Shown: positions 1-64,000 of the stretch, piece by piece | How positions within the stretch are numbered: the first letter of the stretch is position 1 | Layout of the letters: every line of letters begins with the position of its first letter | NCBI RefSeq assembly: GCF_023055435.1 | Contig: NW_025963791.1 | Coordinates: 21,204,001-21,268,000, forward strand | Length of the DNA: 64,000 nucleotides | Direction: 5' to 3' | Source: Haliotis rufescens | Lineage: Eukaryota | Notes under the pieces: generated by a model | The model's input: only the letters and a program-made list of their open reading frames with translations | The model's database searches: none | What the model was told of the DNA's origin: nothing | Translations under genes and position numbers: made by a program

Positions 1-327
1 CGTGCCAAGTCCGACATCACTCTGGCGCCGAACCAAGTCCGACATTACTCTGTAATACAGATATGGTTTTAGACTTATTATTTCACATAAAAGGCACATA
101 CATCTGGAAAAAATCTAGGCACCGCTTGCTACATATAATACAATATATTCATATTCCATACAACATAGACTTTTTTTAAAAACGGGAACGTGTTAAATTT
201 CTGACAGTGCACCCTTACAAATTGACAAACTCAGTAAAATACAGAAACCGGAATCGATTCTGTAATATGTTTTGTGACTGTTCCATGGTAACAGTTATTT
301 GACCCTTTCGATGTCTTTCTCTGCTTC

Positions 328-630
328 GGGGTCACGGCTGGCCCCGTCGTCTAAGGCGCCGCGATTCGCTGTGCAGAGTTGCGTCCCATGGGCACGCCAG
401 AAACCTATGATTGTGGCTTCGAATCCCGGTTCGCCCCGAATAAGTTTCTAGTTTTGTCAGCACCGTACTCGTGCTCGTGGGTTTCACCGAAGTGGTAAAC
501 GTTTGAGACCTGCATCACGTCGGGCTTTCCTCCCACATTAAGCTGACACGCCGTGATATGACTGAAATACTGTTAAAAAGGGCGTTAAAACCCAACTCAC
601 AGTCACTCACTCACTCACTCACTCACTCAC
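328..630 (+). mobile_element. SINE family B (long tRNA-like head, about 300 bp)
   Basis: A-box TGGCCCCGTCGTCTAAGG, B-box TTCGAATCC, (ACTC)n tail, TSD CTCTGCTTC; multiple copies in window. Confidence 0.85.
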
Positions 631-1011
631 TTCCTCTGCTTCATTCAATCCCTTGTTATCATTCAGTACTCGTTTTTTTGTTAAAAAACACAGTATTCTT
701 GTTCCATCTTTCAGCAGGTACCGGTGGCATCACAGGTATTCACCAACATTACATCTGATTTACACGTAGACACGTCCAACACATACACCGAAGTTCGAGA
801 TATGAAATGAGTGGTGCTTAACTTATCTCAAGGTGTATTTTTTCACAGGGCATCATGAAACACTAATTATTCATGTTTTAAATAATACATCGACAAATTT
901 CAACTCTGATTTCAATATGTTTTTTCTTTTTGTAATTATTAGACAAAATTGTGAACTCGATGTCCTGGGCCCAGTTGCATAAACCGATCGTAGTGCTGAG
1001 ACGTATTGAAT

Positions 1012-1216
1012 ACTGTAAGGGACATTCTCGCGATCTCGACCTTTGGAAACGAGGTAAATATGCCCAAAACACGAGAATGCGAGATCGCGAGAACGCGAGA
1101 TTTTGGCCAAATCTCGCGTTCTCACGATCTCGCATTCTCGTGTTTTGGGTATATTTACCTCGTTTCCAAAGGTCGAGATCGCGAGAATGCGAGATCGCGA
1201 GAATGTCCCTTACAGT
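1012..1216. mobile_element. Fold-back MITE / near-perfect palindrome
   Basis: ACTGTAAGGGACATTCTCGCGATCTCG...CGAGATCGCGAGAATGTCCCTTACAGT; CpG-rich arms. Confidence 0.75.
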
Positions 1217-2427
1217 TCATAGAGACGAGCATGACTCACATACATACACGCATGGAAGTCGTAGCGCTACGATCGCTTTGTGAAGCAGGGGCCCTCGTAA
1301 TCATCGAAAATATACCTGTATCTGTAGTTCGAAAAAAGCCGTTAGAAATCTTCTGTCGGTACCATACAATTACACCGTCTTAAACGATATTTCGAGTTGA
1401 TGAAGTTCGATTTAATGGGTTTTAATCTTCCATAGTAACTTTGATAAATGAGGTAGCAAGGTTATGTTGCGTTCTCTGCCAGACGCGGTATGCGCACATT
1501 GTATTTTGTTTGGTCCAAAGGTCACGTCGTGATAAAAGGTTATTTATAATGGGCAGTTAAAATTCAATGTTCATTGACTGTATAAACGGGACATGTTTAC
1601 ACTGCTCGGAATACAAAGAGGAACGCATAGCTAAAGTACTCAGGGAAATGAAAAAAACCCTGTTTTGCTGGATTTAATAATCGACACAAAGCATTACGTA
1701 GATGTATATACGAAATAACAAAACAGCTGGAAAAGTACTAGTCTGGATTTGCTAGTTTTATCCCAGTGCTCAATACAAAAGGTACTTCACAGGAGGTAAT
1801 TTGTAGGCACTTTCAACATTGACATGGCAGAAACAGGCTATAGGCATTATGCAAATTAGCCTGGAAAAAAAGTTATCAAAACAACAATAAAAATAACAGC
1901 TATGTTTATGTACATAATAATAATGACATGTAAGTTGTTGTTTGAGAAGGGAATATGTTACTTTTACGTTCTGATATTTTGACGATGATTCACTATCCCA
2001 CAATGCCACTCACAAATCACTAACCACTGACAAATCACATGCACGTGGGTTTCAAGCACCTGTTTTAACCTGTCGTCAATGTGTCATAGGTCATGAACAT
2101 TCACCTCACCATGCTCAGTTTCACAATAGTCTGTTTTGTTCATATTTTTACACACTTTTACGTGTAAAAAGACATAAAAACCTTTGATACGCTGTATTTG
2201 TGCCAATGCCCAATTAGTACTAATTGAGTTGTTTGAATATTTATATATTTTGTATATTAACTGCATTTATTTAAAATCTGAGATCGAAAAAAAAGGGTTT
2301 TTTTCATTTCCGTGAGTCCTTTAGTCAAGGCAGGTATGTAGCACAATTGTTTACATTTTATTGCATCAAATGCCTGTGTCACCTGGTTTCGTCAAATGAT
2401 ATGGACGTCACTGTTTCTGCACAAGGA

Positions 2428-2665
2428 TACGGGTGGCTCAGTCGTCTCAGGTGCCACAATTCGCCGTGCAGAGTTGTGTCCCCTCGGTTTTTCAGAAACT
2501 GATGAATGTGGGTTCGAGTCCCAGATTCGTACTGATTATGTTTCTTTATTTGTCAGCACCACACCTGTGTTTCGTGCATGGCTTCGGGTTTTCCTCCCAC
2601 ATGAAGATGACACGCTTTGATGTAACTGAAATACTGTTCAAAGCGGAATAGAACCAAACTCACCT
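2428..2665 (+). mobile_element. SINE family B, diverged copy
   Basis: Similar to 328-630. Confidence 0.7.
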
Positions 2666-2676
2666 ACTTACAAAGA

Positions 2677-3017
2677 TGAGATGAGGTGAAATGGGGCTTA
2701 ACGTCGCGTCCAAAATTATTGCACTTACATAGCGACGTGCATGCACGTGTGTGTGGCTGCTTGTACTAGTCCGGACTGATGCCGATTGTGCTTGCCCACT
2801 GAGATACCATGCCGCAGTTTAGCATGAATACCCCACTCAGACACAGTATACTGACTCCGTGCCGACCAGTCCTTGTTTTAGCCCCTTAGTGTCGAACGCC
2901 AGGCAGGGTAACAACAAGTACCATCTTTTAACGGCTTTTGGTATGACGCGGCCGGGATCGAACCCGGACCTTTCGCTCTCCGGGTGGACGCTCTGCTACT
3001 AGACCACGGAGGCGGTC
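2677..3017 (-). mobile_element. tRNA-derived SINE family D (about 340 bp, (CACCT)n tail)
   Basis: A-box TGGTCTAGTAG, B-box GGTTCGATCCC, TSD ACTTACAAAGATG; body resembles Deu/Nin-type cores (recalled, unverified). Confidence 0.85.
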
Positions 3018-3183
3018 CACTTACAAAGATGTTTATGCGTGTAGCAACTCGATTAATGACAGTATAGTAAATTCTACCTCTCATAAATCGTCAATATGTC
3101 ACTGGTATGTATAGAAGCCCGTGATGTATTGGCGTTGACGCTCATACAGATGACAGTAAACATAAAGGAATTGTTTGATAGGT

Positions 3184-3442
3184 TGTATTTTGTTGTTTAA
3201 CGCCGCACGGAAATATTTCAGCCATGTGACGGTAGTCTATAAAATAATCGAGTCTGGACCAGACAATCCAGTGCTTAACATCATGACCATCGATCCACGC
3301 AATTGGATTACGATGACATGGATCAATCAAGTCAGCGACCCTGACCACCCGATCCTGTTAGTCGCCTCTTACGACAAGCATAGTCGCCTCTTACGGCAAG
3401 CATGGGTTGCTGAAGACCTTTTCTACCCCGTATCTTCACAGG
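3184..3442 (-). mobile_element. SINE-like family C (no tRNA head; GTCGTAAGAGGCGACTAA motif)
   Basis: Reverse copy of the 42348-42617 type. Confidence 0.85.
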
Positions 3443-4035
3443 CCAGGAACCACATGTCCTTCAATAACATGTACATTGTATTAACCTTTCCAAGATGACA
3501 GTTCTGTGAGCCTGACCACAAGAATGTCTATGGTACTAAGTTTTATTAATAAATGACTGTATGCATGTCCTGCACGACTTTTGTTCGATAAAAAGACTCT
3601 TTCCATAATCGTAAGAAAGTCCATGGTATGATTCCGTCAATATAATGAGCATGTGTTCCAGGTTTCCGCGAAAAGGTGAGCGTATCCTGCCCAAGCGATG
3701 GCACCAGTAATAAACACACGCACAGGCTAGTCAACTGTTCACCTGAAAGAACACGGCAACATTTCGTACAAGTCAAAATAGGAAATTGCATCGAATATAA
3801 TTTTGATCAGTGATGCATCAAATGCACACTTTACGCAGGACCTGTTAACTGTGTCTATTATCAGTTATTATATGTCTGTCTGTCTTTGTGTTAATTAGGG
3901 ATTGTCTATACATTATTAAAAAGACATTACAACTAACCAACAACTCGTAAAACCAAACATTGTTTCTCCAGCAAATTTCAACGTAACTAGATCATCTTGT
4001 AGTTTCCCTTGTCGCCCGTTGTTCTTGGTCGACAG

Positions 4036-4202
4036 GGGGCCGGTCGGGTAGCCTTGTGGATAAAGCGTTCGCTCGTCACGCCGAAGACCCGGGTTCGATT
4101 CCCGACATGGGTACAATGTGTGAAGCCCATTTCTGGTGTCCCCCGCCGTGATATTGCTGGAATATTGCTAAAAGCGGTGTAAAACCAAACTCACTCACTC
4201 AC
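4036..4202 (+). mobile_element. tRNA-derived SINE family A (about 170 bp)
   Basis: A-box TAGCCTTGTGG, B-box GGTTCGATTCC, (ACTC)n tail, TSD CTTGGTCGACAGG. Confidence 0.9.
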
Positions 4203-4301
4203 TTGGTCGACAGGACATGGTGTTATGGTTTACGTTCTTCAGGATGTGTTTTGTTGTCCTTACATGTACATATATATGTTCTCTGCCTCATGGATTTCAT
4301 T

Positions 4302-4342
4302 CACCTAATGAAGGAGTAAGCATATACTCCGAAAAGTTGTGT
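4302..4342 (+). ncRNA. Degenerate minimal hammerhead ribozyme (Penelope-type)
   Basis: CAC-CTAATGA-A-GGAGTA-agcata-TACTCC-GAAA-AGTT-GTG; core differs from CTGATGA/GAAACGTT at two positions. Confidence 0.5.
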
Positions 4343-4451
4343 TCCTCATGATACAGAAGTTGACATCCATATATTCTCTTCCTTAACGCAAGTGTGTCTG
4401 TTACCTGTGCTTTTCTTCCTTGCTGCATTAAGTGTGTTTTCATACCCAATG

Positions 4452-4558
4452 AGACCTGTGAAGATCCGGGGTAGAATAGGTCTTCAGCAACCCATGCTTG
4501 ACCACAGGCCCCTGAAGCCTGTGTGCTTGACGTAAATGGCGACTATGCTTGTCGAGGC
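4452..4558 (+). mobile_element. Family C, 5' fragment
   Basis: GTGAAGATCCGGGGTAGAATAGGTCTTCAGCAACCC. Confidence 0.7.
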
Positions 4559-5172
4559 AAAACCAGATATTGTTTTGTTTATAACTATGAGCCTGACTTT
4601 TCATTAAGAAAAAAGACCTTGTAACAATGTATTTTTTGTGGCAGGCAGTTACGTTATATTCAAAGGTCTGAAGCATATGAAGTTTTTCAAGAAATTTCAG
4701 GGGCAATGTAATTTTTTTCGATAGAAGGTAGAGTTGTCGCCCTTAGTATTTTTTATAACTTGGGTCTCGGGTTCAAGTCCCCAAATCAATCTGATTATCA
4801 CCCTTCATTTTGTAGCACCATCAACACAGGCGAATTTTACTATGATGACAAGCCTCTCGTGGCCAGCATAAGTTGCTGAGGACCAATTCTATCCTGGAAT
4901 ACACACAGAGGTATCCCATAATAGGCTGAGCTGGAAATACTTTGGGCAAGTTTAACCGCAAGACACGCACCCACTCTCGCTATATCGATGCAACTGTTAG
5001 TAACTACCCTATCACCACAGTGGAGTTATCCAAGCCACCAACAATCAGAGTAGAATTGCAGGCCTACCAAAGAAAACGAGCTACCAAACTATGGAATTAT
5101 ACACACATTACATAGAAATTGCAACACACATTACAAAGACACACTCCCCATAAAGATTGCATACTGATAAGA

Positions 5173-5355
5173 ACCCCGCTCAATTTCAATGGAGTGAGTG
5201 AGTATGGTTTTACGCCGCTTTTAGCAATATTCCAGCAATATCATGGCGGGGGACACCAGAAATGGGCTTCACACATTGTACCCATGTCGGGAATCGAACC
5301 CGGGTCTTCGGCCGGACGAGTGAACGCTTTAACCACTGGGCTACCCGACCGCCCC
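5173..5355 (-). mobile_element. SINE family A
   Basis: Reverse copy, TSD AATTTCAATGGA. Confidence 0.9.
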
Positions 5356-5771
5356 TAATTTCAATGGAACTAAACACAGGAAGTCACGCAGATACGTTTG
5401 TAATTTATAACATTTGTCATTTTGGGGAGATAATTATGCTTTCCACAAGTGCCATGTTGAAGGAAACTTGTCTAGCATCCTGTAATTCTAGATACAATAA
5501 TAATAATTTTCAGTTATTTTGTCTTCCAACTTTCATGTTTATTAACTGTTAGATGTTATGATGATTGGAAACTGTGCTGTATTTAAACCTGAAAAATATT
5601 TCATTTTCATAAAAGTGGAACAGGTTTGAATTTTGAATGTTTCACTTTTCTTATTGGTCAATGGGGTTTGATGGACAGGTTGCAGAGGTTAATTAAACCT
5701 TGACCATCCAACCAGTGTGGGTCACTGTACTGTTGATGTGTGATGACATGCAGGTCAGTTGAAAGGTGACA

Positions 5772-6013
5772 GCTGAAGATCTGGGGTAGAATAGGTTTTC
5801 AGCAACCCATGCTTGCTGTAAAAGTTGTCTATGCTTGTTGTAAGAGGGTGGTCAGGCTGGCTGACTTGGTTGAAGCATGTCATCGTATCCCAGCTGCGTG
5901 GATTGATGCTCATGATGTCAATCACTGGATTGTCTTGTCCAGGCTCGATTATTTACAGACCGCCGTCATATAGCTGGAATATTGCGGAGTGCGGCGTTCA
6001 ACAACAAACAAAC
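5772..6013 (+). mobile_element. Family C (inverted partial copy follows at 6124-6218)
   Basis: Similar to family C, (ACAA)n tail. Confidence 0.8.
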
Positions 6014-6941
6014 AGTTGAAAGTTTGTGTGATCCACTCGCCAAACATACAACAATTGGTCATACTCAACAACTATTTTGATCAACAGATTCACATCTTAG
6101 TTGCCCTTAATGATAGCAACAGGTTTGTTTGTTTGATTGTTTGTTGTTTAACGCCGCACTACGCAATATTCCAGCTAAATGACAGCGGTCTGTAAATCGA
6201 GTCTGGACCAGACAATCCCCAATCATTAAAATTAAAACTGTGATCGGTGATTGTATGTCACAGGTTTTGTATTAAATAAAGAATAACAACTCAAAACAAA
6301 TCTATTGTTATGATATAATTTGCATATACAAAAAAGCACACATTTAAAATATATGGATTTAAAGTGTATAAAAATACAAACTTAACAAAAATGGTAACAT
6401 GATCTAGTATAATTCATAATGTTATATACAGTAAACCTTAAAACCCTTGTACTTATATTAAGACTGAAATTGATGAAATATTGTCAGGATATGGCCAAAG
6501 TATTTTTTAGTAATTTTAATTGTCAGATCTGCACACCCCCATACATCACTTGTAAAAGGGGGACCATCAGTACTGGTGCTGGGTCTTTCTGCATCACCTT
6601 GACTGCATCCTTGTCACAATTAAACTCTGTAATCAAAATAAATTGACAATCTAAATCTAAAAGTCTGATGGTCTATACCATATTAGTTTCAAATACTTTA
6701 AAATTCTCTCTTTCATAATACTATGGAAACATTTCTCTTTCAGGTGTAGTAGTGGCTTATTCAAAAAACTAATATAGGCCATAGGCCCAGGTTATACATG
6801 ACAATGACATTATTGAATAAACTACTACAACTACAAATTATTTTTTTCTGTTGCAGTTTGATTGTTGGCTAAAATTTCTTTACATTTATTATAATAAACT
6901 AATCATGTTGTGCCTAGCATGTAGTGATTACTAGTCCAGTG

Positions 6942-7023
6942 CAATCTCATTAAAATCAGATCTTAGTTCTCCCTATCTTTGTTTAGCAGCAGCGACAACC
7001 TAGATCTGATTTTAATGAGATTG
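6942..7023. mobile_element. Tiny MITE with 9-bp TSD (Mutator-like)
   Basis: TIR CAATCTCATTAAAATCAGATCT, flanked by AGTCCAGTG on both sides. Confidence 0.75.
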
Positions 7024-7895
7024 AGTCCAGTGAATACTAAATATTACACAGCTTGTATGACTTTCTGTTTGAACTTTTTAAATATAGCTGCATATTATAG
7101 AATAAAGATAGAATATACCAGTTACCACTTCATGAATACATTACACATGATTCCTTATGAAATGATTGGTTAAGCAATCAATTATTATTACAATAACACC
7201 CACCCCCACCCCACCCACCGATTTTGCCACACCCTCTAAGGGACAACAGTTTCCAGACTTGCTTACTTTTTGTATTATTGTCTACAGATTGTTTGTGTTA
7301 CTGACAAAAAAACAGTCTGTAAAGTTATTACTGTCCATATATTTATCAATAAGAAACGAATTCAATATATATTTGCATTTATGGAAGTACAAACGTAAAA
7401 AACGGTACAGACACTTTGCATAAATCTGCCGTGCTGAATTACACAGTTTGCACAAAAGTTTTATGTTATTACCCCCATAAACTCAAAGATTATTGAAGTC
7501 AATTTCTAAATATAGTATTTACCACTTTTTATATTATATGTCTGATGCAGCAATGAAAATGAATACAGATATTAAAGTTGTTGTTTATCATGACTTTGTA
7601 CACCTTGGAGTAGAGGCACAGCCATGGCTCAGCTTAGATTTGTGTCGGTCTTCAATGAAGAGCAATCCCTGGACCAATGAACCATATCAATCTCTAAAAT
7701 ATCTCAATCAAGGGTTTTGGAAATTTGATGATCAGGTGATTAATTTAGTGTGACCTTCACATAGGTAAGTAAAATAAATTCTATTTCAATAACATTTAAT
7801 AATGTGTGGAAGTACATTCAAGCATGTCTTCCTTGTTTCCTGTTCTGGACATGGGTATGACTCACATGGCAACTGCTGTTATGTACATTGTGAGA

Positions 7896-9319
7896 ATATC
7901 ACAGGTCTGTGTTAGCCATGAGTTCTGTACATCTTTGTATAATAGAACATGTATGTATATATTCCTATAACTCCTATCCATGTGTTTCTTCTAAATATTC
8001 ATATTGAGCAGTATTTACTGTTCGATATACTTCCAGGGATATCACAGGTCTGTGTTAGCCATGAGTTCTGTACATCTTTGTATAATAGAACATGTATGTA
8101 TATATTCCTATAACTCCTATCCATGTGTTTCTTCTAAATATTCATATTGAGCAGTATTTACTGTTGATATACTTCCAGGGATATCACAGGTCTGTGTTAG
8201 CCATGAGTTCTGTACATCTTTGTATAATAGAACATGTATGTATATATTCCTATAACTCCTATCCATGTGTTTCTTCTAAATATTCATATTGAGCAGTATT
8301 TACTGTTGATATACTTCCAGGGATATCACAGGTCTGTGTTAGCCATGAGTTCTGTACATCTTTGTATAATAGAACATGTATGTATATATTCCTATAACTC
8401 CTATCCATGTGTTTCTTCTAAATATTCATATTGAGCAGTATTTACTGTTGATATACTTCCAGGGATATCACAGGTCTGTGTTAGCCATGAGTTCTGTACA
8501 TCTTTGTATAATAGAACATGTATGTATATATTCCTATAACTCCTATCCATGTGTTTCTTCTAAATATTCATATTGAGCAGTATTTACTGTTCGATATACT
8601 TCCAGGGATATCATAGGTCTGTGTTAGCCATGAGTTCTGTACATCTTTGTATAATAGAACATGTATGTATATATTCCTATAACTCCTATCCATGTGTTTC
8701 TTCTAAATATTCATATTGAGCAGTATTTACTGTTCGATATACTTCCAGGGATATCATAGGTCTGTGTTAGCCATGAGTTCTGTACATCTTTGTATAATAG
8801 AACATGTATGTATATATTCCTATAACTCCTATCCATGTGTTTCTTCTAAATATTCATATTGAGCAGTATTTACTGTTCGATATACTTCCAGGGATATCAT
8901 AGGTCTGTGTTAGCCATGAGTTCTGTACATCTTTGTATAATAGAACATGTATGTATATATTCCTATAACTCCTATCCATGTGTTTCTTCTAAATATTCAT
9001 ATTGAGCAGTATTTACTGTTCGATATACTTCCAGGGATATCACAGGTCTGTGTTAGCCATGAGTTCTGTACATCTTTGTATAATAGAACATGTATGTATA
9101 TATTCCTATAACTCCTATCCATGTGTTTCTTCTAAATATTCATATTGAGCAGTATTTACTGTTCGATATACTTCCAGGGATATCACAGGTCTGTGTTAGC
9201 CATGAGTTCTGTACACCTTTGTATAATAGAACATGTATGTATATATTCCTATAACTCCTATCCATGTGTTTCTTCTAAATATTCATATTCAGCAGTATTT
9301 ACTGTTGATATACTTCCAC
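7896..9319. repeat. Tandem repeat, 142-143-bp unit, about 10 near-identical copies
   Basis: Unit begins ATATCACAGGTCTGTGTTAGCCATGAG. Confidence 0.95.
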
Positions 9320-9624
9320 AGCACGTACCACAAATAAATAATTTTCATAAAGAACATTAAATACAATTTTTAAACATGTGATTAGGAATATTCACAACTA
9401 CTTTTAGGTCTATTTACAGTAAAAAAATGTATTTTTAAAGAATTGAGCAGAATGACCTGGGTCAAGGTAAAAAAAGAGAAAAAGGTCAATGTCAATGTAC
9501 ACAAAGTGATTCAATACTTTGAACAAAATCTCAAGCAAGCAGAAGTACAGGAAACTTAGGAAATGTTTGTAAATGTTTGTAAATGTCAACAACAATCATG
9601 CTGAGATATGGCTATGTGAAGCTT

Positions 9625-9822
9625 ACACTGTGAAGAGTTGCATCCCTTTGGTGTAACAGGATTCGAAATTCTGGTTCGCCCTGATTATGTTTCTAGGTAT
9701 GTCAGCACTGTTTCACTAAAGTGGTAGTGGAAGTGCTTCACTTCAGGCTTTCCTCCAACATCAAGCTGACACACTGTGTTATAACTGGAATACTGTTCAA
9801 GGAGGCGTTAAATCAAACTCAC
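9625..9822 (+). mobile_element. SINE family B, diverged partial copy
   Basis: Similar to 328-630. Confidence 0.6.
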
Positions 9823-10550
9823 ATAATTGGACGGATTAAAAAAATATTGACAAAACATTCACAGACATCACATGTGTTGTAGAGGTAGACAGTTCAGACA
9901 TCGCTGGTGCAGACAGAGAACAGTGTGCTTCAAGGTCAAGGCGGGACAATCAGCCATTATCTCAATTTACAGTGTGTAGTGTCGTGAAAGTGTTGATGGA
10001 TGTTAACCTGTCCATAATATGGAACAGACCCAGAACACAACACAAGATAAACAAGCACTCTTTCACTTACTCATGCAGTGGTAAGCACATTTTTATGTAC
10101 TATTCTCCTACAACAACTTCAAGGACTATGAAACAGTAGAAGCTAGTTTCCAGAAAAAGTCTTAAATACTGAAAATATTATAATACATTCTGTGCAACGA
10201 ACAGGCACAGATTGTTCATTGATAAATAATGCAGAATTCCATTTCATCCCTGGAAAAATAATCTTTCCTTTTTGAGTTGTCAATTCACTTATACCATGTA
10301 ATTCAGCTATTGTTGTTAAACAAATGTTGACAGAGGTCAAATTAAAGAATTTGCACTACATTATGAACCTAGTCATGCTTGAAAATGATATACAAACAAC
10401 TTGAAATTTCAAGATGTTGTTTCAGTGATCTTCTGCAATGGTTAGTTAAATTACATTTTTATATTCTGAATGGGATTTCAAGTTGTTAAAAAGCTTATAG
10501 TTCATTTTTATCCACCATTTAAATCATACATTCAATATTTAAGTGATGCC

Positions 10551-10560
10551 TTTATTTATT
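10551..10560 (-). terminator. Candidate polyadenylation signals (overlapping AATAAA)
   Basis: TTTATTTATT on + strand, about 460 nt past the stop codon. AT-rich context, so weak. Confidence 0.3.
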
Positions 10561-10611
10561 AGCACTTTGCAAAGCAGTCCTTTCAGAGTTTGGCAAAACA
10601 TGCCGTGAAAT

Positions 10612-10805
10612 CATTCAGGATCTTGTTATTAATTGATATCCTGTTGAAACTATAGATTATGTCTGCTTTTATCTACCTGCAGGTGTAACATTCAGGATCT
10701 TGTTATTGATGGATATCCTGTTGAAACTATAGATTATGTCTGCTTTTATCTATCTGCAGGTGTAACATTCAGGATCTTGTTATTGATGGATATCCTGTTG
10801 AAACT
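10612..10805. repeat. Tandem repeat, about 76-bp unit, 2.5 copies (putative 3' UTR)
   Basis: CATTCAGGATCTTGTTATT...CCTGTTGAAACT repeated. Confidence 0.8.
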
Positions 10806-11018
10806 TTGTTGATGAAAACCTAGTGAATCTGATCATGGAGAGTTGATTTAATTCCGTTTCCAAAACAAGCAGAAAATAAAGACTTCCAGTAATTTACTGG
10901 AATTGCCATCTCCCTGTTCGGTGTTGTATTGAAAAGCATATGTTGTGATAATATCTTCCACAAAACTGCTTAGATATAGTAGCATAATCTTCCTCACATA
11001 CTGGAGATTCTGGATCCA

Positions 11019-11303
11019 TTATGCAACAGTTGATGACTTTTTCGAGCCACCCAATTTATCCGGGAACTTTGACCACCGCCCAGATTTGATAGGCGGCAGT
11101 TTAGTAGAACTGTCAGATCCTTTACTGGTGAGGTTCCCCCGTGAGAAGGAAGTGTCCTCCCCACTAGGGGGCGAGTCCGGAACTTCATACGAGAAGTTTA
11201 ATGCGGTGATATCACTCTCAGTGGGCTTGATGCCGGTAAAACCAAGACTCTTGAGTCGATCACTGACCGGCAGTTTATCTGGAAGCTGGACGTCCTTGAA
11301 GTC
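11019..11303 (-). CDS. Exon 22, terminal coding exon (DFKDVQLPDKLP...KKSSTVA*)
   Basis: ATTTCAG acceptor, open frame to TAA. Confidence 0.8.
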   Translation of the reverse strand, partial: DFKDVQLPDKLPVSDRLKSLGFTGIKPTESDITALNFSYEVPDSPPSGEDTSFSRGNLTSKGSDSSTKLPPIKSGRWSKFPDKLGGSKKSSTVA

Positions 11304-14300
11304 CTGAAATGTGGATTGTAACATGCATCATACAATCATCATAACATCAGTCTTCGTAAATAATGTTTGTTCGATACCTGTGGACTACTAAATAGTTCTG
11401 AGCAATTGTACAAATCCAATGATGGTAGTCCTCATAGGCTAGCAGTATGTGAGGGTCATGAAATTGAACCAGTTCTGAGTGCTTCGAGCAGAAAATATAT
11501 ACATAGCAAACATTTTTGTCTTGTTCAAGCAGGACAAGCTACAAAAAACAACTAATTTTCAAACTCTATAAAGTTTCCACTTAAAAAAATAATTTTAAAG
11601 GCAGAACATGCCAACATGCAAAAAATATGGGTGATGTAGGTGGTGATGTAGGTGGGTGTCATGAAAAAATGACACAGAGAAAGAGGGTCTGGGGGGTCAC
11701 AAGATTATTATATATTTTAACGTTATTAAGGGACTGGTATATTATTGTAGGGAGGTGGAAGTACANNNNNNNNNNNNNNNNNNNNNNNNNNNNNNNNNNN
11801 NNNNNNNNNNNNNNNNNNNNNNNNNNNNNNNNNNNNNNNNNNNNNNNNNNNNNNNNNNNNNNNNNNNNNNNNNNNNNNNNNNNNNNNNNNNNNNNNNNNN
11901 NNNNNNNNNNNNNNNNNNNNNNNNNNNNNNNNNNNATGAAGAAGTGTTAAATAAAATTGGGTTGGTGGTCAGCAAAATATCATACAGTCCTAACACCAAT
12001 CCCACATGTTCTTCCCACCCCCCACCTCCCTAAAAAAAAATCATATTTGACAACATGCACTGTATGCTGCCCATGATGCATTACCGTGGTGGTCAGTGCC
12101 TGGTATGGAGAACACAGCTTGCCAAATCTGGACGTCGTGCCTCGGTTGATCTCGCCGAACACAGTCCGGCGCTCCTGGCGGTCTAGCTTCTTACGGGCAA
12201 ACTCCTTCTCTACCTTCACCCCAAGGAATGTCTACAAGAGAGAACTGACATATGTAAATATCTTCTCCCAATTACAGTTTAATTGACACATAAAGGTTGA
12301 AACAATGAGTGCATTAACTTTTCGATATTTGCAAATGTGCGTTTTAGCAATTGTCCATGCTGATTGTCCATTTGCACTAGGATAACACCCTGCTCCATCC
12401 ATCTTCCGGGGCCTGATTGTGTTTCTAGGTTTGTCAGCACCATACCTGTGCTCATTGGTTTCACAAAGTGGTAAACATCTGAGATCTGAATCACTTCGCG
12501 CTTTCCTCCCACATTAAGCGGACACATTGTGATATAACTGGCATACTGTTCAAAGCAGTGTTAAACCCAACTCACTCACTCATCTTCCAGAGGCAAGGGG
12601 GATAACTGACTATAAAAGTCAACTTTCCACTGGACTACAGTCAGTTACCTCCCTTACCTCAGGAAGATGTCCTCCATTGTTCAGAACAATACAATAGGAT
12701 GTCCTCCATTATTCAGAACAATACAATAGGATGTCATCCATTGTTAAGAACAATACAATAGGATGTCCTCCATTGTTCAGAACAATACAATAGGATGTCC
12801 TCCATTGTTAAGAACAATACAATAGGATGTCCTCCATTGTTAAGAACAATACAATAGGATGTCCTCCATTGTTCAGAACAATACAATAGGATGTCCTCCA
12901 TTGTTCAGAACAATACAATAGGATGTCCTCCATTGTTCAGAACAATACAATAGGACATGGGTATGACAATGAGTAATAAACAGAAGAAACTATTACAAAA
13001 TATGAAATTATGGATTATCTGTCCACCAGGAATTACTACTGTAGGTACCTTACGCTGTAATTATCAGAATACTATCTGACATATCTCTTATACAGCTGAA
13101 AAATACAAAATGATCAATAACATGTACAGCAACTGCAAAATCTTAAAAGCAATAAATAAAAATCAGACCATTTTAATAGTAAAAAAGCACAAAATTCTCA
13201 AGAGTGCAGTGCAATGTGAAAACATTTCTGGCCTTTAAACAATTAAAAGCAATCTATTGGGGGGATACTGTACCTTAGAAGGGTCTGTTCTCTCAAACCC
13301 GAACGCGAATGTCTGTGACCGATACTTCAACTTGGCATCTCGGGGGAATTCACTGCTGACAGACTTGGCAGGACGGACAACTACAGACATAGGCCGTGCC
13401 TGTGAAAGTGTGATTGTGACAGAAATGTGCTGGTATGAGAAACGTGGTACAGAAAACAGACGTGGTGTAGTGCAGAGTTACAGGTCTTCATTCCAGGCTC
13501 TAATATACCGTATTCGACGTAATAAGCGCCCCGCTCTAATAAGCGCCCACGACAATATTTACTAATATATTGGTTAGTGAACAATCCCAATTACCAGCCC
13601 TTCCGATTGATCAATGTACACAAGACTTATTGATTCGTGTATGATAAGCACCCTAAATTATGGGCCATTAAATTCTCGAAAATATGTCTATCGTGTATAA
13701 TACGCACAGATTCTTCTTTTATATCATTTCAGGCTGTGAGCATAAACCACAAAATTTACAATCTTTCAACTCTGTTTTTTATCTCACCAAAATTATATTC
13801 TAATAAGAGCCCCTTATTTCTAATTTTGAGAGCGCCCTGGGTGCTTATTAGGGCGAATACGGTAGTTACCTTAAAATTTATTTGTATTTGGACCTGGATC
13901 CCACTATAGGATCATTTATCAATTACTCAAATTTTGATATTTTGAAAAATTTCAAAGCAGTTAGTAAGTCTTGTATTGAATGATTTTATCTTTTAACTCA
14001 CAGCAAATTTCCCCGATGGAATTTTGTGTGCAATTTGAAATTATTAACAGTGCAATATTTTATATTTTCCTCTATATACATAAACTTGCCCATAAACAAT
14101 ATTCATTAAAAATCTTTAATTTTGCGTGACTCATCAATTTGAAAGGTGGTGCTACTACATATATCAGTAAATTCAGTAACTATTCTGTAACGTGAGACTT
14201 GTTTGTTTCAAAGGTTGTGTTTTTATGTCATTTAATTTTGAATAGGCAATAATGACCTACAGTACATATTTGTGAGATCGTGCAACTAATGCACTTGATC

Positions 14301-17300
14301 TCTTCTGGCACTGTCAGTGTACAAGAGCAGGAGGACTACAAGAAGGGAAAGGGTCTCTTTGCCTCACAAGGATTGCCCAATTTGTAAACCTAAATACACG
14401 TTCACATGAAATAGAATGAGACTTGCATGTTATAGTCTGATAATGATACAAAATACACAGGTGAGGCTTAATGGGGGAAACATGGTAGAGTATTTTCAAT
14501 GAAGTTTTATTCTGCAGAAACTGATTTTTATTTGTCATCAAACTTTGTAAACCCCTAATGTTTCCAAGATGATCCCCTCCAAAACTTATCGAGAACATTT
14601 TAGATTCAAATCTTCAAAAAATGGTTCCTCGCAATGCGTACACATTCATGAAATAAACATGATTTTTAACATTTTGATTTTATCATTTGCCTTGAAAAAC
14701 AGTTTGTTCTTGACCCTGTAGTATAGCATATTGTTATTGTCTTCATCATTCTTAAAATCAAAATGCCATACACAGATATAATTTGTAAAATCAAATCAAA
14801 AGAGTGAAACAGAACTTATGGCAGGTTCAATAAATACACAGAAAAAAATGAATTGACAGACAATTTAATACCCCCTCATAGTCAAACATCAGTGATCCAT
14901 GAACACAATACAGTAAATGATGAAGTTAATGCGAGCAAGAAATTAATGCAAGCACTGCTCGCATTAATAACGTGACACATTTATATGTGGACATATTGGA
15001 TTTGCCACGCCACATTCACTGCACATGCTGGGCACAATCACATTAAAAAGCTCCCATAAGTATAAAAAAAAAAATGCCAGAGAATAATCGATCTCAATTA
15101 TCTGTCGAATTGATTCGTAAAAGGCAAAAATCACAGTGTAAACAAAATGACTGGATCACTGGAAACCAGTGATGACACCAGGTGTTTGCAAAAAGGGTAA
15201 GCATGTCCTGTCCTATATGTAGCCCCTGGAAAGTGTAAACAATGTCATTGAAAGCTAATTAATTAATAAATAATGTCATCAAGAGCTTGATCGGGGTAGA
15301 GATAGGAAGTGCTACTCCCATTCATCTCATGACCAATTTTAGGCTAGGGGTTGGCACTCCCATTCATTTCATGCCCAATTTTAGGATGGGGGTTGGCACT
15401 CCCATTAATTTCATGACCAATTTTAGGCTAGGGGTTGGCACTCCCATTCATTTCATGACCAATTTTAGGCTAGGGGTTGGCACTCCCATTCATTTCATGA
15501 CCAATTTTAGGGCAGGGGTTGGCACTCCCCTTCATTTGGTTAAGCACTAATTTCATGATTTACAATTTTGCTGTGAGTTCAAACTACAACATTTTGAATC
15601 TTGTGCCAGACAGACTCGTGAAGGAAGAAAACACAAACCCACTTCTAGTTTGGTCTTTGATTCAGGCTTGTCAGTCTCATCTTGCTGTTCCTCCTCAGCA
15701 GTTGTCTCCTCTTTGTCCTCTCCTCTCTCCAGTTCTTCCTCCACATCACTGTCCTCCCGAGGCGTAGAGGTCGTTGAGGTTTTCTTGGGGGCCTCCGTCC
15801 CCTCAGTGTTGGATTCATCTGTTAACATGCAATCTACATCAGATGTTCTCCAGTTATGTCCCCTCTAAGCCTCTCTCATGACCAATGAGACTCCACCTCT
15901 CATATCATTTGCGTTTGCTTCACCCAAAATGGTTGCGCCCAGTCAGGGCGATCTGATCGATAATCAAGATCTATATTGTGATAAAAAGGGTCTTACATCG
16001 CGAAATGCATCAAATCACGTGAGCACCTTGATTAAAAACATGAAAAGATTTGGAAAATATCTGCTGACATCGAGTTGGCGGTGCACATGCTTTGCAAATC
16101 CTGCAATTGACCGAAATCTGCACGACAGTTTTGGAACCGGATTTGGATTTCTGTGCCCGATTTTGATTGGACTATGCATGGACTCGTTAGTCCAGCCAAA
16201 ATGTAACTCCATAATACCAGCCTAGTTCGACAAGGGTGGAAACTGGACTTTTATAGTCAGTTAACTCACTTGCCTCGGGAAGATGCACGTCACTATATAA
16301 GTGCAGTAATTATTGGCGCAATGATAACCCTATTTCACCTCACCCTACCCTCTAATAATCAATTTACTGTGGATTTATCCAAAAACATCACCATTGAGTC
16401 AACAACTGTACATCAAAAGAGTGGATTAAAATTATAGCTCTTGTGGTAGTGACTGCTCATACAGTTTCGCTTTTAGTCCATGTCTCTTGAAGTGAATGTC
16501 CACTATGGACGGTTTCATAACAAGTGACATCTTGACGCAAAAAGCAATTAATTCCCAAATAACAAAAATGCTGGAGTAATAAGCTGATTATCACAGCTCT
16601 AGGTTAATTACCTTTCTCTTCATCATCCATGTTGAAAGGTGTCTTCGGGTGGGCCCATGTGGAGGCATCGTTCAGATCCCATGGGAATTTCTATGTGGGT
16701 AATAGAGAAGTCAAGAGTTACCTCCCTTCTCTTAGAATTTCAATTGACATTTTCAATTGTTGTTCATAAGTTTTTGTAGCCTTGCCATAATGATTGAACT
16801 GTGCCATTGATACTGTGATACAAGTTTTTTTGTTTGTTTGTTTTTTAATGCCGCAGTCAGCAATATTCCAGCTATATGATGGTGGTCTGTAAATAATCAT
16901 GTCTGGACCAGACAATTCTGTGATTGACATCATGAGTATCGATCTACGCAATTGGGACATGATGACATGATATTTTGATGATTTTCATATCAATACATGG
17001 GCATCTAGTTCTAGTGTTGGGTGATCTTTCTTTGCACCCATATTACTAATGTAAATTGGTAAATAATTGAAACTTAGCCAGCATGTAATAATATTAAGTG
17101 CACATATAGAGCAAAAGAGGCTATAATGTAGGGCTGGGCTGGTTAGTAAATGGATACCCAGGTACCCTGGACTGTATCATTATTCCCTGACCCTGGGGTA
17201 TCTATGAACAAAGTGGGCTGTATGACTGTACATGGTTTCTAGTTTGGCCCTAGACCAGGTCTTAACAGTCAGTTTAAACCAGTCTGGTATATTCAAAACT

Positions 17301-20300
17301 TTTTGAATGAAAAACAAAGTCTAACCAACCAATATAAGTTGAAAAATATAAACCTACCATGGGGGTATTTTAACAATGGTTTAAGTGTTTGTGTCACATT
17401 TCTTCATCATTGAAATTTGCTAACAATCTGTATAGGCCTATGTAATATTTTGCTGATTGCAAAAATAATTAAATGAAACAAAGTCACACAGGTACACACA
17501 CCGAACATGTTACCTTTATCACCAATCATAATATTTTTTGGTTGGTTGAAAGATAAAACAATAAAATAAAAATGTCAACAGTGCACTTGTTCAAGAACGT
17601 TTTGACTGCAGATGCATTATTTCGTTTGTTATAATTTAGGTCACGTGACCATGGGTCGGGGTAGTTGAAACAGGACCCAGGTAGAGGATATAGGAGAACC
17701 AACCCAGGTTATCAGGACATACACCTGTCTCCCACTGCAATCATGTCCGGCAGGGAATACACCAGTGGTCTACAAACACCTGGCATTTCCAAATTGACAG
17801 TCTAAGAGGCTCAGCACTTGGAGCTTGTAGAAACGTCTCCTACCTGACCGAAGGTCCCTACGTAGTAGCCCTCCATTGTCCAGAGGCGGGCAGTCTTGTC
17901 AGTGGAGGCACTGAGGATGAAGCCCCGGCTATCGTGTTCCAGGTACTCCACACTGACCACTGCTGCATCATGGGCCTTGAATGCTGCTTCCAGGGGCGGC
18001 CGTGTCCTGACTCGCTGTGGATGGCAGGGAGACTGGTGAGGGGCGTGGATCAATGTACAGGTCGACCACAGAATTGTCACACATGCATTCAACGTGGATA
18101 AAATGTCCTCCAACATATAAATATCAAACACCAGTCAGTCTTTTCCTAACAATCTTCATCGACAATTAGATAAACCTTTGCTCAGAAATGAATGTATGTT
18201 TTAACACCATACTCAAATGTCTAGTGTATGCTTTGACACCATACTTACATGTACAGTGTATGTTTTAACACCATACTCATATGTCTAGTGTATGTTTTGA
18301 CACCATACTCACATGTCCAGTGTATGTTTTAACACCATACTCACATGTCTAGTGTATGTTTTGACACCATACTCACATGTCTAGTGTATGTTTTGACACC
18401 ATACTCACATGTCTAGTGTCTTTTTTGACACCATACTCACATGTCTAGTGTATGTTTTAACACCATACTCATATGTCCAGTGTATGTTTTGACACCATAC
18501 TCACATGTCCAGTGTATGTTTTGACACCATACTCACATGTCTAGTGTATGTTTTGACACCATACTCACATGTCTAGTGTCTTTTTTGACACCATACTCAC
18601 ATGTCTAGTGTATGTTTTAACACCATACTCACATGTCCAGTGTATGTTTTGACACCATACTCACATGTCCAGTGTATGTTTTGACACCATACTCACATGT
18701 CTAGTGTATGTTTTGACACCATACTCACATGTCTAGTGTATGTTTTAACACCAAAATCACATGTCCAGTGTATGTTTTGACACCATACTCACATGTCCAG
18801 TGTATGTTTTGACACCATACTCATATGTCTAGTGTATGTTTTAACACCATACTCACATATCCAGTGTATGTTTTGACACCATACTCACATGTCTAGTGTA
18901 TGTTTTGACACCATACTCACATGTCCAGTGTATGTTCTTACACCATACTCACATGTCAAGTGTATGTTTTGACACCATACTCACATGTCTAGTGTATGTT
19001 TTGACACCATTCTCACATGTCCAGTGTATGTTTTGACACCATTCTCACATGTCCAGTGTATGTTTTGACACCATTCTCACATGTCCAGTGTATGTTTTAA
19101 CACCATACTCACATGTCTAGTGTATGTTTTGACACCATTCTCACATGTCCAGTGTATGTTTTGACACCATGCTCACATGACCAGTGTATGTTTTGACACC
19201 ATTCTCACATGTCCAGTGTATGTTTTGACACCATTCTCACATGTCCAGTGTATGTTTTAACACCATACTCACATGTCTAGTGTATGTTTTGACACCATTC
19301 TCACATGTCCAGTGTATGTTTTGACACCATTCTCACATGTCCAGTGTATGTTTTGACACCATTCTCACATGTCTAGTGTATGTTTTGACACCATTCTCAC
19401 ATGTCCAGTGTATGTTTTAACACCATACTCACATGTCTAGTGTATGTTTTGACACCATGCTCACATGTCTAGTGTATGTTTTGACACCATGCTCACATGA
19501 CCAGTGTATGTTTTGACACCATTCTCACATGTCCAGTGTATGTTTTGACACCATTCTCACATGTCCAGTGTATGTTTTAACACCATACTCACATGTCTAG
19601 TGTATGTTTTGACACCATTCTCACATGTCCAGTGTATGTTTTGACACCATTCTCACATGTCCAGTGTATGTTTTGACACCATACGCACATTTCGAGTGTA
19701 TATTTTGTCACTGTACTCACATGTCTAGTGTCTGGCATGACACAGTACCTACAAGTGTGGGGTCTGGCTTGACACAGTACTTACATGTCTCCGGTCTGGC
19801 TTGACACAGTACTTACGTGTCTTGGGTCTGGCTTAACACAGTACTTACATGTCTCGGGTCTAGCTTGACACAGTACTTACATGTCTCGGGTCTAGCTTGA
19901 CACAATACTTACATGTCTTGGGTCTGGCTTGACACAGTACTTACATGTCTCGGGTCTGGCTTGACACAGTAGTCCGAGGTGTCCCACACCTTGATATTCC
20001 CGGCTGTATCCCCTGTAATCACGGCTGTGTTCCTTGGTTTTGAACACATGGCTAACACGGAGTCATCCACACTGTCTGTTGCACTGAAGAAACCTGGAGA
20101 AGAAGAAGAGCAGTTTCTGCTGAAGGGCCATCGCAGGTATGTCCAGTAGTGGCTGTAGCGGCCATCTTTCAAAATGGCAACCACGGCGACTAATAGTTAT
20201 CAAGCTACAACAAGTCAATCTGATGCAGATTAAATACCATTTCTCTATTCATTTGGAACAATACTTTCAGTCGACCTCAATCACACCGGGATTTTCACTG

Positions 20301-23300
20301 TAAAACGATGAAGATCAAACAAGCGAATACATAATAAACGGGACATTATTTTCTCTTTTCTTATCAAATGAAACATTTATCTCATGGAGTGATAGAGTCT
20401 CCTTTGTCAGCCGTTGTCAGCCATTGTCACAAGATGAGATAAATATGTTACATGACAGAACAGACAAATATGCTCGATATAAAGTCATCAACAGTTACTA
20501 CTGCACCTAGCTCTGATTTCGGGGTGTAGATATTCCACCAATGAAGCACCCCCCCTTCACTGGACACCACCACGGCACTCTCCGTGAACCTGATGGCAGC
20601 CCGGTCTCGCAGGAACATCACCTTGTCCACTGGAACCGGCTCACTGGACACACAAACAAGAACAGACCCAGATGTAGGGCAGTAAACATCATCGTACACT
20701 TTTACTCTGAACATCTCAACTTGTCTGCAGCGTCATGCATAGCCTTCATAAATCATTGTAAAGTAGGATGGCAAGGCTGGACTTGACAGTGCAGGAACAG
20801 GGCCGGAACAAGGGTGTCACCCTTATATGGAAGCAGATCGATTATGGGGGATGCATATTTCAGTTAAGTACAGGATGACTTTGACTCCATGACCTTCGGT
20901 AAAAGTCAATCAGCTGTAATTTGTTTGTTGTTTACTGCAGCAGTAGGCAATATTCCAACTATATGACAACAGCCTGAAAATAATGGAGTCTAGACCAGAC
21001 AAACCTATGATTAATATTATAAGCAATGATCCACACCATTGATATGCTATCAATCACATTGCTGGGCCTGACCATCCAAGCCATTCATATGCCTCATGAG
21101 ACAAGCAAAGGTTTATTTGGGCCAATTTGAACCTGGAATCCCCACAATGGCAGCTGTATTGGGAAAACAACTCTGAGCATGACATCTATTTTGTACTGAA
21201 ACAAAAATTGAGGGAACACACACAGACACACACACACAGACGCACGCACGCACACACAGAAACACNNNNNNNNNNNNNNNNNNNNNNNNNNNNNNNNNNN
21301 NNNNNNNNNNNNNNNNNNNNNNNNNNNNNNNNNNNNNNNNNNNNNNNNNNNNNNNNNNNNNNNNNNNNNNNNNNNNNNNNNNNNNNNNNNNNNNNNNNNN
21401 NNNNNNNNNNNNNNNNNNNNNNNNNNNNNNNNNNNNNNNNNNNNNNNNNNNNNNNNNNNNNNNNNNNNNNNNNATTTGTGCAAGGAGCAGCATCCCCCCT
21501 TCTAACTTCCATGTCCTTCCTACAGTTATTGATCATGTATCATCAGTAAACATGAGCTGCTTCATTTACCCTTTCTGGACTCGATGCTTTTTCTTGTGCC
21601 TAGAATTAGGTCGTTCATTTTTCAAAGAAGCTGTTAAATCTTCTATTTTCCTATTTCTGCAATGGAAATAAAAGTACATATTACAGACCTGGATGTAAGG
21701 TATCAGCACCATCACTTTCACTCTAAACATCTCAACTTGTCTGCAGCATCACGCATCACCTTCATAAATCATTTTAAAGTAGGATGGCTTGACAAAAGAA
21801 TCTCTTAGAGGATGTAAAAAAAATTCAGCAGACAAAAAACATTTATCTACAAAGGTGACAAAAAAAAGAAGAAGATTTTTCCCTGTCACTTACAAATTTG
21901 TTTGTTGTCCTTTCCGTAGTCTTATAAACATTTTTTCTGTTTCCAAATCCCATACAATAATTTCCCCATCAAATCCTGCTGTTGCAACAAAGTTCGGTGG
22001 GCAGAAGTCGATGGAGAGAATGTCATCTTTGTGGAGTTGTCCCCCTTTCCAGTCTTGGTTGGCAGTGATGTACATGTTCTGGAACACCACAAAGTACCAT
22101 TGCATGTTCATATTCTGTTCTGACAGGTTTCATGCTTGCCGTAAAAGGCGACTAGCGGGATAGGGTGGTCAGGCTCGCTGACTTGGTTGATGCATGTCAT
22201 CGATCCCAATTGCGTGGATCGATACCTAAGATGTCAATCACTGGATTTATCTGGTCCAGACTCGATTATTTACAGACCGACGTCATATAGCTGGAATATT
22301 GCTGAGTGCAGCGTAAAAGAACCAACCAACCAGCCATCTGACAGGTTTGTTTGTTATGACTTTATTACTTAGCAATATGGCAGCGGCCAGTGAATAATTG
22401 AGTCTGGACCAGACAATCCAGTGATTGATATTATGAACAACGTCCCACGCAACAGGACACGCAATAAGCCAGGTCACCAACCATGACCACCTGATCTAAG
22501 TTGCCTCTTACGAGAGTCACAGGTTGCTTGGGACCAAGCCAGAGAAGAGATGGTCATGTCATGATAATACTACCTAAAGGTGACTTACAAAGTACAGCAG
22601 AGTACAACAAAGAAATAATAGTATCGTTGGATTATAGATTTTCGGACATCATATGTTTTTGGACGGCCATGGTTATCGCGATTACTCGCGCTATAATTAG
22701 GGGTGTGGTGTCACACAGACACTGTAAATACTTAAATGATGACCTGTTTTTAAAATAAAGTCGTCTTTAAGATGTCAGTGAGATGTTTTACAGCTATTCT
22801 TGTAATTAAAAAGAAAATTACAAATGTTTCTTAAGAGTCCGAAAGTGAAAATAACTTTCTCAAGGGCTACAATGCTCCAGAGTATTTGCTAAAATACACA
22901 ATCACCATAGCACAATTAATTTTGTATTTCTTGCATACAACTATGCATTTAACATTTTAAAAACCAATAGCCATACAACTGAATGTAGCTGTTTCAGCCT
23001 GTATACACTATGTCTTTACAGATCTTTATTTACATATTGAATGCAGGTATAATGTATCCATGACCTATAGTGCAGTGAATAACGTACACAAGTACCTCTT
23101 GCTTACTGTAACTGATGGTTCTGTCCCTGTGTACTCACGTCCTGGTCTGAGTCGTCGTAGATGGTGAGCAGTCTGCTCCAACCCACTGACAGGATCATCT
23201 TCTTGTCCCGGACTGGCAGGATCCCGGTGACCTCGGCCTCTGCTGCAGCCTCCAGCTTGTGCAGGTTATGGCCATTCTGGAAGTTCCAGACCTACAACAT

Positions 23301-26300
23301 GACAAGGCAGGTGCTTGTAGGTGAGTGAGTGAGTGAGTGAGTGAGTGAGTGAGTGAGTGAGTGAGTGAGTGAGTGAGTGAGTGAGTGAGTGAGTGAGTGA
23401 GTTCCATGCCTACAACATGACAAGGCAGGTGCTTGTAGGTGATTGAGTGAGTAAGATTTGAAGCAGGATACAGTGCTGAAAGCCATGAGCATGGGTATGG
23501 TGCTAGCAAACCTAGAAACCTAATGAGTACAAACTGGGATTCGAACCCATGCTCATAAGATTCATTAATGCCTAAGGGATGCAACTCTGCATGCCCCAGG
23601 TGCATGCAGGGCTTATTTCATATCATGAGTTGAGTTTCAATCAGACAACTTGACTGTTCTTAAATTCCTGATGTCTACAAAAAGGAAAATGGAATAATGC
23701 TGTTACATACAACTGGTGGAATTTCATTAGTTGTCGTATGCATCACCCAAAATTACACTTACGTCCATAGAAATATTATATTCTATGCTATTATAGTAAT
23801 GCTATTTTTCAGGCCATTATCATTTGCAGAAGCCCGAGGTCTTCCATTAACTGCCCGACAAAGGAGTGCGGTTGAAAAGACCGAGGGCTTCTGCAAATGA
23901 TAATGCCCCGAAAAATAGCATTACCGTTATTATAGCTAAAAATGGATTGAATTTGTTATCAGATAAAAAGAAATAACAATATCGATTTTGAAATATTTAC
24001 TGTAATCAACACGAATGTCACTGACCCACTTTTACAAAAATGGAAACGTCAGAGAACAAATCAGATAACATCACTATTGAACGTGATGTCACCTATCCCT
24101 ATCCTATGACATCACCTAACAACGGGCGTGATAATGGCCCATCATCAAGCAATATGAGGGAATTATCAAGTTACAGAGGCCCGCTCATTTCTGATTAAAT
24201 GCAGGCAGTTTTATGATAATTCCATCAATTTTAGCTCTAATACTCTTTAAGTTGTTTAGGTGTGACCTTTGGAGGTTATAAGTGCCAACAAGAATAAGAT
24301 CTCTTAATCAATCTTCATTTCAAACTTCCAGCTAGATAGATGAAAAGAATTTAGATAGTTTGTCCTTATCCTCATTGCCATCGATAATATCCATTACAAG
24401 TTCTGAATCCTGAGGTTTATTTATATACTACTCTACTTTCGACAGGGATATTTACAACTTTCCATATACACAAAACTGATTCTCATATGTCAAGTATATA
24501 TTTCAATAGAATGACAACCTGATTATCCCTTTCAAACATTGAGTAGTACAGGAAGCATGTTCGTATGGTCATCATTTCAATGTGTTTGTGCAGATTACAT
24601 GTTTGATAATACATTTATCGCAGGCTTCATAAAATATACATTTCCAAAAGGTATTTTTGTCCCCAAAACTGTGATTCATAAGTTATTGTAACCTTGCCAT
24701 AATGATTGAACTGTGCTATTGATACTGTAATACAAACTATTTTCTTTTTTTTTGTTTTGTTTGTTGTTAACGCTGCACTCAGCTATATGACGGCGGTCTG
24801 TGTAAATAATCGAGTCTGGACCAGACAATCCAGTGATTGATATCATGAGCATCAATACACGCAATTGGGATCAATGACATACATCAACCAAGTCAGCGAG
24901 CCAGACCACCCGATCCTGTTAGTCACCTTTTACGTCAAGCATAGTCGCCTTTTACAGCAAGCATGGGTTGCTGAAGACCTATTCTACTCCGGATCTTCAC
25001 GGGTCGTAATACAAGTAATCTGGAACCTGACATCATGGAGGTTATATGTAGATTAGTTCAATCTCATTAAAATCAGGTCTTAGTGCATTGCAGGTCATGT
25101 CAGAATGACATTTCGGGAACCCTGACCGACCAATGAAATGACTAACAAGAAATCTACATAAGCCAACCAGAAAGCAGTTTTCTCAAGTTTTACGACACTA
25201 GTGTCAGACAGACAACAGTCAATCCAGACAATGCTTTGACAAATATTTTGAAAAGTTCTCTATTCACAACCTGAAAACTGAACAAAAGAAAATTCGTGAA
25301 TGTCTAATAGATGGCAGTACTTCTCACTGGCTATGGAAAATCTCTTCAGTTTCAAATTTGTTCCCTGCGAGACAAATGATGATTTTGACGGAATTAGACG
25401 AACAGAATTAGACTTATTAGAATGTCATTGGGAATATGCAAGTTGTTCTGTCGTGACATGTAACAGGATGTCCTGAGATCTTTGTTTAGCAGCAGCAAGA
25501 ACAAAGATCTGATTTTTATGAGATTGAGATTAGTGTTGAGGATGCGCAAGTAGCCTGTTTGCAACACCCACCTTGATGGTGCCATTCCTGGCGCCGGTCA
25601 TGAGTCTCCTGTACGTCTCATCAAAGACCATGCAGGTGATCTCCTCGTCTCCATGGGCATTGGAGAACACAATAGACTTCCTGCCACTCTCAATGTCCCA
25701 GACAGCGATACAGGACGAGTCACAGCCGGTTACGACCTGTTGGAACACATACACACTTAATCTCAACACTGAGGAATGAAGACATATTTCCAATACACTT
25801 CTACCACAAGAGTAAACGCAAACACTAAATAGATGACACAAAGGATGAGGTAGGATGAAGGCTCTTTCATAATATTTTGGCCAGATTGAAATGTCAGATG
25901 ACAAATCAGATACATGTATGTTTAAATAGCTGACCACAAGCAATTTTCCTTTCTTAAAACTAGAACACATTTTGGACTTACAGCAGAACAATATTTGTAA
26001 GAATGGCCAAACTGAGAGAAAAAGGCCTAACCATGAGTCCATGACACAAGATTATTTTTTTCACCATATATGAAAGATTATTCTGAGAAAATCAGCATCC
26101 TAAAAAAAGGCCTTTTAAGTTTTAACACATTTAATTTTTACTCATACATTTAGACAAAAGTCCAGTATATAAAGTGTTGCCATTAACAAAGAACTCATCC
26201 ATATGATCACATCTGTTAAATTTCATAACGATTTCTACAAGTTTAGATCATTTCTCAAATTATGCAGATCTTTTAGGCCAAAGGCAAGATGGGACCAAAC

Positions 26301-29300
26301 TACTATACCTGTGGCACTACTTATATACCAAACCTAGGTACCAGGTATCAGTAGACAAACATTACATGTTTCCTGATTTGCGGGTGTTATTGAGTAGTAT
26401 TTGATGCCTGGACATTCCATATGGAACTGACATTGTTAGCCAGAGGTTTCAAATGTTAAATTTCAATAAGCCACATGTAAGTGCATATGTACCTGTTTGA
26501 AGAAGTGGTTGTAAATGGCACAACACAGCTGTGTATCATGTGTGGTGGGCATTACGCTCTGTGGTGCTGCCACCTGCCCAAGCTTCAGCATGCCGATGTA
26601 GTCGTTGCTGGTAACGAGCACTGCGCTGTGTGGCGCCCCCTGCAAGTGGAGAGGGAACTGACCGTGTTCTGGCATCCGTCCGTGGATGCTGCTAGGGAAC
26701 TTGAGTTGCACCGTTTGAAGACAAGTGTGTTCTCGGATGTCCCACACCTTTATCACCTATAGGAGAAAACATGCCCTGTGTAAAGTGATGTCCAATACCG
26801 TTATCACCTATAGGAGAAAACATGCTCTGTGTAAAGTGATGTCCCATACCGTTATCACCTATAGGAGAAAACATGCCCTGTGTAAAGTGATGTCCCATAC
26901 CGTTATCACCTATAGGAGAAAACATGCCCTGTGTAAAGTGATGTCACACGCTGTTATCACCTTCAGGAGAAAACATGCCCCTTGTAAAGTGATGTCACAC
27001 ACTGTTATCACCTATAGGAGAAAACATGCCCCTCGCAAAGTGATGTCACACACTGTTATCACCTACAGGAGAAAACATGCCCTTTGTAAATTGATGTCAC
27101 ATGCTTTATCACCTATAGGAGAAAACATGCCCCTTGTAAAGTGATGTCCCATACTGTTATCACCTACAGGAGAAAACATGCCCCTTGTAAAGTGATGTTC
27201 AACACTTTTATCACCTATAGAAGAAACTTGCCACTTAAAAAGTAATGTTCCACACCTTTATCGCGTATAGAAGAAACTTGCCACTTAAAATGTGATGTTC
27301 CACACTTTTATCGCCTATAGAAGAAACTTGCCCCTTAAAAAGTAATGTTCCACATCTTTATCGCCTATAGAAGAAACTTGCCACTTAAAAAGTAATGTTC
27401 CACATCTTTATCGCCTATAGACGAAATTTGCCACTTAAAAAGTAATGTTCCACACCTTTATCGCCTATAGAAGAAACTTGCCACTTAAAAAGTGATGTTC
27501 CACACCTTTATCGCCTATAGAAGAAACTTGCCACTTAAAAAGTGATGTACCACATCTTTATCGCCTATAGAAGAAACTTGCCACTAAAAAAAAGTAATGT
27601 TCCACATCTTTATCGCCTATAGAAGAAACTTGCCCCTTAAAAAGTGATGTTCAACACCTTTATCGCCTATAGAAGAAACTTGCCCCTTAAAAAGTAATGT
27701 TCCACATCTTTATCGCCTATAGAAGAAACTTGCCACTTAAAAAGTAATGTTCCACATCTTTATCGCCTATAGACGAAATTTGCCACTTAAAAAGTAATGT
27801 TCCACACCTTTATCGCCTATAGAAGAAACTTGCCACTTAAAAAGTGATGTTCCACACCTTTATCGCCTATAGAAGAAACTTGCCACTAACAAAGTGATGT
27901 TCTACACCTTTATTGCATATAGAAGAAACTTGCCCCTTAAAAAGTGATGTTCCACATCTTTATCACCTATAGAAGAAACTTGCCCCTTAAAAAGTGATAT
28001 TCAACACCTTTATCGCCTATAGAAGAAACTAGCCACTTAAAAAGTGATGTTTCACACCTTTATCACCTATAGAAGAAACTAGCCCCTTAAAAAGTGATGT
28101 TCAACACCTTTATCGCCTATAGAAGAAACTAGCCCCTTAAAAAGTGATGTTCCACACCTTTATCACCTATAGAAGAAATTTGCCACTTAAAAAGTGATGT
28201 TCCACATCTTTATCGCCTATAGAAGAAACTTGCCACTTAAAAAGTGATGTTCCACACCTTTATCACCTATAGAAGAAATTTGCCACTTAAAAAGTAATGT
28301 TCCACACCTTTATCGCCTATAGAAGAAACTAGCCCCTTAAAAAGTGATGTTCCACATCTTTATCGCCTATAGAAGAAACTTGCCACTTAAAAAGTAATGT
28401 TCCACACCTTTATTGCATATAGAAGAAACTTGCCCCTTATAATGTGATGTTCCACATCTTTATCGCCTGTAGGAGATTTCTTATAATCATGTATATGCTT
28501 TTGCTGCTTTCATTTACTGCAGGCATTCCAGGTATCAGTGGGAGTATTCTTTTCAAGAGATTATCAGTAACCTCATTCAAGTCAACCCTAACAAAATATT
28601 ATTAGCATAGACCAAACATATCTATAAAAGAAATAGTTAATTTTATTTCAAACAATCTTATTTCATTCCAATACATTTTGCATATGTAATAAAACCCTTC
28701 AGTTATTCATTTCAGTAACAGCAGAAACAAAAACATTTACAAAAAATATGAATAAATCCTAATGCAACAGTCACTCTAAAAGCCATGCACTGCTACAAAA
28801 TAAAAATGATACGATACTTACTTGTCACCCATTGTCCCTACAACCTAGCCGTGTTCACACTACCCAAACAATGGCAGCTGTATCTGTCTTGATGCAGACA
28901 ACTCATTTAGGCCGCTCAGATATTCTAATTGCAGCATTGCAGCAGTAAGTTGTCTGACAAGACTGTTTAGATATCGGTATCAGATTTTGTCATGGTGATA
29001 CGAAATAAGAAGAGATGAACTAGACAAAACAAAGCTGATCGACAGGTGACCTTGTGACATGACCTGGGTTACGACATAAAATGACACAAAAGTTAGTCAC
29101 AATATTTGTAAGAATACACACAACCAATGGCATGTGTTTGGAATGCTATGCTATACACTATAATGAGTGAGTATGGTTTTACGCCGATTTTTGAGCAATG
29201 TTCCAGCAATATCATGGTAGGGGACACCAGAAATAGGCTTCACACATTGTACCCATTTTGGGAATCCAACCCGGGTCTTTGGCGTGACGAGCGAACGCTT

Positions 29301-32300
29301 TAACCACTAGGCTACCCTACCGCCCCCTATACACCATAAAGGCCAAGTTATGTTTCTTGCTACTGTTCGCAATTTCCTGAGAAAACTTCTTGTTGGTTTG
29401 AATCGCAAAATGACAAAGTGAAACACAGCCCCACTCTGTCACCATAACGTTAATCACATTTCTGTTTCACTTTGGAGTGATATATAATTGATAATACTTT
29501 GCATTGTAAGACCTCTTATTGGCTGGTTTACAAAATGTTTGGCTTAAAATTTAATATGGCGGTCGAAAATAAAAAAATAAGAATTTCAACTTCCAGATAA
29601 GTACTGCTGCTAATGAATGAAAAACAAACAAGTTTTAACAAGATACTGAAAGATAACTCATTGTTGTTTTTTGTGAGAATAAAGACTTCAATACGGGTAC
29701 ATATTATGCACCATTTCTTACGAACAGCTGTGATAAAATCGCATGTGTTTTTTTCAGTTCATTTTCAGTCAAAACTCATTGTGTCAAACTTGGAAGTGTC
29801 AATTTTCTGATTGTCTCAAATTCACCTTCCTGTCCCTGCAAATTCCATCTATTTTTATCATAATTAACTATCTGTCGAATTGGATGTGTGGAATTCCAAT
29901 TTGCTGGTATGCAGTTAAAAAATTGAGAAATGAGTAAAATGATAAAGATTATGTTAGTTCATGTATTCTTGAGCTACGAGTATCAGATCTTACTATACCT
30001 AAGAAGAGAATATTAACAGTGAAGACTATTGATAAGTACAAAGTAACTCCTACAGTATACAGGGGGCTATCCAAAGCTGACATTGCAAATGGGTTTGGTA
30101 TTCCAAGAAATACTTTGTTCAAATGGATAAAAAATACTGACAAAGACCTTTTTCAAATGTAAAGAATCCGTATTCTTATTACCATTCCATCTTTTTAAGC
30201 CTTTTCAAAATGGCAATATGTTTGAAGTTGTTACAACGTGATATTGAATTGTTTGTGAATACAAAAATGAATTACATATGGTTATCGACGTTGAATCGTA
30301 GTATGAAACAAAACATGACTAGATAACATGTCATAATCTCTCATAACATGATGTTTGGTTTTCGAAAATGCACATTAGTTGGTTGTCTTGAACTCTGGAT
30401 AACTCAAACTTTTTTCCAGGTCCTCGAGTTTAACACAAGAAAGTTTGACTGTAATTGTAGAACAGAGTTGGCGCCGCTCAAAGTTGTCAGAAGTAAATTC
30501 TTTCTTTGAATTTCAGGAATCTTTTTGTAAGTCGATTATGTAAACCAACTTAAAAAATAAAAGGCCTAATGGGTGACAAACATGACATTCTGTCAATGTA
30601 ACAGATTTCAAATTTGATTCAAAGAGCATAATATTATTGCCTGACAAAACATGCATATTTAATACAATTGAGAAAGGACTAAAAATATCAGGAAATATTT
30701 ATTGTCAAAAAGCACATCTTATGTTGATTAATAATGATAAAAGTGACACTTTCTCTTTTGTGAATTAAATATGCAATCTCTGGAGCCAGTTGGCAAGTAA
30801 GTATGTGGGATTTGGCCTACAGGACAGTTTTATATTAGCTGCTTGTTTCAAGGACCACAGGTTATTATTCTGCCTCTAAACCCCCAAGGACAAAAGGGTT
30901 AGTGACGCCACAGCATGCACAGAACATGGTAGACAAGTTCCCAAGAAACACATCTTAGCACATAGATGAGACAAAGATACAAATATATTAATTCCACTGA
31001 ATGGTATAGTGGTTCCATATCACGTATGACAAAATCTGAAGCATTTTTGCGCTATCATCACACTCATTAAACTATGTCAATACAAACCGCATCCTTGGAA
31101 TAGCTGAACACTTGTCGGAAACCCTCATGAATAGCAATACCGATGACGCCAGTAGCATGACCAACAAGGACTGTGATTGGTTTACTCGTGACGTACGGGT
31201 TCCACAGACGGATGTAGTGGTCGGAGCTACCAGTTGCCAGGATGTTGATGTTCTTGTTGTAGTCAAAACACTCAACACCCTACAGACACAAAAGAGCTGT
31301 ACAGGCTATTGTTGTTGGAAACCATTTGTTTTAGATATCCTACAAATCAGCAAACATTCTTTTCCTAGACATAATTAAGGCAAAATGTCCCTGACCTTAC
31401 AATAATTGACAGTGAGGTTTCCTGTTTGGGTTTTGGACAAACCAGATTTCACTGTATTTGTAATTGCTTCACATGGTTGGAGTAGAAACGTTTGTTCCAT
31501 CTGGAAGTCTCTGTGTCAGTTCTGTGAAGTATAGCAATGTGAAAGGATAGGACATCTAAATGCTCAGGCTAGTTCTGTGGATAGCAATCTTCCAGAAAAA
31601 TCATGGACGGGTACATCAGAAATCGGCTTCAAACTATGTGGGGATTCAAACCCAGGCCTTTGGCATTACGAGCTAATGCTTAAACCACCACCGGAGGTCA
31701 CCGAACAGGACACAGCATTCTATGGTATGCAAAGGGTTTCTGTGCGAGATCAGAGCATGAAAAACTTTCAGTATGAAAAGAAAAACATCAATGCCTTAGG
31801 AGTATTCATATTCATAAGACCGCCTCCGTGGTCTAGTGGTACAGCATCTGCCCGGAGAACGGAAGGACCGGGGTTTGATCCCCGGCCGCGTCATACCAAA
31901 AGACGTTAAAAGAATCTTGTACGCGACGTTAAACCCGATTTCACCTCACCTCACCTCAAATTCATAATCTGCCACAGGAAATTGAGGCCAGTGTTTCAGT
32001 GACAGTAAATTGAACATTATGAATAAGTACATACCTTATCTACTCGGAAGACATAAGACCGCTTCAGGCTCTGGACATCGGAGATGACCACTGACTTGCG
32101 GTCACTGTCGCAGGAAGAGATGATGGAGTCACTGTCTGGCAGGAAGCGGACCTGTCTGATGATCCCGGGGTGGATGTTGGACAGAACAGAGAACTGGACA
32201 TACTTGGTGTGCTGGTGCAGGTCCTACAGCAGGAGTAGGCAACAGTTGACAACTGAACATATACGAGGAACTATAATTAAGGGAACACCAAGAAGGAAAT

Positions 32301-35300
32301 GACCAGTTTCGTTGCATGAGACACAGTTACTGAATGTGGATAGCACACTGGCTCAAACTTTACACGTTGCAAATGAATAGCCTGCCATTCATGGTGACAC
32401 ATCCTGGTTACTTCCATGTGCCAATGAATGTCACAACCACATGATTCATTGACTGGGTACAAAAAAGGAAAATGCCTCCTAGAGTGTACATGACAGCAGT
32501 GTCTAATATTCCCAAGATTTCAGTCAGACAACCAGCCTGCAAAGTTACCAGACCAAATAAGATATTGCCAGTCCAGATTTTTCTAGACAAATGGACAAAA
32601 GTAACAAAAGGGTAAACATAAGAATAGTACTGTTAAATGTAAGTTCTCAGAAAATAACAATCAACTGGTGGATTGTCAACTTAGTAACTTCATCTGATTG
32701 AAATTTTATCCATCAATTATGTGTTAACGTTTACACTTAATTTACCTCTTACATTGAACTAAAACTAGAAGGCAAAATAGGTCATTTAGGGAATACAATA
32801 GTAGCCCGACCATCTTGTATGTAACTTTTCAAAACTGACCATCCGTCTACAAAATAGACCATCTCGGACTGTAGGGCAGGCGGGTATTTTAAACATTGAT
32901 GACAGAAAAAGAAAAAAATGTGCGCAATACACATGATTGAAGCTGGCCAATCACAGAATGCAGTTGTCAGACACTTAGGTAAATCTAAAAGCGTGATATC
33001 CCAAATGATGGAATGATATCGGCAAACAGGTGGTGTAGGATTAATGTGGGTAGAGGAAGGCCTTGAAAGACTCCCCAGGCAGGACTGATATAGGTGCACC
33101 AGTGTGTTGATGAACAGGTTCATTTCTGCACAAGAACTGAGGGACAACTTGAGGCCTGCCACCGGAATCCGACTTTCCAATGCTAAAAAATGGTTGAACT
33201 GAGCTTGCGTCAGAACTTTGAGTTCCAGGATGACAATGCATGTTCTCACAGAGCTCGTGTTTCAGTTGACTGTGTGAGGCAGCAAGGTGTCACACCATTA
33301 CCCCTGCCAGCCAAATCTCCAGACAGGTCACCGATTGAACACCTTTGGGATGTTCGGGGCTGAAGGGTTCGGAACCGACCTCAGTGTTACCAGAACTTGA
33401 AACAGTGTGGACAGGCCTTACAAGAAGAATGGCGACCACGGGAGACAATCCAGCATTTGATATCCAGTATGCCGAGAAGTTAACATGCCTCCATTAATGG
33501 TCATGGAGCACTGACCAGACATGGACTTTACAAGAAGATTGAATTCCACATCATTACTTTACATGTCACTTCTGAATAAGTTTTGGGGTTACCTTAAATA
33601 TTGTTCCTTGTGTATACACTTGGTGTGATGGTGCAGGTCCTATGACCTGGGTTGACCAAGTGGTTGTATATACATATCCATCTTCCTGAGGCAAGAGAAT
33701 TAACTGACTTTAAAAGACCAGTTCCGAACTAGGCTGGAATTCCTGGGCTCAATCATAGCGCCACCAATGGCTATTACATGTTATATCCCATCTAAGCCTC
33801 TCCTATGGACCAATCATATTCCACCTCCCATATCACTTGCATTTGCTTCAAACAAAATGGCGGCGCCCAGTCAAGACGATCTGATCAAAACTCAAGATCT
33901 ATATTGTGATAAAACGGGTCTTACATCGCGAAGTGCATCAAACCACTTGAGCACCTTGATTAAAAACATGAAAAGATTTGTAAAATATCTGTTGACAACA
34001 ATTTGGCGGTACATATGCTTTGCAAATCCTGCAATCGATCAAAATCTGCACGACAGTTTACTATCCGGATTTCAATTTCGATGCGCGATTTTGATTGGAC
34101 TATGCATAGACTCGTTAGGCCAGCCAAAACTCCAAAATACCAGCCTAGTTCGGCAAGGGTGGAAACTGGACTTTAATAGTCAGTTAACTCCCTTGCCTCG
34201 GGAAGATGATCCATATCAGAAGAGTGCAAACAATTTCATTTCATACAATGTTTTACTTTTACAAGTTTATTACACCTTGAAATGTGTTTACCTGCATGAA
34301 TATCTTCTGAACTCCCCCTTCACTCTGGAAGGGGGTCTCGAACAGCTGTGTGATGGGTTTGTTGAAGTAGAGGAGGTTGATGTCCCCGGAGTCCACACCG
34401 AAGGCAAGCAGGGACCGATTGTTGGGGTTCTGGGGGCATGAGTGCACATCATTATGTTGGGGCTGAACCTTCTGGCATATTGTACATGTCTCGGACAGGG
34501 AAGCAACACATTGATTAGGCCTTCTTTGGATTTGTTGGTTTACATATTTGTTTCTCCAACTGTGGGTCAGGGTTGAAATAAAATACAAATATATTAACAC
34601 CTTCACTTATGGTTTTGGTTTGTAAAGAAGTCAGGTCTGCAGAGAAAAAGAATAATGATTTTCCAACTTGCTATTATGTCGCATGTATCACTTGTCGGCC
34701 AGGCAGGGAAACAATTTTAGATTATTCTATTTTCTTAAGAGTGACTATCTGGCTTTGGGGTAATAAAAACTGAAATTTTCCCTCCACATTTCTGATTCTT
34801 AGGGTCTGCAGGTCTGTAAACCAAGATTTTTAAAAATGCCATATGTAGAATATGTAGTTATTGTTAGGCTACAAAAAAAAGTTTTTGCTTCTCTCACAAA
34901 TTTGTTTCAACATCAACAGATGTTTTTTATCCATGCGTCAGACTTTTCGTTAAAAAGAAAGAAAGAAAATCTCTTATGTTCCGTCTTAGATGAAATTCTC
35001 ATGATTGGAAAACAGGATGTTTCAAAAACCTATATCTACTGAAGAAGAAATGAATTATGTCTGATACATACAAATAATGATCCTAATCTTTTCAAAAGCC
35101 TTTTTCTCTATGATAGCCAGCTAGTTGGGATAATAAAAGGCTCAAATCAGACAATTTTGAGCTAATACGTGAAATAACTAACGAGTAGGTGTTCCTGTCT
35201 ATAAAGACATCCTACCTTCTGGTCATACCAGTAGTCAAAGCAGTAGGGTACATCAGTCATTGCTGGAACAGAGAGACATGCAGATGCAAGCTTCAGGTGA

Positions 35301-38300
35301 ACGATACTGTAGGGAAGTACTACATGTATATCAATACACTGATGTGTTGCTGGGTATGTGCAGGAAAAATCATGTCACATAACATTACGACTGTCGTAAG
35401 TCTGTGTTTAACTATGGGAGTTGCGACAGTCGCTTTGTGAAACAGGGCCAAGGTACCTCATTTCATCAACGAATAAATCATCGTTCAAATCAGACGTTTT
35501 TTGCTTGTTGTTCCTCCCAGTACAGGTGCGGGTCGTTCAAGTACACGAGCATGATATTCCAACAAATACACTACACTACTGATAGTGACAATCGATGAAA
35601 TTATAACTAATAAAGTATGGTACGCTCACTTCTGACACTGCTGTCTGTATAGTTTCAGCTGTAACATGTAAAGGCATAGACCCGTGTAGATCCAGGGTAG
35701 CATAGGTCTTCTGAAAATCATGCTTGCGTAAAAGGTGACTATGCTTGTCGTAAGAGGCGACTAACGGGATCGGGTGATCAGGCTCACTGACTTTGTTGAT
35801 GCATGTCATAATATCCTATTATATAAATCGATGCTCAAGATGTCAGTCACTGGTTTGTCTGATCCAGACTTGATTATTTACAGTCCGCCTGGAATATTGC
35901 TGAGTGCGGCGTTAAAAAACAAACAAATAAACAAAATATAGGCATAAATTTGTTACCAGTACCTACCAAACAAATGGAATTCTTCAAAATACTGGGTGGT
36001 GGAAACATCATAGAAGCGGATGTCTCGACTGGTAGATCCGATGGCAATCTTATGACAGTTGGGCATGTAGACGACATCTGTGATCCACATCTTGAAGCGA
36101 CGCTTCTGACCTATTGTCTCTGTGGTGTCGTCCTCGATGACATAATTCCTCTCATACGAAATGTTGGAGTTCCACACACTCATACCCCCTTCCTGCAGAA
36201 CAGGAAGTATACAACCTTACAGTGGGATCGGGTGTGCTTGGGGCCAGCGTTAATTTGCTGAGCAGAGTTGCATCCCTTAGGGGTGCCAGGAACCTATGAT
36301 AATAGGTTCGAATCCCAGATTCACTCTAGGTTTGTCAGTACCAATTATATTCGGCCTTGGTGTAAACCTGCATTATATCTGGCCTTCCTCCTAAATTTAG
36401 CTAACAAGGCGTTAGAAATTGGCACTTGTCCTATAGTCCTTGCCAATTGCCCAATCGTTAAGGTATCATCAAGACTAGTTGAAATTAGCCATTTTAAGGG
36501 ATTTGCTACATGTTATCATTAGTGAACATATTAAAACATGTTACTTTCTATCACTGTAGCACGCTGTGACATAACTGAAATACTGTCCAAATCACATAAA
36601 ACTCAACTCATTCATTCACTGTTCAAAACAGTGTTAAACTTCACTCTCTCTCACTCACTCGAGATCACTGCAGTGGTGTCAAGTCAAAAGATGACATGAG
36701 GTAAAAGTATTTTGTGCAGAATTTTTGCTCAGTGTACATTACCAGCATGATCAGGCAAATCAGGGACTCATTTCACTGATTTCAAAGTAATTACCTTCTA
36801 TTTTATACATTCCAACAGATATTTAATGGTTATTTGCCAGACAGAGTTCACAGAGCACAAGTAGGCAGGACCAAGATAATGAAAGGTCGGTTATTGAAAA
36901 AACATGATGCCATGAATCAGGTTCAACTTATGTGCAAAGAATGACAACAAAAATATTCATTATAAAACATCAACACCAGACAACAATCAGACTCTATTGT
37001 CTGCGATTACACCTACCTTACTTATTGTTAAATATCGGGTAGGGTTTTCAACAGATATGATCTTGGTAGTAGTTTCTTGCTGCAAATAAAGATATCTTGT
37101 GATAATACGACAAAATATATAACACTGGAATTAAATGTACCTCATATTGACTACAATAAAGTACATCCTGGATTGTCCAAGAGAAGTTCTACACCAGCTG
37201 ACTGATCAGACATAGAGGATATTATACTCGTGTTCATGACCATGTTTACGACACTCGTATCATAATGGGGAATCATAATGGATTTGGTGATCAGGCTTCA
37301 GTGACTTGTGTCAAAATATGTCCCCAGTATGTCCCCAGCAACCTAAGCTTGTCATAAGGTGAGGTGAGGTGAGGTGAAATTGGGTTTAACGTCGCGTCAA
37401 AGATTATTGCACTTATATAGCAACGTGCATGCACGTGTGTGTGTGTGTGGCTGCTTGTACTAGTCCGGACTGATGCCGATTTATAGTGCTAGCACACTGA
37501 GATACCATGCCGCATTTTAACATGAATACCCCACTCAGACACAGTATACAGACTCCGAGCCGACCAGTCCTTGTTTTAGCCCCTTAATGCCAAGCGCCAG
37601 ACAGGGTAACAACAAGTACCATCTTTTAACGTCTTTAGGGATTGAACCCCAGACCTTCCGCTCTCCGGGCAGACGCTCTACCACTAGACCACGGAGGCGG
37701 TCCTTGTCATAAGGGGAATCATGATGGACTTGTTGGTCAGGCTCGGTGACTTGGTTTAATGCATGTCATCGTGAATTGTCTGGCCCAGATATCATCATTT
37801 ACAGGCCACCATCATATAACTGGAATACTGCTGAGTGTGGTATGAAATAACAAACAAACCAACGTTCCATGTTCTCACCCTGTTGTGTACGGCATGTCTG
37901 ATCTTGGGCTCCACAAGGAAGGGGATTTCCTTCTTGGTGCGGAGGTAGTCGTTCTCCCGGTACAGCAGCAGGAGATAAGTGCAGAACTCATCCCAGTCCA
38001 CGTACCCGTCACACGACGTGTCGAGCTAAACACAAAAAACATGGCAACTACAACATCCATTGAGGATCATATATTATGGTAACACATACTGTCAAATGAC
38101 GTGTCAAGCTGAACACAAAATACATGGCATCCATTGAGGATCCTATACTGTGGTAACTTGTAGGGGTGTTTATTGAAGGCAACCATTGCAATTGTGGTAC
38201 AACCACTGTTATATACTCTCCACTTTTGACAGGGATATATTTATCTTTCCATGGTAAATAAAACAGATTCTCATATGTCAAGTGTATGATTAAACATCAT

Positions 38301-41300
38301 GTATATCTCCATTTTTGTTAACCTACACTTACACTTGGATCCATTACCGCAGATCTGGAAAAAACATCCCCTTCCCCTGCCCCCAGTACACTGTGTACTG
38401 AGAAACATTATCATACCTCCATGTCAGAATGATGAGATCTGATTGGTCCATGTGATCTTGATAAAATACTATGTATCCCGCCTTGGAGGGAAATAAATTT
38501 TCAGCAGGTGAATAAATCCCTTATACCCAGCCACGAGCAAGTCAGGCTGCACGTAGATTTCTGAGAGGCAGAATAAATCCCTAAATACCCCACTTTAAAG
38601 CAAAAAGCTGCACGCTTTTTCAAGTCAATGGAAGTCATGTAACATAGCACAAGCTAACCTCGAGCTCAGCTAAATCGAACATATGCTTTCAATCAATTTT
38701 GAATTTGTGTTAATTCTTTTACAATGTCATATTTAAACATTTTGGTAAGATAAATTTGGTTTATTACTTGTCCGTGAAGAGATCACCCATTTAATAAACA
38801 TACAGCTGTATTTCACATTGTGTAATACCAATACGCATGCTTATGTACTGTCGGAACAAGTTTCACGAACAAATATTGAAAGCTCCGAACATCCCTTGGC
38901 TTATTCAACAACATTGCGTGTGGAGATGATAAATTGTTTCGCCGATGGATCTTGCAACAAAATTCCACAAATTACGTTATCGGGTATTGTGACGTGATTG
39001 TAAACTTTGTGGTTCTGAGCCCCGTACCACAAGAAGATCGTACTGTAACGCAACGTCAGTCGTAAGTCTATGTTAACGTATGTGAGTTGCTATGAAACCT
39101 TAGCACTACAATAACTTTGTCGAACGGATGCCTGAATTCTAAAGGTGGACCGTTGTATGGTATTAAATTAATATGTTTCAACGTTTGACGAGTTTCGAGT
39201 ATTATTCTGTTAAACTTAATTGGATATTATGCTGTATTCTATATGTGGCAGGATCACTCGGGGTACGTAGGGTTTTATGCATATCATGTATCCCTGCTAT
39301 ACTGACCTTGGTGAAGAGCCTCTCCAAGTAGTCATCATATTCATTGGTCTCCAGCACCTTGGATATGGTGTTTTTGAACTCTTCCACGTTCATACACCCT
39401 GGGGTCCTCTTGAAGACCTTGGCAGGGAAGTAGCCGGTCTCCTCATGGATGAGGATGTCCTCGGGGTCGTGGATCTCAAACTCGTGGAGCAACTGCTCCA
39501 GATGCTGCAGCTTGATATGCTCCTCAAGGCGGACATTCTCAGCCTTGTTGAAACTGAAATGAACATTTTACTATTTATTGAAGGTGAATGTGTTTGATTA
39601 TTCTGCTTCAAGTGATTTAATGCTTGTGGTTATTCACAGGTGATCTACAAACTCTACTACCTCAGACACCAACAGTAAAAAGACATTTTTCAGACCTATC
39701 TTTGTGTACAAAACTATGTCACCTATCGACAAAGAAATAGCCGCACAAATTCAAACGAAAGCACAACTGTCATAACTATTTTGGACCTTGCCTTTTATAA
39801 TAGAGAAAAACAAAACAAAAAAACCAAGAAAGACCAGAGGGATTCTCCATCCGCACATGATCAGGACTATTACTGTCACTGGTGTGTCTGGTCTAGATGT
39901 GATTATTTACAGGTTTCTTTGATCATCGCTGGAATGTTGCTGACTGTATAAACATTAATGTTTCTTCCTATGTACTGCGCTCTTTGATAAGGATATTCTT
40001 AGAATAGATTTCTGGATAGAAGAGCTCCCAGGAAATCAATGTGCATGAGTGAGTATGGTTTCACGCCGCTTTTAGCAATATTCCAGCAATATTGCGGCGG
40101 CGGACACCAGAAATGGGCTTCACACATTCTACCCACGTCGGGAATCGAACCCGGGTCATAGTCGATTGGTGCTCATAATAACAGTCACCAGTTCACTTGA
40201 CCCAGACTTGATTAATAACAGGCTGCCGTCACATAGCAGGAATATTGACGAGTATGGCAAAAGAAACAATTGAATGAATAGAGTGTGTCCATTCATTTAA
40301 GGGGCGGTCGGGTAGCCTAGTGGTTAAGCGTTCACTCATCACGCCGAAGACCCGGGTTCGATTCCCGACATGGCTACAATGCGTGAAGCCCATTTCTTGT
40401 GTTCCCCGCCGTGATATTGCTGGAATATTGCTAAAAGCAGCGTAAAACCAAACTCACTCACTCACTCACTCCATTCATTTAATGAAACAGTAAATCCCGA
40501 GGCTAACCATTTCAGACTGCTTTTGTCAACACCAATTCATTCAGCAATCTGGTAACCAGTTGGTTCTGTTTGGGTTTACTAGTAGATCTAATAACATTAC
40601 AGAAGAACATACAATCGGAGGCAAATATGGTCACATATCATAATAACTTTCATAAATAGTGACTTCTTAATTCAAGCAGGGGATTGTACGATACCAAATG
40701 ATTCTCTCATGTCATCTATTTCACAGTACCTCTTAACCTTGAACATAGAAAAACATATTTTGAAAATTTGGTAATTCACTTGTATAAACCGTGCTGTATT
40801 TAATAAGTGTAACAGAATCAACTCTTTTTTCAACAGATTTCAAATTAATCAAATTGTGCAACAGCCAGTCAAACAGTCTAGTAGCTCCTCGGTAATTCAG
40901 ACTCTGGTTGACAATGGCTCTTGCTTCCTGTGTGGTATGATATCTTTATGTCAACACAGAACCCTGCTTGATAATCACTCTGATCAAGCGAGGTAATCCT
41001 GATTAATCCTCAAGTCAACAGCCACTAACCGGGTGAACAACATGATACTGTTTGAAGAAACAGCTGTTTAGCATTATAGAAAACTCTCTTTAACGTAATA
41101 GAAGGGATTTCCCTGTTGTATGTATACACATGTACCTTTCTGACATTTATAAAGCGTAGTTAAGTGCAGTCCCCAAATGCACTCATAATACTGTGTTTAC
41201 ACATCAATGTTATTAATAGTTGGTATATTTGTGTGTCAATATCTCATGGACAAAGTAAAAGGTTGATCTGGAAAATCTTTACAGAAAATTATAACCGATA

Positions 41301-44300
41301 TCTCTAAATTAGTTTTAAAATACTATGGAGAGTAGTATAGTCTACTACTCAAATGAAGTTAAAGAACAGTGATTCTTTCATCTCACTAAAGATAACCTGT
41401 CACGGCATGATACATCAACTATAACTATAGTAACATGAAAGAATGAGGTGTTCTTTAAATATAGTATATAACGCTTAGAGAGGGTACACCTTCCTGCGGC
41501 AAGGGAGTTAACTGACAGTTCAGTTTCCACCCTTACCGAACTAGGCTGCAATTATGGAGTTATATTTTGGCCGAACTAACGAGTCTGTGGATTGTCCAAT
41601 CAAAATAGTGTAACTAAATCGACATCCAGTCTGTAAACTGCCGTGCAGATTACGGTCAATTGCAGGATTTGCAAAGCATGTGTTCCGATAACTTAGTGTC
41701 AACGGATATAATCTTTTCATGTTTTTAATCAATATGCTCACGTGATTTGATGCACTTCTTGAATTATTATTATTAATATTATTATTTTTATTATTATTAT
41801 TATTATTATTATTACAATATACACATGATATAGATCTTAATTATCAATCAGATCATCTTCACTGGGCAGCGCCATTTTATTTGAAGCAAATGCAAATGAT
41901 ACGAGAGGCCGAATCTGATTGGTCAATAGGAAGGACATAGAAGCGACATAACTCATAATAGCCACTTGTGGTGGTACGATCGAGCCGAGAAATTCCAGTC
42001 TAGTTCAGCAAGGGTGGAAACTGGACTTTTATAGTCAGTTAATTCCCTTGCCTCAGGAAGATGGAGAAGGTAATACATCATGGATGGTGATTTTCGGTGA
42101 GCCATGCATATAATGTGCACGACTGTTTTGCCCTTTATCCCAATTGAATCTGTTTCGGCAGATAATCAAGACTTACAGACTGCTGACATTTTATATTTTA
42201 GCAGGGTTTAAAGCAACACTATGATTAAAACATTTAATCATTTGTTTTCAGAGAGGAAAGGGAAAGTTCCGGTACTGTGTTGTATTATACAGTTCGTTTT
42301 ATTACTTCAGTGTAAAATCAAAAACAAACAATAACCCTAAAAAACCAGACCCGTGAAGATTCTGGGGTAGAATAGGTCTTCAGCAACCAATGCTTGACGT
42401 AAAAGGTGACTATGCTTGTCGTAAAAGGGGACTAACGGGATCGGGTGGTCAGGCTCGCTGACTTGGTTGATTCATGTCATCGATCCCAATTGCGTGGATC
42501 AATGCTCATGATATTAATCACTGGATTGTCTGGTCCAGACTCGATTATTTACAGACCGCCGTCATATAGCTGGAATATTGCTGAGTGCGGCATTAAACAA
42601 CAAACCAACCAACCAACCTAAAAAAACAAGTTGCACATAATTCAATAACTGAATCATCAATTACAGTTTGCACACAACAGATAATGTTAAAGAAACTTTT
42701 CTGAACCGTCAGTCTAACACAACTTTTCCTGCAATGAATTTCAGAAATGAAGTAAAAATAGTTCCAAGTCGGGGGTGCCACTTCTTAAATCAAGATATCA
42801 AACATATTACTCACTTTTCAGTGATAATCCTATCCTTTGAATTAACTGACTCCACAAATCCAATCTTAAACACTTTCCTTGGCATGCCTATTCTAACATA
42901 ACTGACCACTTAAACAAAAACGTCCAAATCAAACTATCTTAATTGAAGCACTTTGTCAAGCTTGTCCACAAAGCCTGCATAACTATCTACTAGCTGGGCT
43001 TAACTGGCTTATGGGGTTCCCAACTGTAATACTATCCCCATATTCTGCTATTTCTCAACGATCAGTGCAAGTAGAGACGAAAAGCAAACAGAGACATGAT
43101 TTTTTCTTGAGAACAATACACGCACCTAAATCAATCTTGTGTGGTTAACAGAATTCCAATCCTTTCTACACGCTTCAAGGTACATCTATTCAGTTTCTTC
43201 ACCACCCTGTCCTGTTTTGTCTATGGAAAGTATTAGGTGACAGAAATAGTTCTATTTGCATGAAGCCCGGATAACAGTGAGTTCAGGTGCAAATACCAGT
43301 GGCTTGCTTCAATGGAGAATTTCACATGTTGTGTTCACTGTGTTGTTTAAACGATCAATGGGACTAAAACTGAAATGAAATCAAGGACTACAATGAACAG
43401 CTTACTACTCAAACAGTTATGTTAAGCCCACATAAAGTTATTTTTTGGGTTAGAGTTTTACACAAAAGATTTTTACTTAAATATTTTTTTTAAAAGTAAA
43501 AGTTAATTAATAAAGAGCTGTCTTTCATTAAATACTATGTCTTATTTGGTAACCTTTTTGTCATATATGTTTATATTCTGTTTCATCAAACTTCTAAATG
43601 CCAAGGGGTGGTTTGGTGGCCTAGTGGTTCAAGCATTCGCTCATCAAGCTGAAGGCCCTGGTTCGATCCCCTACATGGGTACAAGGGCTCCACCATGATA
43701 TTCCTGGAATATTGCTAAAAACGGTGTAAAATCATACTCACTCACTCACTCAAAATGCCCATCAAAGACTTTCTGTTATATTTGTTATTCAAATTGTTTA
43801 CTTGATTTTGCCTGATGCATTTTGCATATTGAGCAAGAAAAACTGTTAAAAAGGGGGAAGTGCTCCGGCTAAAGTGGAATTTTAAGACTTCCCTGATCTC
43901 CGATGATGAAGGTTTAACTGACAAAGTTACTAGCTATGAGAATGAACTGCTTTAAACACAACTGAGTGAGTTCTGTGGATTCTGGAACAATCCTAAGGTT
44001 CTTAGACTATGTTCTCTCTGGACAACCTCTAAAACTGCTGGACGATCAGTTTCATGAAAAACTCATGGACAAACCAATTCTTAATAAATAATTGTTTGTT
44101 TTTTTGTTTAACGCCGCACTCAGCAATATTCCAGCTGTATGATGCTGGTCTGTAAATAATTGAGTCTGGACCAGACAATCCAGTGACTGACATCATGAGC
44201 ATCGATCTACGCAGTTGGGACACGATGACATGCATCAACCACCCGATCCTTTTAGTCAATTCTTACGACAAGCATAGTCGACTTTTATGGCAGGCATGGG

Positions 44301-47300
44301 TTGCTGAAGACTGGATATTCATGGCTCCTCAAGAACAGGATGATGGAAGCATGTAAGACTTGAATAGTTAATGCCTGACTCAAAGACAACCACTACATAA
44401 TAACCTGATCATCTACTGTGGCTTCAGGCACTGAGATGAATATAGGAACTGTTGGAAAAAATGCTGAAAGAAAATTTGGAAAAGGAAACCATCTTGAGTG
44501 AGTGAGTGAGTGAGTGACTTTGGTTTAACGCCGCTTTTAACAGTATTCCAGTTATATCACGGCTTGTCAGCTTAATGTGGGAGGAAAGCCCGAAGTGATG
44601 CAGGTGTCAGACGTTTACCACTTCGGTGAAACCCACGAGCACAGGTATGGTGCTGACAAACCTAGAAACATTATCGGGGTGAACCGGGATTCGAACTCAC
44701 AATCATAGGTTTCTGGCATGCCCAAGGGACGCAACTCTGCACAGCGAATCGCGGCGCCTTAGACGACTGGGCCACCTGTGGCCCCCGAAACCATCTTGAC
44801 AGTAAACTGAAATACTGCTACATCTATTTGTCTTCCTCGGATGGTTACAGCCAGACACAAAGACATGTCAGTGACAGGGAAGAACAGGTAAATCATACCT
44901 GGAAAAACATCATCAACTTTACCTTGATTTGTCCTGTACTGGTTTGTTTTTATTCATCCGTTTCAGAAAGAATTCCATGTTGTTGTGTGAGTGAAGCACA
45001 TCCAATCAAATGAATGGTCACTCCACTGTTATCTCTCCACCATGAATGACATGTTCATATACATAGATCATAACTCTCACACTGTCGCCATTAGAAAGTC
45101 TCACACTGTCACCATTCGAACGTCTCACACTGTCACCGTTAGAAAGTCTCACACTGTCACCATTCGAAAGTCTCACACTGTCACCATTAGAAAGTCTCAC
45201 ACTGTCACCATTCGAAAGTCTCACACTGTCACCATTCGAAAGTCTCACACTGTCACCGTTAGAAAGTCTCACACTGTCACCATTAGAAAGTCTCACACTG
45301 TCACCATTAGAAAGTCTCACACTGTCACCATTCGAAAGTCTCACACTGTCACCATTCGAACGTCTCACACTGTCACCATTCGAAAGTCTCACACTGTCAC
45401 CATTAGAAAGTCTCACACTGTCACCATTAGAAAGTCTCACACTGTCGCCATTCGAAAGTCTCACACTGTCACCATTCAAAAGTCTCACACTGTCACCGTT
45501 AGAAAGTCTCACACTGTCACCATTCGAAAGTCTCACACTGTCACCATTCGAAAGTCTCACACTGTCACCGTTAGAAAGTCTCACACTGTCACCATTAGAA
45601 AGTCTCACACTGTCACCATTAGAAAGTCTCACACTGTCACCATTCGAAAGTCTCACACTGTCACCATTCGAAAGTCTCACACTGTCACCATTCGAAAGTC
45701 TCACACTGTCACCATTAGAAAGTCTCACACTGTCACCATTAGAAAGTCTCACACTGTCACCATTAGAAAGTCTCACACTGTCACCATTAGAAAGTCTCAC
45801 GCTGTCACATTCGAAAGTCTCACACTGTCACCATTCGGAAGTCTCACACTGTCACCATTCGAAAGTCTCACACTGTCACCATTAGAAAGTCTCACACTGT
45901 CAGCATTAGAAAGTCTCACGCTGTCACCATTAGAAAGTCTCACACTGTCGCCATTCGAAAGTCTCACACTGTCACCTTTAGAAAGTCTCACACTGTCAGC
46001 ATTAGAAAGTCTCACGCTGTCACCATTAGAAAGTCTCACACTGTCACCATTAGAAAGTCTCACACTGTCACCTTTAGAAAGTCTCACACTGTCAGCATTA
46101 GAAAGTCTCAAGCTGTCACCATTAGAAAGTCTCACACTGTCGCCATTCGAAAGTCTCACACTGTCACCTTTAGAAAGTCTCACACTGTCACCATTCGAAA
46201 GTCTCACACTGTCACCATTAAAATGTATCACACTGTCACCATTAGAAAGTCTCACACTGTCGCCATTAGAAAGTCTCAACTGGCACCATTAGAAAGTATC
46301 ACACTGTCACCATTAGAAAGTCTCAACTGGCACCATTAGAAAGTATCACAATGTCCATTAGAAAACGATTAACCCTGGACTCGAAGATCCATGGAAGGCC
46401 GTATCAAATTTGGCCTTTTTTCTCTGATTTGTCCAAGTAAATACATTAACAGGATAAATCAAAGACAAAAAACAAAGCTTCTTTTAAGGAGAATCTTTAG
46501 TTTGTAATCCAGTAAGATCGGTACAACCAGATCACAAAGTGATAAGTGGAACATAAACTATCCACAGCCGAAATACAACAAGTGTTACTGGAGAAAAATA
46601 AACAAAATCCCACAAAGATCATAGAGTTGAACAGAAAGTGTCAGGGAACAATCACAAAGTAGATGAGACCCTAGAAAAGCCATTCAGTTAAACCAATGAG
46701 AACACAGGCAATCTCTCCTCCAATCTAAAGTACATCAAAGTGTTCTCGTAAGACTTCATAACCACTCTCTTCCACCCATCTCGTACCCTACCCCCCCGAA
46801 TACATCCCCCTCCCTTAGCCCATCTAACTTCACTTCTCTCTCCCCACCCACCCTGTTTCCAGCATGTAAGTACAGCGTTTCTATTTGTACATGTGGTTTC
46901 CAAAACCCGCCCATCAACGCCGGTTCTGTTCTTGTACACAGGCTAATCATTGCCTCCAAAGCACACACACATTACAGTTCATACGTGAGGTATACAATCC
47001 CCTAGTCAAACACTGACAATCAGGTCTGACGTACCTCATCCAATAAATTATCTCGTGAATAGACTTCTAAAATTGTTGTTGTCTATATACTTAAAATCCA
47101 AGGCATATCTGCCTTCATGTTTGTGTATCCTCTCGAATCTTTGCCCTCATTATTTACTCATAAATAATTACCTAAACATTGTGAAATGTTGTAATTCATG
47201 CACAGAAAGAGTTTTTATTCTGTAGTCATTTTATTCTATACCACACTATGTGGGTCCAAGTCTGTACATTAAGGACACCTAAAAATACAGTACTTTTTTA

Positions 47301-50300
47301 ACCTGGCTAATTAGTTTGAATTTATTTCAATCGACCTACTCTTAACAAACACATATTGAACTGACCTATGTACATTGGACATTGAAGTACCGTATGTGAC
47401 CGCGTATAAGCCGAATTTTGAGGACCAGAAAAAAGATTCTGTAGAAAGGGGTCGGCTTATCCACGGGATACACTTTCATGATAGTATTTTTCAGATCGTG
47501 ATCTGTCAGAAATGACGGTCCGATAGATTAAAACTTCCCGAAAGTTTGGAAGTTGCCACAACTAGAGCCATTATTGTTATAAATTATCAATAAAGTTATT
47601 TTTATACACCAATGTTGTCATTATTAAAAAAATGTTATGCATGTTACTACTTCCGATAATAAGTTTTCAATTGAATGTTCAAAGTTTATCGTTCTTCATA
47701 AACTCCACAATCTTTACATGTAGATATCTAACAATATATGTAATTCACAGCTATAATATATAATCCCCAGATGAAAGCGCCAATAGCTATTACGTACGTT
47801 TTGCAAAGTTCATAAATTGATAGTGAACAAGTGTCTACCAAATCAGGCACCAAACAAGCAGGTAGCAGATCAACTGTTGATTATTTATTGGCAAACCTGT
47901 TTTGTTTATTTACTGGATAAGAAATAAAAAGTATTCAATCAGGCTTCATATCTCCCACTTTGTGGTTCTACCATATTATGAAACATTATAAGCTCCGTAG
48001 CTAGCTTAATTTGCTTACAAAAACAAAATTGTTTATATGTTCAGCAATTAATTTAAAAACATTTTCAACTTAACAAATTTGGAGCAAGTGGACATTGGAA
48101 GGTTGAAAGTTTGAAAACTTTCAAAACATGAATTACAAAAAAACATACAGCATTTATAAAGCTAGGATAAATAAATTGAATTTCTGAATACTCCTCTTTT
48201 TCAAAAGGCTGAGAAAATTGCATTAACATTGGCTTAGGTAGCCCCATATTGTTAATGACTCAACCTGCATTTATCTCCCACTCTAATACTTGTGTTGCTA
48301 TGGGGTTCTGCATCTGGCTCCAAGTGATGACCATGTCATGACTTATGAGTGAGTGAGTTGGGTTTAATGCCGCTTTGAACAGTATTCCAGTTCTGTCAGC
48401 TTATTGTGGGAGGCAAGCCTGAAGTGATGAAGGTCTTAGACTTTTACCACTCTGGTGAAATGATGACTTATGCTTGGCCTAGAAGGTTACACAAAATCAA
48501 ACAAAGATTGATTTTGAACTTTGGTTCATATTACAGAGGAACTACAGGAAGTACAGGAATCACATATCTACTACAAAAGGGTGAGTATATATGGTGAATC
48601 TACACAATCACATCTTCAACTGACCCCTGTTCCACACAATAAATAGATGTTTAGTGTTTAGATTTTACCCAACATCAGTAAATAAAAGCAACAAAAAACA
48701 TCCCATGATCATGAGCAATATCTACTGAAGCAGATTCCATTGTATGATGCCTACTACAGTAAATTACGGTTATAACGAACTCAAAGGGACCAATAATTTT
48801 AGTTAGTTCAAACTGTAGTTCCTTTATAAGCATTTCGACTAAAGTAAATTGACGGGAATAAAAAAATAGTTTGTTGTAGCCATCAGTTCGTTATAAGCGT
48901 TATCGTTTATAAACATAGTTTACTGTATATGATAAACGTGTGTATGAATCACCATCAAAAAGCGGTGATACCAGCTGTTCACGAAAAGGTGAGCCTGTCC
49001 TGCAAACCGTGTAATACAGTAAATAATCAATACTGAGTGTACTCCCATTACCATGCATACAGGCCATTGAGATATATGACTGGTATATTGATTCACTGCT
49101 TAGTAATAAAGCAAAATACAAATTTCCTCAATGTCCTCTTACGAAGTCATACAATTACAGTCTAAGGCCATTATAAATGTTCATCCCCGCCTGTTTCACA
49201 ACCAAAATCATCATACTACTGTCACTAAAAGTCTACAAAGAAAATCCATCAGAACAGAAATAATGCAAATTCACCTAGTTTGGTGATCAAGAGACCAAGT
49301 TGGTTGCAACTGTTTGTAAGATGTACAATAAAGTTCCATAACATCATGAACCTCGTAAGAGCTGCCATGTTTGACACATTTAGCATGCTGGGCATGAACA
49401 GATTCTACTGGTGGACATTTTTATCAATTACTTACATAAACCTATACCACTTTATTTTCATTAGGTTAAGCTTTTGAATACTTCATTGAGATTATGTTTA
49501 TATTTATTTATATATTCCTAATAACAATATCAATATTGATTGTGTGCCATCATACTCTGACTGTATGGGATGCTGGTCATAATAGTTTTCACTGGATTGT
49601 CTGGTCCAGACACAATTATTTTCAGGCTGCCATCATATAGCTGGGATATTGCTGAGTGTGGTGTTACACAACAAACAAACATACATTTTTTTTAACCAAG
49701 TTACTGATTTACAACGAACTATAAGCATTTTAATTTTTTGTGGGAAATGGATAAAGAGACATACCGTTATTTTGTATCTGTTTGAATGGTGTAAAGCCTA
49801 ACGAGGGACTCATAACACCACATGTACCGGCACCCCTCGTGATACAGCTACAACAAATCTATCTTACCAACATGTTTTAATCTGCCATTGTAAAAGAAAA
49901 TAAATAAATGCATAATTTGTAGAAAACTGCTTGTTTGGACTGAGGTTAACTTGTGCTCTGTCATGTGACGTTCATTGATTCGTAAACCACGTGCAGCTTT
50001 TTGCTTCGAGGCTGGGTTTAAGGGATTTATTCTCCCACTTAGAAATCCATGTGCAGCCTGTGTTCTTCATGGCGGGGTATAAGGGATTTATTCTCCTGCT
50101 CAGAAATATATTTCCCTCACAGGTGGGATACATAGTATTTTTCAAGATCACATGAACCAATCAGACTTCATCATTCTGACATGGAGGTATGATGAAGCAT
50201 CTAAGAATCTAGGGCAGGCTCCATCAAACAAATCCACCCCAATTATGTTTCTAAGTTTGTCAGCAACAAACCAATGCTCTTGTTTTTCACCAAAGGGGTA

Positions 50301-53300
50301 AACGTTTAAGATCTGCATCACTTCGGGCTTTCCTCCCAGATTAAGCTGACACGCTGAGAAATTACTAGAATACTTTCCAAAGCAGCGTTAAACCCAATTC
50401 ACCCACTCACTCATCAATCAAACACTTAAATAATGGTTTGACCTAAATGTAAAAATCCTACAGTTCCTTGACATTTGACATGGCTCTACTGACATGGCCT
50501 TACACAAGGCTCTACTGACATGGCTCTACTGACATGGACTTACACAAGGCTCTACTGACATGGCCTTACACATGGCTCTACTGACATGGCCTTACACAAG
50601 GCTCTACTGATGGGGCCTTACACAAGGCTCTACTGACATGGCCTTACACATGGCTCTACTGACAGGGCCTTACACAAGGCTCTACTGACATGGTCTTACA
50701 CAAGGCTCTACTGACAGGGCCTTACACATGGCTCTACTGACATGGCCTTACACATGGCTCTACTGACAGGGCCTTACACAAGGCTCTACTGACATGGCCT
50801 TACACATGGCTCTACTGACAGGGCCTTACACAAGGCTCTACTGACATGGCCTTACACAAGGCTCTACTGAGACACCATGCCACAATTTAACATGGATACC
50901 CTCTACGACACATTACACTAAATCCAAGATGACCAATCCCTTTTTAGCCCCTTAATGCCGTGCATCAGGCAAGGTAACAACAAATACCACCTTTTGACAT
51001 CTTTTGGTATGATGCGTCCGGGATCGAACCGCCAACCTTCTGCCCTCTGTGCAGACACTCTATCCACTACACCCTGGAGGCGATTGTGATTAGAGATAAT
51101 ATAACAAACTCTTCTTATATCCTTCGCATGTATGATAAAATATTACCAAACATCTCTGTATAACAAGAGCATGCATGATATGTTATCTGTGTTGAGATTA
51201 ATTCTCAATGTTTCCATGTTGCAAAACTGTTAACACTGTTGAAATCAATGCCTGGACAAATATCACATTGTGTTGGCTCGGACAGCTTTTATTGATATCT
51301 ACACGCCATGTTGCTTTGTTTACAGAATGCAAACATTACCATCAATTACTGGCCAAGAACCTATTTCACCTGTCATACATCACAATCCTGTGACAACGTG
51401 ATTGATGAGGTTATCAGCCTATGGCTATTAACATGCTCTTATGCAAACAATTTTATTTCAGTTTTTCTACTTGTACTGGTATTTGGACATGAAGGCAAAA
51501 ATACACAGTTCAGATTTTAAAAACATACATTTTATCAATAAATCTATAGGAGTACAAAGTGTATTTATGAAATGGAAACACCATGAAATTTAATCAATAC
51601 TTCATTGTTGAAACTGGTAGGACTATATAACTTTATCAAAGTTAACTGAACATTATCTTTCAAACGATTTCGAACATCCTTCATTGAAATGCACAGTTTA
51701 GAGTGTACCAAATATCATTTATTTGTGCAATTTTGTCAGTGAATGAGTGAAATTTGAACTTACTTTTTTGTGTCTAGAAACTTAACTGTTGATAAGAGAT
51801 AAGGCACAAATAACTGGACCCTGTTTTGTAACCCTCCAACCATTGTTAACAGTGAGTATATCAACTATATATATCATTGCAAATCATGGCCTATCAGCTG
51901 TACAGCTAAGATACACTAAGCTGCTCAGTAAATAGGATCTGTACACCAATCTAATAGGTCAAAGTAGAAGAATAAACAACTCTCTGCTTGTATGAATTGC
52001 TTGTACTTCCATCTTAATAAATAATGAATCAAAAGACATATTCACCAAAAAGGAATGCTATTTTTTAAAATAATGGTTGTTAAACTCTTTCATTACTATT
52101 GACACAAAATATATTGAGAAGTTATTGTAAACCATTTGGTTTCTGCGATGAAACATTCAAACTATTCACATTTTGAATAACCATTCATAAACAACTGGTT
52201 TCATTTTGATGCCATGAACAGATCTGAGAAGATTCTGAAAGTTTATACATAATAAGAACTGCCCGTCTATTTCTATCATTCCTCACCCACCCCACACCAG
52301 GAGCTCCCCCTGACCATTATTCATAGTGAGCAAACATTCACTGTATTGAGCAAAACATTCACTGTACTGAGCAAAACATTCACTGTACTGAGCAAAACAT
52401 TCACTGTATTGAGCAAAACATTCACTGTACTCAGCAACACATTCACTGTATTGAGCAAACATTCACTGTACTGAGCAAACATTCAATGTATTGAGCAAAC
52501 ATTCACTGTACTGAGCAAAACATTCACTGTATTGAGCAAAACATTCACTGTATTGAGCAAACATTCACTGTATTGAGCAAAACATTCACTGTATTGAGCA
52601 AACATTCACTGTATTGAGCAAAACATTCACTGTATTGAGCAAACATTCACTGTACTGAGCAATCATTCACTGTATTGAGCAAAACATTCACTGTATTGAG
52701 CAAACATTCACTGTATTGAGCAAACATTCACTGTATTGAGCAAAACATTCACTGTATTGAGCAAACATTCACTGTATTGAGCAAACATTCACTGTATTGA
52801 GCAAAACATTCACTGTATTGAGCAAAACATTCACTGTACTGAGCAAAACATTCACTGTATTGAGCAAACATTCACTGTATTGAGCAAAACATTCACTGTA
52901 CTGAGCAATCATTCACTGTATTGAGCAAAACATTCACTGTATTGAGCAAACATTCACTGTACTGAGCAATCATTCACTGTACTGAGCAATCATTCACTGT
53001 ATTGAGAGAACATTCACTGTACTGAGTAAAACACTCATTGTATTGAGCAAACATTCACTGTACTGAGCAAAACATTCACTGTATTGAGCAATCATTCACT
53101 GTACTGAGCAATCATTCACTGTATTGAGAGAACATTCACTGTACTGAGTAAAACACTCACTGTATTGAGCAAACATTCACTGTACTGAGCAAAACATTCA
53201 CTGTATTGAGCAATCATTCACTGTACTGAGCAATCATTCACTGTATTGAGAGAACATTCACTGTACTGAGTAAAACACTCACTGTATTGAGCAAACATTC

Positions 53301-54741
53301 ACTGTACTGAGCAAAACATTCACTGTATTGAGCAAACATTCACTGTACTGAGCAATACATTCACTGTATTGAGCAAAACATTCACTGTACTGAGCAAAAC
53401 ATCACTGTATTCAGCAAAACATTCACTGTACTGAGCAAAACATCACTGTATTGAGCAAAACATTCACTGTATTGAGCAAAACATCACTGTATTCAGCAAA
53501 ACATTCACTGTACTGAGCAAAACATCACTATTCAGCAAAACATTCACTGTACTGAGCAAAACATCACTGTATTCAGCAAAACATTCACTGTATTTATAAC
53601 AAATATGTGATTGAAATTTAAGGAATTGTGAACAAACACTGACAGTTAGTGTCCTGCATGATACTAAGAGCTACATGTTTGGTATTTAATATGAATCTGA
53701 TTAAAATGATCATAGCATTAGGCTTAAAAAAATAAATGAATTGGTTCTCAGGCAATGACTTTTGAAAATATAGTGTGGGCGGTGATGGGTTGTTTTTTTG
53801 TTGTTGTTCAAACTAGTATGTAACCAATTAAACAGTTGTGTACCATCAACCTGGGAAAGGGCCTCCCTACATAAACAAGCATAAAAACTCCTATTGCCGC
53901 AATGACCATAACACACGATGTGCAGTAAAGGGAAGTAACTGCATGCTATATTTCATCGCATTGTCTCATGCAAGTATTAGGGTTTTTTAAAAAAAAAAAA
54001 TTAAAATGGAAATAAAAACAAAATGTGCGGGAGACTTTATGATGATGCAGGCAGTGTCTGAGAACCAAGACTATTTTCTTTTCCTTAGTGAGTGAGTAAG
54101 CAAGTGAGTTGGGTTTTACACCACATTAAACAGTACTTCAGTTATACCATGGCATGTTAGCAAGATGTAGGAGAAAAACCCAAAGTGATGCAGGTCTTCA
54201 ATGTTTTTTACTTTGTTGAAACCCTAGCACAGGAATGGTACTGTCAAACAAAAAAATATAATCCATGCGAACTGGGATTCGAACCTATAACTATAGGTTC
54301 CTGGCACACCTAAGGGACACAACTCTGCGTTGGTGCCTTAGATGTTCTGAGACACCCATGCCAGTAATCACAGCATTATCTCCCTTGTCTTGTTTTAGTT
54401 CTTACTCACCCGTCGTCAGATTCCTGGTCAAAATTCATCTCCAGGAATGACTTGATGTGACTGAAATGTTTGCGGACAAGGTCCAGTGCACTGAGGGGTG
54501 CTTCAGATGGGGAAGCAGCACAGTGGGCGTCATCATCAGACACGTAAAAGTCCTCCCCGAAGTGCTCTTCCAACTGTTTCCCGTCTGTAGACCTGTTACA
54601 GACATCTTGGGCAGACGTCTGCAGTGGTGGCAGACGCACAGACAGAACTGGATCTGATCTTACAGATCTTGGGGATATCGCTTCTGGTTCAGCAAAATGG
54701 ACAGCTCGAGCCAAAGACAGTCTCTTAACTTTCTTCATCAT
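11019..54741 (-). CDS. 22-exon gene, EF-hand + WD40-repeat protein (WDY-like / WDR49-CFAP337 / EFCAB8 family), about 1234 aa
   Basis: Hand-spliced exons 54741-54410, 39553-39307, 38025-37879, 37079-37017, 36192-35967, 35262-35216, 34429-34292, 32223-32035, 31279-31088, 26756-26493, 25736-25572, 23291-23139, 22078-21894, 21656-21570, 20643-20507, 20093-19945, 18014-17844, 16690-16612, 15818-15643, 13399-13274, 12231-12085, 11303-11019. All junctions GT-AG, phases match, total 3705 nt ending in TAA. EF-hand DTSCDGYVDWDE; WD repeats such as LATGSSDHYIRLWN, LMTGARNGTIKVWN, ILSASTDKTARLWT. Exact orthologue not determinable without a search. Confidence 0.88.
11766..11935. other. Assembly gap (170 N)
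   Basis: N run in intron 21. Confidence 0.99.
12085..12231 (-). CDS. Exon 21 (TFLGVKVEKEFARKKLDRQERR...CSPYQALTTT)
   Basis: CTCTTGTAG acceptor, ACG|GTAATG donor. Confidence 0.82.
12410..12580 (+). mobile_element. SINE family B, 3' part
   Basis: TTTCTAGGTTTGTCAGCACC...AAACCCAACTCACTC. Confidence 0.7.
12581..12669. mobile_element. TIR element family E, TIR-only mini copy
   Basis: CATCTTCCAGAGGCAAGG...CCCTTACCTCAGGAAGATG. Confidence 0.7.
12666..12954. repeat. Minisatellite, 32-bp unit, about 9 copies
   Basis: GATGTCCTCCATTGTTCAGAACAATACAATAG. Confidence 0.92.
13274..13399 (-). CDS. Exon 20 (ARPMSVVVRPAKSVSSEFPRDAKLKYRSQTFAFGFERTDPSK)
   Basis: CTTTCACAG acceptor, AAG|GTACAG donor, 126 nt. 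Confidence 0.72.
13508..13862. mobile_element. Tc1/mariner-pogo-type MITE
   Basis: TIR CCGTATTCG..TAATAAGC / GCTTATTA..CGAATACGG with TA TSD. Confidence 0.75.
15312..15537. repeat. Minisatellite, 42-bp unit, about 5 copies
   Basis: ACTCCCATTCATTTCATGACCAATTTTAGGCTAGGGGTTGGC. Confidence 0.92.
15643..15818 (-). CDS. Exon 19 (acidic, low complexity: ESNTEGTEAPKK...EEEQQDETDKPESKTKLE)
   Basis: TTAACAG acceptor phase 1, GAA|GTGGGT donor. Confidence 0.75.
15855..16285. mobile_element. TIR element family E, one end missing
   Basis: Internal and right TIR similarity. Confidence 0.75.
16612..16690 (-). CDS. Exon 18 (KFPWDLNDASTWAHPKTPFNMDDEEK)
   Basis: CCCACATAG acceptor, G|GTAATT donor phase 1. 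Confidence 0.8.
16829..16970 (-). mobile_element. Family C, 3' half
   Basis: Reverse copy. Confidence 0.75.
17844..18014 (-). CDS. Exon 17 (RVRTRPPLEAAFKAH...ILSASTDKTARLWT...GTFGQ)
   Basis: Last WD40 repeat followed by GTFGQ, CAG|GTAGGA donor. Confidence 0.92.
18193..19971 (-). repeat. Minisatellite, 32-bp unit, about 55 copies, derived from the exon-16 donor junction
   Basis: Sense unit grades from ACTGTGTCAAGCCAGACCCGAGACAT|GTAAGT to ATGGTGTCAAAACATACACTAGACAT|GTGAGT. Confidence 0.92.
19945..20093 (-). CDS. Exon 16 (FFSATDS...ITGDTAGNIKVWDTSDYCVKPDPRH)
   Basis: WD40 repeat, CTTCTCCAG acceptor, CAT|GTAAGT donor. Confidence 0.92.
20507..20643 (-). CDS. Exon 15 (EPVPVDKVMFLRDR...SSEGGVLHWWNIY...)
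   Basis: TCCAG acceptor, G|GTGCAG donor, phases fit neighbours. Confidence 0.85.
21266..21473. other. Assembly gap (208 N) after a CA-rich microsatellite
   Basis: N run in intron 14. Confidence 0.99.
21570..21656 (-). CDS. Exon 14 (NRKIEDLTASLKNERPNSRHKKKHRVQKG), basic linker
   Basis: CTTTTATTTCCATTGCAG acceptor, GG|GTAAAT donor, phase 2-2 (skippable in frame). Confidence 0.7.
21894..22078 (-). CDS. Exon 13 (NMYITANQDWKGGQLHKDDIL...ATAGFDGEIIVWDLE...)
   Basis: WD40 repeat, TTCCAG acceptor, GTAAGT donor phase 2. Confidence 0.92.
22130..22540. mobile_element. Two family C copies tail-to-tail (22130-22330 +, 22345-22540 -)
   Basis: Similar to family C in both orientations. Confidence 0.7.
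23139..23291 (-). CDS. Exon 12 (VWNFQNGHNLHKL...ILSVGWSRLLTIYDDSDQD)
   Basis: TGTAG acceptor, GAC|GTGAGT donor. Confidence 0.9.
23321..23402. repeat. (GAGT)n microsatellite
   Basis: About 20 perfect units. Confidence 0.95.
23445..23603 (-). mobile_element. SINE family B, partial
   Basis: Reverse complement similar to family B. Confidence 0.6.
23796..24242. mobile_element. Hairpin-headed non-autonomous element (short)
   Basis: About 130-nt imperfect palindrome, then TATTATAGCTAAAA matched by TTTTAGCTCTAATA at the far end. Confidence 0.55.
24750..25004 (-). mobile_element. Family C, full length
   Basis: Reverse copy ending GGATCTTCACGGGTC. Confidence 0.88.
25059..25526. mobile_element. Longer member of the same 9-bp-TSD MITE family
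   Basis: Same TIRs, flanks AGATTAGTT / AGATTAGTG. Confidence 0.75.
25572..25736 (-). CDS. Exon 11 (VVTGCDSSCIAVWDIESG...LMTGARNGTIK)
   Basis: WD40 repeats, TTCCAACAG acceptor, AAG|GTGGGT donor. Confidence 0.92.
26493..26756 (-). CDS. Exon 10 (VIKVWDIREHTCLQTV...YNHFFKQ)
   Basis: TTTTCTCCTATAG acceptor, CAG|GTACAT donor, WD motif. Confidence 0.92.
26737..28475 (-). repeat. Minisatellite, 51/50-bp unit, about 34 copies, derived from the exon-10 acceptor junction
   Basis: Sense unit ...TTTTCTCCTATAG|GTGATAAAGGTGTGGGACATC and variants. Confidence 0.92.
29164..29327 (-). mobile_element. SINE family A
   Basis: Reverse copy. Confidence 0.85.
29995..30452 (+). mobile_element. pogo/Tigger remnant with CENP-B/psq-type HTH fragment
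   Basis: PKKRILTVKTIDKYK...GLSKADIANGFGIPRNTLFKWIKN and a pogo-like end AGTTTGACTG|TA. Confidence 0.65.
31088..31279 (-). CDS. Exon 9 (GVECFDYNKNINILATGSSDHYIRLWNPY...GH...SKDA)
   Basis: Canonical WD40 repeat, TCTGTAG acceptor, GCG|GTTTGT donor. Confidence 0.92.
31819..31957 (+). mobile_element. SINE family D, head fused directly to tail
   Basis: tRNA head plus CGCGACGTTAAACCC(CACCT)n, flanked by ATTCATAA repeats. Confidence 0.75.
32035..32223 (-). CDS. Exon 8 (DLHQHTKYVQF...IRQVRFLPDSDSIISSC...VDK)
   Basis: TGTAG acceptor, AAG|GTATGT donor, 189 nt. Confidence 0.88.
32933..33530 (+). pseudogene. Decayed Tc1-family transposase with central deletion
   Basis: MIEAGQSQNAVVRHLGKSKSVISQ..YRQTG (HTH), a GRP motif, then FQDDNACSHRAR...PAKSPDRSPIEHLWD (DD34E region); stops and frameshifts. 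Confidence 0.85.
33679..34208. mobile_element. Non-autonomous TIR element family E
   Basis: About 65-bp TIRs CATCTTCCTGAGGCAAG...CTTGCCTCGGGAAGATG; other copies at 15855-16285, 41487-42063, 12581-12669. Confidence 0.8.
34292..34429 (-). CDS. Exon 7 (NPNNRSLLAFGVDSGDINLLYF...IFMQ)
   Basis: CCCCAG acceptor, CAG|GTAAAC donor. Confidence 0.85.
35216..35262 (-). CDS. Exon 6 (AMTDVPYCFDYWYDQK)
   Basis: TTCCAG acceptor phase 1, AAG|GTAGGA donor. Confidence 0.8.
35678..35930 (+). mobile_element. Family C, full length
   Basis: GACCCGTG...GCGGCGTTAAA. Confidence 0.85.
35967..36192 (-). CDS. Exon 5 (EGGMSVWN...WITDVVYMPNCHKIAIGSTSRDIRFYDV...)
   Basis: TTCTGCAG acceptor, G|GTAGGT donor, WD-like repeat. 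Confidence 0.9.
37017..37079 (-). CDS. Exon 4 (QETTTKIISVENPTRYLTISK)
   Basis: TTTGCAG acceptor, AAG|GTAGGT donor, 63 nt phase 0-0, joins to EGGMSVW. Confidence 0.8.
37338..37702 (-). mobile_element. SINE family D
   Basis: Near full copy, TSD CTTGTCATAAGG, inserted into an older family C-like remnant. Confidence 0.85.
37879..38025 (-). CDS. Exon 3 (LDTSCDGYVDWDEFCTYLLL...HNR), EF-hand loop
   Basis: TTTAG acceptor, AGG|GTGAGA donor, DxxxDGxxDxxE motif. Confidence 0.9.
38410..38615 (+). repeat. Dispersed repeat, inverted copy at about 49985-50192
   Basis: ATCATACCTCCATGTCAGAATGATGA...ATAAATCCCT...AAAAAGCTGCACG present in both orientations. Confidence 0.65.
39307..39553 (-). CDS. Exon 2 (FNKAENVRLEEHIKLQHLEQLLHEFE...LERLFTK), EF-hand region
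   Basis: ATTTCAG acceptor, AAG|GTCAGT donor, open frame. Confidence 0.85.
40047..40158 (-). mobile_element. SINE family A, 5'-truncated
   Basis: Reverse copy. Confidence 0.75.
40301..40470 (+). mobile_element. SINE family A
   Basis: Full copy, TSD TCCATTCATTTAA. Confidence 0.9.
41487..42063. mobile_element. TIR element family E (opposite orientation, internal (ATT)n)
   Basis: Same TIRs and internal sequence as 33679-34208. Confidence 0.8.
42348..42617 (+). mobile_element. Family C, full length
   Basis: GACCCGTGAAGAT...GCGGCATTAAACAACAAACC, imperfect flanking direct repeat CCTAAAAAAAC. Confidence 0.88.
43605..43750 (+). mobile_element. SINE family A, internally deleted
   Basis: tRNA head plus tail. 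Confidence 0.75.
44093..44325 (-). mobile_element. Family C
   Basis: Reverse copy. Confidence 0.8.
44496..44786 (-). mobile_element. SINE family B, full length
   Basis: Reverse complement of the 328-630 type, TSD GAAACCATCTTGA. Confidence 0.88.
45074..46363. repeat. Minisatellite, 24-bp unit, about 53 copies
   Basis: TCTCACACTGTCACCATT(A/C)GAAAG. Confidence 0.95.
48757..48925. mobile_element. pogo/Tigger-type MITE
   Basis: TA|CAGTAAA...TTATAACGAA and TTCGTTATAA...TTTACTG|TA. Confidence 0.65.
50235..50412 (+). mobile_element. SINE family B, 3' part
   Basis: Similar to family B body and tail. Confidence 0.65.
50477..50870. repeat. Minisatellite, 26-bp unit, about 15 copies
   Basis: GCTCTACTGACATGGCCTTACACAAG. 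Confidence 0.92.
50866..51083 (-). mobile_element. SINE family D, partial
   Basis: Reverse copy of head and body. Confidence 0.65.
52328..53594. repeat. Minisatellite, 20-21-bp unit, about 60 copies
   Basis: GAGCAAA(A)CATTCACTGTA(T/C)T. Confidence 0.95.
54088..54358 (-). mobile_element. SINE family B, diverged
   Basis: Reverse complement similar to family B. Confidence 0.65.
54410..54741 (-). CDS. Exon 1 (candidate first coding exon, MMKKVKRLS...ESDDG)
   Basis: ATG-initiated ORF ending at a strong donor GG|GTGAGTAAG, phase 2, matching the exon 2 acceptor. No recognisable domain, so less certain. Confidence 0.6.
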
Positions 54742-56022
54742 TATTTATTCTGACAACTATCTGCCTTAATACAAAATGATCAAATCTTCTTCATTGTAAC
54801 AATGATCAAATTAATCCTTGTTGAACATGTGGTTTGAATGGTTCCATTCCTGTCCGTATATTCCGTTATCTGTTTATATGGATTCATTTTCAGTGGAGTT
54901 TTGGTCTTGTCCACAAATCCTCAAACTGCATGAATGCATTCTGTTCAAGGTTTGTCATTTCTTTGCCAGATAAGACATGAAACACAACACTACCCCACGA
55001 TCTTAACGAATGAGGTTTAATGAACCAATCATTTGCCATCCATCTGGAACAGTCCAAATTTTCACAAACTTCTCTGGAAATAACCACAACTGACCAAGGT
55101 CAGTGATGAGATCAACATGCCACTTCTCTCCAGTATTCCCCGTTCACAAGTAACATGTGGACACAAACACTGTCATTGTTCCATAAACCAGCCAATATCA
55201 CTGCAAATACTCTCTCCTTTCATATTATTCCTTTGGACAAAACATCAGCACATCAATGACTGGAAGTCATTCAAACATCCAACCTAATGGACTCTTATCA
55301 TGGAACATGCATTTACTACCTTGTTTGGTAGACTTACCACTCCGGTGAGTGTTATTTCACACAGCAAACATTGGGGTTTCTTTCGATAACATTTTTTAAT
55401 CCCCTGCCAGAAAAACTGACAACTTGATTCATGTCACTTTAAATTAAAGACTGTTGTATTTTATGGAACATTAAGCGACATAACATGAATTAAATTTACT
55501 GGAGGTCATCTTGGTGCCAGAAGGTATTTGTGTAGGGATTATTACAGAGACCTTATGAACTTGGGATTCAAAAGGCCGATACTCTGCGGTCTATCAGTGA
55601 AACCTATCACTGGCTGTTGAGATAATGGCTCAGGTGTGTTACCCAAAGGTTTAGAGAAAAGGCGAGGGTTTAATGGCGTGGAACAGTCAGTATATCTTTG
55701 AAATAGATACATGATAGAATTGTGTGAGGACAATGGATGTGATTGGTCACACATGATTAGGATCAAATATGGCAAATGATTAGCTGCACTTTTGTGATCT
55801 ATGCAGGAACGAACTCTCTGATCTGCGATCGACTGCTCACTTCATGACAATGTTAAGGAAATTGTTGATCAAGATTAAACGTGCAACAGATAAGTGTGAA
55901 CAGTCCAATAAACAATTTACAAATATATTTGCAGCTAAATGTAGAAAAGTGTGCTTGACAAATACATCAGAAAAGATTTTAATCAAACTTTTAACTGTCC
56001 ATAAAATTCATTCAGAAATGTT

Positions 56023-56180
56023 GAGTGAGTGAGTTTTATGACACTTTCAGCAATATTCCAGCAATTTCATGTCAGAGGTCCAGAAATGGGCTTGAACACA
56101 CATCATACCCATGTTGGGAATCAAACCCGGGTCTTCTGTGTATTGAAAGAACCCTTTAACCACTAGGCTACCCCATCGGC
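56023..56180 (-). mobile_element. SINE family A, diverged
   Basis: Reverse copy. Confidence 0.7.
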
Positions 56181-56665
56181 CAAATTCAGGAATAGATTTA
56201 AGCTGAATGTAGTCTTTATGCCTGACAAATGTATCTGAAAAGATTTTGATCAATTCAAATACATTTAAAATGTCACAAAAAAATATTTATTCTAAAATGT
56301 ATTCAATAAGCTCGTCAAATACACTGCCAGGCAAAAGAAAGTATACATCCATGTTTGATGGTGGCTAAAAATGAAACAAGAAATGGTTATTCTATGGAGA
56401 CGTATTTGATACAGGTATCATTGAGTTTTGGACCTTAAGTTTGCAGTGTTTCGGCAACTGTTTTCAGCCTAGAAACATTTCCATAATATTTGTTATTTTT
56501 TGGTTAAATTCAATTTTCAAGCATATACTTTCTTTTGCAGTTTACGTCAGAACAGAAATTAAGCACAGCAGGCATTGTCGAAAGTTAAGGAAGGTAATAA
56601 ATTATGATGATTGCAAGAATCGAAAATTCAGTACATCAACATGGCCTCACTGGCATACATTAATT

Positions 56666-58895
56666 ATAGAATAACCCACGAGGTACGAGTGATTACGGAA
56701 AATATGTCACAAGTGAAATTAATGTTTTAAGTTCCGAGCTTTAGCGAGGAACTTAAAACATTAATTTCACGAGTGACATATTTTCCGTAATCACTCGTAC
56801 CTCGTGGGTTATTCTATTTATTACCCATATTCATATTAAAGACATGTTTCAAGAAAAAACAATCAACTGTCGCCGATCAAGAATCAGCTGTTTTGTGTCA
56901 ATCCGCGTGTGAATAAATACTGTCCACTCATTCCAACCGCATTTCTCAATTAACATGTTGTTACGCGTGAAAAATATAGTTCTGTTAAAAATTGTAATTA
57001 AAAGATTAAATTATTGCAGTTATATTTCTGTCCGATTTACACAGCGTACACTATCTAGCATTGATAAAGAAGACAGGTTTCCAAAAAGGTTCATCAGGTT
57101 TTTTAATCAAAGCTTGTTTTGACAAGATCTCGTCACTGACAGACAGCCCCCGTCGTGCATCGGCAGATACATGCATTTCACATTGAGAAGAGGAAACACG
57201 GAAAACCTGTCAAATTTTTTATGTGTCATTTGACAAAAATGCCAAAACCTATAACAACAACATAGATGGAATGTACAGAAGTCTTGTTTGTTAGAGAAAA
57301 GTTACGAAAAGAAGGTAAACTTTGAAAAGTATGATTGCTGTCTCAGTGTCGGAATGAATGACCCGACATGACCAAGATATGAGACAGCCGAAACCGGGAA
57401 TGACAAGAGAACCGGTTACAGTTTAATCCGGACAACAAGTTTAATTAACATCGTGTATGATTTGAGACAAGTGTCACTGATGGGAAACATGTGCATGTGG
57501 GATTTCAGGAGGATTTGTCAAACGCAGAGTGGACACAGTCAGATGACGGGAGTTTGTTGATATTTTGATGTGATTCATAATGGTCGAATACCTGTTGATA
57601 GACAAACACGGTATCTGGAGACTTGGTGCTAAGCTGTCCGCATTCACGGAGTTCATTTAGTTCAATATCGGACACAGGATCAGCTCGCTGGGGTAAGTTT
57701 TCTTTTCCTTGTATTTTTAATTATTTTTGTTTTGATTTCAAAACCTCCGAGTTCAGCAATGTGCATCGATTTCGCAACCAGATGCTGGTAATCATGTCGC
57801 TAAGGTAACACTCGAATTCTGAACTGTCTGATGTGCATGTCGAAATGATAAATTTGTAAATAATAATGTTTAGTTGCACCTTTCCTGTGGTCAGCGGACG
57901 TCAGTCAGCCTGCATACTGCTCAGCGCCGTAGAATCTATTTTGCAGACGTCGCGGTTACGAAAAACGTATACATTGTATAAACAAGTGTCACGTCCTTAT
58001 TTCTTCACAAAACGTTACAAAATTGTACGAAATAGTGTATCTTTATGATGTCTTTCGGAAAGTCTAAATGTCTGGCAAAATGAATTTGTTTTTATTCTCA
58101 TGCTATCGTTGAAAGTGTGAGTAGTCATATTTTTCGTGCTTTTCTTACCTTTATACATTTGTGAACTAAATTCATGTCAACTTGTCAAGTTTAGACTTTT
58201 TCATTGTGTTTTCATTTTCATTGGCAGTTATCGATGTCATCATCGTTCACAAAGGCAAACCTGTCTATACAAAGTCCGGTTTTTGGATCCGGGTGGTCAA
58301 AAAATTCATGAAACAGCAAGCTCTCTAACACAGATGCAAACCAGGACTTGGTGGTGATGATCTTGGTGCCCTAGAAACAGTTTCTGGCAACATCACAATC
58401 TGAATCTTGGAACTTCAATCTGGCCATATGCAGTTTTGACAACAAAGACATTAAATGTGTTCAGAGGTTGAATTATACGAATAACTTTTCATGTCAGTCA
58501 GATATCCGTCCGCTTTAACGAGGTCATTTACTTTGACAGGTCTCAAATGGGCCAGCCATGTTTGTTTACAAACGGGGAAGTAGTTTTGGTTTTTACTGTA
58601 AAATGAAAATCATGTGAAATAAATGAAAAAAAATGATAATGTGAAATCATGTTGTTAATATGAAACTATGTGTCTTGTCTTAAAAATCTCGAATCAGTGA
58701 GATTGTAGCACGTAAAACATCTGAAGGGAAAGGCGTGGATTTGTGAATGAATGGGATGAGAAAAAAATAGTTCCGTTGTCCAATGAAAATTAATCTTTGT
58801 TCCACTGACCAATCAGCTTCGAGAATCACTAATTGCACACTGTGCAAATATCAAAAAGTTATTACACTGCATATTTGAGCCCATATGGGTAATAA
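56666..58895. mobile_element. Hairpin-headed non-autonomous element (2.2 kb)
   Basis: 152-nt near-perfect palindrome 56666-56817, then TTATTACCCATAT matched by ATATGGGTAATAA at 58883-58895; interior richer in CpG than flanks. Confidence 0.6.
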
Positions 58896-58961
58896 TATAC
58901 ACTTAACATTGTCCGTGACAAGAGATCAATACAGTGGTGTCAGGAAGCCTTCCTACATAAT

Positions 58962-59232
58962 GGGGGCATGGGTGGCCCAGTCATCAAGGCAGTGCACTTG
59001 CTGTGCAGAGTTGCATCCCTTGGGCACGCCAGAAACCTAAGATTGGAGTTAGAATCCTGGTTCACCTCAATTATGTTTCTAGGTTTGTCAGCACCATACC
59101 CATGCTCGAGGGTTTCACAAAGAGGTAAACTTCTGAGACCTGCATCTCTTTGGGATTTCCTCCCACATTAAGCTGACACACCGTGAAATAACTTGAATAC
59201 TGTTCAAAGTGGTATTAAAAACCCAACTCATT
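58962..59232 (+). mobile_element. SINE family B
   Basis: Similar to 328-630 over full length. Confidence 0.8.
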
Positions 59233-60202
59233 CTCTCTTAGATATTGAGGAACTATGAAAATATACTTTTATGCAAATCACTAAAGATTTTAGTTTTCCT
59301 TTTGGTAAGACACACATTACTGACACTGAATATATGATCCTCAAAACTCGCACTTTCACAGATTTAACCTCAAGTGTTCAATCATTATAACATTTGTCAA
59401 CTCTCTGACCTGATCAATAATATTTACACTGAAGATTTATCCCTGAGAATCAAGATGTATTACATTAGCAGCCGAAGTTAATGAAATGTTCCTGTCACTA
59501 AGGTAGAGCTTTGTCATACACCTGTTGCGTCAATTCCCTCATGAAGGTGATGTATTTATGTCAGCATGGTTCAACATATGGATTACATAGTCTACTGCTG
59601 TCATTTATACAAAGGCCCCCCTGCCTTGGCGGGATCACGCCATGGATTAGGGCATATGCACCTTCAGGGTATTTGGGAGCAAGGCAATTTATATATAATA
59701 AGTTGACAGAAGTGTGGTCGGGAAAAACGTTTTGAGTTAAAGGTGTGAGATCAGATTATTTTCTTTTCTATTTTTTTATCGGTTTCTGGGCATGGTGAGT
59801 ATTTGTTATTGTAGAAATCAATAAATATGGTATTTATTACCTTGTGATAAATCAGGCATTTAACAAAAGGGCACTCCAAACATGGCTATTGGCTAAAAAT
59901 AGATTTGAATTGATATTTACACATAATAAACATAATGCCACTGGAGCCAGGAACAAGTCAGCATGAGAATGTGAATGCAACATGCATTGTAATCTCAGTA
60001 GGAAACATAGTGCTGCTTGGGGTAACAGGTTTATGAACAAGAATGTGGCGGAACAAAGGTGTGTTTTTAGTGTTACATAAATTGTACATTGTGGTCATAG
60101 ATTATTCTAAAAAAACAAACAAATTGTTTAGACAAAGTAGACAAAGCTAAAACAAATAGTGACACAGCACTTTAGCTCCTCTGTATATTTATTCAACAGT
60201 TT

Positions 60203-60364
60203 GGGGCGGTGGGGTAGCCTAGTGGTTAAAGTGTTTGCTCGTCATGCCGAAGGGCTGGGTTCAATTCCCCACATGGGTACAATGTGTGAAGCCCACTTCT
60301 GGTGTATTTCCATTCCTGGAATATTGCTAAAAGCGGCATAAAACCATACTCACTCACTCACTCA
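60203..60364 (+). mobile_element. SINE family A
   Basis: Full copy. Confidence 0.85.
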
Positions 60365-61953
60365 CTAGTCAACTGCTTAAAATATCAAGTAACTAAAATC
60401 AAAGAAGAAAGATGCATGCCAAAGTTCACCAGTCTGGCAATTTCAGAGAAAATGTTTACACCCAATTTTATTACACTTTGAAAATAAATGCCAGAGCAAG
60501 GCCGTAGTACCCTTTTTTGACAGGGGGGGCAAATATTTGTACAAGTATCACTTGTCCCCAACTTGATTCAAATAAAACTGTTTTCTATAAAAAATCCAGG
60601 GGGGGGGGGGGGGGGGGGGGGGTCCAGGAAGCTGGTCACATTAGTTTTGCTTTTTCAACTTCAGGAATCAGTTGCTAATTTCTGAATATCATAATTTCAA
60701 TTTGACTTGTCAGTTATGTAAACTTTGCCAACAACATAAAAATATGCATGATTTTGATAGATACATGCACAAGATGTATACACACTTCTAAAGATGTGAA
60801 AATTAATCAAGCAATGATTAATATATTTCAGGATGATGCAAAATATTGCATCTTTCATGCATTAAAATAGTACCACGCCACTGTAGCTCACCTGGATATG
60901 TAGTCAACAGCTTAAAAAACAAAGTCAGATGTATGTGTTGAGTCTCACTACTAACTAAACACACACCAATTTAACTTTTTGAATAAAATGGCTGAGAAAT
61001 GGCCACGATAAATTTCATATTTCAGTATGGTCAGCTAAAAATGGATAAAATATTATCCACATCAAGTCTCTATGGATGCAAGATATATGGATGTTGGAAC
61101 GATTGAAACAAATACAATTGAAGCATGGAAATAAGACTTATCTGACATATGTGTTCTCATAAGAGACACAATCAATGTTCGTCCCGTCCGTGTCACTCAA
61201 TTATAATGTATTTCTTCTGACCAGGATATCCACATCCATCACAAGTATAGGGTCAGCACACACACTTTGTACTGTTTGGGGCTGGAGCAGTGATCACCCT
61301 GGGACCCCCTCATCATCCCTAGAACCCACCCCCACAACAGTCCCAGAACTCAAAACACATTGAGCAAGGTAAACCCGTGAATTTTGTATGACTTTAAATG
61401 AAGACCTGTGTAAAATTGTGGAGTTGATACCAATCTTCTTAATTAATGAAATGCAATATTGGTCCAAGAATGACAACTTAATATGTCCGCAGGTCTGCAT
61501 GCGGAGTATCTAAGATAGATATTTTGATAATCCAAATGATATAATCTAACTGAAGGCATGTGGACCTGTGCACAGTGCACAGGTCACAAATCAGGTGGAG
61601 TTAAGCAAAGCTGGTGGTGGAGAGAAGCTGGATGGGTGACTGTGTTATTTGCTGTGACAGAAATTTGTGGTGTTACTTCCATTCACTTTTGCATGACATA
61701 AGCAGTGTGTGACATGTCGAAAATGTTGTGTTTTTACTTTTGTTATTGATATACTATGTTGTTTCTTTGACAATATGACTTTTCGTATCTTATTCTTTGC
61801 TGCACTGCCACTTATAGGGATAGATTTCTAAAGTGTGTTATTAATGAACTCCCATATACACGAGTTAGATTTAAACACAGAAACACAAACACAGTGAACC
61901 TCCTCAACCCTGCAGAGCCTACTCATCTTTGACTGCAAGGAAAGCCAACATAC

Positions 61954-61997
61954 CCTGAAGTGCTGAAATGTGCTGCTTTCTTCTTGGTGCTTGCCAT
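61954..61997 (-). CDS. Possible alternative first coding exon (MASTKKKAAHFSTSG)
   Basis: ataATGG Kozak context, donor GG|GTATGT phase 2, compatible with the exon 2 acceptor. Confidence 0.3.
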
Positions 61998-64000
61998 TAT
62001 GCGAAGTACAACACCTCCATGAAGAGTGCTGCCTCTAGAGGGACCTGTACAGTGTATAACTGATTCTGTCAAGTCATACACTATCCGTCCAGACTGATAC
62101 CATGTCAATGTCAGTATCCGTGATACAGTTTTTTCATAATTAGCACCGTTGAATTTCCATCTCAAGAGTCAGAAATCTAAAAACTCAGATTAAGTATGTG
62201 AAACAAATCACAATGTTTTCATATACTACTCCATCTACGCAGACAAGTTTCAGTTTATTCCAATGGTAATACTATTGGTATATTAAATCCAGGTTAAACA
62301 GTGCCATCAAACTCTTCCTTGGAAACAAAATGACAGTCAAAAACACATTTCTCCTCAAAATGGAAATATTTTTGCAGTTTCCAAAACAGTCCCAATACGA
62401 ATTCCTCCTCAACAGATTGTTGTCATGGTTTGTCAGACCCATATATCCCAGCGGGTACACAGAACCCGATATAGTCCACAGATTGCTGTGTTATCCCTAT
62501 TGTTTAAACATCCACATCAACAGGAAAACAGTCTCCATGATACGGCATCCCCCAATGAAATGTCACACCGACTTAACCCACGGCCAATGCTCTTTGTCCA
62601 AACAAACCTGACGTCTCTTTTAGTCTGGAATCAGAGCTCCAATAAAAATCTACATACTCCCTTAGAAACGGTGCTATGGAATTTCTCAATCAATAAAAAC
62701 AACATTTTCCATAAGGCATTGTAACAATCCGTTCCCCAACAAGATAACTATTAGAGTCTCAATGGGACATTTCTCTGTACAAAGTCTCACCAACTTGGAC
62801 CAATCAAAGATAAGGGTCACTGACAGGAAGAAAACATTAAGCCTGATTAGCTTAGATTTAATGGAATTTCTCATCATGAAAACAAAGGGTTGCAGACAGA
62901 ATCAGTCACAAGCGCTTATCACCTTGGTAAAGATCAATGCTGGCCAATCAATCATCTCACCTTAGCATCCCGCTCCCAGCACAGAGTACATCAGATAAAA
63001 CAGCCAGACATATCATTATCATTATGGAATAATAAATTGCCTGATATGGTATTTCATTGCTGTTATCAGTCCCCATTAGCCTCGAGGCATATAAATATTA
63101 TTGGAACAAATTATAAAGCAGGTTTTAATAAATTGCTTGGACAGTAATAGTGATAACATGTGTTGACATGAATCGAAAAACAAGTTTCGCGGAGGTCAGG
63201 GTATTTGTTGCAAAAGCTCCTTGAGAATGTTGCAAACACATTAGTGGTAGATAAAGCAGCATTTATTGAAATTGGCTGTGTTAGAACGGAAACTAAAACC
63301 CATAATAACCATTAAGACAGCAATAACTCAAGACATTAGGATCATTACGATAATGTGCTAATGCTTCGATCTAAACCTCGTAAGAAAACGATTGTAGGCC
63401 TTTCACATTGGAAACATTGCTCATTATTTGCATGTAACTAAACAGAGATTAAGATTTCCTTTTGTGTGAAATTTAAAAAATTCTATATTCACGTTACATT
63501 TATTGCACATAGTGTGCATTAACCAGTTCTTGGATATTGGCCTTTAAGTAGACCATGCAAGCTGCACGTATGCACAAATCGATGCAGCGCCAAGCAATTA
63601 ACTCCAGCTGTATGACAAGAACTTAACTGTTGTCATTATGACTGCGATGAAGTGGAAAAAGGTGGAATATGATATGAAAATTAATATCGTTGTATCTTAA
63701 TCATAATCAAAAGGTGTTTTCTAGAATTACTTCAAGATCAATACCATCATGTTGATTGTTGTCATTGTGAACATGATGAAGAGGACAAATGTGAAATACA
63801 ATATGAAAATGTACTTGATTGTATCATAATAATAATCAATAGGTGTTTTATTAGAATTTCTTAGTGATCAGTACCATGTGTTCTGAATGAGAATATTTAT
63901 ACTTTGAATTTGATTGTTATATACACCAAATGGTTTGTATTGTATCAGTTCATGTTTATATCAGTTAATGTGATGGATAAAACTGATATCTGTTACATGA

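What the first reader, a model, noticed from the sequence alone, without database searches (positions are those of the whole stretch)
18193..38157. Gene-wide pattern: the gene's own splice junctions are repeatedly duplicated or amplified into its introns
Seen: six of 21 introns contain copies of their own junction region. The exon-16 donor has about 55 copies, the exon-10 acceptor about 34, and the exon-3, exon-8 and exon-12 acceptors one extra each; the intron ends before exons 14 and 15 are homologous. The copies lie on the intron side and the reading frame stays intact. Inference: so many junction-anchored events in one gene suggest either a mutational process targeted to splice junctions (transcription/splicing-coupled breaks or R-loops repaired by slippage) or retained decoy splice-site arrays. 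Either would be a route to intron expansion and satellite birth. Loose analogy only: Drosophila Y-linked spermatogenesis genes have satellite-filled giant introns.
Basis: partly seen in the sequence, partly recalled or inferred. Interest (0 to 1): 0.85.

Follow-up and report, generated by a model that had tools for sequence, protein, structure and literature searches.

The report
Splice-junction minisatellites ("mirages") in CFAP337
In a mollusc sperm-flagellum gene, several introns hold tandem copies of their own exon boundary; the copies are real and are spliced out, but this kind of repeat is already known from amphioxus ("mirages") and some human genes, and other genes of this repeat-rich genome have it too.

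Summary
The minus-strand gene is a CFAP337/WDY-like EF-hand + WD40 gene with at least 20 mapped exons.

- **Exon 16 donor:** the last 26 nt of exon 16 plus GTAAGT are repeated about 55 times in exact 32-nt register (19970-18210).
- **Exon 10 acceptor:** the last 29-30 nt of intron 9 plus the first 21 nt of exon 10 are repeated 34 times (28466-26757).
- **Smaller events:** single extra acceptor copies lie upstream of exons 3, 8 and 12. The last ~135 nt of introns 13 and 14 are homologous up to the AG.
- **Assembly gap:** it lies inside intron 14, and exons 14 and 15 join in frame.
- **Splicing:** RNA contigs of two related organisms splice at the exon-proximal acceptors of exons 10 and 12.

It is not specific to this gene. 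I verified the same structure in TyrRS, annexin and zinc-finger exons elsewhere in the genome. In a random 200-kb sample, 16% of bases are tandem repeats.

This scan had already found the phenomenon on other DNA of this genome (s1-807618) and linked it to amphioxus "mirages". Human F7, CBS and IFI6 carry donor-spanning minisatellites of the same kind.

Decoy GT/AG dinucleotides are not preferentially conserved, and using a decoy gives a premature stop. That argues for tolerated by-products rather than functional decoys.

Junction events exceed a uniform-origin null in this gene (5-6 of 8; P about 1e-5 to 2e-4 before correcting for choice of gene). A junction-biased origin is therefore neither shown nor excluded.

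The parts
11019..39553 (-). CFAP337 / WDY-like gene (EF-hand + WD40), exons 2-21 as mapped. E2 ~39553-39307; E3 38025-37879; E4 37079-37017; E5 36192-35967; E6 35262-35216; E7 34429-34292; E8 32223-32035; E9 31279-31088; E10 26756-26493; E11 25736-25572; E12 23291-23139; E13 22078-21894; E14 21656-21570; E15 20643-20507; E16 20093-19945; E17 18014-17844; E18 16690-16612; E19 15818-~15639; E20 12231-12085; E21 11303-11022 plus stop. Exon 1 and a possible exon between E19 and E20 were not found.
   Evidence: tblastn with P0004; splice sites; Pfam EF-hand and WD40 on single exons; source names of the homologs; RNA contigs join E10-E11-E12-E13.
18210..19970 (-). Exon 16 donor array. Fifty-five 32-nt units in exact register. 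Unit 1 (19970-19939) is the real exon end plus donor. Units 2-8 are 88-97% identical to it. Units 9-55 form a diverged family, 62-75% identical to unit 1 and about 94% to each other, with a weak 5-unit (160-nt) higher-order period.
   Evidence: Unique to this locus.
26757..28466 (-). Exon 10 acceptor array. Thirty-four units: 9 exon-proximal units, eight of 51 nt and one of 50 nt, and 25 distal units of 50 nt (one of 52). Each unit holds about 21 nt of exon start plus the intron end with polypyrimidine tract and AG. The two families each differ from the exon's 21 nt at two positions, and the positions are different. Each decoy reads into its own TAG as an in-frame stop.
   Evidence: Unique to this locus. 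Units are at raised depth in DNA runs of organisms A and B.
38086..38157 (-). Single decoy copy of the exon 3 acceptor (intron end plus about 22 nt of exon start). The real copy is 38083-38003.
23400..23452 (-). Single decoy copy of the exon 12 acceptor (43 nt of intron end plus 10 nt of exon start, 94% identical). It is separated from the real copy (23334-23282) by the (TCAC)n run at 23321-23402.
   Evidence: RNA contigs use the real acceptor.
33618..33643 (-). Short (26-30 nt) copy of the AG plus the start of exon 8, 1.4 kb upstream of the real acceptor (32227-32202). There is no homology beyond it.
21657..21789 (-). End of intron 13, homologous to the end of intron 14 (20644-20773). The first 76 nt are 91% identical, the rest about 65%, and the homology stops at the acceptor AG. 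It is found only at these two places in the genome.
21266..21473 (.). Assembly gap (N), inside intron 14 and next to an (AC)n run at 21216-21258. It interrupts no exon of the model.
12666..12955 (.). 32-nt x 9 array inside the E19-E20 intron, not at a mapped junction. Used as a control event.
15314..15537 (.). 42-nt x 5.3 array about 100 nt downstream of exon 19, not spanning a mapped junction. Used as a control event.

Best explanation
These are 'mirage'-type repeats: tandem duplications whose unit happens to span an exon-intron boundary.

Shown:
- The units contain real exon sequence plus the adjacent splice signal.
- They are locus-specific.
- They sit wholly on the intron side of the site that is used.
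- At exons 10 and 12 the exon-proximal acceptor is the one spliced.
- The genome is saturated with minisatellites.

Inferred:
- The same untargeted slippage and unequal-exchange process that fills this genome's introns with minisatellites sometimes duplicates a 30-110-nt piece across a junction.
- Such a duplication is tolerated because the spliceosome keeps using the outermost site, that is the most upstream donor and the acceptor next to the real exon. The extra copies leave with the intron, and occasional decoy use gives a premature stop.
- Once two copies exist, unequal exchange expands them, here in at least two rounds, which gives an older diverged family and a younger exon-like family.
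- The exon-side unit is held by selection. It can neither decay nor be deleted, so it can re-seed the array.
- The arrays have no function of their own. Their effect is intron growth and raw material for new splice sites.
For: - Units span the junctions.
- The copies exist only at this locus.
- Breakpoints sit at no fixed offset from the junction. The exon part is 26, 21, ~22, 10 and ~27 nt here, and 33, ~58, ~15 and ~19 nt in other genes, as expected for random duplications.
- RNA contigs of organisms A and B join E10-E11-E12-E13 at the authentic sites.
- Decoy GT and AG are not better conserved than other unit positions: 4 of 46 units versus a mean of 2.1, and 3 of 24 versus a mean of 1.2.
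- Decoy use gives in-frame stops.
- In an unbiased 200-kb sample, 16% of bases are tandem repeats and there is one array per ~5 kb. Arrays there start at +3, +27 and +70 nt from donors and end 16-44 nt before an acceptor.
- The same structure occurs in TyrRS, annexin and C2H2 zinc-finger exons and in one exon without a Pfam match.
- Published precedents report normal splicing and concerted evolution: PMC3087553, PMC3902484 and PMC1557585.
Against: - In this gene junction events are about 7-8 times more frequent than a uniform-origin null predicts.
- All four small non-transposon local duplications in the gene sit at acceptors.
- Splice-like motifs are about 2-fold over-represented in periodic arrays after normalising to background.
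- Two of the four donor-motif arrays whose flank could be read turned out to be real junction arrays, more than my rough expectation of 0.2-0.9 per 6.8 Mb.
- Use of the first donor of exon 16 rests on the reading frame and homology only, not on RNA.
- Copy numbers were not checked with long reads.
Confidence: 0.55

Rival explanations
1. Junction-biased origin. DNA at splice junctions is intrinsically more prone to tandem duplication in the germline. Possible causes are breaks in the nucleosome-poor polypyrimidine tract next to the exon nucleosome, or transcription- and splicing-coupled R-loops. Under this view mirages arise several times more often than elsewhere in introns.
For: - 5-6 of 8 local events in this gene are at junctions against 0.75 expected.
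- All 4 small duplications are at acceptors.
- The normalised excess of GTAAGT, AGGTRAGT and TTTCAGG in periodic arrays is about 1.8-2.3-fold.
- Two of four readable strong-donor arrays are true exon junctions.
- The amphioxus literature calls the mechanism unclear and the phenomenon recurrent.
Against: - The gene was picked after the fact from about 800 scanned windows. After correcting for roughly 2000 genes, the P values become about 0.02 to 0.5.
- Breakpoints have no fixed relation to the junction.
- The pattern counts are per match and are dominated by a few large arrays, and the background ratios rest on 10-217 counts.
- In the random sample only 1 of 39 arrays touches a verified junction.
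- Protection of the exon-side unit from deletion could by itself give up to about a 2-fold excess.
Confidence: 0.3
2. Selected decoy arrays. The repeated splice sites are kept because they bind U1 or U2AF and tune splicing, recursive splicing or expression of this testis/cilia gene.
For: Most decoys keep intact GT or AG and good consensus. Each exon 10 unit reads AG|GT, which resembles a recursive splice point.
Against: - GT and AG positions vary at or above the unit average.
- High unit identity is explained by recent amplification.
- The same arrays occur in unrelated housekeeping genes.
- Decoy use gives premature stops.
- The main RNA contigs show only the authentic sites.
Confidence: 0.1
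3. Assembly artefact. The arrays or their copy numbers were produced by mis-assembly of repeats.
For: A gap lies nearby, and short-read contigs cannot give copy number. In amphioxus a mirage was mis-assembled in the draft genome.
Against: - Array 2 units and the exon/array boundary are present in DNA runs of several studies and of a second organism, at raised depth.
- The arrays show an ordered internal structure with two families and a hybrid unit.
- The single-copy decoys lie in unique sequence.
Confidence: 0.05

Closest known systems
[quoted passage not shown] 2002, cited in PMC3087553 and PMC3902484)
   Same: The unit spans an exon-intron boundary. Both 5' and 3' boundaries can be affected. 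Units are 10-160 nt. Regular splicing is kept. There is concerted evolution inside the cluster, with the boundary unit set apart. Several can occur in one gene.
   Different: The host here is a mollusc rather than a cephalochordate. Copy numbers are much higher (34 and 55, against 2-6 in the globins). Length or somatic instability was not tested here. The surrounding genome is 16% tandem repeat in my sample.
Human minisatellites whose first monomer spans an exon-intron boundary: F7 IVS7 (37 nt x 5-9), IFI6 (6-16) intron 2 (25 pseudo-sites), CBS IVS13, LMNB2, PDGF intron 4 (PMC1557585)
   Same: [quoted passage not shown] The most upstream site is the one used. [quoted passage not shown]
   Different: The human cases described are donor arrays only, one per gene. 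Here acceptor arrays and single acceptor decoys dominate. First-donor use at exon 16 is inferred from the reading frame and not from RNA.
Intron gain or exon birth by internal tandem duplication containing AG|GT (Rogers' model, as discussed in PMC3087553)
   Same: Duplicated junction pieces provide spare splice sites. The homologous ends of introns 13 and 14 show an acceptor region present twice.
   Different: No new intron or exon is shown to have arisen here. Exon 14 is also present in the scallop homolog, so it is old.
Satellite-filled giant introns of Drosophila Y-linked fertility genes (including WDY, the fly counterpart by name)
   Same: The gene family is the same (WDY/CFAP337-like by the sources' names), and introns hold tandem repeats.
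   Different: Introns here are 0.2-4.3 kb, not megabases. The repeats are locus-specific minisatellites derived from the gene's own junctions, not simple satellites.

Membership tests
Mirage minisatellites (junction-spanning tandem duplications) | The repeat unit contains both exon and intron sequence of one boundary, in tandem with the real boundary | tested here: met
   Exon 16 donor and exon 10 acceptor arrays; exon 3 and exon 12 two-copy duplications. The exon 8 copy is dispersed by 1.4 kb and the intron 13/14 homology holds no exon bases, so those two are relatives rather than strict members.
Mirage minisatellites (junction-spanning tandem duplications) | Regular splicing is kept: the authentic, outermost site is used | tested here: met
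   RNA contigs X17 (organism A) and X16 (organism B) join 26757-26491 | 25734-25570 | 23289-23139 | 22078-21894. This was tested for exons 10 and 12 only. For exons 3, 8 and 16 only the frame and homology argue for it.
Mirage minisatellites (junction-spanning tandem duplications) | Concerted evolution within the cluster, with the boundary unit excluded from homogenisation | tested here: met
   Two homogenised families per array. The distal units are about 92-94% identical to each other but 62-75% to the exon unit, and a hybrid unit sits at the family border.
Mirage minisatellites (junction-spanning tandem duplications) | Length instability or polymorphism between haplotypes | not testable with these tools
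Copy number per individual is unknown.
F7-type donor-spanning VNTR | Only the most upstream of the reiterated 5' splice sites is used | tested here: inconclusive
   Only donor 1 keeps the frame and matches P0004. Reading on past donor 1 in frame meets a TAA within the second unit, so use of a later donor retains intron sequence that holds a premature stop.
CFAP337 / WDY-like protein | EF-hand N-terminal part followed by WD40 propellers, colinear with named homologs | tested here: met
   tblastn with the 1202-aa scallop protein is colinear over 20 exons at 30-87% identity. Pfam finds EF-hand and WD40 on single exons. The names come from the sources.
Satellite-filled giant introns (Drosophila Y genes) | Introns of hundreds of kb to Mb filled with simple satellite shared with other loci | tested here: not met
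   The largest intron is 4.3 kb, and the array units are unique to this locus.
Recursive-splicing ratchet points | An intronic AG|GT site used as an intermediate, leaving no trace in the mRNA | not tested
   Exon 10 units read AG|GTGATA, which is a weak donor at +5. No lariat or intermediate data were available.

The most novel reading that the evidence does not exclude
In this mollusc, splice junctions, and acceptors in particular, are true hot spots for tandem duplication. Junction-spanning minisatellites would then arise several-fold more often than elsewhere in introns. With thousands of such arrays, this genome would be the first in which the unexplained origin of 'mirages' can be tested statistically, and a splicing- or chromatin-linked germline instability could be mapped to the nucleotide.
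Probability: 0.3. Interest if true: 0.75.

Novelty: new member of a known kind. Interest (0 to 1): 0.42.

Why it matters
The gene is a clean, RNA-supported example of how introns can grow from their own boundaries. Two introns owe 40% and 90% of their length to junction copies.

It also shows how the spliceosome ignores dozens of consensus decoys placed next to the real site.

The phenomenon is known from amphioxus and from a few human genes, but its mechanism is still called unclear in the literature. A mollusc genome in which about one base in six is tandem repeat, and in which such arrays turn up in many genes, gives enough cases to test whether junctions are mutational hot spots. The same cases would show how often decoys become new exons or introns.

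For annotation it is a practical warning. Gene predictors can pick a decoy site, and assemblers can collapse these arrays.

Tried and rejected
- **Dispersed repeat or transposon origin:** rejected. Both array units and the 76-nt homology occur only at this locus.
- **Other window arrays as junction arrays:** the arrays at 7896, 10612, 12666, 15314, 45075, 50518 and 52327 have no exon at their edges that I could see. Homologs found no further exons there.
- **Hexamer enrichment in 39 random arrays:** GTAAGT was seen 3 times against 1.2 expected and GTGAGT 5 against 2.7. The sample is too small to decide.
- **Whole-genome periodic pattern counts:** GTAAGT gave 56,183 against 71,382 for the reversed control, AGGTRAGT 8,982 against 7,321, and TTTCAGG 6,311 against 2,147. 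After normalising to background the excess is about 2-fold. The counts are per match and dominated by large arrays, so this is suggestive only.
- **Reads on intron 16:** I followed the tool's advice and laid a part with fewer copies instead.
- **The original 2002 mirage paper (PMC117041):** not held.
- I redid it by coordinates.
- **Pfam call:** one call failed on a wrong frame.
- **Higher-order periodicity:** weak in array 1 (identity 0.956 at lag 5 against about 0.94) and not clear in array 2.


Full report
**What is there.** The window carries a minus-strand gene for an EF-hand plus WD40 protein. Single-exon Pfam searches give EF-hand and WD40 matches. A search with exon 10 alone returned full-length relatives. 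Their sources name them cilia- and flagella-associated protein 337-like or WD repeat-containing protein on Y chromosome-like, from scallops, a limpet, a crinoid and a flatworm. tblastn of the 1202-aa scallop protein P0004 against the window is colinear over 20 exons, from about 39553 down to the stop at 11019-11021. I fixed the splice sites by inspection. Exon 1 and a possible exon between exons 19 and 20 were not found.

**The gap.** The N run 21266-21473 lies in intron 14, beside an (AC)n run. Exon 14 (21656-21570) ends in phase 2 and exon 15 (20643-20507) completes the codon. P0004 residues 807 and 808 are contiguous across the two exons. RNA depth in the bin that holds exon 14 equals what one 87-nt exon would give at the contig's depth. 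The gap therefore interrupts no exon of the model.

**The six events.**
- **Exon 16 donor.** Exon 16 ends at 19945. The 32 nt at 19970-19939, which are 26 exon nt plus GTAAGT, are followed by 54 more units with no indel down to about 18210.
  - Units 2-8 are 88-97% identical to the real unit. Units 9-55 form a second family, 62-75% identical to the real unit and about 94% to each other.
  - A hybrid unit sits at the border between the families, and there is a weak 5-unit period.
- **Exon 10 acceptor.** Exon 10 starts at 26756, with 34 units lying upstream of it.
  - Nine units are proximal, eight of 51 nt and one of 50 nt. Twenty-five are distal, of 50 nt with one of 52.
  - Each unit holds about 21 nt of exon start followed by the intron end with its AG.
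  - Each family differs from the exon's 21 nt at two positions, and the positions are different. Neither family therefore descends from the other's present form, which fits at least two rounds of amplification from the boundary.
- **Exons 3 and 12.** Each has one extra acceptor copy just upstream. At exon 12 the two copies flank a (TCAC)n run.
- **Exon 8.** A 26-30-nt copy of the AG plus the exon start lies 1.4 kb upstream, with no homology beyond it.
- **Introns 13 and 14.** Their last ~135 nt are homologous, and the homology stops at the AG.
- **Locus specificity.** Both array units and the 76-nt segment occur nowhere else in the 1.33-Gb assembly.

**Splicing.** One RNA contig from organism A (X17) and one from organism B (X16) each lie on 26757-26491, 25734-25570, 23289-23139 and 22078-21894 as adjacent pieces of the record. 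These are exons 10 to 13 joined at the authentic sites, give or take the 1-2 nt that fit both sides. The exon-proximal acceptors of exons 10 and 12 are therefore the ones used, in two related organisms.

A decoy acceptor of exon 10 would read in frame into its own TAG. Reading on past the first donor of exon 16 in frame meets a TAA within the second unit. DNA runs of several studies and of organism B hold the exon 10 boundary and the array units at raised depth. Copy numbers remain unchecked.

**Not a property of this gene.** Earlier notes of this scan list similar arrays in other genes of the same genome. I checked some of them myself.
- **TyrRS.** The last 33 nt of a TyrRS exon plus 26 intron nt are repeated about 40 times (L011; Pfam tRNA-synt_1b).
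- **Annexin.** An annexin acceptor plus about 58 exon nt is repeated 19 times (L012).
- **Donor-motif arrays.** I looked at five arrays found by a strong-donor pattern on another contig.
  - Two start in real exon ends. One is a C2H2 zinc-finger exon with 54 units (Pfam E 1.5e-16). The other is an open frame with good splice sites but no Pfam match.
  - Two have no exon beside them, and one ran off the locus.

**How repeat-rich the genome is.** I took twenty 10-kb stretches at fixed 2.2-Mb steps along the window's contig. In them, 16.1% of bases are tandem repeats, and there are 39 arrays of period 10 or more and length 90 or more, which is one per ~5 kb.

One random stretch holds a gene with FN3 and DB-module exons whose introns are packed with arrays. 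One array starts at +3 of a donor, one starts 70 nt after a donor, and one ends 16-44 nt before an acceptor. In another stretch an array starts 27 nt after an FN3 exon's donor. With this density, thousands of junction-spanning arrays are expected genome-wide without any targeting.

**Is there more than chance?** Within this gene I counted 8 local duplication events: 4 arrays and 4 small non-transposon duplications. Placing them at random on the pre-expansion gene gives 0.75 junction hits. Observed are 5 spanning events plus 1 abutting, with P = 2.4e-4 and 1e-5. For the two large arrays alone P = 0.027.

The gene was chosen after the fact from about 800 scanned windows. With roughly 2000 genes looked at, these values become about 0.02 to 0.5.

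Whole-genome counts of periodic triples of splice motifs against the reversed motif give the following:

| Motif | Ratio in periodic arrays | Ratio in non-array sequence |
|---|---|---|
| GTAAGT | 0.79 | 0.44 |
| AGGTRAGT | 1.23 | 0.53 |
| TTTCAGG | 2.94 | 1.41 |

That is about a 2-fold normalised excess each time. However, the counts are per match, a few large arrays dominate them, and the backgrounds are small.

Two of the four donor-motif arrays whose flank could be read were true junctions. My rough expectation was 0.2-0.9 such arrays in that 6.8 Mb. This points the same way but rests on assumed donor densities. A modest junction bias is therefore possible but not shown. An exon-anchored array also cannot be wholly deleted or decay at its anchored end, which alone could give up to about a 2-fold excess (inference).

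**Function of the decoys.** In the distal family of array 1 the G of GT is changed in 4 of 46 units, against a mean of 2.1 per position. In the distal family of array 2 the G of AG is changed in 3 of 24 units, against a mean of 1.2. The splice dinucleotides are thus no better kept than the rest of the unit. The exon share of the unit varies from 10 to about 58 nt among the cases I read, so the breakpoints have no fixed relation to the junction. Both points fit random duplications that are tolerated, not a precise mechanism or a selected decoy.

**What is known.** An earlier follow-up of this scan (s1-807618) tied such arrays in this genome to the 'mirages' of amphioxus. I checked the literature.
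[quoted passage not shown] It cites Adh3 and other loci, notes normal splicing and concerted evolution with the boundary units set apart, and calls the mechanism unclear.
- **PMC3902484** adds troponin C and PGBD5.
- **PMC1557585** lists human genes whose minisatellite's first monomer spans the exon-intron boundary (F7, IFI6, CBS, LMNB2, PDGF). It shows for F7 that only the most upstream donor is used.
- I found no paper on this in molluscs, but the search was limited.

That earlier follow-up called the organism 'abalone-like'. I can only say it is a mollusc, on the strength of its closest protein relatives.

**Verdict.** Intron growth from junction copies is real, but the pattern is genome-wide and of a described kind. 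Selected decoys are unlikely. A junction-targeted process remains an open, testable possibility.

Noticed in passing
window 22132-22436 and 24756-25005 (also 16763-16957, 35679-35935, 40045-40460): Copies of a very abundant interspersed element, some in inverted pairs inside introns 11 and 12. Read depth there is 10^5 to 10^6 times that of the flanks. The element carries an internal 22-nt x 2 repeat, which TRF lists at 3359, 24920, 35720 and 42390.
   Followed up: partly
window 7896-9318, 45075-46364, 50518-50870, 52327-53594: Four further large minisatellites outside the mapped exons (143 nt x 10, 24 nt x 54, 26 nt x 13.6, 20/41 nt x 62). Three of them have donor-like GTGAGA, GTAAGG or GTGAAT on the minus strand, but I could find no exon beside them.
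   Followed up: partly
L011:1748-3659 (G000:C13:26651748-26653659): A 15-nt x 128 array ends about 40 nt before the acceptor of the same TyrRS exon whose donor is amplified about 40 times. That exon is therefore flanked by arrays on both sides.
   Followed up: no
L030 (G000:C13:37400001-37410000): A randomly drawn 10-kb stretch of an FN3/DB-module gene has 7 arrays covering about 36% of it. The arrays reach to within 0-70 nt of three exon boundaries.
   Followed up: partly
G000:C1:759572-761864: A satellite of more than 2 kb made of short GTAAGT-containing units dominates the whole-genome count for the donor hexamer pattern. It shows why per-match counts are unreliable.
   Followed up: no
window 26761: Organism B (DNA run X12 and RNA run X16) lacks 2 nt in the polypyrimidine tract of the authentic exon 10 acceptor, yet it splices at the same site.
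   Followed up: no
window 21894-21656 (intron 13) and P0004 residues 746-778 and 1030-1067: The scallop homolog has about 33 and 38 residues with no counterpart found in the window. Intron 13 is only about 240 nt, and more than half of it is the segment homologous to the end of intron 14.
   Followed up: partly
window 50010-50107: A two-copy 61-nt tandem duplication (86% identical) lies outside the gene. It is an example of a non-junction local duplication.
   Followed up: no

What the first reader, a model, noticed from the sequence alone, without database searches (positions are those of the whole stretch)
18193..19971. 1.8-kb array of about 55 5'-splice-site decoys grown from the end of exon 16
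Seen: the last 26 nt of the exon plus GTAAGT form a 32-nt unit. About 7 near-identical copies follow the exon, then about 48 copies of a diverged 32-nt variant (ATGGTGTCAAAACATACACTAGACAT|GTGAGT). The middle of the unit diverged, but the donor went from GTAAGT to GTGAGT, still a consensus U1 site. The array fills about 90% of this intron. Use of the next donor shifts the frame, and read-through meets TAA (..QDM*). Inference: retention of the donor consensus may reflect U1 loading (telescripting or decoy function), or simply chance in the founder variant.
Basis: partly seen in the sequence, partly recalled or inferred. Interest (0 to 1): 0.8.

Follow-up and report, generated by a model that had tools for sequence, protein, structure and literature searches.

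The report
Intron minisatellite copied from a splice donor
One intron of a red abalone cilia gene consists almost entirely of 55 tandem copies of the preceding exon's end plus its splice donor, a repeat type already known from several human genes and most likely neutral rather than a regulatory device.

Summary
On the minus strand, 56 in-register 32-nt units without indels run from the last 25 nt of exon 16 (20093..19945) through 91% of a 1,930-nt intron. The gene is the CFAP337/WDY-like gene of Haliotis rufescens.

- **Origin:** the exon tail ...YCVKPDPRH is identical in four Haliotis species, so the array was copied from the exon, not the reverse.
- **Two unit families:** the proximal and distal consensus share 23 of 32 positions in register, and a hybrid unit joins them.
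- **Uniqueness:** the distal unit occurs nowhere else in the 1.33-Gb genome; 47 of 47 pattern matches lie here.
- **No protection of donors:** 30 of 55 copies keep GTRAGT and 47 keep GTRAG. Hexamer positions vary more than the rest (23/276 against 43/1196). Retention by chance has P of about 0.13-0.15. The intron has no AATAAA or ATTAAA.

I read it as a neutral, junction-seeded minisatellite. This kind is described in human F7, IFI6, CBS, LMNB2 and PDGFA (PMC1557585).

No RNA could be laid on the exon. Annotated proteins use the first donor. The scan noted the same thing on other DNA of this genome. In my own random 200 kb, 2 of 25 arrays are of this type.

The parts
19945..20093 (-). Exon 16 of the CFAP337/WDY-like gene (149 nt), ending ...NIKVWDTSDYCVKPDPRH in phase 0
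   Evidence: tblastn of orthologs. It is identical to H. rufescens XP_048248360.1 over this exon. The acceptor ttctccag|GT was read.
19939..19944 (-). Authentic donor GTAAGT (context CAT|GTAAGTA), the only donor that keeps the reading frame
   Evidence: Sequence. Annotated proteins of four Haliotis species join ...DPRH to RVRT.... Every later donor gives a premature stop.
19938..19969 (-). Unit 0: the last 25 nt of the exon plus 7 nt of intron, the template of the array
   Evidence: Register analysis. TRF places the array end at 19971.
19714..19937 (-). Proximal units 1-7. Units 1-6 match unit 0 at 28-31 of 32 positions (GTAAGT x5, GTAGGT x1). Unit 7 is a hybrid with an exon-like 5' half, a distal-like 3' half and GTGAGT.
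19682..19713 (-). Unit 8, a degenerate transition unit (GTGCGT)
18210..19681 (-). Distal units 9-54 (46 units, mean pairwise identity 0.933) with multi-unit higher-order repeats. Donors: GTGAGT 23, GTGAGA 14, GTGAGC 3, ATGAGT 3, and TTGAGT, GTGATT and GTAAGT once each.
   Evidence: The 160-nt spacing of the best self-matches shows the higher-order repeats.
18178..18209 (-). Unit 55, a partial last unit. The array ends at about 18193.
18015..18192 (-). Unique tail of the intron with the acceptor ...ccatccacag|CGAGTC. It is roughly what the intron would be without the array.
   Evidence: Sequence and tblastn boundaries.
17844..18014 (-). Exon 17 (171 nt), RVRTRPPLEAAFKAHD...GTFGQ, a WD40 repeat
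   Evidence: Pfam WD40 E = 0.00019, below the gathering score.

Best explanation
This is a locally born intronic minisatellite. It was seeded by a tandem duplication of a 32-nt segment straddling the exon 16-intron boundary of the red abalone CFAP337/WDY-like gene, and it then grew by slippage or unequal exchange.

History (inferred). An early copy diverged. One diverged unit, and blocks of several units, were amplified recently to about 46 copies. A second, younger set of 6-7 units stays close to the exon. The array enlarged an intron of roughly 180 nt to 1,930 nt.

Splicing (inferred from the reading frame, from annotation and from the human precedent). The first, exon-adjacent donor is used. 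It emerges first during transcription and pairs with the acceptor across a 149-nt exon. The later copies are silent pseudo-donors, or they yield frame-shifted transcripts with premature stops that would be degraded.

The donor motif persists because it was part of the copied unit and the copies are young, not because it is selected.
For: 1. Structure: 56 in-register units without indels.
2. Common origin of the two families. The consensus sequences share 23 of 32 positions in the array's own register (binomial 5e-8). The best of the other 31 rotations gives 14 matches. Unit 7 is a hybrid: 15 of 16 proximal-like in its 5' half and 15 of 16 distal-like in its 3' half.
3. Direction of copying. 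YCVKPDPRH|RVRT is identical in H. rufescens, H. cracherodii, H. asinina and H. rubra. The linker has the same length in Gigantopelta, Patella, scallops and more distant orthologs.
4. Local birth. All 47 of 47 matches to a distal 29-mer with up to 3 mismatches lie in this intron, with 0 for the reversed control. The proximal query matches only here.
5. No constraint on the donors. Hexamer mismatches are 23/276 against 43/1196 elsewhere (odds ratio 2.4, p = 0.0018, in the direction of more change). For GTGAG they are 6/230 against 60/1242 (p = 0.16). Variable positions are 4 of 6 against 10 of 26. G+1 is lost in 4 of 46 distal units. The chance of keeping GTRAGT given 9 changes in 32 positions is 0.13-0.15.
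6. Only donor 0 keeps the frame. All 8 annotated H. rufescens isoforms and the proteins of 3 other Haliotis species use it.
7. Turnover. In run X15 (organism G; about 97% alike on the contig laid across exon 16) a 737-nt contig stops at 19944. Proximal-type units have summed depths of 215-1217 against 19.6 for single-copy flanks, while the distal-type bin 19650-19695 has depth 0.
8. Precedent. In human F7 the pseudo-donors of such an array are functional but only the most upstream one is used (PMC1557585: abstract, introduction and discussion read).
9. Recurrence. Arrays of the same build occur elsewhere in this gene and in a random sample of the genome.
Against: - No transcript data could be laid on exon 16 or its donors. 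Which donors are used is therefore inferred, not shown.
- The annotated proteins are computer models, and I could not inspect their RNA support.
- 31 decoys have predicted U1 pairing as strong as the real donor (-6.5 to -7.5 kcal/mol; real donor type -6.9 to -7.4). In some experimental systems strong downstream donors do compete (recalled). The F7 paper itself reports that perfect-consensus pseudo-sites shift splicing.
- The 12-nt block GACATGTRAGTA has only 1 of the 9 differences between the families (P = 0.06, block chosen after seeing the data). This is a weak hint of uneven conservation.
- Junction-seeded arrays look somewhat commoner than random seeding predicts, and pure neutrality does not explain that.
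- No indexed run holds half or more of the stretch's words. The distal array is therefore unconfirmed outside this assembly.
Confidence: 0.75

Rival explanations
1. The array is a selected device. Dozens of U1-binding sites at 32-nt spacing would load U1 snRNP on the nascent intron. They could protect it from premature cleavage and polyadenylation, reinforce the weak real donor (T at -1), or act as decoys that divert a regulated share of transcripts into frame-shifted, degraded products.
For: - 30 of 55 copies keep GTRAGT and 47 keep GTRAG.
- 31 decoys pair with the U1 5' end as well as the real donor.
- The only hexamer change between the two families is A to G at +3, which keeps the consensus.
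- Every decoy donor gives a premature stop, which a regulated decay switch would require.
- Donor-bearing arrays are over-represented in a random sample: 5 of 25 against 1.49 expected, P = 0.018.
Against: - Hexamer positions vary more than the others, and G+1 is lost in 4 of 46 distal units.
- Retention of the consensus in the founder has a chance probability of 0.13-0.15.
- The 1.9-kb intron has no AATAAA or ATTAAA to be suppressed.
- Unit composition differs sharply in run X15.
- The four control hexamers gave 3, 1, 0 and 3 of 25, so the enrichment is modest.
- None of the 8 annotated isoforms differs at this junction.
Confidence: 0.1
2. The copying ran the other way. A pre-existing intronic minisatellite supplied a new donor, and the last 25 nt of exon 16 are an exonised array unit.
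For: The exon tail and the units are nearly identical (31 of 32 for unit 1). The encoded linker is poorly conserved outside gastropods.
Against: - The tail YCVKPDPRH followed by RVRT is identical in four Haliotis species.
- A linker of the same length (within one residue) with the YC start is present in Gigantopelta, Patella and scallops.
- Units far from the exon are the diverged ones.
Confidence: 0.03
3. The distal 32-mer is an unrelated satellite or mobile-element repeat that happens to abut a small exon-derived array.
For: A 28-nt array on another contig (C556, about 2.99 Mb) shares a 15-nt core with the distal unit. It was hit at 73-74% identity.
Against: - 47 of 47 pattern matches are in this intron.
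- The C556 array has a different period (28 against 32) and shares only the core.
- The two families keep one register, share 23 of 32 positions (next-best rotation 14), and are bridged by a hybrid unit.
- The tool warns that common words and simple repeats are skipped, so absence elsewhere is a lower bound.
Confidence: 0.03

Closest known systems
Human F7 intron 7: 37-bp VNTR whose first monomer spans the exon 7-intron 7 boundary (Borensztajn et al. 2006, PMC1557585; abstract, introduction and discussion read)
   Same: It is a minisatellite whose first unit contains the exon end and the donor, so the real donor is followed by identical pseudo-donors. Only the most upstream site preserves normal expression. 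The pseudo-sites are intrinsically functional but silent.
   Different: - F7 has 5-9 units of 37 bp with 4 exonic nt and a weak donor (TGG|GTGGGT). Here there are 55 copies of 32 nt with 25 exonic nt, a near-consensus donor and two diverged unit families.
- Donor usage is shown by experiment in F7 and is only inferred here.
- The host here is a mollusc.
Human LMNB2 repeated element (de Stanchina et al. 1997; seen only as a title in the reference list and one sentence of PMC1557585)
   Same: [quoted passage not shown] Only the authentic donor is used. This is the same architecture as here, where the array fills 91% of the intron.
   Different: It has a 100-bp monomer in 10-15 copies. I did not see the paper itself.
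Human IFI6 (6-16) intron 2 minisatellite with 25 pseudo-donors, the CBS intron 13 31-bp VNTR and the PDGFA intron 4 array (as summarised in PMC1557585)
   Same: These are arrays seeded on a donor junction with up to 25 reiterated donors. [quoted passage not shown] That predicts minor +32 and +64 nt products here.
   Different: Copy number here is about twice that of the largest of them. The extra products here would all carry premature stops. The original papers were not seen.
U1 telescripting, and decoy 5' splice sites as regulatory elements
   Same: A transcript region dense in U1-complementary sites.
   Different: Telescripting concerns the suppression of cryptic polyadenylation signals, mainly in long introns. 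This 1.9-kb intron has no AATAAA or ATTAAA, and the sites are not conserved above background.
Intron origin from tandem arrays or tandem duplication (Zhuo et al. 2007, title seen only in a reference list, and the paper is not held; Lehmann et al. 2010, PMC2891723, search listing only)
   Same: Tandem copies that carry splice signals reshape intron-exon structure.
   Different: Here no new intron arises. An existing intron is enlarged about tenfold by copies of its own 5' junction.

Membership tests
Junction-spanning intronic minisatellite with reiterated pseudo-donors (F7 IVS7 type) | Tandem array inside an intron whose first monomer spans the exon-intron boundary | tested here: met
   Unit 0 is 25 exonic nt plus 7 intronic nt. 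Units 1-6 match it at 28-31 of 32 positions. All 56 units are in register.
Junction-spanning intronic minisatellite with reiterated pseudo-donors (F7 IVS7 type) | The donor sequence is reiterated in the following monomers | tested here: met
   Of 55 copies, 30 are GTRAGT, 47 are GTRAG and 50 keep GT.
Junction-spanning intronic minisatellite with reiterated pseudo-donors (F7 IVS7 type) | Only the most upstream donor (or the first few) is used in vivo | not testable with these tools
   No RNA contig or read covered exon 16. Indirect support: only donor 0 keeps the frame, and the annotated proteins of 4 Haliotis species use it.
Junction-spanning intronic minisatellite with reiterated pseudo-donors (F7 IVS7 type) | Copy number or composition varies between individuals or close relatives (VNTR behaviour) | tested here: inconclusive
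   Run X15 shows high summed depth on proximal-type units and none on the distal-type bin. However, the depths are sums over contigs, not copy numbers, and the organism is coded.
Selected U1-loading, telescripting or decoy element | U1-binding positions conserved above the rest of the unit | tested here: not met
   Mismatches are 23/276 in the hexamer against 43/1196 elsewhere. For GTGAG they are 6/230 against 60/1242 (p = 0.16). Variable positions are 4 of 6 against 10 of 26.
Selected U1-loading, telescripting or decoy element | Cryptic polyadenylation signals in the intron that need suppression | tested here: not met
   There is no AATAAA or ATTAAA on the sense strand of 18015-19944. Weaker variants were not scanned.
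Selected U1-loading, telescripting or decoy element | U1 snRNP occupancy and an effect on host transcript output | not testable with these tools
   This needs CLIP or antisense-capture data and a deletion experiment.
Genome-wide satellite or mobile-element repeat | The unit is present at many loci | tested here: not met
   47 of 47 pattern matches are at this locus. BLAST hits elsewhere are limited to 2 weak ones in a single 28-nt array.
Recursive splice sites | An acceptor AG directly abutting GTRAGT | tested here: not met
   The units read GACAT|GTRAGT, with no AG at positions -2 and -1.
Structured RNA family (snoRNA or miRNA cluster in the intron) | A match to a curated RNA model | tested here: not met
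   Rfam scan of 17000-21000 on both strands at E up to 1 gave 0 matches.

The most novel reading that the evidence does not exclude
In the red abalone genome, exon-intron junctions may be preferred seeds of minisatellites, so that introns commonly grow by copying their own splice sites. The evidence so far: at least 2 of 25 arrays in a random 200 kb, 2 of the 4 large arrays in this gene, and other windows noted by the scan. The cause could be a transcription- or splicing-linked mutation bias, or selection for extra U1 or U2AF binding. The resulting arrays of tens of intact donors could measurably titrate U1 or tune host-gene output through unproductive splicing.
Probability: 0.2. Interest if true: 0.6.

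Novelty: new member of a known kind. Interest (0 to 1): 0.35.

Why it matters
It is a natural and extreme test case for 5' splice-site choice. The intron carries 31 downstream donors predicted to pair with U1 as well as the real one. They sit 32 nt apart, and all are lethal to the reading frame. This is about twice the largest human example named in PMC1557585.

It also shows how one intron grew about tenfold by copying its own junction. Together with the mirror-image acceptor array upstream of exon 10, and with similar arrays elsewhere in the genome, it suggests that the 11% minisatellite content of my random 200-kb sample of this genome is partly built from splice junctions.

For annotation it is a warning. 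Such arrays offer gene predictors dozens of plausible but false donors.

It does not by itself reveal a new mechanism.

Tried and rejected
1. **RNA evidence.** The look-up of sequencing runs found no holder on record as RNA. Read laying on 19650-21000 with X1, X3, X4 and X15 gave only contigs, and none from a spliced transcript over exon 16. X1 has two 61-nt contigs that leave the genome at 20644, the 5' edge of exon 15. That looks like splicing but says nothing about exon 16. A search for short transcript-derived protein fragments across the junction returned 3 hits, none from Haliotis.
2. **Orthologous introns of other species.** Whether the array exists in H. cracherodii, H. asinina or H. 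rubra is untested.
3. **Genome-wide satellite.** Rejected.
4. **Exon tail recruited from the array.** Rejected.
5. **Structured RNA.** Rfam gave nothing.
6. **Decoys hidden by RNA structure.** In local folding, the real donor has the highest probability of an open 9-mer among the 55 sites scored (units 0-54): 0.048, against a distal mean of 0.006. All values are low, and the first unit is favoured simply by lying at the array's edge. I treat this as a weak hint in favour of first-donor use, not as evidence.
7. **Gene-wide junction duplication.** 5 of 34 junction segments have a nearby same-strand copy, against 13 of 200 control segments. I ran no significance test. The excess is modest.
8. **Larger genome sample.** The enrichment estimate rests on 25 arrays only.
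9. **Literature.** Searches for this locus, and for abalone minisatellites at splice sites, found nothing specific. A search for telescripting together with tandem repeats found nothing relevant among its listings. I opened no supplementary files. None seemed to bear on a claim here.
Full report
**What is there.**
Tandem Repeats Finder reports two abutting arrays of period 32. One is 18193-19731 (48.1 copies, 93% matches, no indels, score 2553). The other is 19705-19971 (8.3 copies, 88% matches, score 408). Read on the minus strand and cut in a single register, they form 56 consecutive 32-nt units from 19969 down to 18178 without any phase shift.

- Unit 0 is the last 25 nt of an exon plus GTAAGTA.
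- Units 1-6 match it at 28-31 of 32 positions.
- Unit 7 is a hybrid and unit 8 is degenerate.
- Units 9-54 form a homogeneous distal family (mean pairwise identity 0.933). Unit 55 is partial.

The intron runs from 19944 to 18015 (1,930 nt), and the array fills 91% of it. About 180 nt of unique sequence with the acceptor remains. The number of intact sites is lower than 'about 55': of the 55 copies, 30 read GTRAGT, 47 GTRAG and 50 keep GT.

**Gene and organism.**
I searched the model exon by exon and never sent a joined model to a search tool. A profile-free search with the exon at 26493-26753 found full-length orthologs. Their sources name them cilia- and flagella-associated protein 337-like or WD repeat-containing protein on Y chromosome-like. 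tblastn places about 20 exons on the minus strand from 39585 to 11022.

The best match by far is Haliotis rufescens XP_048248360.1, which is 100% identical over many exons. The window's contig has exactly the length recorded for the contig that encodes that protein, 45,695,856 bases. The window is therefore red abalone.

Exon 16 is 20093..19945 and ends ...NIKVWDTSDYCVKPDPRH in phase 0. Exon 17 is 18014..17844 and starts RVRTRPPLEAAFKAHD.

**Which way the copying went.**
The exon tail and the start of the next exon read YCVKPDPRH|RVRT in all eight annotated H. rufescens isoforms and in H. cracherodii, H. asinina and H. rubra. Gigantopelta, Patella, scallops and more distant animals have a linker of the same length, within one residue, beginning YC or YA. 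The tail is therefore old coding sequence, and the array was copied from it.

The two unit families share 23 of 32 consensus positions in the array's own register. The binomial tail is 5e-8, and the best of the other 31 rotations gives 14. Unit 7 is proximal-like in its 5' half (15 of 16) and distal-like in its 3' half (15 of 16). They are one lineage, not two arrays that happen to touch.

**Uniqueness.**
In the 1.33-Gb assembly a distal 128-nt query hits this intron 14 times and one other place twice, at 73-74% identity. That other place is a 28-nt array sharing only a 15-nt core. The proximal query hits only here. A 29-nt distal pattern with up to three mismatches has 47 matches, all in this intron, and none for the reversed control. 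The tool warns that common words are skipped, so this is a lower bound. Even so, the 'genome-wide satellite' refutation fails.

**Are the donors protected?** They are not.
- Within the 46 distal units the six donor positions carry 23 mismatches in 276 cells, against 43 in 1196 elsewhere (odds ratio 2.4, p = 0.0018). They vary more, mostly at +6, where 14 units have A and 3 have C.
- The GTGAG core has 6 in 230 against 60 in 1242 (p = 0.16).
- Four of six hexamer positions are variable, against 10 of 26 others.
- The invariant G at +1 is lost in 4 of 46 units.
- Cells are not independent events, because blocks of units were amplified together. Counting variable positions avoids that problem and gives the same answer.
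- Between the families, 1 of the 9 differences falls in the hexamer (A to G at +3). With 9 changes placed at random in 32 positions, the chance that GTRAGT survives is 0.13-0.15.
- A block chosen after seeing the data, GACATGTRAGTA, has 1 of the 9 changes (P = 0.06). This is a weak hint at most.

**What decoy use would do.**
The next donor adds 32 nt and shifts the frame, with a stop in exon 17. Every later donor includes the TAA of ..QDM* (this was the one in-script join, used only to find stops).

Thirty-one decoys have predicted pairing to the U1 5' end of -6.5 to -7.5 kcal/mol. The real donor type has -6.9 to -7.4. The decoys are not intrinsically weak.

The intron contains no AATAAA or ATTAAA, so there is no obvious signal for telescripting to suppress.

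In local folding, the real donor has the most open 9-mer of the 55 sites scored (units 0-54): 0.048 against a distal mean of 0.006. This is an edge effect that fits first-donor use but proves little. Rfam finds nothing.

**Transcripts and variation.**
No indexed run is on record as RNA for this stretch. The second request, on 19650-21000, gave contigs only.

Run X15 (coded organism G) carries a 737-nt contig about 97% alike that ends at 19944, where the repeat begins. It shows summed depths of 215-1217 on most proximal-unit bins, against 19.6 on single-copy flanks. The distal-type bin 19650-19695 has depth 0. Depths summed over contigs are not copy numbers. The pattern nevertheless suggests that a relative or another individual has an array of proximal-type units and lacks the distal family, that is, rapid turnover.

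No indexed run held half or more of the stretch's words. The distal family is therefore unconfirmed outside this assembly.

**Context.**
The same gene carries a mirror-image array. About 35 units of 50 nt upstream of exon 10 each copy the polypyrimidine tract, TAG and the exon start (GTGATAAAGGTGTGG...). It too has an exon-like proximal family and a diverged distal one. Three further junctions have single nearby copies. In all, 5 of 34 junction segments have a nearby same-strand copy, against 13 of 200 control segments.

In twenty 10-kb stretches taken at round coordinates on two contigs, 11% of the bases lie in 25 arrays of period 12 or more. Five of the 25 unit consensus sequences contain GTRAGT, against 1.49 expected from shuffles (P = 0.018). 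The four control hexamers gave 3, 1, 0 and 3.

Two of the 25 arrays are plainly junction-seeded.
- L024 2241-3029 copies the end of an aldo-keto reductase exon plus GTAAGT (Pfam E = 1.5e-6, above the cut-off).
- L015 3093-3687 follows an open kinase-like exon (Pfam E = 0.0055, below the cut-off), and each of its units begins CAC|GTGAGT.

If donor junctions offered 0.6-3% of seeding sites, the chance of 2 or more in 25 would be 0.01-0.17. That percentage is my own assumption and comes from no call. The scan's earlier notes report the same phenomenon in two other windows of this genome and disagree on whether it exceeds chance. My small sample leans towards a modest excess.

**Known precedent.**
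Borensztajn et al. 2006 (PMC1557585; abstract, introduction and discussion read) describe the human F7 intron 7 VNTR, whose first 37-bp monomer spans the exon-intron boundary. They list IFI6 (25 pseudo-sites), CBS, LMNB2 and PDGFA as further cases. [quoted passage not shown] In F7 the pseudo-sites are functional, yet only the most upstream donor is used. Only perfect-consensus pseudo-sites shift the choice. In IFI6 and CBS the two nearest pseudo-sites are also used. The architecture here is therefore a known kind.

What is new is the host (a mollusc), the size (55 copies), the two-tier history and the company of a matching acceptor array.

**Verdict.**
This is a real, locally born, junction-seeded minisatellite that enlarged the intron about tenfold. 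Its donor motifs are inherited baggage, not conserved sites. Splicing most likely uses the first donor, as in F7, with at most minor unproductive use of the next one or two. A selected U1-related role is not excluded, but nothing measured here supports it.

The more interesting open question is why such arrays seem frequent at splice junctions in this genome.

Noticed in passing
window 26757-28476 (minus strand): About 35 units of 50 nt directly upstream of exon 10 each copy the polypyrimidine tract, TAG and the first bases of the exon (GTGATAAAGGTGTGG...). An exon-like proximal family and a diverged, homogenised distal family mirror the exon 16 array at a 3' splice site.
   Followed up: partly
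window 23282-23324 and 23400-23442; 38098-38129; 33618-33642: Single nearby same-strand copies of the acceptor junctions of the exons starting at 23291 (43 nt, 95%, flanking a (GTGA)n microsatellite), 38025 (32 nt, 91%) and 32211 (25 nt, 96%).
   Followed up: no
L024 2241-3029 (G000:C556:3002241-3003029, minus strand): A 74-nt x 10.9 array found in a random sample. Each unit copies the end of an aldo-keto reductase exon (..DLGLKYLDLYLMHWPVAYR) plus GTAAGT, giving 17 GTRAGT motifs (all read GTAAGT in the six rows printed). Pfam Aldo_ket_red E = 1.5e-6.
   Followed up: partly
L015 3093-3687 (G000:C13:6003093-6003687, plus strand): A 47-nt x 12.7 array that starts right after an open kinase-like reading frame. 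Each unit begins CAC|GTGAGT and repeats a diverged piece of the exon (GAGACTCCCCAA..). GTRAGT occurs 11 times in about 12.7 units.
   Followed up: partly
L031 772-4919 (G000:C556:45000772-45004919): A 30-nt x 140 array with GTGAGT in 112 of about 138 units. No open frame lies upstream, and the origin is unknown.
   Followed up: no
L013 1557-2079 (G000:C556:2990056-2990578): A 28-nt x 18.6 array sharing a 15-nt core with the distal unit of the exon 16 array. I judge the resemblance to be chance.
   Followed up: partly
window 20938-21000, and ORF-like copies at 16718-16960, 22187-22372, 24676-24864, 35774-35941, 42445-42621, 44029-44259: A dispersed repeat whose translation reads ..SGPDSIIYRPPSYSWNIAECG.. 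recurs in the gene's introns on both strands. It has very high summed depth in run X15 (6329 against 19.6). It is probably a short mobile element.
   Followed up: no
window about 21260-21490: A run of N (378 in the window) lies beside a weak match to residues 784-845 of the H. rufescens protein (21655-21488, 60% identity). Part of exon 14 seems to sit at or in the masked stretch.
   Followed up: no
window 7896-9318, 45075-46364, 50518-50870, 52327-53594: Four more large arrays (143 nt x 10 at 99% matches, 24 nt x 54, 26 nt x 13.6, 20 nt x 62) lie outside the mapped exons. I saw no relation to exon junctions, though flanking genes were not mapped.
   Followed up: no
window 20607-20644: Run X1 (coded organism A, guessed to be RNA) has two 61-nt contigs that match the first 38 nt of exon 15 and then continue for 23 letters that do not fit the genome. 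A spliced transcript would look like this. The loose letters were not searched.
   Followed up: no
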